Below, piece after piece: positions 1 through 43,621 of a stretch of 43,621 nucleotides of DNA (position 1 is its first letter; each line of letters opens with the position of its first letter). Source of the stretch: an uncultured bacterium. Lineage in GTDB: Bacteria > Cyanobacteriota > Cyanobacteriia > Thermostichales > PCC-7336. The position numbers and the translations under genes were made by a program. The DNA is taken from contig CAZAGN010000006.1 of NCBI GenBank assembly GCA_964484905.1, forward strand, positions 1-43,621. Direction: 5' to 3'. The notes beneath the pieces are model-generated. The model made no database searches, was not told the DNA's origin, and was given only the letters and a program-made list of their open reading frames with translations.

Positions 1-35
1 GCCCCCTCTACAGGAGCCCTTCTAGGTGATGCACT

Positions 36-1544
36 TCATTCTAGAATTGGCGGATTGTATGTGTCGATACACTTAAATTTGCCTCTAACTGAAAGCCAAG
101 TTGCCACTCGGTTAAATTTCAGGATACTGGCAACTGTCTCGGTGATTTGGGTAACGACATTTTTTATATCTCCCTGTGCTAAAGCTCTCTGCTTAGCCAA
201 ATTAGCAAGCACCTCTGTTTGTTGCTGCAGGCGCTCTGTGTTTTCTTGCGAGGCTTGTAAAAAAGTTTCAATTTGATCGGCCATACGATTAATGTTATTG
301 CCCAAAACCGACAGCTCATCTTGGCCACCGATACGAGTTCGTGCTTGAAGATTTCCCTGCCCGATTTGTTTGACTGCATTGGCAGCCTCGATCACAGGGC
401 GCGTAGCAGCCTTAGCTAAGTAAGCTCCTAAAAGAGCAGCCAGCAAAGCCGTGACCAAGGTACCCGCTGAGATGGCAATCAGGAGCTGATTTTGAGCAGC
501 AAAGGCAATGTCTGTAGGGGTGGATGTCACCACTCCCCAGTCTAATTGGGCTACTGGCCCCATCGGCGTGAAGGCATTGAGATTAGATTCATCTTCTGAG
601 ATCCAGCTGCGGGTGGTGGATAACTCCCGAATATCTTGATAGAGGGGGAGGGCGTCCACCACTGGGCTACCAACAGAAATCTCATTTGGATCCTGAAAGT
701 TCTGGAAGATATTGCCACTTGTGTCAACAAGCCGGTAGGTGGAGTCCTGATTGAGACCACCAGAACGCAGAACGTTGTTACCCAGGAAGTCAACCGGTAG
801 ACGAGCACTAATGACCCCAATTAATTGGCCTTGTGAACTTAGCACGGGGGCACCCAAGTAGATTGCAAAGGGATTTTGTGTATCAGACTGAAAAGAAGTA
901 GGCTCGCTGAGTGCAATCTGGCGTGTATTCACTACTCTTTGAAAGAAGGCTTGATTTTGTAGATTAGGCTCGGCTACAGCCCCCCGAGACTGAGTGATAA
1001 TTCGACCATTTGTATCTGATAAGATGATACTGTCAAAGACGAGATAATCCCGCACAAAGCTGGTGAACTGGTCTGCTAAAACTTGCCGCTCATTCTCAGC
1101 CAAACTAAATTGCTCGTCCGACAAAAAAGGTGTGGATAATGTTGCTAATGTGCTGATATTGGCAGAGCGCTCCACCATAAAACGAGTCAATTTATCAGCC
1201 AACTGAATTGTTTCTATTTCTTTGTTGCGAGCAACCTGTTGCGTGATCACCGGATCAGCTAGTGAAAAGGCAATGCTACCAACTCCTAGTACAGGTATGA
1301 CCCCCAGAAGAGTTGCAACAATAGTAGCTTTGGTTCTTAGATTGAACGAATTTAATCGAGGGCGAGACCCTGAGTCGTTACTCAGATTAGCAGCCGGGAT
1401 AGATACTTCAACAGGATGATTCTGTCCCACTGAGTTGGACAACTTGGCTTGATCATCGCTTTGAGTAGGGCTTGGAGATGGCTCAATTTTCGCGGATGAA
1501 TTTCTGGAAACCAGTATTGGATGTTCAGTAGACTTGGGTGACAT
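36..1544 (-). CDS. Methyl-accepting-chemotaxis-type receptor, N-terminal portion only (TM, Cache-like periplasmic domain, TM, HAMP, start of a GAF-like segment). No MA signalling domain before the stop.
   Basis: Two hydrophobic segments (ATIVATLLGVIPVLGVGSIAF and LLIAISAGTLVTALLAALLGAYL) flank a ~280 aa extracytoplasmic region. A HAMP-like segment follows (ATRPVIEAANAVKQIGQGNLQARTRIGGQDELSVLGNNINRMADQIE). The tail KFNRVATWLSVRGKFKCIDTY resembles the start of a cyanobacterial PixJ-type GAF domain. A TGA at 36-38 ends the ORF. Confidence 0.65.
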   Translation of the reverse strand: MSPKSTEHPILVSRNSSAKIEPSPSPTQSDDQAKLSNSVGQNHPVEVSIPAANLSNDSGSRPRLNSFNLRTKATIVATLLGVIPVLGVGSIAFSLADPVITQQVARNKEIETIQLADKLTRFMVERSANISTLATLSTPFLSDEQFSLAENERQVLADQFTSFVRDYLVFDSIILSDTNGRIITQSRGAVAEPNLQNQAFFQRVVNTRQIALSEPTSFQSDTQNPFAIYLGAPVLSSQGQLIGVISARLPVDFLGNNVLRSGGLNQDSTYRLVDTSGNIFQNFQDPNEISVGSPVVDALPLYQDIRELSTTRSWISEDESNLNAFTPMGPVAQLDWGVVTSTPTDIAFAAQNQLLIAISAGTLVTALLAALLGAYLAKAATRPVIEAANAVKQIGQGNLQARTRIGGQDELSVLGNNINRMADQIETFLQASQENTERLQQQTEVLANLAKQRALAQGDIKNVVTQITETVASILKFNRVATWLSVRGKFKCIDTYNPPILE

Positions 1545-1633
1545 AACAGGGATCCCTTAAAATCATTACTCAGGCTCAAATCAACTCATCAAAATTTGAT
1601 GCAGACAGCTAGATTAAACATCAGTCAAAACAG

Positions 1634-2737
1634 CTAAATCCGACCGGCAACAAAGCTAAAAAAGCTCAATTCATTGACGCGATTCCAACGGTAGATTTCT
1701 TCCCGAAAGACCTTCCACTGGGTATAGATTTCTCGAAAGGTGGCATCGGCCGCAGCCTGTTCTTCATAGAACTCAAAGGCAACCCGCTCTGCTTCTTCGA
1801 GAAGATCGTTGGGAAAGGGCACTAGCTTTGTTCCACCCTCAACAAGTCGCTGTAGGGCCAGGCGATTTGCCGCATCATATCCAGCGTGAACCAGCATGTA
1901 GGACTCGTAGGCTGCTGTACTGATCGCCTGCTGATATTCAGAGGGCAGCCGTTGCCAAGCGGACAAGTTGACTTGGACTTCAAATGTTGTTCCTGGCTCC
2001 CACCAGCCGGGATAGTGGTAGACATCCGCCACTGTATTGAGGCCCAATTGCTCGTCGTCATAAGGGCCAATCCACTCCACCCCCTCAATGGCTCCCCGCT
2101 GCATCGCCACCAACAACTCTGACGCGGGGAAAGATTGAATATCAGCACCGAGCCGCCTCATAACTTCGGCCCCGAGGCCAGTCATTCGTATTTTTAGGCC
2201 CTGCAAATCAGCGAGGTTGGTGATCTCACGGGCGAACCAGCCTCCCATCTGAGCACCAGAGTTGCCTGCCGGAAAGTTAATGATATTGAACTCGGCATAT
2301 AGTTTCCGCAGGAGTTCAAGTCCTCCGCCCGCAAAAAGCCAACTGTTTTGTTGTGAAGCAGTTAAGCCGAAGGGAACTGATGTCGAGAAAGCAAAGGCAG
2401 GATTTTTGTCTGTGTAGTAAAACCCGACTGTGTGACCACATTCAACGGATCCGGATTGGACGGCATCTAAAACCTGCAAACCCGGAGCGAGCTCACCACT
2501 GGGAAAGGGTATAATGGTAAACCGCCCACCCGTCAAGCCACTGACCCGCTGACAAAAAGTTTCGGCGCCTCCGTAGATAATGTCCAAAGACGTAGGCCAA
2601 CTGGTTGCCATCCGCCACTGGATGGTTGGTCTTTCAACCTGCTGAGTGGAAGGAGTTAGAATTCTGGCTCTAGAGCAGCCCGCCAGGGTTGCAGCGCCTG
2701 TTAACATTCCAGCTCGGATTAAGCGTCGTCTGTCCAT
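1634..2737 (-). CDS. TRAP-type (DctP-family, COG4663-like) periplasmic solute-binding protein with a Tat/lipoprotein-type signal. No DctQ/DctM partner is present.
   Basis: N-terminus MDRRRLIRAGMLTGAATLAGCS has a twin-Arg motif and an LAGC lipobox. WRMATSWPTSLDIIYGGAETF...GRFTIIPFPSGELAPGLQVLDAVQSGSVECGHT matches my recollection of TRAP SBPs. No membrane-component ORFs lie nearby. Confidence 0.75.
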   Translation of the reverse strand: MDRRRLIRAGMLTGAATLAGCSRARILTPSTQQVERPTIQWRMATSWPTSLDIIYGGAETFCQRVSGLTGGRFTIIPFPSGELAPGLQVLDAVQSGSVECGHTVGFYYTDKNPAFAFSTSVPFGLTASQQNSWLFAGGGLELLRKLYAEFNIINFPAGNSGAQMGGWFAREITNLADLQGLKIRMTGLGAEVMRRLGADIQSFPASELLVAMQRGAIEGVEWIGPYDDEQLGLNTVADVYHYPGWWEPGTTFEVQVNLSAWQRLPSEYQQAISTAAYESYMLVHAGYDAANRLALQRLVEGGTKLVPFPNDLLEEAERVAFEFYEEQAAADATFREIYTQWKVFREEIYRWNRVNELSFFSFVAGRI

Positions 2738-2816
2738 GGATATTTCTCCTAATGTTTAGACTAGACTCTGTCGGTTCAAAAGCCAACTATCAGAGGCAGA
2801 ATCATGGCCCACGGTT

Positions 2817-3269
2817 TTACTTGGAAGCAATCGAGTCAGCATTGTTGAAAAATGTCTCTAGCTTAACTGGGTCTAGCACATCACATCCTTGCCAAGAACC
2901 CAGCAAAAGAGGATTAAGTTTAGCAATGGCATGATCAATCTGTTGACTGATAACTTTTTGAATTTGGCCTACCTGATGCGCCATTAGACCTAGAGGTCGA
3001 TCCCCAAAATTTAGGATCACAGCACTGTAATTAGGCTGGGGATTACGATAGAGAGGAGCACGACCCAGCAAGAGATTAATATCAAGGAGCCAGACGACCT
3101 CTCCACGCCAATTACAAATGCCCACCACTGAATCTGGCATGCCTGGCATGGGCACCACCATAGTAAGGGGCAATATTTCCGCCAAGCTCTCGAGAGGGAG
3201 CAGAATTGTTGGGTCACTCCCGCAGTGTAAGGCGAGATAAGATAAGGTCGTTTGAGTATCTGTAACCAT
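2817..3269 (-). CDS. cheW: CheW-like coupling protein (PixI/PilI type)
   Basis: 150 aa. Contains the typical CheW core (IAGVINLRGEVV-like: VVGICNWRGEVVWLLDINLLLG). Its start overlaps the stop of the upstream CheY-like gene. Confidence 0.8.
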   Translation of the reverse strand: MVTDTQTTLSYLALHCGSDPTILLPLESLAEILPLTMVVPMPGMPDSVVGICNWRGEVVWLLDINLLLGRAPLYRNPQPNYSAVILNFGDRPLGLMAHQVGQIQKVISQQIDHAIAKLNPLLLGSWQGCDVLDPVKLETFFNNADSIASK

Positions 3270-3646
3270 TACGGTGTAATCCCCATTACTGATTGCACTG
3301 TGCGGGTCAATTCTTCTTGGTCAATGGGCTTCGTCACATAAGCGTTGGCTCCCTGTTTCTTGGCCCAGAATTTGTCAATGTCACCATCCTTGGTAGAACA
3401 AATAATGATTGGAATGTCAGCGGTTGTCGGCGTCTTGCGAAGCTCTCGGCATAGCTCAAAACCACTTTCACCCGGCAGCACGACATCCAGCACAATTGCA
3501 TCGGGAATCTGATGCTGAAGTTGGAGACGAGCTGCCTCACTGCTGCTTACCACTAGAGGAAGAAAGCCACCCCTTTTTAGACAGCTGCTAATAATGTTAG
3601 CTTCAGTTGGACTGTCTTCAACAATTAGAACAGTTTTCATGGTCAA
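3269..3646 (-). CDS. cheY: Single-domain CheY-like response regulator (PixH/PilH type)
   Basis: REC signature: VLIVEDSPTE, phospho-acceptor context AIVLDVVLPGESGFELC, IPIIICSTK, and YVTKP with the conserved Lys. Confidence 0.85.
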   Translation of the reverse strand: MTMKTVLIVEDSPTEANIISSCLKRGGFLPLVVSSSEAARLQLQHQIPDAIVLDVVLPGESGFELCRELRKTPTTADIPIIICSTKDGDIDKFWAKKQGANAYVTKPIDQEELTRTVQSVMGITP

Positions 3647-3711
3647 GCCTACTTTCTTGAGAATATGTGTCTAAGTTGATGGCTGAAGTGTATTCCTGAA
3701 TGCTTATACTC

Positions 3712-4830
3712 CTAGGTTGGGAAGGGTAGGTATTTACTGATAACCTCGGTCACTTTGAGCCTGTCCGGTGGCTTAGCCAAGAATTCAGTCGCACCAACAA
3801 GCCGAGCCCTGACACGATCTACAATTCCATCTTGGCCCGTCAGGATGATGATAGGTATTTCTTTGAATAAACTGGTTTTGCGAAGAGAGGCACACAATTC
3901 ATAACCGTTTGTATGTGGCATCAACAGGTCTAAAAATATTAATTCAGGTTTGTGCCTAACCATGACCGAGACTGCCTTGAGTGGATCCTCGACCGTTATC
4001 ACCTTGTAATTAGGTAACAAATTTTTCATAACATGTCCCATTGTAGGGCTGTCATCAATACAAACAACACAGGGAGGTTGTGGCTTGGATGGCACCGCCG
4101 GAGCTTCAAGGCGCCAATTGTCTGGTAAGGGCAGGTCAGCCGCTGAAACGGGCTCTAGCCAGCCTTGACTGACAAAGGATTCGAGGGAGCGACTTAGCAT
4201 GGCAACTGGGCGTTCCATCCGCAGTGCTATTTGGTAAAGAGAGGACTTTCCATCAATTGTTCGGCTCAAAGCCTGAAAAACATTTGGAGATACGCGTTGC
4301 TCAAACTGGTCAGGCTTAGCGAGCCTGAGAACCAGTTCAGGCTCCAAGGGCATCTGTGGTAAGGTTTGTATCTGATTCAGTATTTGTTCAGTAGAAAATA
4401 GATAAATTTGACGATTTAGTATCTTGCTATCACTCCATGTCAATGTGATAGGTTTTGACTTAATTATGCCTACGAAGCACTCGTTCAATGTGGCCTGGCT
4501 CAACTGACGAACTTGGTCAACGGTGATTCGCCCACGGTCTATAGCTTGACCAAGCAAATCGTATTCCCATGGTTCGCTGCGAATCTGAAAATCTTGCAGC
4601 TCTTGCCAGCTGAGCTGAGGGCAGTATTGATGCCACAATCGCTGCCAGCGGCGAACCCTCGGTTCACTAACCCCAAACAGCAAGCGTCCCATGAAAAAGT
4701 GCAGTCGCCATTGGGTGCCAATTGCTATGACCAAGAGCTCCCCACTGAATCTTTTTTGGCAGTTTAAGCGAATTTCTTCAACAAAAGTCTTTGTACTGAT
4801 ATTTGAAGCTACCTCTGGCAACTTGGTCAT
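3712..4830 (-). CDS. PatA-type response regulator (N-terminal PATAN domain plus C-terminal REC; PixG/PilG type)
   Basis: C-terminal REC: VVCIDDSPTMGHVM...LIFLDLLMPHTNGYELC...IPIIILTGQDG...FLAKP. It follows a ~250 aa PATAN-like N-terminal domain. The likely start is the ATG at 4828-4830, preceded by GAGGGA. The track ORF extends to a TTG at 4854. Confidence 0.8.
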   Translation of the reverse strand: MTKLPEVASNISTKTFVEEIRLNCQKRFSGELLVIAIGTQWRLHFFMGRLLFGVSEPRVRRWQRLWHQYCPQLSWQELQDFQIRSEPWEYDLLGQAIDRGRITVDQVRQLSQATLNECFVGIIKSKPITLTWSDSKILNRQIYLFSTEQILNQIQTLPQMPLEPELVLRLAKPDQFEQRVSPNVFQALSRTIDGKSSLYQIALRMERPVAMLSRSLESFVSQGWLEPVSAADLPLPDNWRLEAPAVPSKPQPPCVVCIDDSPTMGHVMKNLLPNYKVITVEDPLKAVSVMVRHKPELIFLDLLMPHTNGYELCASLRKTSLFKEIPIIILTGQDGIVDRVRARLVGATEFLAKPPDRLKVTEVISKYLPFPT

Positions 4831-5173
4831 AGAGTTTCCCTCATGTGAACCCAAACAGGTAGAGCACTTTAGTTTTCTATCTTAAGACAAATATACATTG
4901 CTTAATGATTACGTTGATGTATGCCAAGATACATGTGCGGCAAAATCTGGTAAAGCTCGAAAGAACGTGGCAGCCTGAAGCGTTAGGTCTCAAATTAGAT
5001 AGTTGTCGATGTGATTGTCGAAAATTTCTGACAAGAATAGGGTTGTACATGCCAGATGGGATAGCTGTTTGCACCGCTATGAGAGCTATTTCACAAAGGG
5101 AATCTGAAGACGTGAAGGGAGTTAGCGGCAAGTGGGGGTATAGAATTGCGAGTCGAAGTCGGAGAGAGAGGAA

Positions 5174-5605
5174 ATGAGCCGCTTACCCACAGTTGCAAAT
5201 AGCCACCGCAAAGCCTATCCTAGCGACCTGAGTGATGCGGAGCGGGAGCGAATCAAAGACCTCCTGCCCCAGCCCAAAGGCTTTGGCCATCCGGTAAGCG
5301 CCGACTTTCGTGAGATTCTCAATGATATTTTCTACGTGCAGCGAACAGGCTGTCAGTGGGAGATGATGCCCCATGACTTGCCGCCATACACAACGGTGTA
5401 TCACTACCTACGTAAATGGCAACGACAGGGAGTCTGGCAGCAGATGTACGCTCAGTTACGAAGCTCTGTACGGCAGCGTCAAGGTCGAGAAGCTGACGCC
5501 AGCGTGGCAATCCTTGACTCTCAGTCGGTGAAGACGACAGAAAAAAGGGGGAGGTTTACGGCTGTGACGGTGGCAAAAAAGTTAAAGGCCGTAAGCGGCA
5601 TGTAG
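5174..5605 (+). CDS. IS5-family transposase, OrfA (N-terminal part, upstream of the frameshift)
   Basis: YPSDLSDAERERIKDLLP...GRP-like...YVQRTGCQWEMMPHDLPPYTTVYHYLRKWQRQGVW is the typical IS5/DUF4096 N-terminal domain. ILDSQSVKTTEK carries the first DDE Asp. Confidence 0.85.
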   Translation: MSRLPTVANSHRKAYPSDLSDAERERIKDLLPQPKGFGHPVSADFREILNDIFYVQRTGCQWEMMPHDLPPYTTVYHYLRKWQRQGVWQQMYAQLRSSVRQRQGREADASVAILDSQSVKTTEKRGRFTAVTVAKKLKAVSGM

Positions 5606-5994
5606 TGGTCGATTCCCAAGGACTACTGCTAGGCGTATTCGTGAGTGAAGCGAATGCATCTGAACGTTTAGGTGCGGTTGTTCTGTTAGCTGAGCTAAAG
5701 CAGCAAGCCCAGTTGAGACGTGTGAAGGTTATTTGGGTTGACCAAGGCTACAGTGGCACTCGCTTCGCTGAGCAAGTGAGACAGATTTGTGGTGAGCACG
5801 TCCGTGTAAAGGTCATTCAGCGTCAATCGCCCGTATTTGAGCTCATGCACAAGCGATGGATTGTTGAGCGTACCTTTGGCTGGCTTAATCGGTTTCGGCG
5901 TTTGAGCAAAGACTATGAACTCTATCCCGAGACAAGTGAAGTGATGATTTATGGTGCTCTCTTTCACCTTCTCCTCAGACGACTCGCTCTTTAA
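5605..5994 (+). CDS. IS5-family transposase, OrfB (DDE catalytic part). Probably expressed as an OrfAB fusion by a -1 frameshift at the A6G run at 5541-5547.
   Basis: The -1 frame is open from 5518. It reads ...KKGEVYGCDGGKKVKGRKRHVVVDSQGLLL, which restores the conserved IS5 motif G(Y)D(G)GKKVKGRKRH. VWVDQGY and RWIVERTFGWLNRFRRLSKDYE supply the second Asp and the Glu. Confidence 0.85.
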   Translation: MVDSQGLLLGVFVSEANASERLGAVVLLAELKQQAQLRRVKVIWVDQGYSGTRFAEQVRQICGEHVRVKVIQRQSPVFELMHKRWIVERTFGWLNRFRRLSKDYELYPETSEVMIYGALFHLLLRRLAL

Positions 5995-6039
5995 CTTTTA
6001 CTTTATAAATCAGCTCTTAAGGAGTCTCTTATGCGAGGC

Positions 6040-6372
6040 TCAAACCAAGCCATTGAACCTGCCTAGGTCTTTGGCGTCTGCATACAGAGTCCAAGCCTCG
6101 GTACGGATGAATAGTCCTATCCCGTCTGTGGTGAACTGGGTTAACCCCGAGGGGGTTTCTACGATGTGTGTAGCTGGTATGGCTTCCAAAGCCTTGTGAA
6201 AGTAATCTGCTAGCAGTTTCTTGGGCACCCACAGATTCTTTCCTGTGGAGCTAATTGCATGTAAGTCGTCGGGGTAGTGGTTCACGGTTCTGAGTGCTTC
6301 ATTTTGATCGCCCTTGGGGTCGGGCAAAGTTCTAAACGAGAGCAGTAGCATTCCAAAATCAACAGGATTCAT
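6040..6372 (-). CDS. Hypothetical protein (110 aa). No family recognised.
   Basis: ORF only. It sits downstream of, and on the same strand as, 6436..6759, and its stop lies ~20 nt from the IS right end. Confidence 0.35.
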   Translation of the reverse strand: MNPVDFGMLLLSFRTLPDPKGDQNEALRTVNHYPDDLHAISSTGKNLWVPKKLLADYFHKALEAIPATHIVETPSGLTQFTTDGIGLFIRTEAWTLYADAKDLGRFNGLV

Positions 6373-6435
6373 TTCAATAACTCCAAAGGGGAAAGATACC
6401 CGCTGCCAGTTTCCTAGCGGCGGGTGTGGGTAGTC

Positions 6436-6759
6436 CTAGCGCGTTGCTTCGGTGACGACATCACTCACAAGCAGGTTGATGCTCGTGGCCACCTCCGAAA
6501 ACAGACGGGTGGGATTGGCAGTAGTGGTGATGGTGTTACGGGTGCTGATGGCCTGGGCTTTGGTGGCTTGGGCAAGTTGAACCGCTGCTTCGACTGTGGC
6601 ATTCAGACGGCGGCGGGTGAGCACACCAGCTCGGTAGACGGCGATCAAGATCCGTTTCCAGTCAATAGACGCGATGCATTGAATGGCGTTAACTAATGCC
6701 ATAACGAAAAGCACTAAGGATGCTGCGAGCAAGGTGTGGGCTTTGAAGTTAGGTTGCAT
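6436..6759 (-). CDS. Hypothetical small membrane-anchored protein (107 aa)
   Basis: N-terminal hydrophobic helix (HTLLAASLVLFVMALVNAI), then an Ala/Thr-rich, probably helical region. No family recognised. Confidence 0.35.
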   Translation of the reverse strand: MQPNFKAHTLLAASLVLFVMALVNAIQCIASIDWKRILIAVYRAGVLTRRRLNATVEAAVQLAQATKAQAISTRNTITTTANPTRLFSEVATSINLLVSDVVTEATR

Positions 6760-7168
6760 TGTGTTTATCTCCGTGATTGTGGGTGGCGATGCGAGATGTG
6801 CAAGAGTGGGTGCCCTAGCGCTAGCAACTAGGGCTGTAGGCGGTAGCAGATTTGTTTCTAGGAGCGATGCCAGCGCCCCTATGGATTAGAGAAAGGTTGG
6901 CAGTACGGTTGCCAGCGGGCTAATTACGCAGCCACGCGCCCCTATTTGCAGTTGGAGTTCTGTTGGGTGGGGTTCCGCATCCCCGCGCTGGTATCGGTGC
7001 GACCGAGTGTTTTAGACCCTTGCGAGGTCTGCCCTTAAGGGGCAAGCTTGCGAGTTAGCCGTTGGCATGGATCCCGCACGACCATCAGCGCTAATGGCCA
7101 CTTAAAAGGGGTGCCGTTTGGGTTGACTTTCGGGCTTGCGGTCGGCGTCCGTTTCCCATGCCTTACTA

Positions 7169-7243
7169 TAGCGTAAACTTTTTAACGGTGTCAAGACATT
7201 AGCGTAAAAAATCTGCGATAGTGGATACATGTGTTTAGCGAAT
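7169..7243 (+). promoter_or_regulatory. Three direct copies of TAGCG(T)AA(A/T) just upstream of, and overlapping, the XRE gene start. Candidate operator set.
   Basis: TAGCGTAAA at 7169-7177 and 7200-7208. TAGCGAAT at 7236-7243. A TTGACT -35-like hexamer lies upstream (~7123). Confidence 0.4.
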
Positions 7244-7246
7244 CCC

Positions 7247-7447
7247 ATGAGCAAGATAGAGCAACTAAGGCAAAGCGCAGGACTTACACAGCGCCAGCTT
7301 GCTGACGCTGTGAACGTGACCGAGAGCACGATCAGGAACTGGGAGCATGATCGCAACGGCACCGTGATGGTCGAAAAGGTTTACCGACTTTGCAAGGCGC
7401 TTAACTGTTCCCTTGAGGATCTGGTGGCAGGGGAATCAGAGGACTGA
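7247..7447 (+). CDS. XRE-family (Cro/CI-type) helix-turn-helix transcriptional regulator
   Basis: MSKIEQLRQSAGLTQRQLADAVNVTESTIRNWEHDRNG...VYRLCKALNCSLEDLV is a textbook HTH_3 pattern. The track ORF starts at 7229, but the ATG at 7247 is more typical. Confidence 0.85.
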   Translation: MSKIEQLRQSAGLTQRQLADAVNVTESTIRNWEHDRNGTVMVEKVYRLCKALNCSLEDLVAGESED

Positions 7448-7708
7448 TCTCATTGAATTTGATTTTGGTTCAACGAGTTAAACATTCTGTGATGTGAATC
7501 TAGTTTTCGGTTCGGCAGATAGTTATTTTTGTGCAAAGCCATTAGGCTCAAACCCAGTCAGGGTATGGAATTGAGGGGTTATTTTTTTTGCGAATCTGGC
7601 TAACCCTTATCACCGTGAATGGCTCTAACCCCTTACATGGCCCCGACTCTACAGCGGGTCGCAATGTCAGCGATCTACAATTTGATCATCCGATGAGGTA
7701 CTTACTAA

Positions 7709-7891
7709 ATGCCGACTAAAGCGAAACACTTCCGCCGCCGCCGACCCCACTCAATTTATCTTTTAGATAGGCATTCAGCCGTACTCAGAAGCATTGCCGA
7801 CGAACGATCCATGTCTCTGTCGCAGACAGTTGAGACGCTTCTTTTGCCGTTCCTTGAGCGACAACCTGAGTATTTGGATCAGATCAAATAG
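7709..7891 (+). CDS. Small basic protein (60 aa), possibly a ribbon-helix-helix (CopG/Arc-like) DNA-binding protein
   Basis: A basic N-terminus (KAKHFRRRRPHSIYL) is followed by helices (HSAVLRSIADERSMSLSQTVETLLLPFLE), which fits a strand-helix-helix layout. It lies directly upstream of the primase-helicase. Confidence 0.5.
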   Translation: MPTKAKHFRRRRPHSIYLLDRHSAVLRSIADERSMSLSQTVETLLLPFLERQPEYLDQIK

Positions 7892-7900
7892 AGCAAAAAT

Positions 7901-7968
7901 TTCCCCCCAACTCGGCAAAGTCAGGGGGGGTATCGGAACTAAAGCCGATTGTTTTTGTTTTGTGTTTT
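7901..7968 (+). terminator. Hairpins followed by a T-rich tract; possible attenuator or terminator between the RHH gene and the primase-helicase
   Basis: A C6 (7903-7908) / G7 (7924-7930) hairpin, then ATCGG(7932-7936)...CCGAT(7945-7949), then TGTTTTTGTTTTGTGTTTT. Confidence 0.35.
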
Positions 7969-8200
7969 CAGTCTTCCGACTGGTTCCCCCCGTTATTAAG
8001 CAGAGGTCACTCTTTGAGTTTACATCAAAATCCTATAGCGTTTAAGGCACCCACCGCTGGGTTTACGCGATTCTCAAATTCCAAAGTTCCTACACCCATT
8101 TTTGACAGAGTGCCGTATGACTGTCGGAAATGCCCCAATGAAAAAGTCAGTCTTTGCAAGACGCAGTGCTTCGCTTGCCTTGATGTGGAGGGCAACGAAG

Positions 8201-10822
8201 ATGCTTAACCACATAAGCGTTTTGCCTGACCAATGGCCCCTTGTCGCCGTGCGTGACAAAGCCCCGTACATGGCCGGGTGGCAGCGTACCCCACTGAGTA
8301 AGTTTGAAGTTCTAAAGCAAGCCAAAAATGGCGCTGCTAACGGCGCTGGCATTCTGCTGGGTGGCGATTGGCTAGCGGTCGATATTGACGGCACTAGCGC
8401 TGCTTTGATGGCTGAAGCTTTATCGGGATTACCAATTGGTGAGGCGTTGCCAACAACTGTGCAATTCACCAGCGGCAAACCAGGGCGGTGTCAGCTTCTC
8501 TATCGTGTGCCCACTGAGTACCAGAACCGCATCACTGGCAGGGCATTTTTAACGGGTGCGACTGATGCGAGCGGCAAGCCCGAACAGTTAGATTTTCGCT
8601 ACACAGGCAAGCAATCGGTACTTGTCGGTGCTCATCCTGAAACGGGTTCATATCGCTGGTTACACAGCCCAGATACAACACCCGTGGCAGATTGCCCAGA
8701 GTGGATTTTGGATCTACTCAGTAAGCCGCACGCCATCGCTAACAGCGGCAACAGTGCCAGTGATCAGAGCGTGTCGTTAGAGGTGCTTAGCGAGGCGCTA
8801 GACGCCATTGATCCTGATTGCGACTACAACACATGGTTAGGCATTGGCATGTCTCTGTACGCCCTTCCAGATGAGGCGGGGTTTGATATGTGGGATCAGT
8901 GGTCTAGCCGTGGCAGCAAATATCGGCCAGGGGAGACGGTCGTTAAATGGGATTCATTCGCGGGTAAAGATAGCCGCCCAGAGGCAGTGATCGCGATCGC
9001 GAAAGATCGTTACGGGTGGGCGTTACCGAAACCAACACCAGTGGTTAAGACGGATGACGATGATCAATCGTTCGAGGTCCTTGATCACGGCTACGAGTAT
9101 CACGGCGATCTGCTGTGTGATGAGCTGAGAGCGCCTATCGAGCGGATAGCAGCAGGCTTTAACCAACCGCCGGTCATCGCCACAGCCGCACTACTCACGG
9201 TGGCTGCATCGTGTCTCAAGGTTGGCACCATGCTGGATATCGGCGGCTCTACCAATTGGAAAGTACCGCCGATTCTCTGGACGTGCGTTGTCGGTGAGTC
9301 AGGTAGTACGAAATCGCCCTACCTCGAAAAACTGGTGTCACCCCTGTATCAGTTGCAAACCTCTGATGATGCTGTCTATGAGGCCGCGAAAAAGCAGTAC
9401 AAAGCTGATCTAAAAGCCTATGAGGCAGCTAAAACCCGTAGCGGTTCGACAGACGATCTGCCAGATGAACCCACCAAACCGACTGCCACAGAGCGCTATG
9501 TGAGCGACTACACCCTGGAGGCACTGTCTCGGATCGTTGCAGAGCAACCGGAAAACGGGCTGCTGGTCTGGAACGATGAGCTAAAGCTGTTTTTTGCCTC
9601 AATGGATGCCTACAAAAAGCAGGGAGGTGGCGACCGCGCTCAGTGGCTAGGTTTACGCAACGGATCCGGTCTCAAACGGAACCGCAAGGGCGATGATCGT
9701 GTTTCTGTAGCTAGAACCGCTGTGAGCGTTCTAGGCGGCATTCAGCCCGAAGTGCTGGCGAAACTCATCAATGGCGATCGCGACGGGGCTGATGGACTTT
9801 ACCCGCGTTTCCTATGGCTGCGCATGGATGAATCTCGCCGAATGCCGCCGCTAAACGGTACACGCTGGGATGCCACAGAGCGATTCAGGTCGGTTTATGA
9901 GCGACTTAGCCGTCTAGAGCCTAGGGAATACCGCCTAAGCCCGCAGGCGTTTCGCACATTCAATGAATGGCATATGGAATGTGAGAGTGGCCGCATAGAG
10001 GCATCTAACGGGCTCATCAAGGCAACCATCTCTAAATACAAAGGGATGGCTGCCAGTGTTGCACTGATTCTGCATTGTCTGAACAGCGTCGCCAGTGGTG
10101 AGTCTGTGAGTGGAACCATCCCCGAAAGCACCATGATTCGGGCGATAGATTTCACGCGCTGGGCAGTCAATCAAGCTAAATCTCTATTTGCTGTGAATGC
10201 CATCACCACAGATAAGGAAACGGCTAGTATTCATAGACTCGTAAAGGAGTTTTCTGGCAAGGGCTGGATAAAGTCTAGAACGATACGGGATTTTCGGACT
10301 GAAAAGGGTAATAAAAAAATGTCTGCCCAAGAAACTAGAGACTTCATGCACTCTCTAGTTACAAGCGGCGTTGCCATAGATAACGACAAGTCGCCCAACG
10401 ATCCAAAGTACGAAATTCAGATTTTATCTAAAACTCAGTCCATTCAGTCCATAAATCCTGAACCGCAGTCACAGCAAGCGGTTGAGGATGGACTGAACCT
10501 CAGTCCATCCTCAGTCCACACTCAGTCCATAAGTGCTGAAGACCGACCCTTGGAAGAAAAGTGGACTGAACACGGACTGAGCATGGACTTAAACTCAGTC
10601 CACTCTGAAACGCAGTCACAGCAAGCGGTTGAAGAAAAGTGGACTGAATGGACTGAAAATCCGGAAGAATCTGATCGCTCCACTCCAGTGAATGAACCTC
10701 AACCAGACAACAGCGATTGTCATCCGAGTGTTGTTGCTACCGAGGTGATGCTAGATAAAGATGCTGCCGAACTTGCCGCTATGGCGATGTTTCTAGGAGA
10801 TTTGGCCGATGAGTTTAACTAA
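8201..10822 (+). CDS. Replication protein: bifunctional Prim-Pol (AEP) domain, PriCT-2 domain and DUF3987-type P-loop helicase, with an acidic repeat-containing C-terminal tail
   Basis: Prim-Pol: LPDQWPLVAVRDKAPYMAGWQ, LAVDIDG, DFRYTGKQSVLVGAHPETGSYRW. PriCT-2: YNTWLGIGMSLYALPDEAGFDMWDQWSSRGSKYRPGETVVKWDSF. Walker A: VVGESGSTKSP. The likely start is the ATG at 8201, preceded by GGAGGG. The track ORF begins at 8102. Confidence 0.85.
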   Translation: MLNHISVLPDQWPLVAVRDKAPYMAGWQRTPLSKFEVLKQAKNGAANGAGILLGGDWLAVDIDGTSAALMAEALSGLPIGEALPTTVQFTSGKPGRCQLLYRVPTEYQNRITGRAFLTGATDASGKPEQLDFRYTGKQSVLVGAHPETGSYRWLHSPDTTPVADCPEWILDLLSKPHAIANSGNSASDQSVSLEVLSEALDAIDPDCDYNTWLGIGMSLYALPDEAGFDMWDQWSSRGSKYRPGETVVKWDSFAGKDSRPEAVIAIAKDRYGWALPKPTPVVKTDDDDQSFEVLDHGYEYHGDLLCDELRAPIERIAAGFNQPPVIATAALLTVAASCLKVGTMLDIGGSTNWKVPPILWTCVVGESGSTKSPYLEKLVSPLYQLQTSDDAVYEAAKKQYKADLKAYEAAKTRSGSTDDLPDEPTKPTATERYVSDYTLEALSRIVAEQPENGLLVWNDELKLFFASMDAYKKQGGGDRAQWLGLRNGSGLKRNRKGDDRVSVARTAVSVLGGIQPEVLAKLINGDRDGADGLYPRFLWLRMDESRRMPPLNGTRWDATERFRSVYERLSRLEPREYRLSPQAFRTFNEWHMECESGRIEASNGLIKATISKYKGMAASVALILHCLNSVASGESVSGTIPESTMIRAIDFTRWAVNQAKSLFAVNAITTDKETASIHRLVKEFSGKGWIKSRTIRDFRTEKGNKKMSAQETRDFMHSLVTSGVAIDNDKSPNDPKYEIQILSKTQSIQSINPEPQSQQAVEDGLNLSPSSVHTQSISAEDRPLEEKWTEHGLSMDLNSVHSETQSQQAVEEKWTEWTENPEESDRSTPVNEPQPDNSDCHPSVVATEVMLDKDAAELAAMAMFLGDLADEFN
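10433..10657. repeat. Iteron-like array: 6 direct TCAGTCCA, 4 exact inverted TGGACTGA plus 2 degenerate copies, and a 22-nt direct repeat. All lie inside the 3' end of the primase-helicase ORF.
   Basis: TCAGTCCA at 10435, 10444, 10500, 10511, 10522, 10595. TGGACTGA at 10489, 10562, 10640, 10649. Degenerate copies: CGGACTGA at 10573 and TGGACTT at 10584. CGCAGTCACAGCAAGCGGTTGA at 10464-10485 and 10611-10632. Confidence 0.6.
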
Positions 10823-12740
10823 CTTGCGCTTCCTTGGTTGGGATTTTGAGACGATGCAGAAGGTCGCTAAAGTACACCGGATACCTATTGATTCATCGAT
10901 CAGAAATGATGAACATAAAGCAGCCCTAAAACGGTTACTAAGCTATCCACCTACGCCCCGTCATGGGATTACCCATAACGGTGATCGCTTAGAGGTGGAT
11001 TTAGACCGGCTAGATCTTGGCTATGTACCCATGGTGAAGCCGCCTATCTGGTCAGGTCAGATACCTGTGAAACCATGGGCTGAGGCTGAGAAAACTATCT
11101 GCTATATCGATATTGAAACCACAGGGCTAGAACCCAGCACCGACCGCGTGATCGCCGTCGGCATTCTCAGGAATGGGGAGTACAGGATTATTGCGGATGA
11201 CGATGAGCCTGCATTGCTGAGTGAGGCGATATCAGAGGTGTCTAAAGGGATTATCTGTGGTCACAACGTCTTTAAATTTGATCTGCCCTTTCTAATGACA
11301 CGGTGCAGCCTTCACCGAATCAAGCACTCATTCCGTAAGGCCAATAAAACCAAACTAATCACATCCAGCTCAATAAATGGGAAACCAATTGAGTACACAC
11401 CGATTTATGCCCGTGGCGTGGATGTTGTAGACACGCTGCACCAAGTCTCAATCTATGACAAGGCAGCGGCTAAGCTCTCTGGCTATGGCCTTAAAAACAG
11501 CGTGATCGAGCTGGGGTTGCGTGAGGATCGGCGGCTAGAGCTGTCGCCATCTGAGATCCGCGAGAGCTGGGAAAGTGGCAACACTGAACCCTTACACGAG
11601 TATCTACGGTACGACCTAGACGACACCCGCCTACTGGCTAACTACCTACTGCCAGTGGTGTGGCAACAACAGGCTTATGTACCAAATCTCAATTTCCAGA
11701 CCCTAGCGGTGGCCTCACCAGCGCTCAAGGCACAAATGATACACCAGTCTCTATCACTGCCTTATGCGGTCGCTGATGTGTCAATGAAATACACGGGCGG
11801 GGGCATCGCCTGTCATACACCTGGATTACACCGGAACCTAGCCAAGATTGATGTTTCAAGCCTTTACCCGTCGCTGATGCTGCGCTATGGCCTATGCAGC
11901 CGTAAAGACCCCGAAAACAAGTTTCTAGGGGTGTTGGCCTACATGGTTCAGGAACGCTTGCGGCTAAAGGCACTGGCTAAAGCTGGTGACACGGTAGCGG
12001 ATCAGCAGCAGGGAGCGCTGAAGATTCTGATCAATGGTTCCTATGGCTTCTTTGGCACGGGTTGCTATGCCTACAACGATTACGAATGCGCTGCCCTAGT
12101 GACCGCCTATGGGCGTAAGGTTCTCTCGGTAATGGAGCGGGTGATCGTGGATCAAGGTGGCGTGCTGGTCGAATCTGATACCGATGGGGTGATGTTTACG
12201 GCTGATGACGCTGAGGCCGTTACCAATGCAGTACAGGCCGCTCTACCGGATGGGATCAGCGTTGATCTTGAGTTCTCTGGGTGGTGTGGCTACGTTCCCA
12301 AGGCAAAAAACTATGTGCTTTTCTCGCGGGACAAAAAGCCCCATGTGAAGGGTTTGTACCGCAAGCGCAACCGCTGCCAGCTAGAACGCGAGTTTGCGAT
12401 TGGTTTCCTGCGACGGTGGTTTTTTGACTGCCAGAGGGGTGCAATGTCCTACTACACCCAAACAGTGAGCCGATTAGAGTCAGGTGATTACCCCTTGGCT
12501 GAGCTATCCATCACGCGGAAAATCGCAGCTAACGAAAAGAATCTATCGCATCTGGGAAACCCTGGCGATAAAGTGACCTACTGGGTTGGTTGTGATCGAG
12601 CTGGACGCAAACCCAAAGCCATTAAAACTAACGAGCATCCCTATTGGACTGATCACTATGTGGGCATCCTTGATGGCGTCTTAGGATCAATGGGAATTAC
12701 CCATGATCGCGAGCAACTCACCCTATTCGAGTGCGCTTGA
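10809..12740 (+). CDS. polB: Family B DNA polymerase (compact, 643 aa) with an intact 3'-5' exonuclease domain
   Basis: ExoI ICYIDIETTG. ExoII GHNVFKFDLPFL. ExoIII YLRYDLDDT. Motif A KIDVSSLYPSLM. Motif B KILINGSYGFFG. Motif C LVESDTDGV. KxY-like AKNYV, followed by VKGLYRKRN. An AGGAG lies 9 nt upstream. The start overlaps the primase-helicase stop by 14 nt. Confidence 0.9.
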   Translation: MSLTNLRFLGWDFETMQKVAKVHRIPIDSSIRNDEHKAALKRLLSYPPTPRHGITHNGDRLEVDLDRLDLGYVPMVKPPIWSGQIPVKPWAEAEKTICYIDIETTGLEPSTDRVIAVGILRNGEYRIIADDDEPALLSEAISEVSKGIICGHNVFKFDLPFLMTRCSLHRIKHSFRKANKTKLITSSSINGKPIEYTPIYARGVDVVDTLHQVSIYDKAAAKLSGYGLKNSVIELGLREDRRLELSPSEIRESWESGNTEPLHEYLRYDLDDTRLLANYLLPVVWQQQAYVPNLNFQTLAVASPALKAQMIHQSLSLPYAVADVSMKYTGGGIACHTPGLHRNLAKIDVSSLYPSLMLRYGLCSRKDPENKFLGVLAYMVQERLRLKALAKAGDTVADQQQGALKILINGSYGFFGTGCYAYNDYECAALVTAYGRKVLSVMERVIVDQGGVLVESDTDGVMFTADDAEAVTNAVQAALPDGISVDLEFSGWCGYVPKAKNYVLFSRDKKPHVKGLYRKRNRCQLEREFAIGFLRRWFFDCQRGAMSYYTQTVSRLESGDYPLAELSITRKIAANEKNLSHLGNPGDKVTYWVGCDRAGRKPKAIKTNEHPYWTDHYVGILDGVLGSMGITHDREQLTLFECA

Positions 12741-12852
12741 CATACTCCCACGGCTAAAGCGCGTGGGCTTTACGGCACGATCTGGTAAACATGATCAATA
12801 AACTCGCGTGAGTCCCCCAGCTTTTTAGGTGGGGGAGGTAGAGCGTCTGAGT

Positions 12853-12876
12853 GAGGGGGTTCAACGCCCCCTTTCT
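12853..12876 (+). terminator. Intrinsic-terminator-like hairpin downstream of polB
   Basis: GAGGGGG-TTCAACG-CCCCCTT followed by TCTCT. Two further GC hairpins precede it (CCCACG...CGTGGG near 12748, CCCCCA...TGGGGG near 12813). Confidence 0.4.
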
Positions 12877-13399
12877 CTAAAGACTGAGCTCGACCAGATT
12901 CTGATCTAACCATCTACTCAGTGGGAGCAACTTACCCCTGCCTAGAGACAGGTAGAAGGTAGACGAAGCTCGTGAATCCTATTACGCAGCGCCCGGCCTG
13001 GCATCTGTGACGACTCATCAGGCCCAGAGTGTATTGGGATTCGTTGTTGTATATTCCTGTCCCATATTGAATGATACGACCTAAGTCTTCTGAGGTAAGA
13101 TAATGAAGCAATATCAAGGTTCGTAATTAGCAAAGCTATGTAGACTGAATATACAGATCAAAAGCTGAGCAAAATCTACGGCAATTACTTACACTAGGGT
13201 GAGTTCCATATACTACTCACTCTAAAGGTGTCTTTATTGATTTAAGCTGTCAATCGCATTTGTTTGCTCGTAACAAGATTAAATACAGCCACCATTGGAG
13301 TAGTTCTAGTCAGTGGACTTCTGTACCGCTTCTGAGGCTTTCTCAAGTCAGGTTCTGGAGGAGTTCATGGTTACTCAATTAAAGTAAGGAGAGTTAGTC

Positions 13400-14110
13400 A
13401 TGCGTGTTTTCGCTATCATTTCTGCTTGTATGCTGGCAGTTACGCCTGTGTCAGTACTTGCTCAAAGCTCAGTCATTGCTCAGCTTTATAGGCAGCTAAA
13501 CACAGCACTGAGTGAAGGTGATTATGCCACTGTGCAGTCTGTAGCTCGAAATTTGGCCACCCTAGATACGCCTCGACAGCGCGAGCTTGAGAGTTTAGCG
13601 ACGGCAATTGATACAGGTGATTCTCTTGCACCTTATTTAGGTGCGTTAATCGAGAGCCTTCAAGATACACCTTGGCCTGAGCCACCCTCTGCTTCCGTAC
13701 CTGCTCAACCCGCGGCTCAAACCCAAGAAAGCTCTGACTCACCTGCAACAGCCACACTTCCTAACACTCGCATCGTTCGGGTTCCTTTTGGACGTACAGG
13801 CACTCCCTTTACTCAGGGTGATCTCAGCGTCCGTATTGAAGGCGAGACACAAGTTGGGCGGCTAGCGGAATTGGGTGTCAGAGCAATGCTGGTTCACCCT
13901 GAAGGCTGCTCTGACTGGGCATCGATCACCTTTAGAGCCTACGACCGCTTTCAGATGGTACATACCTGGCGAGAGCAGACTGTAGGCTTTGTGGGCCGTG
14001 AATGGCGTGTCAACTCACGCATTCCAGGTAATTTTGGCTCACCAGAAATGTCAAACTATCAGTTTTTTAGACCTGACTTCATTGATGTATCTGAAGCTGA
14101 ATGCCGTTAA
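13400..14110 (+). CDS. Secreted hypothetical protein (236 aa), element cargo
   Basis: Strong SD (AAGGAG). Signal peptide MRVFAIISACMLAVTPVSVLAQS. Pro/Ala/Gln linker. The C-terminal domain matches no family I recognise. Confidence 0.6.
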   Translation: MRVFAIISACMLAVTPVSVLAQSSVIAQLYRQLNTALSEGDYATVQSVARNLATLDTPRQRELESLATAIDTGDSLAPYLGALIESLQDTPWPEPPSASVPAQPAAQTQESSDSPATATLPNTRIVRVPFGRTGTPFTQGDLSVRIEGETQVGRLAELGVRAMLVHPEGCSDWASITFRAYDRFQMVHTWREQTVGFVGREWRVNSRIPGNFGSPEMSNYQFFRPDFIDVSEAECR

Positions 14111-14276
14111 CTACTCTCTGTATTGCTGTTCGCGATCGCGAGTGGGGGCAATGTCCTAGTTCTGGTGCATCACGGCAAATTGCTCGATCAGGCCATAACC
14201 AAGCTACGGGCCGTGTGTGGCGTGGCCGTGGGTGCCATCAAAGCCGATTACGCCCCCAACCTATCCCGACCCATTC

Positions 14277-14831
14277 TTAATCCTTACTAACCGACCATTG
14301 GATAGCGCCTTTCCACCGGCTCCGCGATCGCGAGAACTTGAACCCCAGCGCCTCAAATTCTCCACCGTGGCCGGTAATCGTTGAAGGTTGTACGTCCAAC
14401 AGTTGAGCCAGTGTTGCTGTGGGCAGTAGCCACCGACAGGTAGCAGCTCGCTCCAGGTGCTCGAATGACTCAAGTGATATGGTTGTGTCCGGAATATCCG
14501 AGCTATCCGGAACAGGTGCTAGAGCGGTGCTACCGGCCCGAACAATACCTAGCTGTGTGTCCTTTAGGTAATCGGCAGCAGCGCGGCGGCTGTCAGCTCT
14601 GAGGTAGGTGTGCAGCTCTAACATTTGCCTCATCTGGTCAAGACTTAAGTAGGTTTGCCTACCCACTCTCACAGGGGCAATATCCAGCTCTTTGAGACGG
14701 GCGTAGAAACTGGTACGGCCTAGTTTCAGAAATTCCATTAGCCCAGATACCGACACATGATCGGTACCATCAATGCTGATACGCTCCAGGTCATTCAGAT
14801 CCTCGGGGCGGGGGCTGGTTATCTCATCCAT
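14277..14831 (-). CDS. Helix-turn-helix DNA-binding protein (two HTH-like segments). Regulator, excisionase or partition-like role unknown.
   Basis: VSVSGLMEFLKLGRTSFYARLKELDIAP and LPTATLAQLLDVQPSTITGH both look like HTH segments. The likely start is MDEITS at 14831. The track ORF extends to 14876. Confidence 0.5.
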   Translation of the reverse strand: MDEITSPRPEDLNDLERISIDGTDHVSVSGLMEFLKLGRTSFYARLKELDIAPVRVGRQTYLSLDQMRQMLELHTYLRADSRRAAADYLKDTQLGIVRAGSTALAPVPDSSDIPDTTISLESFEHLERAATCRWLLPTATLAQLLDVQPSTITGHGGEFEALGFKFSRSRSRWKGAIQWSVSKD

Positions 14832-14916
14832 TGTTCGGTACGTCCGTGCTATCCCGAACAGTACCCCAGCTCGCACTCATTGGCATCTGTACCGAATAGC
14901 TGAGATGTCCCGAACA
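14486..14916. promoter_or_regulatory. Six copies of an 11-nt motif TRTMCSGAAYA around and within the HTH gene
   Basis: TGTCCGGAATA 14486. TATCCGGAACA 14504. Inverted GTACCGAACAA (complement of 14831-14841). TATCCCGAACA 14850. TGTACCGAATA 14888. TGTCCCGAACA 14906. Confidence 0.45.
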
Positions 14917-15185
14917 CCTGTAGACTGTTCCGCCTAGCTTTGAGAGCCGCACAATGGCTGGTAGTGTCTCGCGATCGTCTACTACTCAGGAAAAGGGTGT
15001 TTACACTTTGGTTTACATCTCGACAGTGCCTCAGCGAGCCAAATGCGGTAGTGGCTGGGTTTCGAGAGATTGTGCGGGGATACCTGGAGCTGTTGACAGG
15101 TGATGAATCTGAGACGATCGTTATCCGTGAATGGGTATCAGGTGAGGTTAATCGATGTCTAAATCAAAAAAACCAGAATAGGTAT

Positions 15186-16112
15186 TTATTCAAAAACAAA
15201 TCCCACTTCATTTGTTGGCATTCCCCATGAGAGTCTGTAGGTTTCAAGTTTCAGTACCTGAGCCTCCCAAGCACTGATACAGCTACTATACTCGCACGGG
15301 AATCTTCCAGGAATTTGTAATGTTATTCTGGCAATTTGATAGTATAAGAGATCATCGTCAACACGCATATTAAGTTTTTCGCGCATCTCTTTAATCATTT
15401 CTTCAGATGTTGTAACCGTAACGTAGTCATCATCAGAGAAATGAGTTCCGGTAGAAATTCTTGTATTCAGTCTCCCTTCATACGAGTTGTATTCATACAG
15501 CCGAAGTATCATTTCGCCATCTCTTCTGATAATTTCGTTATCTATGGCGACCATATCTAGAATAATAGTCTGCCCCTCGTAGTCTTCGGGGAATAAAACC
15601 AGGTCAGAAATACTTACTAGTGGGTATTCGAGTACGTCTTCAGGGACTGCGGCTACGGCAATAGTCGGGGTTGGAGTTGATGCTGTTGGCGTTGCTTGCA
15701 CTGTCATAGGTGGAGGTGTGCCAGGTGGCATGGGGGCACCGCGTCTAGATGGTTGTGATGGGGTGGTAGCCACCTCCCCAACGCGATAGACCTCACCAAT
15801 CTCGCCACCCACAAACTGAGCAAAATTTTCAGCCCGTTCAAGGCTACTAAAGCTGGCTAGTTGAACCCCCTCTATACCTTTGCCTAAGTCGATCGCGAAA
15901 GCGTCCTGGCAGAAACGACTCGCTACCTGCTCAAGGTTCAGGTGTCGCACGATTACCGGATACCAAGTGGTAGCATTCGGATCGCTGCCATCACCACAAC
16001 TTTCCATCGGGAAGCCCTGGCCGGTAGCTGGTTGCACTAGAACTGTTAGACCCGCAAGTAAGCCCACACCCACCTTGATACTTCGCTTTGTAACCTTAGA
16101 TAGTGGGCGCAT
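15186..16112 (-). CDS. Secreted hypothetical protein (308 aa): signal peptide, SPOR-like N-terminal domain (tentative), Pro-rich linker, unknown C-terminal domain. Element cargo.
   Basis: Signal-like VGVGLLAGLTVLVQPATGQG. WYPVIVRHL...VQLASFSSLERAENFAQFVGGEIGEVYRV resembles a SPOR fold pattern. Linker PSQPSRRGAPMPPGTPPPMTVQATPTASTPTPT. The 3' half is markedly AT-rich. Confidence 0.6.
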   Translation of the reverse strand: MRPLSKVTKRSIKVGVGLLAGLTVLVQPATGQGFPMESCGDGSDPNATTWYPVIVRHLNLEQVASRFCQDAFAIDLGKGIEGVQLASFSSLERAENFAQFVGGEIGEVYRVGEVATTPSQPSRRGAPMPPGTPPPMTVQATPTASTPTPTIAVAAVPEDVLEYPLVSISDLVLFPEDYEGQTIILDMVAIDNEIIRRDGEMILRLYEYNSYEGRLNTRISTGTHFSDDDYVTVTTSEEMIKEMREKLNMRVDDDLLYYQIARITLQIPGRFPCEYSSCISAWEAQVLKLETYRLSWGMPTNEVGFVFE

Positions 16113-16263
16113 GAGTTGTCTTCCGCATTTTGTTGTCTGCTAGTAACAGGCTACCTAGACAGAATGTTGCAGAAGCAGAGTGTGTCGTTTTCTTGTTTTA
16201 ACGAGCACTACCGTTACCAATGCTGGGCTAAAAACGACAGCAGAGACTGGGAAAGGTAAAGCG

Positions 16264-16581
16264 ATGTTTTCAAACGCAGAGTTTTGTTACTTACGCTGGA
16301 CACGTACCGGCACAATGCAATCCCAAGGGTTCTGTCGTAGCACCGTTACTGAGTGGATAACCCGGAGGGACGTGAAAGTGTCGCTATCGAGTCAAATCAA
16401 GGTCGCAAAGGCGTATGGCTACACCACCTTGGATGATTTTCTGGATGGTGAGGACTTGCCAGGTTCAAGCCGAACCAATCCAGTCAGAGCCTCAACAACC
16501 GCCCTGGTGCCAGAGCCTCAGTCGTCTGAGGACTTGATGTTGATGTCTGGTACAACCTTGGGGTTAACGGAACGGGCATAG
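16264..16581 (+). CDS. Possible small XRE-like HTH protein converging on the integrase (candidate recombination directionality factor or regulator)
   Basis: LRWTRTGTMQSQGFCRSTVTEWITRRDVKVSLSSQIKVAKAYGYTTLDDFL loosely follows an HTH_3 pattern. It overlaps the integrase 3' end by 64 nt on the opposite strand. Weak call. Confidence 0.3.
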   Translation: MFSNAEFCYLRWTRTGTMQSQGFCRSTVTEWITRRDVKVSLSSQIKVAKAYGYTTLDDFLDGEDLPGSSRTNPVRASTTALVPEPQSSEDLMLMSGTTLGLTERA

Positions 16582-17684
16582 TGCCTCAGCATCGTCTGGG
16601 TGCTATGGCCAAGCTGAGCCGCTAGGTCTACGGGTGCCATTGACTGAATGGCATGGGAGATGAGTGTGTGTCGTAACATCATCTGCGGTCTGTAAGGCAC
16701 CCCAGAAAGCTCCATAACCCTTACCCAGCAGTGTTTCATCAACGTTCTTTGGTGTAGTGGCTTGCCTGTCTTACCCTTGAAAACCAGATCATCAGGCTTG
16801 CCTCTATCCAGGCTTAATAACAGTTCAATCAGTGACTCTGAGCAGTAGAATACGCGAGATTGGTGAGTTTTACTACCCTTACGAATTTGTTCATGCGACT
16901 TTCCCACTACCATCGCAGAACGAAAGCGAATACTGCTGCAATCTGCTTCAATATCCCCCCAGCGCAAACCAATCCCCTCTGAGAGACGGCAACCCGTCAT
17001 AGCCAGAAATGAATAGAACGGCACGTAATAGGCATAGTGGCGACTCTCAGCCATTGTCTTGAATATCTGCTGTAGTTCGGCTTCTGTGAAGGGCTGGTAG
17101 GCATCCTCTGATCGCCCCTTGATCATGCGACGTAGCCCCGCAAACGGGTTTGGCTGACTCCAGTAGCCACACTCAATCATCCATCTATAAAATCCGTGGC
17201 AAACAGAAATTCGCTTACGAATCGTTTCTGGACCGTTGCCCCGATCTCTCAGGACACCAATTAAATCAATGGCATCCGAGCGGGTCATGATCGGATCTAG
17301 GGTCTTGAGAATGTTAACCAGCGACACATACATAGCGCTGATTGTCCGGGGGTTTGTTACCAGGGCGGACTTCTGGCGTAGGTACTCTGTCCAGTATTCA
17401 TCAAGGGGGAATGCTTCTGTCCTGCCAACGACGCCCCATTCACTCCAGTCAAAGGTGCCTGTAATGAGCTGAGCTGAGAGCTGTCTAGCGTCCCTCAATG
17501 CCTGTTTAACCGCAGGGGAGGTGTCAGGGATATGAAGATAAATCGTCTGCTGGTGCCGCCCCTTATATTCATCCCCCGGCTTGGGCGGTAGCGTGGCTCT
17601 CAATCGGAGATGGCCTGACCGTGACTCAATTCTGACTTTGGCGCGTTCGGTTTTAAGTTTCAAGTTTGCCTGTTCTACGTCCAT
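16518..17684 (-). CDS. int: Tyrosine recombinase / phage-type integrase with an N-terminal arm-binding-like domain
   Basis: TGCRLSEGIGLRWGDI (Arg I). MLRHTLISHAI (box II His/Arg). LGHSTQTMLRHYAR (His and catalytic Tyr). The N-terminus VRIESRSGHLRLRATLPPKPG resembles arm-type DNA-binding domains. Confidence 0.9.
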   Translation of the reverse strand: MDVEQANLKLKTERAKVRIESRSGHLRLRATLPPKPGDEYKGRHQQTIYLHIPDTSPAVKQALRDARQLSAQLITGTFDWSEWGVVGRTEAFPLDEYWTEYLRQKSALVTNPRTISAMYVSLVNILKTLDPIMTRSDAIDLIGVLRDRGNGPETIRKRISVCHGFYRWMIECGYWSQPNPFAGLRRMIKGRSEDAYQPFTEAELQQIFKTMAESRHYAYYVPFYSFLAMTGCRLSEGIGLRWGDIEADCSSIRFRSAMVVGKSHEQIRKGSKTHQSRVFYCSESLIELLLSLDRGKPDDLVFKGKTGKPLHQRTLMKHCWVRVMELSGVPYRPQMMLRHTLISHAIQSMAPVDLAAQLGHSTQTMLRHYARSVNPKVVPDINIKSSDD

Positions 17685-17838
17685 GTCCTAACTATGTCCT
17701 AGCTATGTGAGACTAACCTTACACAACTGGGGTTATCTGAGCACAACTGAGCTATAGTTTCGGTAGAGCAGGACAGGGGTTAAAGCCTTGTGGGACGTGA
17801 ATTAAGGGCTGTTAATCGTTAGGGACGTATCGGACATT

Positions 17839-18405
17839 ATGGCAACAGTGTTAGTGCTACTCGCAGATCGCTTTGAAGAGCTGGAGGCGATCGCGACCAT
17901 TGATATTCTGCGGCGGGCTAACCTGACGGTTATCACAGCGAGCTTGGCCGACAGTTTGACCGTTACAGGTAGTCATCAGATTACGGTGCTGGCGGATATT
18001 CGTCTGGATACGCATCTGGATGAGGTAGATATCAAGACATGGCTGATGACGGCCGATGCCCTGGTGCTGCCCGGTGGCCCGGGGGTGCAGCAGCTGCGGC
18101 AGGATGAGCGGGTGTTGGCCCTGGCGCGGGCTTTTTACGGGGCAGCAAAACTAACGGCGGCGATTTGTGCAGCGCCGCTGGTGCTTTCAGATGTAGGTTT
18201 ACTCGCTGAGCACGCCGCCACAAGTTGGCCAGGGGTTGCCCCCGAAATTCGAGCACAAGCCTACAGTGAGGCGCGGGTTGTGCGTGATGCCCATGTGATT
18301 ACCAGCCGAGGCGCAGGCACAGCGGTTGAGTTTGCCCTCACGATTGTCGCGGCGTTGGTCGATCAAACGACTGCCGACCAGATTGCCCTCGCGATCGTTG
18401 CCTAA
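17839..18405 (+). CDS. DJ-1/PfpI family protein
   Basis: LVLPGGPG and the nucleophile-elbow context KLTAAICAAPLVL, with VITSRGAGTAVEFAL at the C-terminus. Confidence 0.85.
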   Translation: MATVLVLLADRFEELEAIATIDILRRANLTVITASLADSLTVTGSHQITVLADIRLDTHLDEVDIKTWLMTADALVLPGGPGVQQLRQDERVLALARAFYGAAKLTAAICAAPLVLSDVGLLAEHAATSWPGVAPEIRAQAYSEARVVRDAHVITSRGAGTAVEFALTIVAALVDQTTADQIALAIVA

Positions 18406-18526
18406 GCTTGCGCCAGACCCGTAGCAAATCGACCCAACTCTGGATAACCCATAGAATTATCTCGCAATCACGTGGCTGCCAAAGCCACATGGTACACTCA
18501 AAACTCACGCGCGCTTGCACTGCTCT

Positions 18527-19444
18527 ATGCCCAAAGTCGGCATCATCTATAACGACGCCAAACCTGCGGCTGTTCGGGCAGCAGAATTCTTAGGAGAATC
18601 CCTCACGCCCCAAGGCTGGGATGTTTTTCAATCACCTGGCTGGGGCGGTATGTTGGGCTATGCTCGCCCGCACAGTTCAGTCTGCCTCAGCCCGATGGCC
18701 CATCTTGCACCGCCAGGATTTGATGCCGAGATGCAATTTGCGGTGATTTTGGGTGGCGATGGTACTGTTCTCGCCGCTGCCCGCCAGCTAGCGCCCCACG
18801 GGATTCCGCTCTTGACGGTCAATACAGGTCACTTAGGGTTTTTGACTGAAACCTATCTCACAGGCATGACCCGCGCCGTCGAGGCGGCGATGGTAGGCAA
18901 CTACCGCCTAGATGAGCGCTCGATGCTCGTTGTTCAGGTTTGGCGAGATGATGAGCTGATTTGGGAAGCCCTCGCCCTCAACGAAATGGCGATTCACCGC
19001 GAGCCCCTGACCAGCATGTGCCATTTCGAGATCACGATTGGCGAGCACTCGATGGTGGATGTTGCCGCCGATGGCGTCATTCTTGCCACGCCTACCGGTT
19101 CGACGGCCTATGCCCTCTCAGCCGGTGGCCCTGTTGTCACCCCCGAGGTGAGTGTCTTTGAGCTGATCCCCATTTGCCCCCACTCGCTGGCTTCGCGGGC
19201 CTTGGTCTTTGCCGATCGCGAGGCCGTCACCCTCAAATCGCCCCTCAAAGATCAACTGGTGCTGGTTGTGGATGGTAATGCCGGCTGCTATATCAGTCCG
19301 GGTGATGCGGTGCGTGTCCACAAAGCACCCTACAGTACTGGCTTGATCCGCTTAGATCGCTACGAATTTTTCCGAATCTTGCGTGAGAAGATGGGGTGGG
19401 GTTTAACCCATGCCTCTAAGCCCACGTCGGTCGAACTGCCCTAG
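18527..19444 (+). CDS. nadK: NAD(+) kinase
   Basis: [44 protein letters not shown]. The likely start is MPKVGIIYN at 18527. Confidence 0.9.
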
Positions 19445-19453
19445 GACATTCTT

Positions 19454-20452
19454 ATGCCTTTTAATCGCATTATTGCCCTTTCGCTATTGTTAGTCTGCCT
19501 GATTGCGGCGATCGTCGGCGGTGTGCGTAGCCCCGAAAGTCCGACACCCAGCCCGACAATCAGCCAAGAGCGACCCAACATCTTTCAGCCCCGCAACAAC
19601 CGCATCGTCAGCCTGACTCTGCAAGGGGGCATCAGTTTTGAGGGCGGTGGCTTTGATCCGAGTGGTGCAACGGCGATCCGTAACCGTCTGCGCAGCCTCA
19701 TCGAAGACAACAGTGTGCGCGGCGTCTTGCTGACCATTAACAGCCCCGGCGGCACCGTCGGCACCAGCCAAGAACTCTATCGGGCGATTAGCAGCCTGCG
19801 TGATGCCAAGCCGATTGTTATCAGTATTGGTGATATTGCCGCCAGCGGTGGCTATTATGCGGCCAGTGCCGCCGATGTCATTGTCGCGAACCCTGGCAGC
19901 CTCACTGGCAGTATCGGTGTAATCATTCAGGGGTTATCTTTTGCCGAACTGCTAGATACCATCGGCGTTAACCCCCAAACAATCAAAACCGGCCCCTACA
20001 AAGATATTCTCTCGCCCACCCGCGACCTTACCAATGCCGAGCGGGATATACTCCAAGCCCTCATCGATGACAGCTACGAGCAATTTATTGAAGATGTGGC
20101 TGCTGGTCGCCAACACCTCCCCGAAAGCGCCGCCGAGATTTTGGGAGACGACGGCGTTGCTAAGCGAGAAGCCATGACCGTCGAGGCCGTACGTGCCCTT
20201 GCTGATGGCCAGATTTATACCGGTCGTCAAGCCCTAAACCTCGGCTTGGTTGACGAGTTGGGTGGTTATGAAGAAGCCCTAGCAACCCTGCGCGACCTGA
20301 TTGGTGATCAAGATATTCCGGTGGATAGCGGTCGGGCTGAAGTGGAAAACTTTGTCTTGCGCTTTTTGCAATCGCAGGTATTGGGCTTCACGCAAGAGCT
20401 ACGTGCTTTGACCAACCCGATCCTCAATAGCCGTCTGCCCTCGGCCCTCTAG
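19454..20452 (+). CDS. sppA: Signal peptide peptidase SppA (36K type)
   Basis: N-terminal TM segment. LLTINSPGGTVGTSQE, AASGGYYAASAAD, GSIGVI and KDILSP motifs are typical of the S49 peptidase family. Confidence 0.85.
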   Translation: MPFNRIIALSLLLVCLIAAIVGGVRSPESPTPSPTISQERPNIFQPRNNRIVSLTLQGGISFEGGGFDPSGATAIRNRLRSLIEDNSVRGVLLTINSPGGTVGTSQELYRAISSLRDAKPIVISIGDIAASGGYYAASAADVIVANPGSLTGSIGVIIQGLSFAELLDTIGVNPQTIKTGPYKDILSPTRDLTNAERDILQALIDDSYEQFIEDVAAGRQHLPESAAEILGDDGVAKREAMTVEAVRALADGQIYTGRQALNLGLVDELGGYEEALATLRDLIGDQDIPVDSGRAEVENFVLRFLQSQVLGFTQELRALTNPILNSRLPSAL

Positions 20453-20471
20453 CGACTTCACCTAAACTCTG

Positions 20472-21566
20472 ATGCCGATTCCTATCTATGCCGCGATCAC
20501 TAGCCACGGCTTTGGTCACATCACACGTACCGCGACAATCCTCAACCGTTGGCAGCAGCAAAACCCTGAGATCCTGCCGATTTTTGTGACCACAGCGCCC
20601 CATTGGTTGCTGGCACAGTATATGCAGGGGCCATTTTTGCAGCGACCGCTGCGGCTCGATGTTGGGGTTGTCCAGGCCGATAGTGTTCACATGGATCTGG
20701 CGGCGACCAAGGTGCAGGTACAAGCGCTCCAGGCGGATGCGGCACGACTGATTCGGGCTGAGGCTGATTTTTGTCGCCTGAATCGCGTCCGGCTGATCTA
20801 TGGCGATATTCCACCGATCGCGACCGCCATTGCCCACGCTGCTGCCGTGCCCTGTGTAATGGTCAGTAACTTTGGTTGGGACTTGATTTACCGCGCCTTC
20901 GCAGATCCGGCCCAAAGCCCTGCCTTTTACGATCCAGACTTTCTCGCGATCGCGAATTGGTGTGCTGAACTCTATCAAGGCTGCGATTTGCTGCTCCAAG
21001 TACCCCTCAATGAGCCCATGCCTGCTTTCCCGCAGCGGCAACGGGTCGGTCTCATCGCCAGCGAACCCCGCCACGATCCTGAGTTTGTCCGGGAAAGCCT
21101 GGGGCTAGCTCGCGATCGGCTTACGCTTTTGCTTACCTTTGGCGGTATGGGGCTGAATGCGGTGCCCTATGCCGCGCTCGATCAATTTCCCGACTGGCAG
21201 TTTCTCACCTTCCGTGAGGATGGGCCAGAGTTACCGAACCTCCGTCGCATTTCCGGCTCTGAATGGCGGCCGATTGACGTTATGCCCCTGTGCGATCAGG
21301 TGGTAACCAAGCCCGGCTACAGCACGATTGCCGAAGCCCTACGTCTGGGGGTAGCTGTGCGCTGTCTAGATCGCGAGGGCTTTGCCGAATCGCCCTACCT
21401 GGTTGACGGCTTACGGCGATACAGTCAGCACCAAATCGTACCCCCCACAGCCCTCGGTTGCTGGGATTGGCTCAACGAACCGCTCAGCGATCCAACCGAT
21501 GCGACAGAGCTTGATCGGGAGGGCAATACCGCCGTCGTCTCTGCCCTCGCAGCCTTGGTCACCTAG
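20472..21566 (+). CDS. GT-B-fold glycosyltransferase-like protein (tentative)
   Basis: N-terminal ITSHGFGHITR and C-terminal VVTKPGYSTIAEAL resemble the GT1/GT28 family nucleotide-sugar binding region. This is from recollection, not a search. Confidence 0.5.
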   Translation: MPIPIYAAITSHGFGHITRTATILNRWQQQNPEILPIFVTTAPHWLLAQYMQGPFLQRPLRLDVGVVQADSVHMDLAATKVQVQALQADAARLIRAEADFCRLNRVRLIYGDIPPIATAIAHAAAVPCVMVSNFGWDLIYRAFADPAQSPAFYDPDFLAIANWCAELYQGCDLLLQVPLNEPMPAFPQRQRVGLIASEPRHDPEFVRESLGLARDRLTLLLTFGGMGLNAVPYAALDQFPDWQFLTFREDGPELPNLRRISGSEWRPIDVMPLCDQVVTKPGYSTIAEALRLGVAVRCLDREGFAESPYLVDGLRRYSQHQIVPPTALGCWDWLNEPLSDPTDATELDREGNTAVVSALAALVT

Positions 21567-21593
21567 ATGTTCAATCAACATCACGAGCCATCT

Positions 21594-21908
21594 TTAATCA
21601 AGTCGGCTCAAGCTTTTTTCAATGGTTAAGCCCGATATTAAGGGTGCAGTAAGCCGAATATAGTCAAATCTCCAATTACCGAGACACTTTTTGCGTCCAA
21701 GAAGTCTACCAAGAAGGCATCCAACATCTAAAAATGTCTCATTATTTCCTGGACTCACTATAGAACACCAGCCGCCCAAAAGTACCGTGAGAGTACAGCC
21801 CACAGCCTGTGATTGAACACCTTTTGGTGTGACTGTAATCAACAAGCACGGTTTAGCCCGGGTCAACTGGGTACCCTGTGGTAGATCATATTTGTGACGC
21901 CTACACAC
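21594..21908 (-). CDS. Orphan hypothetical ORF in an AT-richer patch
   Basis: ORF only, no family recognised. Local composition differs from the flanking genes. Confidence 0.25.
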   Translation of the reverse strand: MCRRHKYDLPQGTQLTRAKPCLLITVTPKGVQSQAVGCTLTVLLGGWCSIVSPGNNETFLDVGCLLGRLLGRKKCLGNWRFDYIRLTAPLISGLTIEKSLSRLD

Positions 21909-22000
21909 TGCCCCTGCATCCAGTTTCCTGCCACTCTACGTAACCTAAACACAACAACCTCTGAGCAATCGTGAAGCCCATACCAACAAGGTTTTTTTAA

Positions 22001-22639
22001 GTGGTCGCTTCAGACTATCTTTCGGCCCGTTATTCCCTGAAAGACCGTACAGTAAGTGTCAGTGCATGGCGGAGTGTGGTGCCAAAGCGTCAACCCCTAC
22101 GGCCTGATGCCAGCGATGCCGAATTATTTGCCGCACTGCAGGCTGGTCAAACCGAAGCCTTGGCTGTGTTGTATGACCGTCATGCGAGTTTAGTGTATGG
22201 CCTCGCTTGTCAACTGTTGCAACGAGTTGGCGAGGCTGAAGACCTGACACAGGATATTTTTCTGGCGTTATCCCGCTCAACCTATGATCCGCGGCGGGGC
22301 TCCTTACGAACGTTTTTGACTGTATTGACCCGATCGCGATGTTTAGACCGTCTCCGATCGCGACAACGGCGTTTTCAGTTTTGGCAAAAGCAAACACCGC
22401 CAGCCCCGCCTGAAGACACAACCTGGCGGGCTGCGATTGCTCAAGAGCAACAGGCAGTAGTCCGTGAAGCCCTAGCGACGTTACCGGAGCCGCAGCAGAC
22501 AGTTTTGAATCTCGCGTATTTTGAAGGTCTGAGTCAGAGCGAAATTGCCGAACAGCTGCAATTACCCCTCGGCACAGTCAAGGCGCGGGCCCGGCGCGGC
22601 CTATTGCGGTTGCGGCAGTATCTAGAGGCGCAGGCATGA
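22001..22639 (+). CDS. ECF-type RNA polymerase sigma-70 factor
   Basis: Region 2: LYDRHASLVYGLACQLL...AEDLTQDIFLAL. Region 4: LSQSEIAEQLQLPLGTVKARARRGLLRLRQ. GTG start. Its stop overlaps the next gene (ATGA). Confidence 0.85.
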   Translation: MVASDYLSARYSLKDRTVSVSAWRSVVPKRQPLRPDASDAELFAALQAGQTEALAVLYDRHASLVYGLACQLLQRVGEAEDLTQDIFLALSRSTYDPRRGSLRTFLTVLTRSRCLDRLRSRQRRFQFWQKQTPPAPPEDTTWRAAIAQEQQAVVREALATLPEPQQTVLNLAYFEGLSQSEIAEQLQLPLGTVKARARRGLLRLRQYLEAQA

Positions 22640-23283
22640 ATCCGCATGAACTCTTGGCGGGCTATGTGTTGGGTGATTTAGATGCCCAAGAAGCCACCGC
22701 CCTCGAACACCTGTTGGCGGCACAACCCGAGCTGTGGGCGGAAATTGAGATGCTGCAAGCCACCCTTGAGGTGGGTTTACCGCAGCGGCTGCCACCCCTG
22801 GCTGTGCGTGAAAAAGTCATCTCACGGCCTCGACCCTGGCTGGCTCTGTGTCTCGCGCTTATTGCCGCCCTCAGCATTAGCAATGCCTATGTTTGGCGGC
22901 GGCTCCAGCTGCAAAGCCAACCTCAGTTTGTTATTGTTATGACCGCCCCCGCAGCACCCAGCAGTCGGGTCGCCCTTGAGGTGAATCAAGAGGCGCTGGC
23001 GGCGACCTTAGTTGCTGAAAATCTGCCGCCCCTCGCCCCCGGTCAGGTCTATGCCCTCTGGACGGTGCTTGATCCCGAGGCACCTTTTACGACTGATGCG
23101 TTGGGTGCCATCTTAACCGCCGTATTTGCGGTCGATCAGACGGGCGCGGCGCGGCTGGAGTTGCGGTTGCCACCGGCTGTGCAAGCCGAAGAATGGCTGC
23201 GCTTTTTTGCTGTGACCCCCGAAGCTGCCGGTGCTCCCCATCTGCATCAAGGCAGCCCCATTGTGATCAGTCAGGAGATCTAG
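22636..23283 (+). CDS. Anti-sigma factor (RskA-like: N-terminal sigma-binding helix, one TM segment, extracytoplasmic domain)
   Basis: LLAGYVLGDLDAQEATALEHLLAAQPELWAEIEMLQ, then TM segment WLALCLALIAALSISNAYVW. Translationally coupled to the ECF sigma gene. Confidence 0.7.
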   Translation: MNPHELLAGYVLGDLDAQEATALEHLLAAQPELWAEIEMLQATLEVGLPQRLPPLAVREKVISRPRPWLALCLALIAALSISNAYVWRRLQLQSQPQFVIVMTAPAAPSSRVALEVNQEALAATLVAENLPPLAPGQVYALWTVLDPEAPFTTDALGAILTAVFAVDQTGAARLELRLPPAVQAEEWLRFFAVTPEAAGAPHLHQGSPIVISQEI

Positions 23284-23353
23284 TAGGGAATTAAACCCAA
23301 GCCGGATCACTCCCCCGTTAGAGTGGAGGCATGGGGCATTCTGAGGGGTTGCG

Positions 23354-24634
23354 GTGGGAAGTCATAGTACCTATGCGGTGGTCTCACAGCGGCGACGGGT
23401 TAAAGCCACGCTCTTGCTGGTGGTGATCTGGGGTTTTGTCAGCCTGCTGCACCTGGTGCCCGTAACACGTTGGTCTGTGACCGGTATGACGGCCGGACTG
23501 GTGATGTTTGCCGGTCGGCTGGTCTTAACAACACCTGTCGTAGCGCCCCTGCCAGAGGTGAGCGAAGCACCGCTAATCTCGTTGCTGATACCCGCAAAAG
23601 ACGAAGCCGCTGTCCTGCCCAAGCTCCTGACTAATTTGCATGGCCTTGACTATCCTGAGTTTGATGTTTGGATTGTTGATGATGGCAGCACCGATGCGAC
23701 GCCTGAGATTTTAAGCGAGTGGCAAAAGCAATGGCCGCAGTTGCAGGTGTTTCGGCGACCGGCAGGCGCACCGGGTGGTAAGTCGGCGGCCTTAAATGAG
23801 GTGTTGCCCCTGACCCAGGGCGATATTGTTGGCGTCCTCGATGCCGATGCTCAGGTAACGCCCGATTTGCTCTGGCAGGTATTGCCCTATTTTGGGCAGC
23901 CTGATGTGACTGCTTTGCAGGTGCGCAAGGCGATTTCCAATCGTGATCAAAACCTGCTGACCCAGGGACAGTCGATTGAGATGGCGCTGGATAGTTTTAT
24001 TCAGGCGCAGCGGGTTGGTTTGGGCGGTATGGCCGAGCTGCGGGGGAATGGTCAGTTCGTGACGCGCTCGGCTCTCGAGCTGTGCGGTGGCTGGAATGAG
24101 GCGACTGTTACGGATGATCTGGATCTCAGTTTTCGGCTCCACCTGACGGGTGGCACAGTGGCGCAGTTGGCCACGCCGCCGGTGCTAGAAGAAGGGGTAA
24201 GCCGTATTCCGCGTCTTTGGCGGCAGCGCTGTCGCTGGATTGAAGGCGGTTATCAGCGCTACCTCGATTACTGGCCCGATTTGGTGCGGGGCAAGGTTGG
24301 GCGCTACAAAACCATCGACCTCTTGGCGTTTTGGCTGACGCAGTATCTGATTCCGATCGCGAGTGTACCGGATTTACTCTGGACGGTGCTGCGCACACGG
24401 GTGCCGGTGCTCTGGCCCTTGAGTGTTGTCAGTGTGCTTATTTTCGCGATCGCGAGCTGGCGCGGTTCGGGCCAAATGCTGGGCTTGCGCGGTTGGGCAC
24501 GCTGGCGGGCCACCCTCGGCGGTGTGTTGTATATGCTGCACTGGCTGCCGGTGATTATCGTGACGACAGCGCGTTTGTGTGTCCAGTCGCCCCGGCACAT
24601 GAAGTGGATTAAGACCCCGCGTGAGGTGAGTTGA
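23354..24634 (+). CDS. Membrane-bound family 2 glycosyltransferase
   Basis: ISLLIPAKDE, VWIVDDGSTD, GVLDADA and QRCRWIEGG (QxxRW-like), flanked by N- and C-terminal TM segments. Confidence 0.8.
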   Translation: MGSHSTYAVVSQRRRVKATLLLVVIWGFVSLLHLVPVTRWSVTGMTAGLVMFAGRLVLTTPVVAPLPEVSEAPLISLLIPAKDEAAVLPKLLTNLHGLDYPEFDVWIVDDGSTDATPEILSEWQKQWPQLQVFRRPAGAPGGKSAALNEVLPLTQGDIVGVLDADAQVTPDLLWQVLPYFGQPDVTALQVRKAISNRDQNLLTQGQSIEMALDSFIQAQRVGLGGMAELRGNGQFVTRSALELCGGWNEATVTDDLDLSFRLHLTGGTVAQLATPPVLEEGVSRIPRLWRQRCRWIEGGYQRYLDYWPDLVRGKVGRYKTIDLLAFWLTQYLIPIASVPDLLWTVLRTRVPVLWPLSVVSVLIFAIASWRGSGQMLGLRGWARWRATLGGVLYMLHWLPVIIVTTARLCVQSPRHMKWIKTPREVS

Positions 24635-24641
24635 TCGAAGC

Positions 24642-26450
24642 TTAATGGTGCAGTCGCTGTTGCTGCAATTGAGCATAGGCTTGCTCAAAATCGGCTGCAA
24701 TTACCTGAAGGGGTGTCTGCGTCGCGATCGCCCGCCGAACCGCCAACAGCGCCGCCTGATTGGAGAGCAGGGCTAACTCTGCTCCATTCCAGCCCTCAGT
24801 CGTTGCGGCCCACGCCATCAGATCCAGCCCGAGCGGGCGCTCGGCATTATGCACTTGCAAAATACTCAGGCGACTGGTCGCATCTGGTAGATCGATCGCG
24901 AGCTGGAGATCAAAGCGTCCGGCTCGTCGTAGTGCCGGATCGATAGCACTGGGGCGATTGGTAGCCGCAATCACCAAAATGCCACTGCTACCCTGCAAGC
25001 CATCCATTTCCGTCAGCAACTGACCAACCACCCGATCACTCACCTCAGCCTGACCGCGTGCCGGTGCCAGGGTGTCAATCTCATCAAAGAAAATTACACA
25101 GGGCGCAGCTTGGCGGGCTTTGCGGAAAATCTCGCGGATTGTTGCCTCACTTTCACCCACCCATTTACTGACTAGTTCGGGGCCACTAACGCTAATAAAA
25201 TTCGCCTGGGCTTGGGTCGCCACCGCCTTTGCCAGCAATGTTTTGCCCGTGCCTGGCGGGCCATAGAGCAACACCCCCCGAGGCGCTGGAATTTTGGCAT
25301 CGCTGTACAGTTGGGGTCGCTGCACCACAGCCTCTAGGGTTTCTTGCAAGGTTTGCTTGACGGGTTCTAAGCCCCCGACCGCCGACCATGGTACATTCGG
25401 CACCTCGACAGCGACCGAGCGGAGTACCGCTGGCCGAATTTGGTGCAAGGCTTGGGCAAAATCAGCCTGATCAACCCGCAGCGTTGCCGGATCACAGGTC
25501 TGGACATCGACCCGCCGCAGAGCTGCATAGGCCGCCGCCTGGGTCAACGCCTTGAGATCGGCGCCGACAAACCCCACTGCCGCCGTCGCGATCGCGAGCA
25601 AATCCACATCGGCAGCCAAAGGCATTGGTCGTGTTTGAATCTGTAAAATGGCGAGCCGCCCCTCGCGATCGGGCACCCCAAACACCACCTCGCGATCAAA
25701 CCGTCCCGGTCGCCGGAGAGCTGGATCCAGATGATCAGGCCGATTGGTTGCTGCTAAAACCACCACCCCCTGAAGCGGTTCAAAGCCATCCAGCAAGCCC
25801 AAAAGCTGCGCCACCAGACGCTTTTCCACCTCGCCCTCAACCTGCTCCCGATTAGGGGCAAGGGCATCAATCTCATCAATAAACACCAAACACGGTGCTG
25901 CCTGCCGCGCCTTCTCAAACACCTGGCGCAGCTTCGCCTCCGCCTCGCCGTAATACTTACTCAGCAGCTCTGGCCCAACCACCGCGATATAGTTCACACC
26001 CAGGTTTGTCGCCAGTGCCCGCGCCGTCAGCGTTTTACCGGTTCCTGGCGGCCCCACTAGCAATACGCCTCGGGGTGGCTCGAGCCCCAACTGCCGAAAT
26101 AACTCCGGACGACGTAGCGGCAGCTCAACCACCTCACGCAACTGGGTCAGCACCGCATCAAGACCGCCAATCTCACTCAAATCAATCGCGGCAGCCGGTG
26201 CGGCCAAATCTATGTCTTGCACAACTGCCTGAGCATCCTGATCAGCGGCATTATTTGCCTGATTGGGTCGCTGTACTGGCGGCGTTACGACCGGCTCTTT
26301 CGAGGCACCACGGGGAATGTTGCCTTGGCGAGGGATGCTGCTACTGCGTACCTGCACATGGGCTTTCAGCTCACCCCGTTCAACCTTCGCTTCGAGCTGC
26401 TTCGCCAACTCCAGCAGTTGCTCTAACCCTTGAAACATCGAATCCGCCAT
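24642..26450 (-). CDS. CDC48/VCP-like AAA+ ATPase with two AAA domains
   Basis: Two Walker A motifs (GPPGTGKT twice). Two Walker B motifs (LVFIDEIDAL, VIFFDEIDTL). Second-region-of-homology motifs (ATNRPDHLDPALRRPGRFD, ATNRPSAIDPALRRAGRFD). Confidence 0.85.
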   Translation of the reverse strand: MADSMFQGLEQLLELAKQLEAKVERGELKAHVQVRSSSIPRQGNIPRGASKEPVVTPPVQRPNQANNAADQDAQAVVQDIDLAAPAAAIDLSEIGGLDAVLTQLREVVELPLRRPELFRQLGLEPPRGVLLVGPPGTGKTLTARALATNLGVNYIAVVGPELLSKYYGEAEAKLRQVFEKARQAAPCLVFIDEIDALAPNREQVEGEVEKRLVAQLLGLLDGFEPLQGVVVLAATNRPDHLDPALRRPGRFDREVVFGVPDREGRLAILQIQTRPMPLAADVDLLAIATAAVGFVGADLKALTQAAAYAALRRVDVQTCDPATLRVDQADFAQALHQIRPAVLRSVAVEVPNVPWSAVGGLEPVKQTLQETLEAVVQRPQLYSDAKIPAPRGVLLYGPPGTGKTLLAKAVATQAQANFISVSGPELVSKWVGESEATIREIFRKARQAAPCVIFFDEIDTLAPARGQAEVSDRVVGQLLTEMDGLQGSSGILVIAATNRPSAIDPALRRAGRFDLQLAIDLPDATSRLSILQVHNAERPLGLDLMAWAATTEGWNGAELALLSNQAALLAVRRAIATQTPLQVIAADFEQAYAQLQQQRLHH

Positions 26451-26722
26451 AGCCGCTTCCCTCTACTGTAACGAGTGAGTTGTGGGAACATGACCCGAAA
26501 CTAACGACAACGCCCATCAATCAACTTTTCGTTTACAAACACCGCTTTCTGGGTAGAGTATCTAAATAGTCAAAACTGCTATCTTCTCAGGCAACAAACT
26601 CCTAAGGTGTAAAGGGTCTCATCGCACAGCCCTAGCTAGGCTTTCTGAGAGGACATGGCGATTAATCCGCGACGCCCTGAAAACCAAACCTCCTCTGAAA
26701 CTTCATTTAAATAAAACTTCAT

Positions 26723-27982
26723 TTAAATAGTAGGTACAAAGCCAAGCAACCCACCGGCGATGGCTCCCATCGCCAAGGCAAATGCTGGGTGCCCCTTGCG
26801 CCGCACCATCCAAAAGCCTGCCAGTAGCCAAAGACCCACATTGACAACGGTTCGGACAAAGGATTGCTCCAAAAATACTGGTGGAGCCAAATTCACTGCC
26901 GCCGCGACAATCATGCCCACTACCGCCGGATTTACCCCCGATAGGAAATGTCGCACCGGCTGTAGATGCCGCACTCGTTGATAAAAAATTGATAAGCCAA
27001 ACATCAACACAAGAGATGGCAAAAACAACCCCAAGGTGGCGATCACAGCACCACTAAGACCCGCTATTCGAAACCCGGCAAAGGTAGCCAGCACGGCAAT
27101 CGGACCTGGCGTGAGCTGGCTTATCGCTACCCCATCAACAAACTCTTGCTGTGTCAGCCAGTGCTGATTGTCAATCAGCAACTCCTTTAATACTGGAATC
27201 AAGACGAACCCACCCCCAAAAAAGACAAAACCTACTTTCAAAAAGATCAAGCCGAGGGCGCCTAAACCGACTGCCACAGTAGATGCCTCACTGGGTACCA
27301 TCGCTAGAAACGGGCGCGGCCAGTTCTGGATAGCCAACGGTAACATCCAAACTGCTGCTGTTTCTTTTTTCAGCTTCTGAATGTTGGACAGCTTCGGGTT
27401 CAACCGCAACACCAATCCAACTACCCCGCCGACACCCAAAATTATGACCGGATTAACTTTGGCCAAGGTTCCCACCATGGCCCCGATCGTAATGCCCAAC
27501 GTGACGGGTGAGCCGACAGCCTTTTGCCCCATCGACCAAGCCGCTGCCAAAATAATGCTAATCACCACCGGAGCCAATCCTGCCAAAATTCCTTGCAGAG
27601 AAGGGATTTGATTGAACTCGAAATACACCCGCGCTAGCACTAACACCGCGATAAAAGAAGGCATAAAGAAAAACGTGCTTGCCAGCAACGCCCCCAGAAA
27701 CCCATGCAGCCGATAGCCGATAAACAACGCTGCATTGACCGGAAATGATCCCAGAATTTGCCCTAAGGCCACTCCGTGCAAAAACTCCTCGAGGCCCACA
27801 CACTGCCGCCGCTTAACAAACTCGTCCTCCATCAGGGCAATCATCGCAATGCCCCCGCCAAACCCAATGGTGCCTAGCTTTAAAAACAACCAGGTCATCT
27901 CTATCAACCCCGGCACTTGCCCCCCAGATGACGCTTCGTTCAAATTCGCTGAACGCAACGCATCAGAATCTGAAATCGACAC
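26723..27982 (-). CDS. chrA: Chromate transporter (CHR family, duplicated domain)
   Basis: GTIGFGGGIAMIALMEDEFV and FGGGFVLIPVL...WLTQQEFVDGVAISQLTPGP are the paired CHR-domain signatures. The protein is polytopic and hydrophobic. Confidence 0.85.
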   Translation of the reverse strand: MSISDSDALRSANLNEASSGGQVPGLIEMTWLFLKLGTIGFGGGIAMIALMEDEFVKRRQCVGLEEFLHGVALGQILGSFPVNAALFIGYRLHGFLGALLASTFFFMPSFIAVLVLARVYFEFNQIPSLQGILAGLAPVVISIILAAAWSMGQKAVGSPVTLGITIGAMVGTLAKVNPVIILGVGGVVGLVLRLNPKLSNIQKLKKETAAVWMLPLAIQNWPRPFLAMVPSEASTVAVGLGALGLIFLKVGFVFFGGGFVLIPVLKELLIDNQHWLTQQEFVDGVAISQLTPGPIAVLATFAGFRIAGLSGAVIATLGLFLPSLVLMFGLSIFYQRVRHLQPVRHFLSGVNPAVVGMIVAAAVNLAPPVFLEQSFVRTVVNVGLWLLAGFWMVRRKGHPAFALAMGAIAGGLLGFVPTI

Positions 27983-28083
27983 GGCAACCCCTTTTTGTGC
28001 GTTATGCAGGTTATTTGACTGCTACTATAAATATATGCCTTTTTAGTTATAAAGCCAATTAAAATTTTCGGAGATAAACGCGA

Positions 28084-29370
28084 ATGGCACAGGTAGTGGT
28101 GATTGGGGCTGGACTGGGTGGCTTGCCCGCAGCCTACGAGTTGCAGCATTATTTGGGTCGGCAGCACACGGTGACGTTGGTTTCAGAGCAACCGCAGTTC
28201 ACCTTTGTACCTGGGTTAACGCAGGTGGCCCTGGGGCACGTTCCCTTAGCGCGAGTGCAATTAGATTTGGCCCGTTTAACGCGGCAGCATGGTTTGCACT
28301 GGCTGCCAGCCAAGGTACAACGTCTTGACCCAAAGGAACGACGGCTGGAAACGGCAACACAGACCTTGACCTACGATTACCTAATCATTGCTAGCGGCGC
28401 AGAGTTGGCTAGCGATTTGGTACCAGGCTTGGGTGAGTATACCCATTCGGTGTGTACGCCCAGCCATGCATTGGCAGCACAGACCGCTTGGGAAGCTTTT
28501 TGTACACATCCAGGCGATTTAGTTGTGGGAGCAGCTCCGGGGGCAGGTTGTTTTGGGCCTGCTTACGAATTTGTGTTGCTAGCCGAGGCAGACCTGCGGC
28601 GACGGGGCTTGCGCGATCAGGTCAACATCACTTACGTCACCCCAGAGCCCTATATTGGCCATTTGGGCGTAGCGGGTTTGCAACATGCCCAAAGTCTGAC
28701 AGAGAATTTGATGCAAAGGCGAGGTATCGCCACCGTCACCAATGCTGAAATCTCAGCCATCAGGACCAATCATTTAGATTTGGTGGATGGGCGCTCATTT
28801 GAATTTGGCTACAGCATGATTTTGCCGGCATTTCGGGGTGCAGCCTTTGTGCAGGCCGCTGGACTGGGAAACGCGAAGGGGTTTTTGCCGGTGTTGCCGA
28901 CCATGCGTCACGAAGCTTATCCCGAAATCTATGGAGTCGGTGTGAGTGTGCATTTTGACCAGCCCCATCCGGGGCAGGTGCCGATCGGTTTGCCTAAGAG
29001 CGGACAGATGGCAGAAGCAATGGCCATGGCAGCCGCCCACAACATTGCCATAGATTTGGGAGTGCTTGCCCAACCGCTGTGGGTGCCAACCCTAGAGGCA
29101 TTATGTTTCGCCGAATATGGCGATACGGGTATTGCCTACATCGCGGCCCCGGTGATCCCTGATCCGCAGACGGGTCAACGGCGCCATGCCTATGCCATCG
29201 AAGGTGTATGGGTCAACTGGGTTAAAGCAGCTTTTGAACGCTACTTTCTACTGAAGATGAGACTTGGGATGGGAGTACCCTGGTTTGAGCAACTCGGACT
29301 GCGACAGTTGTTTGGTTTGGCTTTGACTCGGCCTGCGACAGACCCTCAACGGCTGGCACCACAGAAGTAA
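28084..29370 (+). CDS. FAD-dependent pyridine-nucleotide-disulfide oxidoreductase, sulfide:quinone-oxidoreductase-like
   Basis: N-terminal Rossmann motif VVVIGAGLGGLPAA. YDYLIIASGA. Overall length and layout fit SQR/NDH-2-like enzymes. Subfamily not resolved. Confidence 0.7.
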   Translation: MAQVVVIGAGLGGLPAAYELQHYLGRQHTVTLVSEQPQFTFVPGLTQVALGHVPLARVQLDLARLTRQHGLHWLPAKVQRLDPKERRLETATQTLTYDYLIIASGAELASDLVPGLGEYTHSVCTPSHALAAQTAWEAFCTHPGDLVVGAAPGAGCFGPAYEFVLLAEADLRRRGLRDQVNITYVTPEPYIGHLGVAGLQHAQSLTENLMQRRGIATVTNAEISAIRTNHLDLVDGRSFEFGYSMILPAFRGAAFVQAAGLGNAKGFLPVLPTMRHEAYPEIYGVGVSVHFDQPHPGQVPIGLPKSGQMAEAMAMAAAHNIAIDLGVLAQPLWVPTLEALCFAEYGDTGIAYIAAPVIPDPQTGQRRHAYAIEGVWVNWVKAAFERYFLLKMRLGMGVPWFEQLGLRQLFGLALTRPATDPQRLAPQK

Positions 29371-29530
29371 TGTTCTTCGCGGCCAAGCCTCTCGCGGCAT
29401 AAAGGGCTGGTTACGCAACCCTAGTTTAGGCACTACCGACGACGACAGTTGCGCAAGCAGATCCCATTGACCAAACTAGATGACGCCCCAAAGTGTGTTG
29501 GGTAGGGGGAAGAATCCCCCCGCCAGTCCT

Positions 29531-30613
29531 CTAGCGCTGCGTCAACTCCTCCGGAAATTCGCCAGTGGTCACCGTTACGGAGCGGCGGCGGCCACCCCGT
29601 TCGACCGTAATTCGGAGGTTAGAACCGACATCGACTTGCTCGACATACTGTTGGAGGTCGTTGGCCGTTAAGACTGGATCGTTGTTGATGGCCACAATGA
29701 CATCACCGGCTCGGAGCCCCCCGGCTTCGGCAGGGCCACCCCGTTCCACACTCTGGACAAGAATGCCGGTTTCGCCCTCGACCTGGAAAGGAGCGCGGGG
29801 GTCAGCGTTGATCCGATCGCGAAGGTCAGCATCGAGGGTGCTCATCTGGATGCCCAAGTAAGCCCGGCTAACGCGGCCCTCACTGATCAGTTGTTCGGCG
29901 ATCCGCTGGGCAGTCGCGATCGGTACAGCAAAACCAATGCCATTAGCACCTCGAATAATAGCTGTATTAATTGCAATAACCTCACCGTTTTCGTTGAGCA
30001 AAGGGCCACCCGAATTACCGGGGTTAATAGCAGCATCAGTCTGGATAAACTGGGCTCGCTGCATCGGAATACCGACATCGGCAGCTGAGCGGCCAATGGC
30101 GCTGATGATGCCGACCGTTACAGTGTTATCAAGGCCAAGGGGATTACCGATCGCGATCGCCCATTCCCCGGGTGCAAGGGCATCAGAATTACCAATACTG
30201 ACCACCGGCAGGTTCTCTGCTTCAATTTTGACAACAGCGACATCCGTTAAAGGATCCGCCCCCAATACCTGACCTTCATACTGGCGGCCATCCGTTAACA
30301 CCACCTGTACGCGATCCGCCCCCTCAACTACATGGGCATTGGTAAAAATCAGGCCGTCTTCACTGACAACAAAACCAGACCCCGAGCCACGTTGCTCAAA
30401 ATCTTGGGGCGGAAAACCACGCGTAGGCATTCGTGCTTGCACCGTCCGTGAAGCATTGATGCGCACCACTGAGGGGCCAACCTGCTCAACGGCACCTGCA
30501 ACAAAATTAAATAAGCCATTGCCCGTAGCTGTACCTTGTGCCCGTACCGGCACTGACAACGCCAATACTAGCGATAGCGCTAGCCCGATAATGCTCCGCA
30601 TCGTTACCTGCAT
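29531..30613 (-). CDS. HtrA/DegP-family serine protease with a PDZ domain
   Basis: Catalytic triad contexts: TNAHVV, a D in DVAVVKI, and GNSGGPLLN. C-terminal PDZ: GILVQSVERGGPAEAGGLRAGDVIVAINN. The likely start is MQVTMRS at 30613. The track ORF extends to 30682. Confidence 0.85.
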   Translation of the reverse strand: MQVTMRSIIGLALSLVLALSVPVRAQGTATGNGLFNFVAGAVEQVGPSVVRINASRTVQARMPTRGFPPQDFEQRGSGSGFVVSEDGLIFTNAHVVEGADRVQVVLTDGRQYEGQVLGADPLTDVAVVKIEAENLPVVSIGNSDALAPGEWAIAIGNPLGLDNTVTVGIISAIGRSAADVGIPMQRAQFIQTDAAINPGNSGGPLLNENGEVIAINTAIIRGANGIGFAVPIATAQRIAEQLISEGRVSRAYLGIQMSTLDADLRDRINADPRAPFQVEGETGILVQSVERGGPAEAGGLRAGDVIVAINNDPVLTANDLQQYVEQVDVGSNLRITVERGGRRRSVTVTTGEFPEELTQR

Positions 30614-30719
30614 AGAACCCAGATACCTCCTATTGTGGCAGCCTGTTTTAAGCTGCATTGGGCGCTCCCGCGCAGATCCCATTAGTAATGTCCGAACTCA
30701 TTTCGATCTCAAGCATCGT

Positions 30720-32045
30720 CTATGCAGTCACAGCGCACTTTACCTCGCCCGATAAACTAAACGCACGGGTTTCGGTAATCTGCACGGGCACGATCTGACC
30801 GAGGTAGGTTTCAAGATCACCAGCAAAGAACACAAGGCGATTGGTACCCGTGCGCCCCATGAGCTGCTCGGGTCGCTTGGGATTGATACCTTCGACCAGC
30901 ACAGGCTCAGTTCGCCCCAGATAGCGCTGATTACGAGCGGTTGCCGTCGCGGTCACAACCCGATTCAGGCGCTGCAGGCGATCCGTTTTTGTCTCCTCAT
31001 CAACTTGATTCGCCCAGGTCGCGGCCGGTGTTCCGGGCCGGGGCGAGTAGGCGGCTGTATTCACTTGATCAAATTGCAGCGCTTCAACCAACTGCAACGT
31101 ATCTTCAAACTGGGCGTCGGTCTCACCCGGAAATCCAACAATCGCATCGGCACTAATCGCCGCATCGGGCATATAACTCCGAATCAAGGCAATAATTTGG
31201 CGGTAGCGCTCGTGGGTATAGCCCCGTAACATAGCCTTGAGAATATCGTTATTTCCCGACTGAAAAGGGATATGAAAATGCTCACAAACCTTCGGTAACT
31301 CGGCACAGGCTGCAATCAGGCGTTCGCTGAAGTAGCGCGGGTGGCTGGTGGCAAAGCGCAGGCGCTCAACCCCAGGCACATCATGCACGTAGCGCAGCAG
31401 GTCTGTGAAGGTTGTCCGAGGCTGAAGATCACGACCGTAGGCATCAATGTTTTGGCCCAGCAGCGTTACTTCAGGAATACCCGCCGCGCCAATGTCTAGC
31501 ATCTCTTGGCGAATTGCCTCCGGTAGGCGTGATTGCTCGATACCCCGCACACTCGGTACAACACAATAAGTGCAACGCTCATTACAGCCATAAATCACAT
31601 TAACCCAGGCTGAGACTCGGCTCTCGCGGCGCGGCTTCGTAATATCTTCAGGAATATCAAGGGCGTCGGTGGCAACAACTTGATTACCCGCCTCGACTTG
31701 AGTCAGCAGATCAGCGAGTCGATTAACATACTGCGGCCCCATCACCAGATCGAGCTCAGGCACCCGCCGCAGCAGTTGCTCACCTTCTTGCTGGGCAACA
31801 CAGCCGGCAACCACTAATTTGAGGCTCGGTTGTTGCTGTTTCCGCTGAGCTTGTTTGCCAAGGTAAGAATAAACTTTCTGCTCGGCGTTGTCACGAATTG
31901 TGCAGGTGTTGTAAAGAACAAGATCGGCTTCTAGCTCATCGGGGGTATGGTGATAGCCCAAGGATTCGAGAACACCCGCCATGCGTTCGGAGTCAGCTTT
32001 ATTCATCTGACAGCCGAAGGTGACGATGTGATATGCGCCCGACAT
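30720..32045 (-). CDS. miaB: tRNA-2-methylthio-N6-dimethylallyladenosine synthase (radical SAM methylthiotransferase)
   Basis: TFGCQMN (UPF0004 domain). Radical SAM motif [13 protein letters not shown]-terminal TRAM domain. The likely start is MSGAYHIV at 32045. Confidence 0.9.
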
Positions 32046-32278
32046 AGCAATCCACAAAGAGTACAGAAGCTTTGTCATCTTAGCGTTTTGCTTCTCTAGT
32101 GCGGTTACGCCCACAGAAAAGGCATTTCACGGGAGTCAGACAATTCCGAATCTGGGCAACGACGTGAGCCTAGCCCGCGCAATAATGGGGGCGGCAGATC
32201 TATTACTTTTGATGTGGGTGCTACATCAGAGCTGATAGCAGTTCAGCCAACCGCCTTGATCGTCGCTGAGAGATCCTC

Positions 32279-32953
32279 ATGAGCCCTGCTGCTTTGCCGC
32301 TCTTGCAAGATGTTGCGCCTGAAGTGCTGACGTGGCTTCAGAGCAAAGCCCAGATACATAATTACCCAGCCGGGCGAGCAGTGTTTGTTGAGGACATCAG
32401 TGGCAACGCTGTCTACTTCATCCTCTCAGGCTGGCTGAAGATTTGCCGTAATCAAAATGAGCGCCACATTACCCTCGCTGTCTTAGGGCCGGGGGAGGTA
32501 TTTGGCGAAATGTCCATTTTGGATCAGGCAGCTCGCTCATCCGATGCCATTGCTCTGACCCCCATTCAGTTACTGTCCTTGAATGCGGCTGACTTTCGTG
32601 AACTGGTGGGCTTATCGCCCCAGTTTAGTTTGAGCTTGATGCAGCGCCTAGCCCAGCGGTTGCGCTTTATGAATCAGCGCTTGTACTACAGTAAGCAAAA
32701 CCCTGTGATTCGGGCCCTATTTGCCATGGTTCATTTTGCCGAAACCCAAGGTATTGCGACAGAGGCGGGTTTGACGGTGCTCGCGATCGACCCCCAAGAT
32801 TGGGCTGATATGGCGGAGGTCGAGGCCGAGGTACCAGTGCGCCTCCTGCAGAAACTGCAAGCAGAGCAGATTATTCAGGTTGATAACCAGCGACATGTGT
32901 GGATAGTGAAGCAACTTGACCGGCTTCAGCAAGCTCTCGCTACCGCTGCCTAA
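32279..32953 (+). CDS. Crp/Fnr-family transcriptional regulator (cNMP-binding domain plus HTH)
   Basis: The cNMP-binding pattern includes GEVFGEMSILD...RSSDAIA. The C-terminal region has winged-helix length. Confidence 0.8.
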   Translation: MSPAALPLLQDVAPEVLTWLQSKAQIHNYPAGRAVFVEDISGNAVYFILSGWLKICRNQNERHITLAVLGPGEVFGEMSILDQAARSSDAIALTPIQLLSLNAADFRELVGLSPQFSLSLMQRLAQRLRFMNQRLYYSKQNPVIRALFAMVHFAETQGIATEAGLTVLAIDPQDWADMAEVEAEVPVRLLQKLQAEQIIQVDNQRHVWIVKQLDRLQQALATAA

Positions 32954-33284
32954 AGCCCTTAGTTAGCATCGAGCTCAATAGGTTGCGATAAAGCTTAGAA
33001 GCTATCCCTCACCGCTAGAGTGCGACAGATGCTTTGAGCTCAACTTTACGTCCTGACCAAGGCCATGTGTCATCTTGTCGCCACAGTCCAAATCCCATAG
33101 CCCTGAAAGCCCACCTGTCACGGCACTGGGTTGGCAAAATGCGATAGTTCGTTTTCTATGCACCCAAGCCATCTGACGGGCTGTTTGGCATAGGCTGGAA
33201 CTTGCCTTAATCGCCAGACTCATAGGCGCTAGGCGTAAGTGCTTGACCTAAGATAAGAGCGATAGTGTTTTGAGATATACCGAT

Positions 33285-33407
33285 ATGACTCCCTCTTTAT
33301 TTAACTTTTTGCTGAGCATTATCTCGGGTGTGGTCGTCGTCGGCCTCATTTTTGGTGCTGTGCTCGTCATTAGCCAGCTGGATAAGATTCGCCGCAAAAA
33401 CGGTTAG
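33285..33407 (+). CDS. psbX: Photosystem II reaction centre protein X (40 aa; below the ORF-track cutoff)
   Basis: Translation is MTPSLFNFLLSIISGVVVVGLIFGAVLVISQLDKIRRKNG. The MTPSL... start and the ...ISQ.DK..R end match my recollection of cyanobacterial PsbX. Confidence 0.75.
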   Translation: MTPSLFNFLLSIISGVVVVGLIFGAVLVISQLDKIRRKNG

Positions 33408-33454
33408 TACGTGAAGATATTCAGCCAGTAAGGGTGATCAGCGCGCTGAAGTGG

Positions 33455-33919
33455 CTAACGAGTGAGCCGCAAGCGCTCTGAACGTTCGTTGACATGCAGG
33501 CGGGCAACACCCACGGGTAGTTGTTCGCCTGTTGCTGTTTCGGCACGCACATCGTACATGTACACACCGGCTTGGTTGGGGTTCCGCCATGTCTTCAAGA
33601 CAATATCTCCCGCGCCCGCCAAACGATCTGGTGGCAAGATCACGTTCACTACGCCAGACTCGGGCGCATTTATCAAGATCTGCACCTCACCAGCTTGGCG
33701 CCATTCCACGTGTCGCAGGCGCAGTGGTTCAGGATGTCCGAGGGGAGTCAAAGTAAGGCCGACAACGGCTGGGGGCAAATCAAGATTCAGGATCAGGGTT
33801 GTATTGGCGGCACCCGCACGCCACGGCTGCAAACTCGCATCAAGCAGGCGTGGAAAAGCTTGCACAGGCAGCATCAAAAGCCAGGCAGCCAACGTTATGT
33901 ATCGCTTTTTGAGTTGCAT
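33455..33919 (-). CDS. Secreted hypothetical protein (possibly DUF2808-like)
   Basis: Signal peptide MQLKKRYITLAAWLLMLPVQA. WRNPNQAGVYMYDV resembles a cyanobacterial conserved family. Tentative. Confidence 0.5.
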   Translation of the reverse strand: MQLKKRYITLAAWLLMLPVQAFPRLLDASLQPWRAGAANTTLILNLDLPPAVVGLTLTPLGHPEPLRLRHVEWRQAGEVQILINAPESGVVNVILPPDRLAGAGDIVLKTWRNPNQAGVYMYDVRAETATGEQLPVGVARLHVNERSERLRLTR

Positions 33920-34023
33920 CGTATCCTCTTCAGTTACCCAGGCTACCGTTAAACTACTGACTTCGATTGGGTACTTGGCATCTCTGCCAAACTTAGCCTA
34001 AGCGACTGTATCGCACATTTTTC

Positions 34024-34284
34024 ATGAACGACCGCGCAAATCAGAGTCTTTGGCAACGGCGCTATCGGCAACTGCAAATCGCTCGCTATACCTTTTGGCG
34101 TACCCGCTATCGTCGCCGTTGGGCTGAGGGAACGCAGGCATTTTGTTTGAGTTGTCGCTTTTATGCCCGCAATGAGTGGTTGGTCTGTAGTCTCAAGCCA
34201 ACTGGCCCTGCCTTAACAGGTTGTAATGAGTATCGTCACACTACTTCATCCGAAACCCTTGACGAGCTTGGGGATAAACGGTAA
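34024..34284 (+). CDS. Hypothetical Arg/Cys-rich small protein
   Basis: ORF of 86 aa with a CxxC...C...C pattern (CLSCRFYARNEWLVCSLKPTGPALTGC). No family assigned. Confidence 0.4.
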   Translation: MNDRANQSLWQRRYRQLQIARYTFWRTRYRRRWAEGTQAFCLSCRFYARNEWLVCSLKPTGPALTGCNEYRHTTSSETLDELGDKR

Positions 34285-34399
34285 CAATAGATACAGAAAG
34301 CAAAACGTTCATCTCTACTCAAGAGACGGAAGTAGGGGAAACCCGAAGGAACGCGCCTCATTGCAACATACACACTGCCTAGTTATGGAGGCGATCCTC

Positions 34400-34567
34400 A
34401 TGGAAGCTATGTATCGCGGTCACGAATATGACTACCAACCCACGGTAGCCCCCGCCACTGACGAAGTTGTTCACGCTCAGTATCGTGGGCACAGTTTCGA
34501 CATGCGCAAGCTGCAAAAAGTGAACGCCAATAAGAGCAATTTTAAGCTCCAGTATCGCGGTCACTAA
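34400..34567 (+). CDS. DUF4278-like protein (repeated YRG motifs)
   Basis: MEAMYRGHEYDY...AQYRGHSFDM...LQYRGH. A GGAGG lies 8 nt upstream of the ATG at 34400. The track ORF starts further upstream at 34226. Confidence 0.6.
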   Translation: MEAMYRGHEYDYQPTVAPATDEVVHAQYRGHSFDMRKLQKVNANKSNFKLQYRGH

Positions 34568-34652
34568 TTTCTGCTCCGACAATCTGAATTCGGAACAGCG
34601 TGCTAGAGCAAATCTAGATTAGACAACAGTCCAAAACACAACACAGAATAGC

Positions 34653-34686
34653 AAGGCTGCCTTCGGGTGGCCTTTTTAGTTTTTGC
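34653..34686 (+). terminator. Rho-independent terminator
   Basis: AAGGCTGCC-TTCG-GGTGGCCTT (9 bp stem including two G-U pairs), followed by TTTAGTTTTT. Confidence 0.55.
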
Positions 34687-34810
34687 GGCTGAGTTAGTTG
34701 ATGCTTCCTAGCTATTCAGTTATTGCAATGAGTCATTAAAGTGTGTGAGTTGTTGCTACCGCCAAAAGGAACTGCACCTGCCATGATGGAGATCGCGATT
34801 ATGGGTAACG

Positions 34811-35068
34811 ATGGTAGATAAGCAAGAGTTTTTCTTTCCATACCACAAGTTTCGGGGCGAGCCCAAAGCCCGTGCTATCGTCTTTGATGCAAATCTCCAA
34901 GAATTCTGTCAGCGGGTCATGCTGATCTGTGCCCTTGAAAACGGCGGTAAGCTGACAAGTCTTGAAGCTTATGATCAGATTGCTGATTTATGGGCTTCAC
35001 TCTCCGCTTCCAAAAAAGCGCTGCTTGATAACCCTGACTGGCATGACCGCTTTGAGCTAGAGGACTAG
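34811..35068 (+). CDS. Hypothetical protein (85 aa)
   Basis: The ORF has plausible coding composition. No family recognised. Confidence 0.45.
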   Translation: MVDKQEFFFPYHKFRGEPKARAIVFDANLQEFCQRVMLICALENGGKLTSLEAYDQIADLWASLSASKKALLDNPDWHDRFELED

Positions 35069-35103
35069 GTATTTCGCCAAGCGTTTAGTTAGCCAGCCAA
35101 GTG

Positions 35104-35493
35104 CTAATCCGTTGAGCTGAGAAAGCTTAGGTAAGAGCGTTCAGCAGCACTGCGCGCTTCATCGATCACAGTAGACTCATCTGTTTCGGCCTCTGGTGGT
35201 GCTGGCGGCCAGTCCAAACCAAAGAAGCGTGCTGTGATCTGCAAAATGGGCGGCTCGGGTGGCCAAGTCAGGCCCCAAAATTGAGCGGCAAGCGCTAGCA
35301 CACTGGGTAATTCAGTTGCTTCTCGCTCGAGTAGGGTCGCGATTAGGGGGTCGGTAGTGGGCGGCGTTGTGACGGGCTCTTCAACCCGGAAGGCATTTTG
35401 TGGCGGTCGCGTGAGAGGTACTTCGGGGCTGCCACAGGCAATCAGCCCGATACCAACCAATAAACCAAGGCTATAGAGAGAGAAACTACGCAT
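35104..35493 (-). CDS. Putative lipoprotein
   Basis: MRSFSLYSLGLLVGIGLIACGS (lipobox LIAC). The ATG lies 1 nt after the gloA stop. The longer track ORF (to 35562) would overlap gloA. Confidence 0.55.
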   Translation of the reverse strand: MRSFSLYSLGLLVGIGLIACGSPEVPLTRPPQNAFRVEEPVTTPPTTDPLIATLLEREATELPSVLALAAQFWGLTWPPEPPILQITARFFGLDWPPAPPEAETDESTVIDEARSAAERSYLSFLSSTD

Positions 35494-35494
35494 A

Positions 35495-35923
35495 TTAAGA
35501 GGCGACAGCGGACATAGGCGCTGCTTCAGGTTCAAGGGATGTTTTTGCCTGGATGAGCTCAATTTTGTAGCCGTCGGGATCTTTGACGAAGGCGATTATG
35601 GTTGTACCGTGCTTCATTGGGCCAGGCTCACGCACAACTTCACCCCCTTTGGCTTGGATGGCGGCGCAGGTACCGTAGATATCGTCTACACCCAAGGCAA
35701 TGTGACCGAAGGCGTCACCGATTGCATAGGTGTTTGTATCCCAGTTGTGGGTCAGCTCGATGACGGTCTGTTCTGACTCGGGGCCAAAGCCGACAAAGGC
35801 CAAGGTAAAACGACCACCGGGATAGTCTTTGCGGCGGAGTAACTGCATCCCCAGCACATCGCAATAGAACTGAAGTGAGCGCTCGAGGTTAGTGACGCGC
35901 AGCATCGTGTGCAACATTCGCAT
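35495..35923 (-). CDS. gloA: Lactoylglutathione lyase (glyoxalase I)
   Basis: MRMLHTMLRVTNLERSLQFYCDVLGMQLLRRKDYPGGRFTLAFVGFG...THNW...GHIALGVDDIY...GTTIAFVKDPDGYKIELIQ. Confidence 0.9.
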   Translation of the reverse strand: MRMLHTMLRVTNLERSLQFYCDVLGMQLLRRKDYPGGRFTLAFVGFGPESEQTVIELTHNWDTNTYAIGDAFGHIALGVDDIYGTCAAIQAKGGEVVREPGPMKHGTTIIAFVKDPDGYKIELIQAKTSLEPEAAPMSAVAS

Positions 35924-35967
35924 GGGTAGTTTTCCTACAGTGCTATGGCCTCTAGTTTAACGAACGT

Positions 35968-36312
35968 CTAGGCGAGGGTTTTGCTATTCCAGCCCCACAT
36001 GGGGGCGGTGGTATCAGCCAGCTCGATGTAGACATGATCGGGGGCGATGCCTAGCGATCGCGAGAGGTGCTCACTAATGACGGCACAAATCGGTGAGGCT
36101 TTGTCGCCCATCTGGCCCACACTTTTGACTTCGACAAAGGCAGTCGGCTCGGTCGTGCCCGCAAAGGTCATGGCAACGTTAGGCTCAAGCACCGTCATCA
36201 TCTTTTGGGGTGACTTGTCGAGAATCTCGGCAACGGCGGCGGCGATGGCTAGCAGCATTGCGCTCGTATCGGTTGGGGCGGCAACGGAGGTTTGAATCTT
36301 GATCAGAGGCAT
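35968..36312 (-). CDS. MIF/tautomerase-superfamily protein (N-terminal catalytic Pro)
   Basis: It starts MPLIKIQTSV. At 114 aa, the length and pattern match macrophage-migration-inhibitory-factor-like tautomerases known in cyanobacteria. Confidence 0.7.
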   Translation of the reverse strand: MPLIKIQTSVAAPTDTSAMLLAIAAAVAEILDKSPQKMMTVLEPNVAMTFAGTTEPTAFVEVKSVGQMGDKASPICAVISEHLSRSLGIAPDHVYIELADTTAPMWGWNSKTLA

Positions 36313-36387
36313 GAATGCAGGCTTGAACGCTGTCCTTTAGGCTACCGCAGGCACGGTACAATCAGGCTGAAGCACAAGGATTTGACT

Positions 36388-36606
36388 GTGGAAATCGGAT
36401 TAAGCCAGACGGAAATTCGTGATCTTGCCCAAAAGGCAGCGCAATTGATTTTGAGTGGTCGTGATGGCGATAGCGAAGCCCTCCAAACCTATAAGCAGTC
36501 GGCAGAGTTTCGGGCGGGTGTGCAATTGGCCTGTGCAGCCATGGTGTTGGTGGTCGCTGAGAATAATAACCGCATCACTGAGCAACTGGCTGCCAAGTTA
36601 GGTTAG
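36388..36606 (+). CDS. Hypothetical small protein (start uncertain)
   Basis: The track ORF starts at 36292, which would overlap the divergent MIF gene start. An internal GTG at 36388 avoids the overlap. No family recognised. Confidence 0.3.
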   Translation: MEIGLSQTEIRDLAQKAAQLILSGRDGDSEALQTYKQSAEFRAGVQLACAAMVLVVAENNNRITEQLAAKLG

Positions 36607-36708
36607 CTCATACTTAGGGTTTGCGGATGAAGCCGAATGTTGCGCTATTGATGTCTCATTAAAATGATGTCTCATTGAAGCTTAGTCATAACGGCTCAAT
36701 GAAATGAA

Positions 36709-36737
36709 AGCGAGTCGTAGCTGGCTCGCTTTTTTTG
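36709..36737 (+). terminator. Rho-independent terminator
   Basis: AGCGAG-TCGTAGCTGG-CTCGCT followed by T7. Confidence 0.5.
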
Positions 36738-36778
36738 ATGGGGAGTGCTCCAAGAAGATACGCCGGAGTCAGTAACCA

Positions 36779-37597
36779 ATGCCCCAACCTTACAGCCGGA
36801 TCTTTGGCCTTGATTTTACGAGTGCGCCCAGTCGTCGCAAGCCCATTGTCTGTGCTGAAGCCCTACGTACTGATGACCAGTTGATTGTTCAGCGCTTCCT
36901 GCCGCTAACGTCTTGGGCCGCATTTGAGCTGTGGCTGGGAACGCCGGGGGAGTGGCTGGCGGGGGTTGATTTTCCGCTGAGTCAGCCACGCCGTTGGCTA
37001 GAGGCTATGGGTTGGGGTGAGACCTGGCCCGAGATGATCGCTACTGTGGCGGGGGTTACTAAGGCTGAGTTCATCGCCTGTGTTGATGCGTACCGGGCCC
37101 AGCAGCCGGTGGGGGCAAAGGAGCATCGGCGGGCCACAGATGTGCGGGTGAAGGCGATTAGCCCCATGAAGGTTTATGGGGTGCCGGTAGGGCGGATGTT
37201 TTTTGAGGGTGCACCGCGTCTAGCACAGACATCGCTCTCGATCTGGCCCTGTCGTCCGACAACCGATCCACGTACGGTGATTGAGATCTATCCGGCTTTG
37301 GTGGCGCGGGCAGCCTTGAACCAGCCCTACAAACGGGCGGGGGACGATACCGAACGGGGGCGACGGCAGATGATTCTTGATTGGTTGGGTTCGGCGGCCT
37401 GTCGCGATCGCTATGGCCATAGGGTTATCATCCCGCCAGCAATGCAGGATCGAGCCTTAGATGATGCCCAGGGTGATTATCTGGACGCCCTATTGGCCGC
37501 ACTGCAAACAGCCTGGGCCAGCACACAGCCACGTTTGGGTGTGCCGACTGAGTGTGATGCCCTTGAGGGTTGGATTGTTGACCCTAGCGCGGAATAA
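36779..37597 (+). CDS. DUF429-like protein (predicted RNase H-fold)
   Basis: The N-terminal IFGLDFTSAP pattern and overall size fit. Assignment from memory only. Confidence 0.5.
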   Translation: MPQPYSRIFGLDFTSAPSRRKPIVCAEALRTDDQLIVQRFLPLTSWAAFELWLGTPGEWLAGVDFPLSQPRRWLEAMGWGETWPEMIATVAGVTKAEFIACVDAYRAQQPVGAKEHRRATDVRVKAISPMKVYGVPVGRMFFEGAPRLAQTSLSIWPCRPTTDPRTVIEIYPALVARAALNQPYKRAGDDTERGRRQMILDWLGSAACRDRYGHRVIIPPAMQDRALDDAQGDYLDALLAALQTAWASTQPRLGVPTECDALEGWIVDPSAE

Positions 37598-38513
37598 CGA
37601 GCTCGATGGTGGTATCGATGCGGGGGCGGGGTTGGGGCTCGGCTTCAGGATCAGGGGTGAGGCGCTCGCTGAGGGGGTTTGCCTCTGACCAAGACTGGGC
37701 AATCGCTTGGGCCGTGCGGGTAACTTGGATTTGGTAGAGTTGCTCGATTTCGGCATCGTTGACATCGTTGGGAACGACTTCCTCTTGGTTTTGCTGACTG
37801 AGAGTACTGATCCGCAGTTGGCCATTTTCGTCAAATTCCCAGAGTTCGAGCTGACTTCGCGATCGTAATTTCAGCTCGGTGGGGCTGTGGGGCCAGGTGA
37901 GCAAGTCAACGCGGTTGACAACCAGCGCTTCGAGGCCGAGATAGCTAAAAAAGGTTTGCACGGCTTCGGGATTTGGATTTCCAGCATTGAGAATATCGCT
38001 CAGGGATACGCCTACGGCTTGAATAATTGGATTAAGGCGCTGATTATCGAGGGCAACGAGGCGCTCTGAATTGGGCACGACGCCCAGACGAACCGCCTCA
38101 CCGGCCAAGCGTTGCGCCAGGGCCGCAGTGTGCTCGAGCTGGCCAACGCCAATAATGCCGACACGGGTGGGGGGTAGGGGCTCGATGGGTGTTTGGATCG
38201 TTACATCGAGGGGGGTGGTGACATCCTGAAAGACCCAGACGCTGACCAGCTGTGGCTCGTAATCGGGGTGGTCAACCTGCAGTTGCCAGCGGCCTGTCAG
38301 GGGAAAGGTCAGCTCAAAACTGCCGCTGGCATCGGTGAGGCTTTGGGCGGTCGGGCCTGTCGTACCCCGTTGCCCCTGGAGGGTTAGGCGGGCTTCGGGC
38401 ACCGATTCACCCACTTGATTACGGACTTGGCCAACAAGGCGTCCCCCCGCCCATACCGGTAAGGGCAGCCCCACCAGCGCACTAAAGACTAGCATCATGA
38501 TGCTGCGATACAT
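37584..38513 (-). CDS. Secreted protein with a carboxypeptidase-regulatory-like (CarboxypepD_reg) domain
   Basis: Signal peptide MYRSIMMLVFSALVGLPLPVWA. GRLVGQVRNQVGESVPEARLTLQG...TDASGSFELTF...QVDHPDYEP. The start at 38513 lies 13 nt after the upstream gene's stop. Confidence 0.65.
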   Translation of the reverse strand: MYRSIMMLVFSALVGLPLPVWAGGRLVGQVRNQVGESVPEARLTLQGQRGTTGPTAQSLTDASGSFELTFPLTGRWQLQVDHPDYEPQLVSVWVFQDVTTPLDVTIQTPIEPLPPTRVGIIGVGQLEHTAALAQRLAGEAVRLGVVPNSERLVALDNQRLNPIIQAVGVSLSDILNAGNPNPEAVQTFFSYLGLEALVVNRVDLLTWPHSPTELKLRSRSQLELWEFDENGQLRISTLSQQNQEEVVPNDVNDAEIEQLYQIQVTRTAQAIAQSWSEANPLSERLTPDPEAEPQPRPRIDTTIELVIPR

Positions 38514-38526
38514 AGAGACCTCGTGC

Positions 38527-40362
38527 CTAGTTCGCTGTCGATTGCAGCGCCGGGAAGGGAAATGTGTCTTGCCATTGTGCGGCAAAGCTCGGGATCATGT
38601 TGGTGATCTGCTGCCGAAAATAACTCGCTGTTGCTTCGTCGTAGAGAGGGTTGCCGCCCACATTGTCTTGGCCACTGGCTTCAAAGCTGCGGATCGGGTC
38701 ACCGGGCTGGTCGTTGAGCATATCAATCACGACGACAACGCCTCGGCTACGCAGTTGATTGGGGCTGAGGTTGGGGATTTCAATGGGTACACCGGGCACT
38801 AAAAAGCGGAAGGCGAGGTTCACAAAGGGATTGCCGGCACGGCTGAAGTTCCGGGAGGTTTCGACATGGGTCAGGAGTATGTAGCGCAACCCAAGGGTGT
38901 TGGTGACGACTCGCAAACGCTCGAGATCTTGGGTCAGGCGCTCGTCACGGTCAATCAGGTTCAGACCCTCGACAACAAAGGCCAACTGCTCAAATTCGGG
39001 AGCGAGCCCCAAGGGACTAACGAGGGGAATCACCGGTGCCTCGCCTGCTAGATTCTGGACAGTATCGACTAGGCGATAGGCCAATTCATCTGAAAAGGTG
39101 AGGCCATCGGGCAAGAGGCCAATGCCTTCGGCGGCAGCGTCAGGACGCCCGGGGGGCAGACGAATATCACGGGTGGTGACAAAGCCGCTGCGGACATCAA
39201 TTTGGGTGCTGATGAGCGGGAAGCCAGGCACCACAATATCGGCCAAATATAAACCCGGCGGCAGGTCGGCGACCAAAAAGCTGCCATCGGGTAAGAGGTT
39301 GAGCGATCGCGAGTCAACATCGCTCCGGTCTTGGGCCAACAGCCGCAGTTCGCCCTGGCTGACCGGATTACCCGCAACATCTGTGACCTGACCCGCGACA
39401 CCGCCCACACCGGCGTCGATGACGGGAGCTGCCGCAATCGTTTCATTCAAGTCCAGCCATTGCAGTTCGCGTTCGGCCAACATAACGACACTATTGCCTC
39501 GGGTCGCGATCGCGACGGGAGGGCTGGTAAGGGTATATTCAGCCTCAAGCTGCAAGCTAGCCAGATCGACCACCTCTAGGCGGTTACTGCCCGCCGCCGC
39601 CACATAGGCTAACTGCCCCTGCACCGCAAAACTTGTGGGCGGCCACGTCAAACCAATCGTCGCCGTCTGATTCGTCTGCAAATCAACGACTGTCAGACTT
39701 TGTTCGCTGGGATTGAGGGCCACAAGACGCTGCCGCGCCACATCAAGATTGATCTGATCGCCACCACCCCGGATTTGTGCCAGCGGTTGGCCGGTGGCCG
39801 GATCGAGCTGAAGCAGATTCAGGGGTGCCACATCCGCCAAGCTGACCAACAAGGCTTTGGAGGTGGGGTTATAGGCTAAATCAATCGGAATGCCCGGCAA
39901 CGTAAAAAGGCGCGCTTCCTCAGCCGCCAAACGAATTACAGAAATACTCTGGCTATCTGGATGCGCTGCATAAACGGTGCCTAGCTCGGGGTCACTGGCA
40001 AGACCACTAATACCGCCCGGTAACTCGAACCCCTGACCAAGGGCGCCTGTGCTGCCATCAATGGTGACGAGTGTACTGGCTTGGTCGCCCCCGACGACTA
40101 ACGTATCAGCGCCCAGCCAATGCAAGTCGGTGGGGACAAAGCCAACACTCACCTGCCAGAGCGTAGCCCCGTCCAGGCTATCCATCAAAGCAACCGCCTG
40201 ATCGTCTACGAGGCCAACGGCGACCACCTCGCGATCGGGGTGAAAGGCAAACTCACTCGCAGTATCCGGCAAGGGCAGGCTCGCGAGTGGTGGGGCAGCG
40301 AGAGCCGCCGAACTTGCCAACCATAACCCCCAAAACATAGGCAACAGCCCGTAAAACCTCAC
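38527..40362 (-). CDS. Secreted YVTN-type beta-propeller repeat protein with a CarboxypepD_reg-like domain and an unknown C-terminal domain
   Basis: Repeats such as VYAAHPDSQSISVIRL, LVALNPSEQSLTVVDL and AYVAAAGSNRLEVVDL. GVAGQVTDVAGNPVSQGELRL...LPDGSFLVADLPPGLY. The likely GTG start at 40362 gives MRFYGLLPMFWGLWLASSAALAAPP. The maximal ORF runs to 40425. Confidence 0.7.
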   Translation of the reverse strand: MRFYGLLPMFWGLWLASSAALAAPPLASLPLPDTASEFAFHPDREVVAVGLVDDQAVALMDSLDGATLWQVSVGFVPTDLHWLGADTLVVGGDQASTLVTIDGSTGALGQGFELPGGISGLASDPELGTVYAAHPDSQSISVIRLAAEEARLFTLPGIPIDLAYNPTSKALLVSLADVAPLNLLQLDPATGQPLAQIRGGGDQINLDVARQRLVALNPSEQSLTVVDLQTNQTATIGLTWPPTSFAVQGQLAYVAAAGSNRLEVVDLASLQLEAEYTLTSPPVAIATRGNSVVMLAERELQWLDLNETIAAAPVIDAGVGGVAGQVTDVAGNPVSQGELRLLAQDRSDVDSRSLNLLPDGSFLVADLPPGLYLADIVVPGFPLISTQIDVRSGFVTTRDIRLPPGRPDAAAEGIGLLPDGLTFSDELAYRLVDTVQNLAGEAPVIPLVSPLGLAPEFEQLAFVVEGLNLIDRDERLTQDLERLRVVTNTLGLRYILLTHVETSRNFSRAGNPFVNLAFRFLVPGVPIEIPNLSPNQLRSRGVVVVIDMLNDQPGDPIRSFEASGQDNVGGNPLYDEATASYFRQQITNMIPSFAAQWQDTFPFPALQSTAN

Positions 40363-40428
40363 TCTAGAGTAAACGAGCTGTGGTTGTGCTGCGCTACGGG
40401 CAGTTGCAATCCTCTGGCCCCCCAACGA

Positions 40429-43254
40429 CTACGCGTAGTCCTCCAGAGGGGCACAGGTACACACCAAGTTGCGATCACCATAGGCATTGTCAACCCGAGC
40501 CACGGCGGGCCAGAACTTCAGTTCTTGGGGCTGAGGATAGGCGGCTTCTTCGCGGCTGTAGGGGTGTTGCCAGGTACTGGCTGTGACCATGGCCGCCGTA
40601 TGGGGGGCATTTTTGAGGAGGTTATCCTGCGGGTCGGCGGCTCCGGCCTGAATCGCCGTCATTTCTCGATAAATGCCCACCATGGCCGCGCAAAAGCGAT
40701 CCAGCTCGGCTTTGGTTTCACTCTCCGTCGGCTCTAGCATTAGCGTGCCCGCCACCGGCCACGACATGGTCGGCGCATGGAAGCCATAGTCCATCAAGCG
40801 CTTGGCGACATCTTCAACTTCCAGACCCGCCAGCCGTTTCCAGGGGCGCAAATCCAGAATGCACTCGTGGGCCACCAGATCGGCATTGCCGCGATAGAGC
40901 ACGCTGTAGTACGGCTCTAGCACCTTGGCCATATAGTTCGCGCTCAAAATCGCGATCTCACTGGCACGACGAAGCCCGTCTGCCCCCATCATGCGAATGT
41001 ACATCCAGGAAATGGGCAAAATGCTGGCACTCCCCCAGGGGGCGGCGGCGACGGCACCACTACCTGCCATCTGAGGATTCCCTGGCAAAAAGGGTGCTAG
41101 GTGCGCCCCAACCGCAATCGGCCCAACCCCTGGCCCGCCACCACCGTGGGGAATACAGAAGGTTTTGTGGAGGTTGAGGTGGCAAACATCAGCCCCAAAA
41201 TCGCCCGGACGGCAGAGACCAACCTGGGCATTGAGGTTGGCACCATCCATATAGACCTGAGCGCCGTGTTCGTGGGCGATCGCGCAAATTTGCCGGATCG
41301 AGGCTTCAAAAACACCGTGGGTCGAAGGATAGGTCACCATCAAAGCCGCCAGATTGGCTTGGTGCTGGCTGGCCTTGGCCTGGAGGTCGACAAGGTCGAT
41401 ATTGCCCTGGTCATCACAGGCAACCGAAACCACTTTCATGCCTGCCATCACAGCGCTGGCCGGGTTAGTGCCGTGGGCTGACTGGGGAATTAGGCAAATG
41501 GTTCGGTGTCCCTCGTCGCGATCGCGATGGTAGGCCCGAATCGCCAGCAGCCCGGCATACTCACCCTGAGAGCCCGCATTGGGCTGCAACGACACCGCCG
41601 CAAACCCCGTAATCTCCGCCAGCATCTGCTCCAGTTGCCGACATAGTTCCTGATAGCCCTCAATCTGCGCTGCCGGGGCGTAAGGGTGCATCTGGGCAAA
41701 CTCCGGCCAGGAAATCGGCAGCATCTCTGCCGTGGCATTCAGCTTCATCGTGCAAGAGCCAAGCGGAATCATTGCCGTTGTCAGCGAAAGATCCTTACTT
41801 TGCAGCCGGAACATATACCGCAGCAGTTCCGACTCGGAGTGATAGCGATTAAACGCCGGCTGGCGCAGGATCGCATCCTGGCGTGGCGTTAGGGGCGAAG
41901 CCGCCGGGCTCAGGTTTGCCGCGACATCAAATACTGCGCACAAATCCTTGAGGTCATCCAGACGTGTTGTCTCATCGAGGCTAATGCCGACAGCACCGTC
42001 CGCGAAATAGCGCAGGTTCATCTGCTTTGCGGCCGCCCGCTCACGGACACTAGCTTGCTCGGCTGGGCTCAGCGCCACACAGAGCGTATCGAAAAAGTGA
42101 GTGTGTCGCAGACGGTAGCGCCCCTGCAACGACTGAGCCAGCAGCAACGTCAGACCATGAATTCGTTCGGCAATCCGCTTTAGTCCGGCGGAGCCATGAT
42201 AAACGGCATACATCGAGGCAACAACAGCCAACAGCACTTGGGCAGTACAGATATTGCTTGTCGCCTTCTCGCGACGAATATGTTGCTCGCGGGTTTGCAG
42301 TGCCAAGCGATAGGCCGGATTGCCCTGACTGTCTTGGGACACACCGACAATCCGACCGGGTACCATGCGGGCATAGGCTTGCTTCGTCGCAAAAAAGGCC
42401 GCGTGGGGCCCGCCAAAGCCCAACGGCACCCCAAAGCGCTGGCTACTGCCCACGGCAATATCGGCCCCCAAAGCCCCCGGTGATTCCAGTAGTACCAAGG
42501 CCAACAGGTCGGCTACATAGGTCACGAGGGCGCCACAGTCATGGGCCGCTGCCGTCACCGCCCGGTAATCCAAAACAGCGCCGCTAGTCGTGGGGTAAGG
42601 CAGCAAAACACCAAACACAGGGGTTGCCGTAAAATCCCAGCTCAACGGATCGGCCACACAAACCTCAATACCCAGCGGCTCAGCCCGCGTCTGCACCACA
42701 CTAATGGTTTGCGGGTGGCACTCAGCACTCACAAGGTAGCGATTGCCTTTTTTGACGACCGATCGCGAGAGGGTCATCGCCTCAGCCGCCGCCGTCGCCT
42801 CATCCAACAGCGAGGCATTGGCAATAGCCAGACCTGTCAACTCGGTAATCAGGGTCTGAAAATTGAGCAGCGCTTCGAGGCGACCTTGGGCAATCTCGGC
42901 CTGGTAGGGCGTGTATTGGGTATACCAACCCGGATTTTCGAGAATATTGCGCTGAATCACCGCTGGCGTAATGCAAGCGGCGTAACCCATACCCAAATAC
43001 GAGCGCCACACTTGGTTTCGCTGGGCTAACTGCCGGAGCACTGCCAACGCTTCGGTTTCGCTTAGGGCCGGTGGCACATCGAGGGGGGCATGCCGTCGGA
43101 TATCGGCGGGTACAACGGCCTCGATCAATGCTTCGAGAGACTCGTAACCCAGGGTGGCCAGCATGGCCGCCACATCCTGATCATTGGGGCCAATGTGACG
43201 CTGAGCAAACGCTTCGACAGGTGCGAGCGACTGGGCAGTAGGAGTGTAAACCAT
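40429..43254 (-). CDS. gcvP: Glycine dehydrogenase (decarboxylating), glycine cleavage system P protein
   Basis: 941 aa. [21 protein letters not shown](A)QGRLE, GYQ, and the PLP-Lys context [19 protein letters not shown]. Confidence 0.95.
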
Positions 43255-43621
43255 TTATCGTAGCGGCAAAGGGTATATGACTATGCGAATGTCGCACTTC
43301 TTCACTTTAAGAGATATTCAGGGCTTGCGGTGCTGATCAGTCAGGCTTGGTGATAGCACCTTGATGGGAGCGACTCCGTTCGCCCAGATCACTGGCACTA
43401 TTTCTTACTTACATAGACACACTACCTATCCTCTGGCATTAAAGGGCTTGATGTAACCCTGGTCGGTAGGGTCTCGATTACGCTGGCCCCAATCAGCCGG
43501 AGGACAAGTTGATAGACATCTGATAGCGACAAAGAGATAAAGATAGAGATGCTTGGCAACATCACGGATTTGCATTGTGCTGTTGATGATGTACGCGTGA
43601 TTCGAGTGGGTTAAGGCCGTA

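Follow-up and report, generated by a model that had tools for sequence, protein, structure and literature searches.

A preprint counts 'polymerases, primases, helicases' among the hallmark genes of tycheposons (10.1101/2020.12.28.424599). SaPIs carry 6-12 iterons beside rep, pointing in opposite directions, to which the Rep helicases bind via a C-terminal winged helix (PMC9371898). Prim-Pol/DUF3987 proteins are known replicative primase-helicases (PMC4889955, PMC11724360); DUF3987 proteins have been placed in SF6, with a C-terminal wH domain (PMC4889955), and experiments have shown DUF3987 to be a helicase of 5'-3' polarity and to bind its PrimPol (PMC11724360). Among family-B DNA polymerases (PolBs), G3/Pol-epsilon-N is stated to have a motif C of the form E-x-DTDG as its synapomorphy (PMC7544198, section 17). 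PolBs of Nostoc and Salinibacter phages have been placed in G3 (PMC7544198), which has been reported with a beta-clamp motif (PMC12926913). The PolB family considered here is already on record from plasmids of cyanobacteria and from Nostoc phages (PMC4916379).

The window, i.e. the whole analysed stretch of 43,621 nucleotides, contains an island in a cyanobacterial chromosome that comprises an integrase, a primase-helicase, a proofreading DNA polymerase and a candidate replication origin. The element is real and is a tycheposon/PICI-like replicative island with its own polymerase; its overall layout agrees with the published tycheposon definition and the PICI-like plan (10.1101/2020.12.28.424599). 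The block is probably an integrative element of ~12 kb that is self-replicating and not self-transferring, and a member of a recurrent cyanobacterial family. Its features are:

4855-5079, no strand: candidate attL stretch, intergenic between a host PatA-like gene and the insertion sequence (ORF map)
5080-6019, plus: IS5-family insertion sequence (inverted ends; matches to annotated transposases)
6040-6372, minus: 110-aa accessory/cargo ORF (gene call on Logan contig L001)
6436-6759, minus: 107-aa accessory/cargo ORF with hydrophobic N-terminus (gene call on L001)
7165-7208, no strand: putative operator/promoter region upstream of the XRE gene (repeats and promoter-like site)
7229-7447, plus: XRE/Cro-CI-type HTH regulator (Pfam HTH_3 2.6e-14, Phage_CI_repr 1.3e-6)
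7709-7891, plus: 60-aa ORF, possible ribbon-helix-helix protein (sub-threshold RHH_7, E 0.19)
8201-10822, plus: primase-helicase, Prim-Pol/PriCT_2/DUF3987 (Pfam)
10417-10674, no strand: iteron-like array, candidate replication origin, within the 3' part of the primase-helicase ORF
10809-12740, plus: family-B DNA polymerase with 3'-5' exonuclease domain (Pfam and PDB matches)
13400-14110, plus: 236-aa cargo ORF, signal-peptide-like N-terminus (read by eye)
14277-14876, minus: 199-aa probable DNA-binding protein, candidate excisionase/regulator (weak HTH_17, E 0.053)
15186-16112, minus: 308-aa cargo ORF, signal-peptide-like N-terminus and Pro/Thr-rich linker (sequence)
16518-17684, minus: tyrosine recombinase (integrase), inward-facing at the right end (Pfam, PHROG)
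17685-17838, no strand: right junction, expected integrase-proximal att site, between the integrase and a host DJ-1-family gene

The conserved core consists of the tyrosine integrase, the fused AEP primase/SF6 (DUF3987) helicase, the G3-like proofreading PolB and the iteron array; all genes outside this core are exchangeable cargo. The core ORFs of the window element are all intact and their catalytic motifs are kept. The original prediction of an integrative element with a primase-helicase and a conventional proofreading PolB was borne out by Pfam and PHROG matches and by these motifs. The predicted lack of virion and conjugation genes also held in HMM searches, since no ORF matched capsid, portal, terminase, tail, lysis, relaxase or T4SS families in Pfam, NCBIfam, PHROGs or PADLOC. 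The element is not a virus, and IMG/VR contains only 2 close relatives among 2.9 million contigs. The window ORFs without an assigned family sum to ~1150 aa, the largest having 308 aa, and the cargo may hide small packaging or interference proteins, because two cargo proteins gave no usable model.

The identity as a casposon was rejected because Cas1, which casposons have, is absent, and that as a pipolin because the PolB differs in being of the primer-dependent type and is accompanied by a primase; both exclusions had been foreseen. The likeness to self-synthesizing elements that had been drawn is loose, because the PolB is one part of an origin-dependent replisome. The statement that satellites and tycheposons normally lack a PolB needs qualification, as polymerases are counted among the tycheposon hallmark genes in the preprint cited above. 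Regarding the claim of an undescribed system, the set of integrase, primase-helicase and PolB was not described as an element family within the searchable papers, and every one of its parts is of a known kind. The element is not a one-off and belongs to a widespread cyanobacterial family.

Replication module and candidate origin

The primase-helicase matches all three predicted Pfam domains (Prim-Pol 1.7e-19, PriCT_2 1.7e-15, DUF3987 3.3e-57) and likely starts at 8201 (873 aa) and not at 8102, according to the gene call on L001. Its domain order is AEP Prim-Pol, PriCT_2, DUF3987 (SF6, MCM-like), a winged-helix-like region, a linker and a conserved C-terminal tail, and its Walker A motif reads GESGSTKS in the sequence. 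The region after the helicase is termed winged-helix-like on the basis of sub-threshold hints and the published general statement on DUF3987 proteins. The helicase core shares 82% identity with that of L057, the most closely related element, whereas the DNA-binding-like segment behind it shares only 45%. The protein is proposed to be an origin-binding initiator.

The start of the PolB gene overlaps the stop of the primase-helicase gene by 14 nt. This overlap suggests translational coupling, as originally predicted, and fits a replisome, as does the intact proofreading domain. The polymerase has Pfam matches to DNA_pol_B, DNA_pol_B_exo1 and RNase_H_2 and PDB matches to archaeal PolB and Pol delta; its catalytic residues D101, D348, Y353, K405, D457 and D459 do not vary among 20 homologs. 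With its motif C, E-S-DTDG, and its relatedness to PolBs of Nostoc and Salinibacter phages, it resembles the uncharacterized bacterial G3 group. Its C-terminus reads QLTLFECA, in which QLTLF fits the beta-clamp-binding consensus, and a C-terminal QLxL motif recurs among the homologs. It is proposed that the host beta clamp holds the polymerase via this putative QLTLF contact.

The iteron-like array contains 10 exact copies of TCAGTCCA in both orientations as well as degenerate copies, and adjoins an AT-rich stretch. Ten of the 11 copies in the window lie within 222 bp (10435-10656), while 1.2 copies are expected per whole window and none of 100 shuffles reached 11. The single-strand DNA fold of the array has an energy of -58.5 kcal/mol (z = -8.5). 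In 22 related loci, an array of a different 8-mer occupies the same position; in these 23 loci, the window included, 6-12 copies of one 8-mer are present and the 8-mer varies by locus, e.g. TCAGTCCA in the window versus CGGACGAA in L057. Arrays are absent from 8 plasmid-clade loci, one phage-like contig and one PolB-less relative. Conservation of position with variation in sequence agrees with replication origins that are each matched to the initiator of the same element. The binding of SaPI iterons by Rep, cited above, is a precedent for such a pairing; in the window, the iterons sit within the 3'-terminal part of the primase-helicase gene. As the array is in coding sequence, part of the signal could stem from peptide repeats, against which the occurrence of copies in both orientations argues.

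Related loci and ends of the window copy

The target of the suggested survey, a syntenic cassette in other genomes, was found: the core of integrase, primase-helicase and PolB is present in more than 25 cyanobacterial loci, and structural genes occur in none of the loci with this compact core. Where the upstream sequence is sufficient, loci with a PolB of at least 48% identity have a DUF3987 primase-helicase directly upstream; exceptions are L011, L016, L046/L072 and a handful of further loci, L068 and L073 among them. An overlap of 11-17 nt between the two genes is seen in the window and in L004, L005, L013, L035, L052, L053 and L057; in L012 the genes are fused into a single 1571-aa ORF, and the PolB relatives also commonly include separate fusion proteins of 1400-1900 aa. 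The integrase gene lies upstream at a distance of 2-5 kb or, as in the window, L011 and L012, downstream and on the opposite strand; it adjoins a tRNA gene in 12 loci. Direct repeats of tRNA 3' ends (45, 51 and 50 bp) flank elements of 11.9, 11.4 and 12.9 kb, respectively, and the window block of ~11.8 kb has the size of its att-delimited relatives. In all-against-all clustering, only the integrase, a small Xis/AlpA-like HTH protein, the primase-helicase and the PolB are conserved; no accessory gene of the window is common to any relative.

The tyrosine integrase predicted at the right edge was confirmed (Pfam Phage_integrase 8.9e-15; PHROG_1 integrase 7e-39). Its catalytic R, K, R, H and Y are kept in an alignment with XerD and integrases of related elements, and the box-II His position is occupied by Met in the window and by Tyr in the relatives. 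Only the right end of the window copy is marked by an integrase; the host DJ-1-family gene (17839-18405) lies just downstream of the right junction, in which no tRNA or other RNA family was found. The left insertion sequence, also predicted, has a two-ORF transposase (5174-5605, 5605-5994) between imperfect terminal inverted repeats (5082-5098/6001-6017) and matches annotated IS5-family transposases of cyanobacterial plasmids. It sits at, or just within, the left end of the island and, from the sequence, seems to have entered by simple insertion at a TA. The attL site is confined to 4855-5079 and 6020-6039 if the element is assumed to stop before the host taxis genes. The 9-mer GGTAGAGCA is shared by position 4858 and the right junction (17762), which is not significant because ~0.14 such matches are expected by chance.

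The claim of an integrase-bounded block of ~11.8 kb was not confirmed as stated, since the integrase marks the right end only and no att repeat longer than 11 nt links the left side to the right junction; the size agrees with that of the att-delimited relatives. The suggested comparison with relatives yielded no empty site, because none of the relatives found is close enough to the window to show one. None of 6 candidate contigs was circular. With no att repeat, tRNA or empty site at the window copy, its probable boundaries and mobility can be derived only from relatives. Unlike most of these, the window copy has its integrase gene on the other strand, downstream and away from a tRNA, and an IS5 element is present at its left end; for these reasons the copy may have lost the ability to excise.

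Proposed cycle and alternative readings

For the element we infer a cycle of five steps. The integrated element would be kept silent by the XRE-type regulator. Upon induction, the integrase, perhaps together with the 199-aa HTH protein, would excise a circle. The primase-helicase would then bind its own iterons by means of the winged-helix-like region that follows the helicase domain, melt the adjoining AT-rich DNA, load itself and make primers, which PolB, tethered by the host beta clamp via the C-terminal QLTLF, would elongate. The amplified circle would finally re-integrate, or exit the cell by a route that is not element-encoded, such as a helper-phage capsid, vesicles or transformation.

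The transfer route is the point of difference from the possible, if somewhat doubtful, reading as a phage satellite (PICI-like or PICI-like tycheposon) that is specifically induced by a helper cyanophage, uses its own replisome for replication and is packaged in helper capsids; it refines the best explanation and does not contradict it. The PICI plan is matched by a size of 11-13 kb, an end integrase, a repressor-type regulator, a primase/helicase with an iteron origin beside it, and cargo that varies (PMC9371898; 10.1101/2020.12.28.424599). Cargo of a defence or phage-related type is found in relatives, and a phage-like contig of 89.7 kb encodes PolBs from this clade, with more distant ones in Nostoc phages A-1 and N-1. 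However, no terS, capsid-remodelling or packaging gene was found in the window or conserved in the family, IMG/VR has almost no close relatives, and no helper phage is known. As a satellite, the element would be independent of, or competitive with, the helper polymerase by virtue of its own PolB. It is rather unlikely that the block is a composite of a primase-helicase/PolB replicon fragment beside an unrelated integrase cassette (~13.99-17.8 kb) and separate cargo. The integrase lies upstream on the same strand in most relatives and 3.8 kb downstream on the opposite strand in the window, with unrelated cargo in between, but this layout is shared by L011, next to tRNA-Thr, and L012. The absence of the window's accessory genes from every relative and the IS element would also agree with a composite, whereas the block as a whole is as long as the att-delimited relatives. 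A smaller unit could be delimited by the 15-nt near-repeat TTGTGGG(A/C)CGTGAAT (positions 13989 and 17788), but this is at chance level (E 0.93, not significant).

A domesticated or non-replicative module serving host DNA repair, damage tolerance or defence is quite improbable, even though PrimPol and PriCT-DUF3987 helicase from an integrase-bearing island have been shown to act in translesion synthesis, end joining and survival after damage (PMC11724360), and some bacterial PolBs, E. coli Pol II among them, have a role in repair (PMC12926913). An origin is indicated by the iteron arrays, which are specific to each element and diverge together with the initiator; the module moves with integrases into many different tRNA sites, and both the proofreading domain and the gene overlap fit a replisome. 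Least probable is a decayed prophage or integrated plasmid whose replication module was left after deletion of structural or transfer genes. The PolB family does occur in cyanophages and in cyanobacterial plasmids of 177-395 kb, Prim-Pol/DUF3987 proteins are common on cyanobacterial plasmids of 20-95 kb (one on a 366 kb plasmid), and the left end carries an IS element. Against decay speak three relatives with intact att repeats and a consistent size of 11.4-12.9 kb, the compact core in more than 25 loci with structural genes in none, and the intact core ORFs; the plasmid-clade PolB (~40% identity) is neither beside a primase-helicase nor accompanied by an iteron array.

Regulators and cargo

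In the self-replicating island, which is the preferred reading, the XRE regulator, predicted as such, is likely a switch or repressor; it is 35% identical to the XRE protein of L057. Of the three-site operator proposed upstream, two exact copies of TAGCGTAAA (7169 and 7200, no others in the window) were recovered, and the third site is degenerate. A leftward promoter-like site (TTGACA-18-TATAGT, minus strand 7194-7165) matches at 11/12 positions. The two predicted minus-strand ORFs and the 60-aa ORF were also called as genes on the independent contig L001; for the latter, an RHH protein is hinted at by the sub-threshold match listed above.

The 110-aa, 107-aa, 236-aa and 308-aa ORFs have no match in Pfam, NCBIfam, PHROGs or PADLOC, and no homologs of the 110-aa and 236-aa ORFs were found in related loci. 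Secretion of the two larger proteins, as originally claimed, would agree with their signal-peptide-like N-termini as read by eye; the single-sequence AF2 model of the 308-aa protein is unusable (pLDDT 35). The proposed small HTH ORF (133 aa) overlaps the 3' end of the integrase gene and its HTH found no support. For the 199-aa protein, an HTH is suggested by the weak HTH_17 match and by the AF2 model, in which residues 21-100 (pLDDT 65-83) adopt a beta-beta-alpha-alpha-beta-beta-alpha order; this medium-confidence fold appears winged-helix-like, and a fold search gave no significant match. The cargo of relatives includes CTD7, MC3 and LmuB_C, MazF and ImmA/IrrE-XRE, as well as ANT and HNH, and the PolB-less relative L055 carries Bro-N.

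Gene content of the element

The core of the element consists of a tyrosine integrase, a Prim-Pol/PriCT_2/DUF3987 primase-helicase and a family-B DNA polymerase (PolB). From left to right, the following features were assigned:

~5080-6019, IS5-family insertion sequence with imperfect inverted ends
6040-6372 and 6436-6759, minus strand, two open reading frames (ORFs) of no known family
7229-7447, XRE regulator (HTH_3, 2.6e-14)
7709-7891, ORF of 60 amino acids
8201-10822, plus strand, Prim-Pol/PriCT_2/DUF3987 protein, with 8201 as the most likely start according to the gene call on an independent contig
10809-12740, plus strand, family-B polymerase of 643 amino acids, its ATG at 10809 lying 14 nt inside the primase-helicase gene
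downstream of the polymerase gene, three ORFs of 236, 199 and 308 amino acids, no family
overlapping the 3' end of the integrase gene, a doubtful ORF of 133 amino acids
16518-17684, minus strand, tyrosine integrase, 154 bp from the host DJ-1-family gene

The ORF map and searches against four HMM libraries mostly bear out the gene list of the original prediction; its 'RHH' and 'HTH' labels for small ORFs go back to sub-threshold hints alone. The element is also present on Logan contig SRR7048222_367004. The integrase is located at the right edge and reads inward into the element, the primase-helicase and polymerase genes, a segment of 4.5 kb, are located opposite the integrase end, and cargo ORFs lie in between. 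At the box-II histidine position, which is occupied by His in most tyrosine recombinases, the window integrase has Met and its relatives have Tyr. The 470-bp non-coding stretch between the two minus-strand ORFs and the XRE gene contains the window's only two exact copies of TAGCGTAAA as well as a strong leftward promoter-like site. Around the start of the HTH-like gene for the 199-residue protein (14833-14920), a motif containing CCGAAC/GTTCGG, such as CCCGAACAGTACC, was read by eye in several copies; these correspond to the motif array of the original prediction. At 34304-34357 on the plus strand, Rfam reports a glutamine riboswitch aptamer (RF01739, 64 bits; gathering score 35), which has no connection with the element.

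The earlier statement that virion and conjugation genes are lacking holds. No ORF matched capsid, portal, terminase, tail or lysis proteins in the four HMM libraries, and no matches to relaxases, type IV secretion systems or coupling proteins were obtained with Pfam and NCBIfam. Judged by its gene content, the element is neither a prophage nor an ICE, though an oriT may be present. Searches for terS, capsid-morphogenesis and redirecting genes gave no matches in the window (PHROGs, Pfam), and the family has no conserved gene of this type. The unassigned ORFs sum to about 1150 residues, the largest comprising 308. For hidden structural genes among the 308- and 199-residue proteins, a PDB fold search returned nothing below E 0.3, with single-sequence AlphaFold models that were poor (pLDDT 35 and 52, respectively). 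Regarding defence systems in the window cargo, PADLOC gave generic HTH matches only.

Related loci and their integration

The cassette of primase-helicase, PolB and integrase recurs across cyanobacterial genomes and metagenomes, as became apparent from a survey of the kind that the original prediction had suggested. A search of one genome per species yielded 40 loci, and a metagenome scan yielded 61. These loci split into two groups. The first, in which PolB is about 40% identical to that of the window, comprises Nostocales plasmids and contigs without an adjacent primase-helicase and without an integrase. The second, with PolBs at least 48% identical, comprises MAGs of Chamaesiphon, Chroococcales, Thermosynechococcaceae, Hydrococcus and others, together with many metagenome contigs. 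In this group, a DUF3987 primase-helicase is encoded directly upstream of PolB wherever the sequence extends far enough, bar a few exceptions (including loci L011, L016, L046/L072, L068 and L073), and overlaps of 11-17 nt between the two genes were found in the window and in seven relatives. The tyrosine integrase gene is located upstream at a distance of 2-5 kb and on the same strand or, in the alternative layout found in the window, L011 and L012, downstream and on the opposite strand.

When the ORFs of 12 loci were clustered all against all, four genes proved to be conserved; they encode the integrase, the primase-helicase, PolB and a small HTH protein of the Xis/AlpA-like type. All other genes vary by locus, and no structural gene is conserved among these 12 loci. 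The variable cargo of the relatives includes the defence-type CTD7, MC3 and LmuB_C as well as a resolvase, MazF, an ImmA/IrrE-XRE pair, ANT and HNH. What the original prediction had rated as an undescribed system is a real, recurrent and apparently unnamed element family, and it consists of known parts on a known plan. A paper describing this gene set as an element family was not found in the full-text literature searched, the coverage of which is incomplete, so that absence is unproven.

A search of 2.9 million contigs in IMG/VR yielded no more than two close relatives of the PolB. One of them, L046 (identical to L072; present in IMG/VR and JGI), is a phage-like contig of 89.7 kb whose PolB is 48% identical to that of the window. 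It encodes ribonucleotide reductase subunits, a thymidylate-synthase-like protein and two IS605 OrfB/TnpB proteins, and it has neither an adjacent primase-helicase nor an iteron array. The presence of PolB on this contig indicates that the polymerase gene is common to phages and islands. In an Acaryochloris MAG (L055/L056), the gene order is integrase, ORF, small ORF, Bro-N and Prim-Pol/PriCT_2/DUF3987. PolB is missing from this locus, as is an iteron array at the 3' end of the helicase gene, so that related islands occur both with the polymerase and without it.

At 12 loci, a tRNA gene (Pro, Val, Phe, Thr, Cys or Gly) is located next to the integrase gene, with about 100-150 bp between the tRNA 3' end and the integrase start. 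In three of the related loci, the last 45-51 bp of the tRNA are repeated exactly downstream and bound elements of 11.9 kb (L006), 11.4 kb (L035) and 12.9 kb (L058). The same core at many different tRNA targets indicates repeated, independent insertion, and the relatives are true integrative elements. A search for circular forms gave a negative result; no terminal overlap was detected in six contigs, four of which have about the size of an element. Beyond the att repeat of L035 (16096-21830), several IS elements and a further integrase, which is truncated, are found. Upstream of the element in L057, the nearest relative of the window copy, positions 1-2700 encode an integrase fragment and an HTH protein of 143 amino acids with weak small-terminase-like matches (DUF1804 and Terminase_5, just below threshold). 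L035 and L057 look like several elements stacked in tandem at one site.

For the ends of the window copy, where the original prediction had suggested looking for att junctions and an empty site in relatives, no such evidence was obtained. A comparison of the right junction (17660-17960) with positions 1-16500 by exact k-mers and blastn-short yielded no repeat longer than 11-12 nt, which is chance level. The 9-mer GGTAGAGCA, common to both expected junction intervals, was not accepted as an att site, with about 0.14 chance matches expected. At the element ends, ARAGORN detected no tRNA with default or relaxed thresholds, Rfam detected no small RNA gene at the gathering score or at E up to 10, and the two ends of the block are not linked by an inverted repeat. 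Database records do not contain the exact DJ-1 and NAD-kinase proteins of the host. The nearest NAD kinases, Synechococcus PCC 7336- and Thermostichus-like, are 71-73% identical and their neighbourhood is not syntenic, and an exact search of metagenomes for the 5' end of the host DJ-1 gene returned nothing. The host has no close sequenced relative that could show an empty site.

The insertion sequence looks like a simple insertion at TA. The left end would therefore be located within 245 bp (4855-5079 plus 6020-6039), if the taxis genes lie outside the island. These genes form a host-looking taxis/chemosensory cluster at 1-4854, encoding MCP-like, TRAP-type solute receptor, CheW-like, CheY-like and PatA-like proteins. 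The GC content is 47.8% in this left segment, 50.6% in the element and 55.7% to the right of it; since the left host segment lies below the element, GC is not useful as a boundary marker. HIP1 sites (GCGATCGC) are absent from 1-4854 and occur at 0.47 per kb to the right of the element. The left segment may itself have been acquired or may be part of a larger island. A 15-nt near-repeat, TTGTGGG(C/A)CGTGAAT, is found at 13989-14003, in the 3' end of the ORF of 236 amino acids, and at 17788-17802 at the right junction (E 0.93, chance level). This pair could bracket a smaller integrase-bearing unit. The window copy may be immobilized.

The polymerase and a candidate replication origin

The motifs of the window PolB are intact (ExoI DIETTG, motif A DVSSLYPS, motif B KILINGSYG, motif C ESDTDG), and the catalytic residues are invariant in an alignment of 20 homologs. 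The same holds for E455, D457 and D459 of motif C, the first of which is the glutamate (E-x-DTDG) that is described in PMC7544198 as a hallmark of the bacterial PolB group G3, shared with Pol-epsilon-N. The best PDB matches are archaeal PolB, Pol delta and Pol II, with archaeal PolB and Pol delta being closest. Identities to PolBs of large cyanobacterial plasmids are 38-41% according to annotated records. The best-matching phage records are those of Nostoc/Anabaena phages A-1 and N-1, with 36% identity covering 84% of the query, followed by Salinibacter phage PolBs (27% over 67%). A plasmid/phage PolB group was noted earlier by Chenard et al. (PMC4916379), and Kazlauskas et al. 2020 (PMC7544198) assign the Nostoc and Salinibacter phage PolBs to bacterial G3 in the main PolB cluster. 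Judged by best match rather than by a tree, the window PolB would group with these phage enzymes. Its C-terminus is QLTLFECA, and QLxL recurs at the C-termini of the homologs; for G3, a beta-clamp-binding motif is reported in a 2026 survey (PMC12926913), which terms the group uncharacterized. G3 is described as the second largest group of bacterial PolBs and as experimentally uncharacterized (PMC7544198, PMC12926913). It is further described with a canonical N-terminal domain, an exonuclease and a polymerase domain; in the window PolB, only about 95 residues precede ExoI (D101), and the N-terminal domain looks reduced. The polymerase family is thus already known.

In L047, the PolB gene (825-3728; ORF of 967 amino acids) encodes about 350 additional residues inserted at window residue 409, next to motif B, and the match to the library protein P0261 (967 amino acids) is split likewise. 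The site of the insertion in L047 would fit an intein or a homing endonuclease. In L083 (1396-3155), the PolB match splits at the same residue without an insertion.

The 3' part of the primase-helicase gene contains 10 copies of TCAGTCCA in both orientations within 222 bp (10435-10656). Elsewhere in the 43.6 kb window a single copy is found (about 1.2 expected; none of 100 shuffles reached 11), and with degenerate copies the array count rises to about 13. Because the repeats occur in both orientations, peptide repeats alone are unlikely to account for the array. As single-stranded DNA, the array segment folds far better than shuffled sequences (z = -8.5), which accounts for spurious Rfam matches to microRNA precursors. 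At the same position, in the last few hundred bases before PolB, 22 related loci have 6-12 copies of one 8-mer, and these arrays hold nearly all copies of the respective 8-mer in each locus. The 8-mer varies by locus, examples being AGTAGTCA, TAGTGACA, TAGTAACA, ATCGTCAG, TGCCCGCA and GTAGTCCA. In eight plasmid-clade loci, the phage-like contig and the PolB-less Acaryochloris element, there is no such array (2-3 copies at most). In L006, a perfect 22-bp tandem duplication (TGGGTTTATCTGTCATGCAGGA, twice; 7781-7824) is located at the 5' end of the primase-helicase gene.

L057 and the window copy are about 71% identical in PolB and 82% in the helicase core. Further towards the C-terminus of the primase-helicase, identity amounts to 45% in the post-helicase segment, 28% in the iteron-bearing linker and 61% in the last 28 residues. 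The N-terminal 260-290 residues with the primase region (genes at 5996-8695 in L057 vs 8201-10822 in the window) are 19% identical, without recognizable homology, which suggests that the primase domain has been swapped within an otherwise conserved protein. The iterons differ as well, L057 having CGGACGAA and the window TCAGTCCA. An origin of the window primase-helicase from an element of the PolB-less Acaryochloris type was dropped as an explanation, since L057 is close to the window copy in both proteins. A link to the cyanobacterial CyRepA plasmid Rep proteins was rejected, CyRepA being a different protein with DUF3854 and DEXDc domains (PMC10079941). According to PMC4889955, DUF3987 helicases carry a C-terminal winged helix, and in the Rep helicases of SaPIs such a domain binds 6-12 iterons next to rep, which lie in opposite orientations and have island-specific sequences (PMC9371898). 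On the simplest interpretation, every element would have a candidate origin matched to its own initiator.

On the basis of these features, the following replication cycle can be proposed. The XRE-type regulator would silence the integrated element, and the integrase would excise it as a circle. The primase-helicase would then bind the iterons, melt the DNA, load itself and synthesize primers; for a DUF3987 protein, helicase activity and binding to a PrimPol have been demonstrated experimentally (PMC11724360). PolB, produced by coupled translation, would elongate the primers while being tethered to the host beta clamp. Transfer would presumably follow via a route that is not encoded by the element.

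Relation to known mobile elements and replicases

Casposons and pipolins are known integrative elements that encode a family-B polymerase, and the earlier view that the element differs from both is supported. Casposons encode their own PolB as well, but no ORF of the window matched Cas1 (Pfam, NCBIfam), a tyrosine recombinase is present instead, and there are no terminal inverted repeats. Pipolins (PMC5695915, PMC11551731) resemble the element in their tyrosine recombinase, family-B polymerase and variable or defence-type cargo. They are bounded by att repeats, often at tRNAs; such repeats are present in three relatives, whereas none was found for the window copy. Pipolins encode a primer-independent piPolB and no primase-helicase, whereas the PolB studied here is predicted to require a primer, and its gene is coupled to that of a primase-helicase. 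This placement outside the pipolins draws on best matches to primer-dependent PolBs, motif C (E-S-DTDG) and the primase coupling rather than on a direct comparison with a piPolB profile.

Tycheposons, with their cargo-carrying and PICI-like forms, likewise have a tyrosine integrase that faces inward from one end, measure 10-20 kb, vary in cargo and reside in a cyanobacterial host. They integrate at tRNA 3' ends like the relatives, a feature that the window copy, having no tRNA or repeat, does not display. Their hallmark genes include polymerases, primases and helicases (Hackl et al., bioRxiv 10.1101/2020.12.28.424599). However, tycheposons have been defined in marine Prochlorococcus by a lineage-specific integrase clade, and the likeness described here derives from the layout and not from the integrase lineage. 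Their replication module comprises about 2-4 kb, in contrast to the 4.5 kb found here, which include a full proofreading PolB coupled to the primase-helicase. This module is located opposite the integrase in the window copy and next to it in the relatives.

In its predicted replication, the element resembles SaPI/PICI elements (PMC9371898), which are of similar size and encode an integrase, a repressor and a primase together with a self-loading helicase-initiator, with iterons near rep whose specificity differs between elements. The corresponding set of Int, XRE, primase-helicase and iteron array is present in the window, with putative functions. SaPI Rep, however, belongs to another AAA+ clade (with pre-sensor II insert), has 3'-5' polarity and operates with the host polymerase (PMC9371898). 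In the element described here, the helicase is of the DUF3987 type (SF6), the primase is an AEP, the iterons are located inside an ORF, an own PolB is encoded, and packaging or interference genes were not found. The Argonaute islands (AgaPP/AgaPH, long-B; PMC11724360) are likewise integrated at tRNAs and encode a DUF3987 helicase and a PrimPol of the AEP type together with an integrase and defence-type cargo. In these islands, which occur in Bacteroidota-type hosts, PrimPol and helicase are separate proteins, PolB is missing, and PrimPol has been proposed as the replicase (PMC11724360). In terms of function, a SaPI/PICI replicon would be the closest counterpart of the element, and in terms of layout a tycheposon. 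Two features set the element apart, an iteron array located inside a gene and a G3-like PolB with proofreading that is constantly present and coupled.

These elements can tentatively be regarded, with slightly less than even confidence, as a distinct unnamed family of bacterial self-replicating integrative elements, which would follow casposons and pipolins as the third kind with a family-B polymerase and would be the first kind to have a complete origin-dependent mini-replisome. The latter would comprise an MCM-like helicase-initiator to which an AEP primase is fused, cognate iterons, and a PolB of the Pol-epsilon-like, proofreading kind that relies on the beta clamp of the host. If this holds true, the large, uncharacterized G3-type group of bacterial PolBs would gain a concrete role as mobile-element replicases. 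For one branch of G3, the candidate role would be that of a replicase of small integrative elements operating with an archaeo-eukaryotic-type primase and an MCM-like helicase in a bacterium. The 4.5 kb segment may unite initiator, origin and polymerase, and could be useful for origin-specific replisome assembly and perhaps as a cyanobacterial replicon. Insertion at many tRNA genes and changeable cargo, which is of defence type in relatives, make these elements a plausible gene-transfer route in freshwater and terrestrial cyanobacteria, which would parallel tycheposons in marine Prochlorococcus.

A further likeness concerns G3, with which the window PolB shares the motif C glutamate and a C-terminal clamp-type motif, and fused replicases. 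The published HelPrimPolB proteins, for example gp55 of Lactococcus phage 1706, contain an SF3 helicase and originate from phages (PMC7544198, PMC4889955, PMC12926913); the passages considered from these three papers contain no genomic-context analysis of G3. In contrast, the fusions found here use DUF3987 (SF6), and at least one is encoded in an integrase-bearing locus, L012, where primase-helicase and PolB form one ORF of 1571 amino acids. If the above reading is correct, the split and fused forms would record the merging of primase, helicase and polymerase into single-chain replicases. In a library of 1.8 billion proteins, many PolB relatives are single chains of 1400-1900 amino acids with the order Prim-Pol, PriCT_2, DUF3987 and PolB. 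One of these single-chain replicases, P0259 (1698 amino acids), has a Dam-type adenine methyltransferase domain between helicase and polymerase.

Follow-up and report, generated by a model that had tools for sequence, protein, structure and literature searches.

The Rep and PriRep helicases of SaPI/PICI elements in Staphylococcus aureus (Rep1, Rep2 and PriRep5) recognise 6–12 short iterons beside rep by means of a C-terminal winged-helix domain (WHD), and SaPI origins hold at least two sites on each side in opposite orientation, on which two hexamers self-load (PMC9371898). CryoEM structures of PriRep5 and Rep1 have been reported (PMC9371898), and Rep2 belongs to SF6, the superfamily to which DUF3987 has been assigned (PMC9371898; PMC4889955). 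The locus described here resembles these systems in forming part of an integrated element, in having a primase fused or adjacent to a helicase with a C-terminal WHD, and in its element-specific short iterons clustered at the 3′ side of rep, the number of sites in SaPIs being 6–12 (PMC9371898). It also shares the opposed sites, at least two on each side, here the outer pairs 10435/10444 (+) and 10640/10649 (−). SaPI iterons are 5–6 nt long and lie downstream of the ORF around an AT-rich centre, whereas those here are 8 nt long, inside the ORF and translated, and the centre of their array has an A+T content of 50%. Unlike the SaPIs, the element has its own PolB and its hosts are cyanobacteria, and no sequence similarity to any solved structure was detected.

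In phage lambda, the iterons that O binds lie within gene O, in the part that encodes the interdomain linker, and in lambdoid phages the iteron sequence and the DNA-binding domain of O differ together. Complexes of lambdoid O with iterons are the topic of PMC7466680. The present array likewise lies in the interdomain-linker part of a putative initiator gene. O, however, is a small protein with an N-terminal DNA-binding domain that recruits host DnaB through P, whereas the protein here is a primase-helicase whose predicted DNA-binding domain is encoded before the sites; and lambda has four direct 19-bp iterons with an AT-rich region, in contrast to the mirror-symmetric 8-mers found here. The alpha protein of phage P4, RepA of N15 and PY54, and ORF904 of archaeal pRN1 share the order primase–helicase–winged helix, and in each the same polypeptide recognises the origin, which in N15 and PY54 reportedly lies inside the 3′ part of repA. 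pRN1 is reported to need 166 bp just downstream of orf904 (PMC4234260). P4 alpha differs in its Toprim-type primase and SF3 helicase, with ori and crr away from the gene; ORF904 also has an SF3 helicase, with a stem-loop region downstream as its origin. The DUF3987 core here is homologous to none of these proteins. Exact mirror symmetry has its closest parallel in the SF3 origins of SV40 and the papillomaviruses, where the pentanucleotides bound by large T antigen and the E1 sites form inverted sets for two helicase hexamers placed head-to-head; these are, however, eukaryotic viruses with another origin-binding fold and helicase superfamily, and their origins are non-coding. In the literature searched, origins of cyanobacterial plasmids and mobile elements had been mapped only for other Rep families, and we found no paper describing arrays of the kind reported below.

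A mirror-symmetric array inside the primase-helicase gene

The array belongs to an integrated mobile element of cyanobacteria, about 12 kb long, which lies within the window (the whole stretch of 43,621 bases that was analysed). The features of the element are collected in Table 1. Pfam places Prim-Pol (1.7e-19), PriCT_2 (1.7e-15) and DUF3987 (3.3e-57) domains in the primase-helicase; judging by the database protein (P0001, 873 aa), its start would be at 8201. DUF3987 proteins have been classed as replicative helicases of SF6 (MCM-like) that carry a wHTH at the C-terminus (PMC4889955), and DNA unwinding has been demonstrated for one of them (PMC11724360). Because neither the protein, searched with phmmer, nor a 13-sequence profile matched any PDB chain at E up to 10, assignment to this helicase class rests on the literature (PMC4889955). 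Downstream of DUF3987, the 101 aa ahead of the array were modelled by AlphaFold2 with winged-helix (wH) topology, at a moderate mean pLDDT of 69 from a four-sequence alignment. The best Foldseek matches of this model were mostly winged-helix DNA binders, with probabilities of 0.9–1.0 but E-values of 0.02 or worse, and Pfam gave only sub-threshold wH-type matches for the domain. The wH ends in a conserved KYEIQIL motif directly before the first array site. The sole candidate att repeat of the element is an 11-mer at 6188 and 17782, for which about 0.2 such matches are expected by chance. Arm-type attP sites were considered as an identity for the array and rejected, as it lies intact in mid-element, far from the integrase gene.

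Table 1 Features of the array, its host gene and the surrounding element.
Feature	Coordinates	Strand	Description
XRE protein gene	7229–7447		small HTH gene upstream of rep
Putative ribbon-helix-helix (RHH) protein gene	7709–7891		upstream of rep
Primase-helicase gene	8102–10822	+	Prim-Pol, PriCT_2, DUF3987, wH, linker, tail
wH domain coding region	10214–10423	+	H1-b1-H2-H3-b2-b3
AT-rich left flank	10405–10434		77% A+T
Iteron array	10435–10656		12 copies of TCAGTCCA/TGGACTGA, 6 mirror pairs
Left outer pair	10435–10451	+	direct sites 10435 and 10444, 9 bp apart
31-nt direct repeat, copy 1	10458–10488	+	core is the 22-nt repeat of the first-pass annotation; starts CTGAACC
Left inner block	10489–10529		inverted site 10489, then direct sites 10500, 10511 and 10522 at 11-bp spacing
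Right inner block	10562–10602		− sites 10562, 10573 and 10584 (11-bp spacing), then + site 10595
31-nt direct repeat, copy 2	10605–10635	+	94% identical to copy 1
Right outer pair	10640–10656	−	sites 10640 and 10649, 9 bp apart; mirrors left outer pair
C-terminal tail	10657–10819	+	follows array-encoded linker; acidic/aromatic end ...DLADEFN
Family-B DNA polymerase gene (polB)	10809–12740	+	overlaps primase-helicase stop by 14 nt
Integrase gene	16518–17684		

A cluster of repeats had been noted here in a first-pass annotation of the sequence. That observation is confirmed, and every repeat coordinate it gave is correct. TCAGTCCA occurs exactly on the + strand at 10435, 10444, 10500, 10511, 10522 and 10595, and on the − strand, where it reads TGGACTGA, at 10489, 10562, 10640 and 10649. 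The claimed excess of ten copies over chance holds: 10 of the 11 exact copies in the window fall inside 10435–10656, the only other being at 12645 (−), and the shuffled expectation for the whole window was 1.23 (sd 1.29, max 6), with 0/100 shuffles reaching 11. Copies with one mismatch at 10573 (CGGACTGA) and 10584 (TGGACTTA) bring the total to 12 sites in 222 bp; outside the array, one-mismatch copies stay at chance level (35 seen against ~32 expected). The 22-nt direct repeat (10464–10485 and 10611–10632) is likewise real, and extends to 31 nt at the same level of identity as given in Table 1. The array was also placed correctly relative to polB, lying within ORF 8102–10822, 153–374 nt upstream of the ATG at 10809; this is 166–387 nt ahead of the stop codon.

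The 12 sites form six out of six exact mirror pairs about position 10545.5, with the start of the + site and the end of its partner summing to 21091 in each pair. Gaps between successive sites are 9, 45, 11, 11, 11, 40, 11, 11, 11, 45 and 9. When gaps and orientations were shuffled, six pairs arose in 24 of 200,000 trials (p about 1e-4), and random placement never gave more than four. Sites 10489 and 10500 together make a 19-bp palindrome, and the right inner block mirrors the left with one mismatch in each of the two degenerate sites. The 31-nt copies are direct and not mirrored, so the array has polarity; copy 1 begins with CTGAACC, a motif that 9 of 18 relatives with different iterons have at the same offset. 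A+T content is 50% at the centre of symmetry, and the sole markedly AT-rich stretch adjoining the array is the left flank, a possible unwinding element. The 8-mer is present in all three phases of the ORF and in both orientations. Its presence in all three reading frames marks the repeat as a feature of the DNA and not of the peptide, bearing out the initial remark that mixed orientation is not what in-frame peptide-repeat expansion alone would give. Neither the mirror symmetry nor the three-phase placement of the 8-mer appeared in the first-pass annotation. Translation of the array gives a low-complexity linker rich in Ser, Gln, Glu and Pro, probably disordered, between the wH and the acidic tail.

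Arrays in related elements and plasmids

Direct homologue searches gave six matches with the primase-helicase and three with a wH profile; a scan of viral contigs with the primase-helicase gave no match. As the direct search was too shallow, relatives were reached through PolB. Integrated elements carrying PolB and this Rep family occur across the cyanobacterial phylum. Of 47 PolB-linked loci, 19 had an array in the 3′ end of the helicase gene upstream, always in frame (17 mapped first, L003 added later, and L013, which may carry a marginal one). Every locus with an upstream gene homologous to the helicase of the window is among these 19. The position and layout of the array are conserved among them, and the word is specific to each element, for example TAGTCACA, TAGTGACA or TGCCCGCA. 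They are usually arranged as '++ ... -/+ pairs ... --', with the outer sites spaced by 9 bp, and no architectural feature is better conserved than the left outer pair. At all 19 related loci, as in the window, the reading frame runs through the array without interruption; since each relative uses its own 8-mer, the encoded peptide differs. The C-terminal tails of relatives have similar ends (DDEWN, EDDGY, EEDF, GEW), or else the protein runs on from there into a fused PolB.

Pairwise comparison of sister loci revealed that selection acts on the DNA of the sites. Sites were 100% identical and spacers 82% in L001/L002 (p 8e-7), 99% against 70% in L006/L014 (p 3e-11), and 100% against 89% in L004/L044 (p 3e-4). 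The word is TAGTCACA in L001/L002 and TAGTGACA in L006/L014; between L001 and L006 the spacing is identical, and each copy differs by the same single base. In the comparison across elements, a check put forward in the first-pass annotation, array position, copy number and orientation pattern are kept while word and peptide change. A peptide repeat kept as the DNA motif drifts, which it had set against its own reading, is the opposite of what the homologous elements contain. An orthologue with the TCAGTCCA word was not found: collection scans for TCAGTCCANTCAGTCCA gave ~160 loci, none encoding a primase-helicase relative, mostly unrelated 9-bp tandem repeats, with two weak PolB hits as the only protein matches. 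Purifying selection is therefore measured in sister lineages and not on the array of the window itself.

Plasmids carry the Rep family too: at least 92 plasmid records, almost all of them from cyanobacteria, contain it, often beside parM or parG. CyRepA plasmid replication proteins were considered as relatives and rejected, as their domains differ (DUF3854 + DEXDc). A plasmid-specific array directly after the wH, inside the coding sequence, was present in six of the ten plasmids inspected, and Planktothrix p4 also has six exact mirror pairs. All eight exact copies of the word of the 21.9-kb plasmid L053 fall in one array, the top 8-mer cluster of that replicon. In plasmid pMIC7113.05, a second repeat array, distinct from the one inside rep, lies next to a gene with the annotation 'AAA family ATPase (chromosome segregation)'. 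Identical sites occur in two plasmids from a single Nostoc strain, which is awkward for iteron-mediated incompatibility. The GC-skew check suggested at first pass was uninformative: skew has no turning point near 10.5 kb in the window, and its extremes lie apart from the arrays in two whole plasmids, which is weak evidence, as these are small replicons in which skew follows the orientation of the genes.

Each element has its own word, and site sequence covaries with the helix-turn-helix (HTH) of the wH but shows no such relation to the helicase core. Protein identity dips to 0.30–0.53 in this HTH only between elements with different words. In Mantel tests, site and HTH distances were correlated (r 0.46, p 0.005), and remained so given the helicase core (r 0.39, p 0.008), against r 0.00 for site and helicase core given the HTH. 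Because the wH coding region adjoins the array, their co-inheritance could partly reflect linkage rather than co-adaptation.

An origin reading and its alternatives

We read the array as an iteron-type replication origin that would be bound by the wH of the protein it helps to encode, and give this reading a probability of roughly 0.7. As related elements and cyanobacterial plasmids have a like layout, each with its own word, the array is most likely the start site for copying of the element. An iteron origin nested in the initiator gene, as suggested at first pass, is supported by the conservation of layout, the higher identity of sites than of spacers, the covariation with the wH and the plasmid arrays, and it is from these that we infer binding and firing. 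Site constraint and wH covariation, as evidence of specific recognition, would fit equally well if wH-bound sites served for control, titrating the initiator, handcuffing, setting incompatibility or roadblocking read-through into polB, with the true origin elsewhere. Iteron replicons do use extra iteron clusters for copy control, and this array is without a clear AT-rich unwinding element at its centre. In both the window and plasmid L053, however, the array is the only cluster of its word, which leaves no second array to be the real origin. The conserved mirror layout with inward-facing outer pairs is, moreover, what double-ring loading would need and titration would not, and we consider a pure control locus unlikely. 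Less probable again is a centromere-like or operator array read by the XRE or the putative RHH protein, for partition or for repression of polB. Ribbon-helix-helix centromeres of the ParR or omega type typically consist of arrays of short repeats that point both ways, and small HTH genes lie upstream of rep both here and on several plasmids. Yet no ParA- or ParM-type NTPase was found among the ORFs of the window's element, the array of pMIC7113.05 by its segregation ATPase gene is distinct from the one in rep, the site sequence covaries with the Rep wH, and the array directly adjoins the wH coding region in every case, no matter which genes lie nearby. Repression of polB also sits poorly with its 14-nt overlap with the upstream stop and with the sole nearby promoter-like match, which lies downstream of the ATG and is of chance frequency. 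An internal polB promoter or terminator was rejected too, as the array has no promoter-like site and such matches are no more frequent than expected by chance.

The function of the array could also lie in a long imperfect hairpin or cruciform formed by its mirrored arms, acting as a single-stranded priming or initiation site for Prim-Pol or in mRNA control of polB translation. As ssDNA, 10417–10674 has a folding energy of −56.5 kcal/mol, where shuffled sequences average −27.5 (z −7.5), and sub-threshold Rfam matches to long-hairpin miRNA precursor models fall in the array. Pairing is, however, almost wholly confined to the sites (46/48 positions), with just 38% complementarity at mirrored non-site positions. 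Nor would a hairpin need one word at every site of an arm, yet all 12 sites share it; only 8 of 11 sites are mirrored in L001, and L011 has mostly direct repeats. The concerted one-base change between the L001/L002 and L006/L014 words also fits a shared protein reader better, and we regard the hairpin as a long shot, slightly behind the centromere or operator. A known RNA family was rejected, the only matches being sub-threshold ones to plant miRNA hairpin models. A last reading is that slippage or duplication in a low-complexity linker produced the array incidentally, or that it is a repeat selected as peptide, with no cis role for the DNA. In its favour, the region is translated, is rich in Ser, Gln and Glu and encodes the repeated peptides QSQQAVE and EEKWTE. 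This reading is effectively refuted: the 8-mer in three frames and both orientations yields the unrelated peptides QS, SV, LSP, WTE and GL, sites are far more conserved than spacers, and relatives hold the layout while changing the word and thus the peptide.

A proposed mechanism and its implications

If the array is an origin, the wH domain, which lies just N-terminal to the array-encoded stretch, would read the 8-bp sites. The exact mirror placement, with inward-facing outer pairs and 11-bp-phased inner triplets, leads us to propose that two helicase rings are loaded in opposite orientations. These rings would open the duplex so that synthesis could start in both directions, primed by Prim-Pol and extended by the co-translated PolB. 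The origin could sit within an ORF because the part encoded there is probably a disordered linker from the wH to the acidic tail.

An iteron origin is a known kind of element, comparable to the SaPI Rep-ori and to the lambda ori inside gene O. The present arrays would be a clear example of DNA that serves at once as coding sequence and as a cis-acting element, and they suggest a sequence rule for predicting origins, namely the densest 8-mer cluster directly after the winged helix of a DUF3987 gene. If the reading is correct, the rule would make origins predictable from sequence. It would also provide compact Rep-plus-ori cassettes for cyanobacterial vectors, possibly as mutually compatible sets. 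The relatives would also offer a natural series for studying the evolution of initiator specificity, with single-base changes in the iterons matched by changes in the HTH.

More tentatively, and with odds we would put a little short of even, the family may represent a widespread and undescribed cyanobacterial 'one-gene replicon', a Prim-Pol/DUF3987 helicase with its origin in its own post-wH linker coding sequence. In such a replicon, the mirror placement of sites would set the helicase rings head-to-head, and the wH and iteron segment would act as a swappable specificity cassette, with the concerted one-base change from TAGTCACA to TAGTGACA separating lineages. By tethering the acidic tail, or a fused PolB where in some relatives the linker joins the wH directly to the polymerase, the linker would combine origin recognition and polymerase recruitment in one polypeptide. 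Were this so, the many cyanobacterial plasmids with this Rep would have predictable origins and would be a source of orthogonal Rep/ori pairs. The element's PolB itself matches ordinary PolB models and archaeal B-family structures.

The repeat array and the element that carries it

Both strands of the 43,621-base window together contain 11 copies of the octamer TCAGTCCA, against an expectation of 1.23, and none of 100 dinucleotide-preserving shuffles reached this number. Ten of the 11 copies fall within the array located inside the primase-helicase ORF, together with two one-mismatch copies; in the rest of the window, one-mismatch copies are at chance level. Re-reading of positions 10200-11000 combined with pattern searches confirmed all the coordinates of the first-pass annotation, a model's proposal from sequence of an iteron-like origin at this position, and the 22-nt direct repeat it reported is real, extending to 31 nt. 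Two properties go beyond that account: mirror symmetry and use of the word in three phases. The 12 sites are exactly symmetrical about their centre, with successive gaps of 9, 45, 11, 11, 11, 40, 11, 11, 11, 45 and 9. All six pairs of plus and minus sites share one coordinate sum, equalled in only 24 cases when gaps and orientations were shuffled 200,000 times, and random site placement never yielded more than four mirror pairs. The word occupies all three phases of the ORF in both orientations and thus encodes unrelated peptides (QS, SV, LSP, WTE and GL); the repeat belongs to the DNA level, not the protein level. The centre of symmetry is not AT-rich, and the left flank alone is 77% A+T. GC skew, suggested earlier as a check on the origin, was uninformative in the window and two plasmids. 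Rfam matches to the plant miRNA precursors MIR862 and MIR5565 (10485-10606, minus strand) were sub-threshold, at 33 and 28 bits against gathering thresholds of 100 and 80; they stem artefactually from the mirrored sites, which can pair into a long imperfect hairpin.

Features of the element and its surroundings (window positions)
Feature	Position	Strand	Remarks
Left flank			chemotaxis-type regulators; ordinary chromosomal genes
IS4/IS5-family insertion sequence	5174-5994		at or just beyond the element's left edge; two abutting ORFs, DUF4096 (5174-5605) and DDE domain (5605-5994)
AAAGCCTTGTG, left copy	6188-6198		11-bp direct repeat
XRE-type HTH gene and small ORF			upstream of the primase-helicase gene
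Primase-helicase ORF	8102-10822		Prim-Pol E 1.7e-19, PriCT_2 1.7e-15, DUF3987 3.3e-57
GCGATCGC within the element	8993, 9774, 14132, 14324		HIP1 octamer; primase-helicase gene included
Repeat array, 12 sites	10435-10656		one-mismatch copies at 10573 and 10584; centre 10545.5
31-nt direct repeat	10458-10488, 10605-10635		94% identity
C(T/C)GAA(A/C)N	10458-10464, 10605-10611		opens both 31-nt repeat copies
Family-B DNA polymerase (PolB)	10809-12740		643 aa; ATG overlaps primase-helicase stop by 14 nt (10809-10822); motif C SDTDG
Tyrosine integrase	16518-17684	minus	
AAAGCCTTGTG, right copy	17782-17792		~100 bp past the integrase gene
Right flank			DJ-1/PfpI, NAD kinase; ordinary chromosomal genes

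DNA unwinding has been demonstrated for a PriCT-DUF3987 protein (PMC11724360). In the window protein (906-aa ORF), a segment of approximately 75 residues (winged-helix domain, about aa 705-778), which ends in KYEIQIL directly ahead of the first site, matches a conserved domain of relatives. An AlphaFold2 model of this domain, built from a shallow alignment and of moderate confidence (mean pLDDT 69), has the order H1-b1-H2-H3-b2-b3, which is a winged-helix topology. The top Foldseek matches were mostly winged-helix DNA binders (MarR, Fur/PerR, MecI/BlaI, an ORC winged helix and STIV F93), with probabilities of 0.9-1.0 and weak E-values; Pfam returned only sub-threshold winged-helix-type matches for the domain. 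A further 55 residues follow the array-encoded part, closing with the acidic and aromatic DLADEFN. Unfused relatives end in similar tails (DEFN, DDEWN, EDDGY, EEDF, GEW), and in several relatives (loci L007, L009, L011, L016 and L036; proteins P0092 and P0124) helicase, winged helix, linker and PolB form a single ORF. These fusions, the 14-nt gene overlap and the tails suggest that the tail may contact PolB, with the array-encoded linker acting as a tether.

The gene belongs to an element of roughly 12 kb that is integrated into a cyanobacterial chromosome. The cyanobacterial octamer HIP1, GCGATCGC, is found 16 times in the window, and its copies within the element suggest that the latter may have resided for a long time in cyanobacterial genomes. 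The two copies of AAAGCCTTGTG enclose an 11.6-kb segment and are a possible att pair, ~0.2 such matches being expected by chance; no tRNA gene was found in the window. The split transposase of the neighbouring insertion sequence would be consistent with programmed frameshifting. PolB belongs to a large clade, mostly metagenomic and cyanobacterial (462 matches, E up to 1e-5); the PolB_SITDG group, in which the first Asp is replaced, is cyanobacterial and algal (Kazlauskas et al. 2020).

Arrays in PolB-linked relatives and on plasmids

As direct primase-helicase searches were shallow, relatives were instead fetched by PolB alignment, giving 47 loci from cyanobacterial genomes, each of which was scanned without bias for its most clustered 8-mer. 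In 17 loci the top cluster preceded the PolB match by 400-800 nt; with the addition of L003 and a marginal candidate, L013, 19 of the 47 bear an array. The upstream gene is homologous to the window helicase in 16 of these 19, and every locus with such a gene carries an array. All arrays are in frame. They occupy the 3′ portion of the helicase gene or, where helicase and PolB are naturally fused, the linker, and the KY.I.IL end of the winged helix directly precedes each one. In most, the outer sites form pairs at 9-bp spacing, direct on the left and inverted on the right, and the interior holds alternating minus/plus pairs. The word itself is element-specific: TAGTCACA in L001 and L002, TAGTGACA in L006 and L014, TAGTAACA in L004, L044 and L010, GTAGTCCA in L009, a TGCCCGCA-like word in L034 and L003, TGGTGCAA in L007 and L011, ATCGTCAG in L005, ATGACACA in L045 and further words in the remaining loci. 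No orthologue with the window's own word was found in the collection scans. One Chamaesiphon MAG, JTS-AC30, has two family elements on two contigs, L003 (T(G/A)CCCCCA-like) and L006 (TAGTGACA); such a difference within one bin is what a role of the word in setting replicon compatibility would predict. A natural variant, the 153-aa protein P0128, lacks the entire array-encoded linker that L001 and L014 possess, its winged helix (…SSKYQIKI) being joined straight to the tail domain (GDYAKAGD…DDEWN). Loss of the origin from an element in decay, or recombination, could account for it.

By tblastn, the protein family is present on 92 plasmid records, nearly all cyanobacterial, where its only annotation is 'DUF3987 domain-containing protein', often with parM or parG adjacent. 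Ten plasmids were inspected for arrays. Six have a plasmid-specific array in the CDS directly after the winged helix, with the words TTAGGGAT, AGTTGACA, GCCGACA (twice), TGTAGACA and GTAGACAA; two have one in a mid-gene linker (L055 3474-3561, L058 3490-3628), one has 33-bp tandem repeats, and in one, encoding a shorter protein, the array is absent. In these two, the cluster falls ~1 kb from the start of the DUF3987 CDS, where the primase part gives way to the helicase part, and not after the winged helix. Planktothrix plasmid p4 has seven plus sites followed by six minus sites, forming six exact mirror pairs as in the window. A 21.9-kb Microcoleus plasmid has eight exact copies of its word, every one in the rep-gene array, which is the replicon's top 8-mer cluster. 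Plasmid pMIC7113.05 (L052) carries a distinct repeat array next to a gene annotated 'AAA family ATPase (chromosome segregation)': 14-16 copies of ACAAGTCA at ~8369-8800, overlapping a hypothetical-protein CDS (8156-8701) beside the ATPase gene (8664-9452), which are likely a centromere. A dense GAGGGCGC array is also present on this plasmid at ~36269, inside a NACHT NTPase gene. Two plasmids of Nostoc sp. CENA543, pCENA543c (L050) and pCENA543a (L059), encode near-identical Rep C-terminal regions with the same GCCGACA arrays, an unexpected observation if the sites cause incompatibility.

Site conservation and covariation with the winged helix

Sister arrays were compared without gaps for identity in sites and spacers. 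Sites were far better conserved: 100% against 82% for L001/L002 (p 8e-7), 99% against 70% for L006/L014 (p 3e-11) and 100% against 89% for L004/L044 (p 3e-4). The first-pass annotation had named a peptide repeat kept while the DNA motif drifts as evidence against its proposal; the reverse was found, with sites outlasting spacers. L001 and L006 have the same site spacing and differ by one identical base change (C to G) in every copy, their spacers being 48% identical.

Protein identity in the helix-turn-helix part of the winged helix dips to 0.30-0.53 only between elements with different words, compared with 0.73-0.83 for elements with the same word. The helicase proteins are mosaic. The core of L001 is nearest to that of L006 (distance 0.19), and its helix-turn-helix and sites match L002; L006 and L014 have a core distance of 0.45, a helix-turn-helix distance of 0.03 and a common word. 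Mantel tests over 14 loci gave r 0.46 (p 0.005) for site versus helix-turn-helix distance, r 0.39 (p 0.008) with the helicase core controlled, and r 0.00 for site versus core with the helix-turn-helix controlled. The coding region of the winged helix adjoins the array, so linkage contributes to this co-inheritance. Selection acts on the sites at the DNA level; their position and layout are conserved, their words are element-specific, and they covary with the helix-turn-helix.

A candidate origin and its alternatives

On the best-supported reading, the array is probably (about 70%) an iteron-type origin, read by the winged helix of the protein encoded on the same DNA. The underlying principle is familiar from SaPI (Staphylococcus aureus pathogenicity islands), lambda, P4 and N15; the lambda ori within gene O, the classical case of an origin inside a gene, parallels the array inside the primase-helicase gene. 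Among characterised systems, the SaPI Rep-ori module comes closest: its helicases load themselves, in some cases carry a fused primase, and recognise 6-12 short iterons next to rep through a C-terminal WHD (PMC9371898). Each side has at least two of these iterons, the two sides facing opposite ways, and loading of two hexamers is proposed (PMC9371898). We infer binding, ring loading and initiation for the window protein. On the SaPI analogy, the mirrored sites would orient two helicase rings in opposite directions, Prim-Pol would prime next, followed by extension by the translationally coupled PolB. An origin inside the gene would be tolerable because this segment encodes a low-complexity linker between the winged helix and the acidic/aromatic tail. 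Weighing against this reading, or leaving it less certain, are the lack of an AT-rich centre, the uninformative GC skew, the moderate confidence of the winged-helix model and the failure to find an orthologue with the window's word.

Of the other readings, the least improbable, though still unlikely, is that the same protein binds the array as a control or titration locus while replication starts elsewhere; no second word cluster is available as an origin in the window or in the 21.9-kb plasmid. It is more doubtful still that the array is a centromere or the operator of another protein, given that no par genes were found in the element, that the sites covary with the Rep winged helix, and that pMIC7113.05 has a separate repeat array by its partition-type ATPase gene, which argues against a centromere role for the rep-gene array. 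Slightly less credible again is a functional hairpin formed by the mirrored arms. The region does fold at z -7.5, but pairing is confined to the sites, mirrored non-site positions being 38% complementary, and a hairpin leaves one word common to all sites unexplained. A peptide repeat or slippage product, the remotest of these, is ruled out by frame usage and by the contrast between sites and spacers.

An iteron-type origin here is unsurprising in principle. It does mean that the origin of this Rep family, widespread on cyanobacterial plasmids and in integrated elements, can be predicted from sequence and tested. Distinctive features are a translated origin, exact mirror symmetry, an SF6/DUF3987 helicase and a linked or fused PolB. 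Neither these arrays nor this Rep-ori arrangement were found described in the searchable literature; CyRepA, considered as a relative, is a member of another family.

A second motif, C(T/C)GAA(A/C)N, follows the left outer pair at a fixed offset; it is present in 9 of 18 loci with differing iterons, and lies 6-7 nt past the pair in L001, L002, L004, L006, L009, L012, L034 and L044. It is not element-specific, and could serve for priming or for binding of a host factor, or be no more than a conserved Pro-Glu-Thr peptide.

Follow-up and report, generated by a model that had tools for sequence, protein, structure and literature searches.

The product of the polymerase gene of a ~12-kb integrase-bearing element is a compact family-B DNA polymerase (PolB), RNA/DNA-primed and proofreading, of bacterial group G3 (the EpsilonN-like clade in Kazlauskas et al. 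2020); it most likely acts as the dedicated replicase of that element. The element lies in the window, by which we mean the whole 43,621-nucleotide stretch of cyanobacterial DNA analyzed here. This proposal draws on (i) the intact catalytic motifs and C-terminal clamp motif of the polymerase, (ii) its grouping with G3 members, and (iii) its recurrent coupling to a primase-helicase.

The polymerase and its domains

The reading frame is uninterrupted, and its 643-amino-acid product matches the Pfam families DNA_pol_B, DNA_pol_B_exo1, and RNase_H_2. The gene and its product carry the following features.

10809 to 12740, forward strand: PolB gene, G3-type RNA/DNA-primed family-B polymerase with 3'-5' exonuclease (open reading frame, translation, Pfam, AF2 model)
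10809 to 10946, forward strand: residues 1 to 46, helical lineage-specific N-terminal extension (block identity, gaps, pLDDT)
10947 to 11093, forward strand: residues 47 to 95, conserved remnant of the PolB N-terminal domain (family conservation, pLDDT)
11094 to 11678, forward strand: 3'-5' exonuclease domain, with ExoI D101/E103, ExoII D158, and ExoIII Y265/D269
11814 to 12338, forward strand: palm and fingers, with Motifs A, B, and C and KxY
12339 to 12698, forward strand: thumb domain (model secondary structure; aligned to the KOD thumb to ~residue 635)
12714 to 12728, forward strand: QLTLF (residues 636 to 640), candidate beta-sliding-clamp-binding motif, three residues from the C terminus (family enrichment)
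ExoI: D101/E103 (DIET), aligned with Pol II, T4, phi29, and PRD1
ExoII: N153/D158 (GHNVFKFD)
ExoIII: Y265/D269
Motif A: D348...Y353 (DVSSLYPS)
Motif B: K405/N409/Y412/G413
Motif C: E455-S-D457-T-D459-G, nucleotides 12171 to 12188
KxY: K500-N-Y502 (KNY, canonical)

The canonical signatures that had been read by eye in the original prediction are all present, and the exonuclease and polymerase motifs, all intact, align with the catalytic residues of Escherichia coli Pol II, T4 gp43, phi29, and PRD1. Across 47 aligned family members, D158, D269, D348, D457, D459, and K500 never vary, and D101/E103 are conserved in at least 90%; the Motif-C Glu, likewise conserved in at least 90% of the 47 homologs, stands where Pol II, T4, phi29, and PRD1 have Y or A. 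Being full length and retaining all 69 family-invariant residues, the window PolB is, judging from its sequence, a complete and apparently active family-B polymerase.

As had been stated, the protein is much shorter than cellular Pol II, and the difference is spread over the segments from the N terminus to ExoI (101 residues versus 156 in Pol II, and 148 to 156 in the longer G3 members and Pol II), from Motif A to B (57 versus 74), from Motif C to KxY (43 versus 70), and from KxY to the C terminus (143 versus 168); its shortest relatives have ~595 amino acids. The first ~95 residues had been described as resembling nothing recognizable, which holds for Pfam, where no model matches residues 1 to 95 (nor 560 to 643) at E ≤ 10, but not for the family itself: residues ~47 to 95 are conserved across it (consensus ...VDLDRLxLxYxP...PxW...; pLDDT ~90 to 95), and only residues 1 to 46 are variable (block identity of 0.03 to 0.16 and 27 to 40% gaps in the family alignment; pLDDT 48 to 73). 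This extension is common only to P0002, P0004, and P0006 and missing in many family members, and in fused relatives the helicase C terminus takes its place, homology beginning at query residues 44 to 63. By eye, residues 10 to 45 give the impression of a SAP/HeH-like helix-loop-helix.

The AF2 model (pLDDT 90.3) matches RNA/DNA-primed PolBs over residues 82 to 635 (KOD, Z 23.8; Pol epsilon, Z 22; Pol II, Z 21.8), the alignments to these three starting at residues 82 to 87, which correspond to KOD residue 124 and Pol II residue 118. The structural Z-scores do not separate KOD, Pol epsilon, Pol alpha, and Pol II from one another, and a sequence-profile comparison ranks archaeal PolBs and Pol delta closest among solved structures. 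Because of these tied scores and because Pol epsilon is missing from the best 60 PDB sequence-profile matches, the label "epsilon-like" is unconfirmed here beyond the Motif-C Glu.

At the C terminus, QLTLF is a predicted beta-clamp-binding motif. The pattern Q[LM]x[LMI](F|x[LF]) occurs in the last 35 amino acids of 47 of the 104 homologs, whereas 0 of 1792 internal control windows have it and shuffled tails have it at a rate of 0.8%, and the low pLDDT of the tail in the AF2 model is typical for a linear motif. The corresponding C-terminal sequence is QLSLF in PolBs of the plasmid sister clade and QLGLF in E. coli Pol II. Moreover, these plasmid PolBs sit within dnaN-dnaX-PolB-holA-AAA clusters, and HolA-PolB fusions exist (P0116 and P0119). 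The host genome has a single dnaN, outside the element.

Clade membership

A phylogeny, the route to the clade proposed in the original prediction, places the window PolB with named G3 members: in a maximum-likelihood tree, obtained by a quick search without archaeal or eukaryotic references, it forms one clade of 67 rows (SH-aLRT 96) with cyanobacterial plasmid PolBs and the PolBs of Nostoc phage A-1(L), a Salinibacter phage, and a Deinococcus plasmid, separate from Pol II plus T4 (support 95) and from phi29 plus PRD1 (support 99). Given the composition of this tree, the G3 label rests on literature anchors and on the Motif-C signature. The Nostoc- and Salinibacter-phage PolBs have been assigned to G3, and the Motif-C Glu is a synapomorphy of PolEpsilonN/B10/G3 (PMC7544198), so that the ESDTDG context, initially taken for unusual, is a stated mark of the group. 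G3 has also been credited with a beta-clamp motif, and its PolBs are experimentally uncharacterized (PMC12926913). No cyanobacterial names occur in the text supplements of PMC7544198, so that G3 membership of the plasmid proteins is not stated there. No NCBIfam model reaches its cutoff for this PolB (the best score is 54 bits, versus a cutoff of 570 for the Pol II equivalog), and the clade has no curated family name there.

The family is well sampled, with 323 clusters at E ≤ 1e-30, and the novelty first implied for this polymerase gives way to a place inside a well-sampled clade with the same neighborhood (integrase, PrimPol/DUF3987, and PolB in Chamaesiphon and other cyanobacteria). The window PolB is an ordinary member of the known G3 clade, a good example and not an unprecedented one. 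The rarity of family-B polymerases in cyanobacterial chromosomes is borne out, since 10 of the 401 cyanobacterial species genomes match at E ≤ 1e-20, several of these matches being fragments.

The primase-helicase and the element

The polymerase gene is accompanied by the following features.

5174 to 5994, forward strand: IS5-family transposase in two open reading frames, left side of the element (Pfam DUF4096, DDE_Tnp_1, DDE_Tnp_1_2)
7229 to 7447, forward strand: XRE/Cro-CI-type repressor, at the head of the replication genes (PHROG transcriptional repressor families, E down to 1.4e-13)
8102 to 10822, forward strand: Prim-Pol / PriCT_2 / DUF3987 primase-helicase (Pfam E 1.7e-19, 1.7e-15, and 3.3e-57)
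10795 to 10799, forward strand: AGGAG, Shine-Dalgarno-like, 9 nucleotides 5' of the PolB ATG and inside the primase-helicase 3' end (read directly)
10809 to 10822, forward strand: 14-nucleotide overlap of the PolB start (ATG 10809) with the primase-helicase stop (TAA 10820 to 10822), PolB lying in the +1 frame
16518 to 17684, reverse strand: tyrosine integrase, right edge of the element (Pfam Phage_integrase E 8.9e-15)

The longest primase-helicase reading frame begins at TTG 8102, and counted from this TTG the Prim-Pol match starts at residue 44; ATG 8201 is the likelier start. The 14-nucleotide overlap and the AGGAG proper to PolB, both pointed out in the original prediction, are read directly in the sequence and recur in relatives. 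An overlap of 11 to 17 nucleotides is found in 8 of the 11 split relatives (L025, L026, L027, L030, L034, L036, L085, and L019), those in Chamaesiphon-type loci being related by descent and hence not independent observations, and GAGG/GGAG-type purine runs lie at a similar distance 5' of the PolB start in most relatives. Some relatives have a gap of 0 or 61 nucleotides between the two genes. In three loci (L031, L033, and L093) primase-helicase and PolB are fused in frame, and among the 150 best cluster representatives, 34 consist of a PrimPol-PriCT2-DUF3987-PolB chain of 1,200 to 1,900 amino acids. The recurrence of the overlap with its Shine-Dalgarno-like run, together with these fusions, supports a functional tie between PolB and the Prim-Pol helicase. 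A complex prediction with full-length PolB and primase-helicase residues 690 to 906, run without controls and with a poorly folded partner, scored 0.00 and gives no verdict, and a promoter and terminator scan of positions 7000 to 13500 found no more sites than in shuffles and nothing between the two genes bearing on co-transcription.

The nearest relatives, in Chamaesiphon and others, share 48 to 56% identity, and the order integrase...PrimPol/DUF3987-PolB is found in ~17 relatives. The contig of the closest relative (L004) is a 10,937-bp circle with primase-helicase, PolB, and integrase. In the window, GC content rises after ~17.8 kb, near the right edge of the element, from a level of ~0.47 to 0.53 to ~0.57. 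No virion, SSB, clamp, clamp loader, or conjugation genes were recognized in the element, and no terminal-protein gene among the PolB neighbors, where unassigned open reading frames remain. The longest exact match between positions 4800 to 7200 and 17600 to 17950 is 11 bp, which is unconvincing as a pair of att sites. Since att sites were not found and an IS5 lies at the left edge, the window copy of the element may be immobile.

Proposed role, alternatives, and known systems

We propose a model in which, after induction or excision, the PrimPol-PriCT2-DUF3987 protein would open the element origin, unwind the DNA, and also make primers; 5'-3' helicase activity is known from a characterized PriCT-DUF3987 protein (PMC11724360). 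PolB, whose translation from the same mRNA would begin at the overlapping start with its own Shine-Dalgarno sequence, would elongate these primers with proofreading, and its C-terminal QLTLF could tether it to the host beta clamp. Primer hand-off, clamp binding, and the actual replication of the element are what we infer in this model.

The same clamp motif, so close to that of Pol II, also fits an accessory repair or translesion polymerase, i.e., a cargo enzyme recruited to host clamps at stalled forks and not the element replicase, and the PrimPol of a related mobile-element module also has repair activities (PMC11724360). We consider this unlikely in view of the conserved position of PolB directly 3' of, and overlapping, the primase-helicase gene, the repeated fusion into one chain, the embedding of the plasmid sister clade among clamp and clamp-loader genes, and the intact proofreading site. 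The IS5 at the left border, the lack of a detected att repeat, and the several cyanobacterial genomes in which this PolB survives only in fragments or in copies broken by stops could instead point to a functional gene on a decaying, immobile element, the polymerase being a silent relic that the XRE regulator keeps repressed and that no longer has a role. With the full-length PolB keeping every family-invariant residue and the adjoining primase-helicase and integrase reading frames intact, such a relic is rather improbable.

It is hardly credible that PolB starts synthesis itself, as a protein-primed (phi29/PRD1/casposon-like) or primer-independent (pipolin) enzyme making the Prim-Pol redundant, even though it belongs to an integrase-bearing self-replicating element, like piPolB in pipolins (PMC5695915), and its 643 amino acids come near the size of a pPolB. 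TPR1 and TPR2 insertions mark protein-primed PolBs, and in piPolB, KTRG replaces KxY and the first Asp of the PolC motif is altered (PMC5695915). The original prediction had suggested looking for either mark, and neither is there: the Motif A-to-B spacing of 57 residues (versus 134 in phi29 and 120 in PRD1) and the B-to-C spacing of 52 (versus 73 and 88) leave no room for inserts of TPR1/TPR2 size, KNY is canonical, and DTD has both Asp residues. Moreover, Pfam DNA_pol_B_2 is not among the matches listed, branches of support 99 and 96 set phi29 plus PRD1 apart, the best folds are all RNA/DNA-primed PolBs, and the replicon of the closest relative is circular; the absence of phi29-type structures from the best 50 rows of Foldseek or VIA is given no weight as evidence. 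By spacing, motifs, and tree, PolB is of the RNA/DNA-primed type, neither protein-primed nor primer-independent. Finally, the 14-nucleotide overlap might be a programmed +1 frameshift site yielding some single primase-helicase-polymerase chain as in the fused relatives, for the +1 frame, which PolB uses, is open from 10797, and truly fused homologs are common. This is very improbable given that no slippery or shift-prone sequence of a known kind stands out in 10797 to 10822, that the ATG has its own Shine-Dalgarno sequence at proper spacing, and that some relatives have a 0- or 61-nucleotide gap.

Beyond the dedicated-replicase reading, which we retain, we tentatively raise the possibility that the integrase, PrimPol/PriCT2/DUF3987, and G3-PolB module defines an undescribed class of ~11- to 12-kb self-replicating integrative plasmids of cyanobacteria, split with overlapping genes or fused into a chain of 1,200 to 1,900 amino acids, and building a hybrid replisome (archaeo-eukaryotic-type primase, MCM-like helicase, and epsilon-like PolB on a bacterial beta clamp). 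If true, this would be the first functional context for the uncharacterized G3 polymerases. The locus and its relatives give G3 a concrete, testable job, that of copying small integrative replicons in dependence on the clamp and together with an AEP primase/MCM-like helicase. A 643-amino-acid proofreading PolB with a defined partner and a clamp motif could offer a tractable minimal replisome for biochemistry, relevant to how archaeo-eukaryotic-type replication parts work inside bacteria. For the window itself the gain in annotation is modest, its supposedly odd features being clade hallmarks.

With the G3, EpsilonN-like clade (Kazlauskas, Krupovic, Guglielmini, Forterre, and Venclovas 2020, PMC7544198; Timinskas et al. 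2026, PMC12926913), the window PolB has in common a Glu in Motif C that precedes DTD by two residues, exonuclease and polymerase sites that are both intact, the C-terminal beta-clamp motif, and its grouping with the Nostoc- and Salinibacter-phage PolBs. It is, however, much shorter than the Salinibacter-phage (801 amino acids) and Deinococcus (765 amino acids) members, its N-terminal domain being cut to ~50 conserved residues plus the lineage-specific 46-amino-acid extension, and a pairing or fusion of G3 with a PrimPol-DUF3987 helicase is unmentioned in both papers. The PolBs of cyanophages A-1, A-1(L), and N-1 and of plasmids pCC7120beta, pP742402, and Anabaena variabilis plasmid C (Chenard, Wirth, and Suttle 2016, PMC4916379) belong to the same family, with 36 to 41% identity over >80% of the length. 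They share the compact core, and the plasmid forms also end in the clamp motif, but these lie in DUF5895-dnaN-dnaX-PolB-holA-AAA clusters on 150- to 370-kb conjugative plasmids, not beside a primase-helicase and an integrase, and the phage A-1(L) PolB is without both the Motif-C Glu and the clamp motif.

In HelPrimPolB fusions of the type of Lactococcus phage 1706 gp55 (Kazlauskas et al. 2016, PMC4889955), a helicase and an AEP primase are likewise coupled to PolB, in a single chain as in some relatives of the window gene. Their order is SF3 helicase-AEP-PolB with divergent Motif C and KxY, whereas the relatives found here are AEP-PriCT2-DUF3987 (MCM-like SF6)-PolB with canonical motifs, and in the window the primase-helicase and PolB are encoded by separate genes. 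E. coli Pol II (group G1) is, like the window PolB, RNA/DNA-primed and proofreading, with a C-terminal QLxLF clamp motif and a structural match of Z 21.8, but it belongs to another clade and is a chromosomal SOS gene product of 783 amino acids with a YGDTDS Motif C and a full N-terminal domain. Pipolins (piPolB) and casposons (pPolB) are also small integrated elements with their own family-B polymerase and recombinase. In contrast to theirs, the polymerase of the window is without TPR1/TPR2 and has KNY, not KTRG, and an intact DTD; here, priming would be left to a separate AEP primase-helicase, and the recombinase is a tyrosine integrase, with no Cas1.

Catalytic motifs and compact fold of PolB

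The family-B DNA polymerase (PolB) gene was confirmed as an open reading frame, located as follows relative to the upstream primase-helicase gene:

8102-10822, + strand, primase-helicase ORF encoding Prim-Pol, PriCT_2, and DUF3987 (start more likely at ATG 8201)
10795-10799, AGGAG, nine bases 5' of the PolB ATG
10809-12740, + strand, PolB ORF, 643 aa

The 14-nt overlap between the PolB ATG and the upstream TAA (10820-10822) and the gene's own AGGAG were read as originally predicted, and all the PolB motifs then listed were found at positions coinciding with reference catalytic residues. Exonuclease residues D101, E103, D158, Y265, and D269 and polymerase residues D348, Y353, K405, N409, Y412, G413, D457, D459, K500, and Y502 align with the catalytic positions of E. 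coli Pol II, T4 gp43, phi29, and PRD1 and show little or no variation across 47 family members. No loss-of-function substitution was seen in these residues in either comparison; the catalytic Asp residues, whose loss had been considered, are all kept.

The AlphaFold2 model based on the family alignment (mean pLDDT, 90.3; pTM, 0.83) best matched by Foldseek the archaeal RNA/DNA-primed PolBs 9°N, KOD, and Pfu (E about 1e-26). VIA-align Z-scores, each from a match covering model residues about 82-635, were tied (KOD, 23.8; yeast Pol epsilon, 22; Pol alpha, 21.9; E. coli Pol II, 21.8), so that the predicted fold says RNA/DNA-primed PolB without discriminating the subgroup. The enzyme is shorter than Pol II from the N terminus to ExoI (101 versus 156 residues), from Motif A to B (57 versus 74), from Motif C to KxY (43 versus 70), and from KxY to the C terminus (143 versus 168). 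The first 95 residues consist of two pieces, which explains why the original prediction recognized nothing in them; no Pfam model matched them either. Residues 1-46 vary (blockwise identity to the query, 3-16%; gaps, 27-40%) and reach only moderate model confidence, and residues about 47-95, conserved family-wide and confidently modeled, are a remnant N-terminal domain. Many relatives (589-620 aa) begin right at this conserved piece. The helical extension of the window type is common only to the relatives P0002, P0004, and P0006; that of Chamaesiphon-type PolBs is beta-rich and unrelated to it.

Assignment to the G3 group

At E<=1e-3 the sequence search returned 2,611 cluster representatives, of which 323 remained at E<=1e-30, and about 600 proteins are 50-56% identical to PolB, mostly annotated "DNA polymerase, archaea type." Named relatives occur in Nostoc/Anabaena phages A-1(L), A1, N1, and YongM (36%), Salinibacter phages (25-27%), large cyanobacterial plasmids (37-41%), and Deinococcus plasmids (about 26%). 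This phage/plasmid group was described by Chenard et al. 2016 (PMC4916379). Kazlauskas et al. 2020 (PMC7544198) assigned the Nostoc and Salinibacter phage PolBs to bacterial group G3, part of the EpsilonN-like clade, and considered the conserved Motif-C Glu to be the clearest synapomorphy. The window ESDTDG, previously regarded as unusual, fits this synapomorphy exactly, and [IV]ExDTDG is present throughout the family. In a 71-row ML tree, whose references were confined to bacterial, plasmid, and phage PolBs, window PolB and its relatives group with the plasmid forms, A-1(L), and the PolBs of the Salinibacter phage and a Deinococcus plasmid in a single clade (SH-aLRT, 96); Pol II+T4 (95) and phi29+PRD1 (99) fall outside it. 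The nearest solved structures by sequence profile are archaeal PolBs and Pol delta rather than Pol epsilon. Altogether, window PolB is an RNA/DNA-primed G3 member.

The proposed search for TPR1/TPR2-type insertions or a piPolB-type motif found neither. Protein-primed and primer-independent types are both rejected by the spacing from Motif A to B (57 versus 134 and 120 residues in phi29 and PRD1) and from Motif B to C (52 versus 73 and 88), which leaves no TPR1/TPR2; the canonical KNY (not KTRG) and intact DTD also rule them out.

Unlike its plasmid and island relatives, A-1(L) PolB (L007:5842-7848) has Ser at the Motif-C Glu position and no C-terminal clamp motif. In the pCC7120beta PolB (L006:7905-9722), the steric-gate Tyr (window Y353) is replaced by His and the Motif B Tyr (window Y412) by Phe, substitutions absent from the other family members examined.

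The integrative element and its relatives

The element spans roughly 6 kb to 17.8 kb, between IS5 on the left and a GC step on the right, and contains an XRE repressor, the primase-helicase, PolB, several ORFs without assignment, and a tyrosine integrase; genes for a virion, conjugation, SSB, a clamp, or a clamp loader are absent from it. The IS5-family transposase (5174-5994; two ORFs, DUF4096 and then a DDE domain) lies between chemotaxis/response-regulator genes and the element, whose left end this insertion may have disrupted.

Among 79 loci from named genomes, two PolB contexts are cleanly split by similarity. Relatives 48-56% identical (Chamaesiphon, Thermosynechococcaceae, Chroococcales, and Hydrococcus MAGs) share the order integrase...PrimPol/DUF3987-PolB, and those 36-44% identical (Nostocales, Chroococcidiopsis, and Phormidium plasmids) lie in DUF5895-dnaN-dnaX-PolB-holA-AAA(holB-like) clusters. 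Judged by the refutation test originally set (a well-sampled clade that shares the neighborhood), the gene is not an outlier: it is ordinary for its clade, and it is the clade itself that is uncharacterized. PolB is nevertheless uncommon in cyanobacterial genomes, as anticipated, with matches at E<=1e-20 in only 10 of 401 species genomes, several being fragments or stop-interrupted; this sporadic occurrence fits a mobile-element gene. In several cyanobacterial genomes (G160:C5, G041:C1, G168:C1, G065:C142, and G242:C2; loci L013-L018), the only copies are partial or stop-interrupted, which suggests frequent decay after integration. In one Chamaesiphon island (L003:13045-18140), genes 3' of PolB match the conflict- or defense-associated Pfam families CTD7, MC3, and LmuB_C, and cargo of these elements may thus include defense genes.

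The closest PolB relative (50% identical) lies on a contig (L004, 1-10967) with a 30-bp exact terminal overlap, and a 788-aa primase/PrimPol-type ORF closes across the junction, indicating a 10,937-bp circle. It encodes the primase-helicase, a 151-aa ORF, PolB, and a tyrosine integrase. This suggests that elements of this kind can occur in the form of small circular replicons as well, L004 being a candidate episomal form of the family.

Primase-helicase coupling, clamp motif, and proposed role

In 8 of 11 split loci the PolB ATG precedes the helicase stop by 11-17 nt, always in the +1 frame; of the others, one has a 0-nt gap and one a 61-nt gap. At most split loci a GAGG/GGAG run is present 7-16 nt before this ATG. 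Both genes form a single open frame in three relatives' loci (L031, L033, and L093), and among the 150 best cluster representatives, 34 are chains of 1,200-1,900 aa; in those tested, Prim-Pol, PriCT_2, and DUF3987 (or DUF5906) precede the PolB domain. Fused forms are dispersed across the ML tree, so that fusion or fission must have recurred. These are strong "Rosetta-stone" indications that PolB and the primase-helicase act together, and they support the two-protein replisome core originally proposed as far as joint action is concerned. One fusion, P0125 (1698 aa; PrimPol-PriCT2-DUF3987-PolB), has a Dam-type N6-adenine methyltransferase domain between helicase and polymerase.

PolB ends in ...EQLTLFECA. 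Among homologs with a recognizable thumb end (n=104), 47 carry Q[LM]x[LMI](F|x[LF]) in their last 35 residues, versus 0 of 1,792 internal control windows and 0.8% of shuffled tails. Plasmid PolBs end in QLSLF and E. coli Pol II in QLGLF. The plasmid clusters bring their own dnaN, dnaX, and holA and so encode clamp, clamp loader, and PolB as a set on the plasmid. In the host genome, the single dnaN lies outside the element, and we infer that window PolB would use the host clamp. The conserved DUF5895-dnaN-dnaX-PolB-holA-AAA ATPase cluster occurs on large conjugative cyanobacterial plasmids (L006, i.e., pCC7120beta, L008, L009, and about 45 more loci), with ssb nearby in pCC7120beta and the plasmid PolB named "3'-5' exonuclease" in RefSeq. 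Two relatives, P0116 and P0119 (934-937 aa; C termini QLTLVL and QLSLSL), fuse PolB to an N-terminal part that resembles DNA polymerase III delta (HolA), one being labeled "DNA polymerase III delta subunit" by one source.

Most probably, window PolB replicates a small integrative element in a clamp-dependent manner. Of the two main rivals, an accessory, repair-type polymerase (for it, the Pol II-like terminus; against it, the conserved pairing with the primase-helicase) seems unlikely, and a silent relic (for it, decayed copies in other genomes; against it, the intact active sites here) seems slightly less likely still.

According to a 2026 survey (PMC12926913), G3 is experimentally uncharacterized, keeps both its exonuclease and its polymerase sites intact, and has a beta-clamp motif. 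A clear experimental handle on this clade comes from the clamp motif together with the conserved coupling to the PrimPol/DUF3987 helicase, as a pair or as a fusion. One PriCT-DUF3987 protein was shown to act as a 5'-3' helicase and to bind its PrimPol (PMC11724360). HelPrimPolB proteins (PMC4889955), in contrast, differ from the window PolB family in their domain order, SF3 helicase, and divergent motifs.
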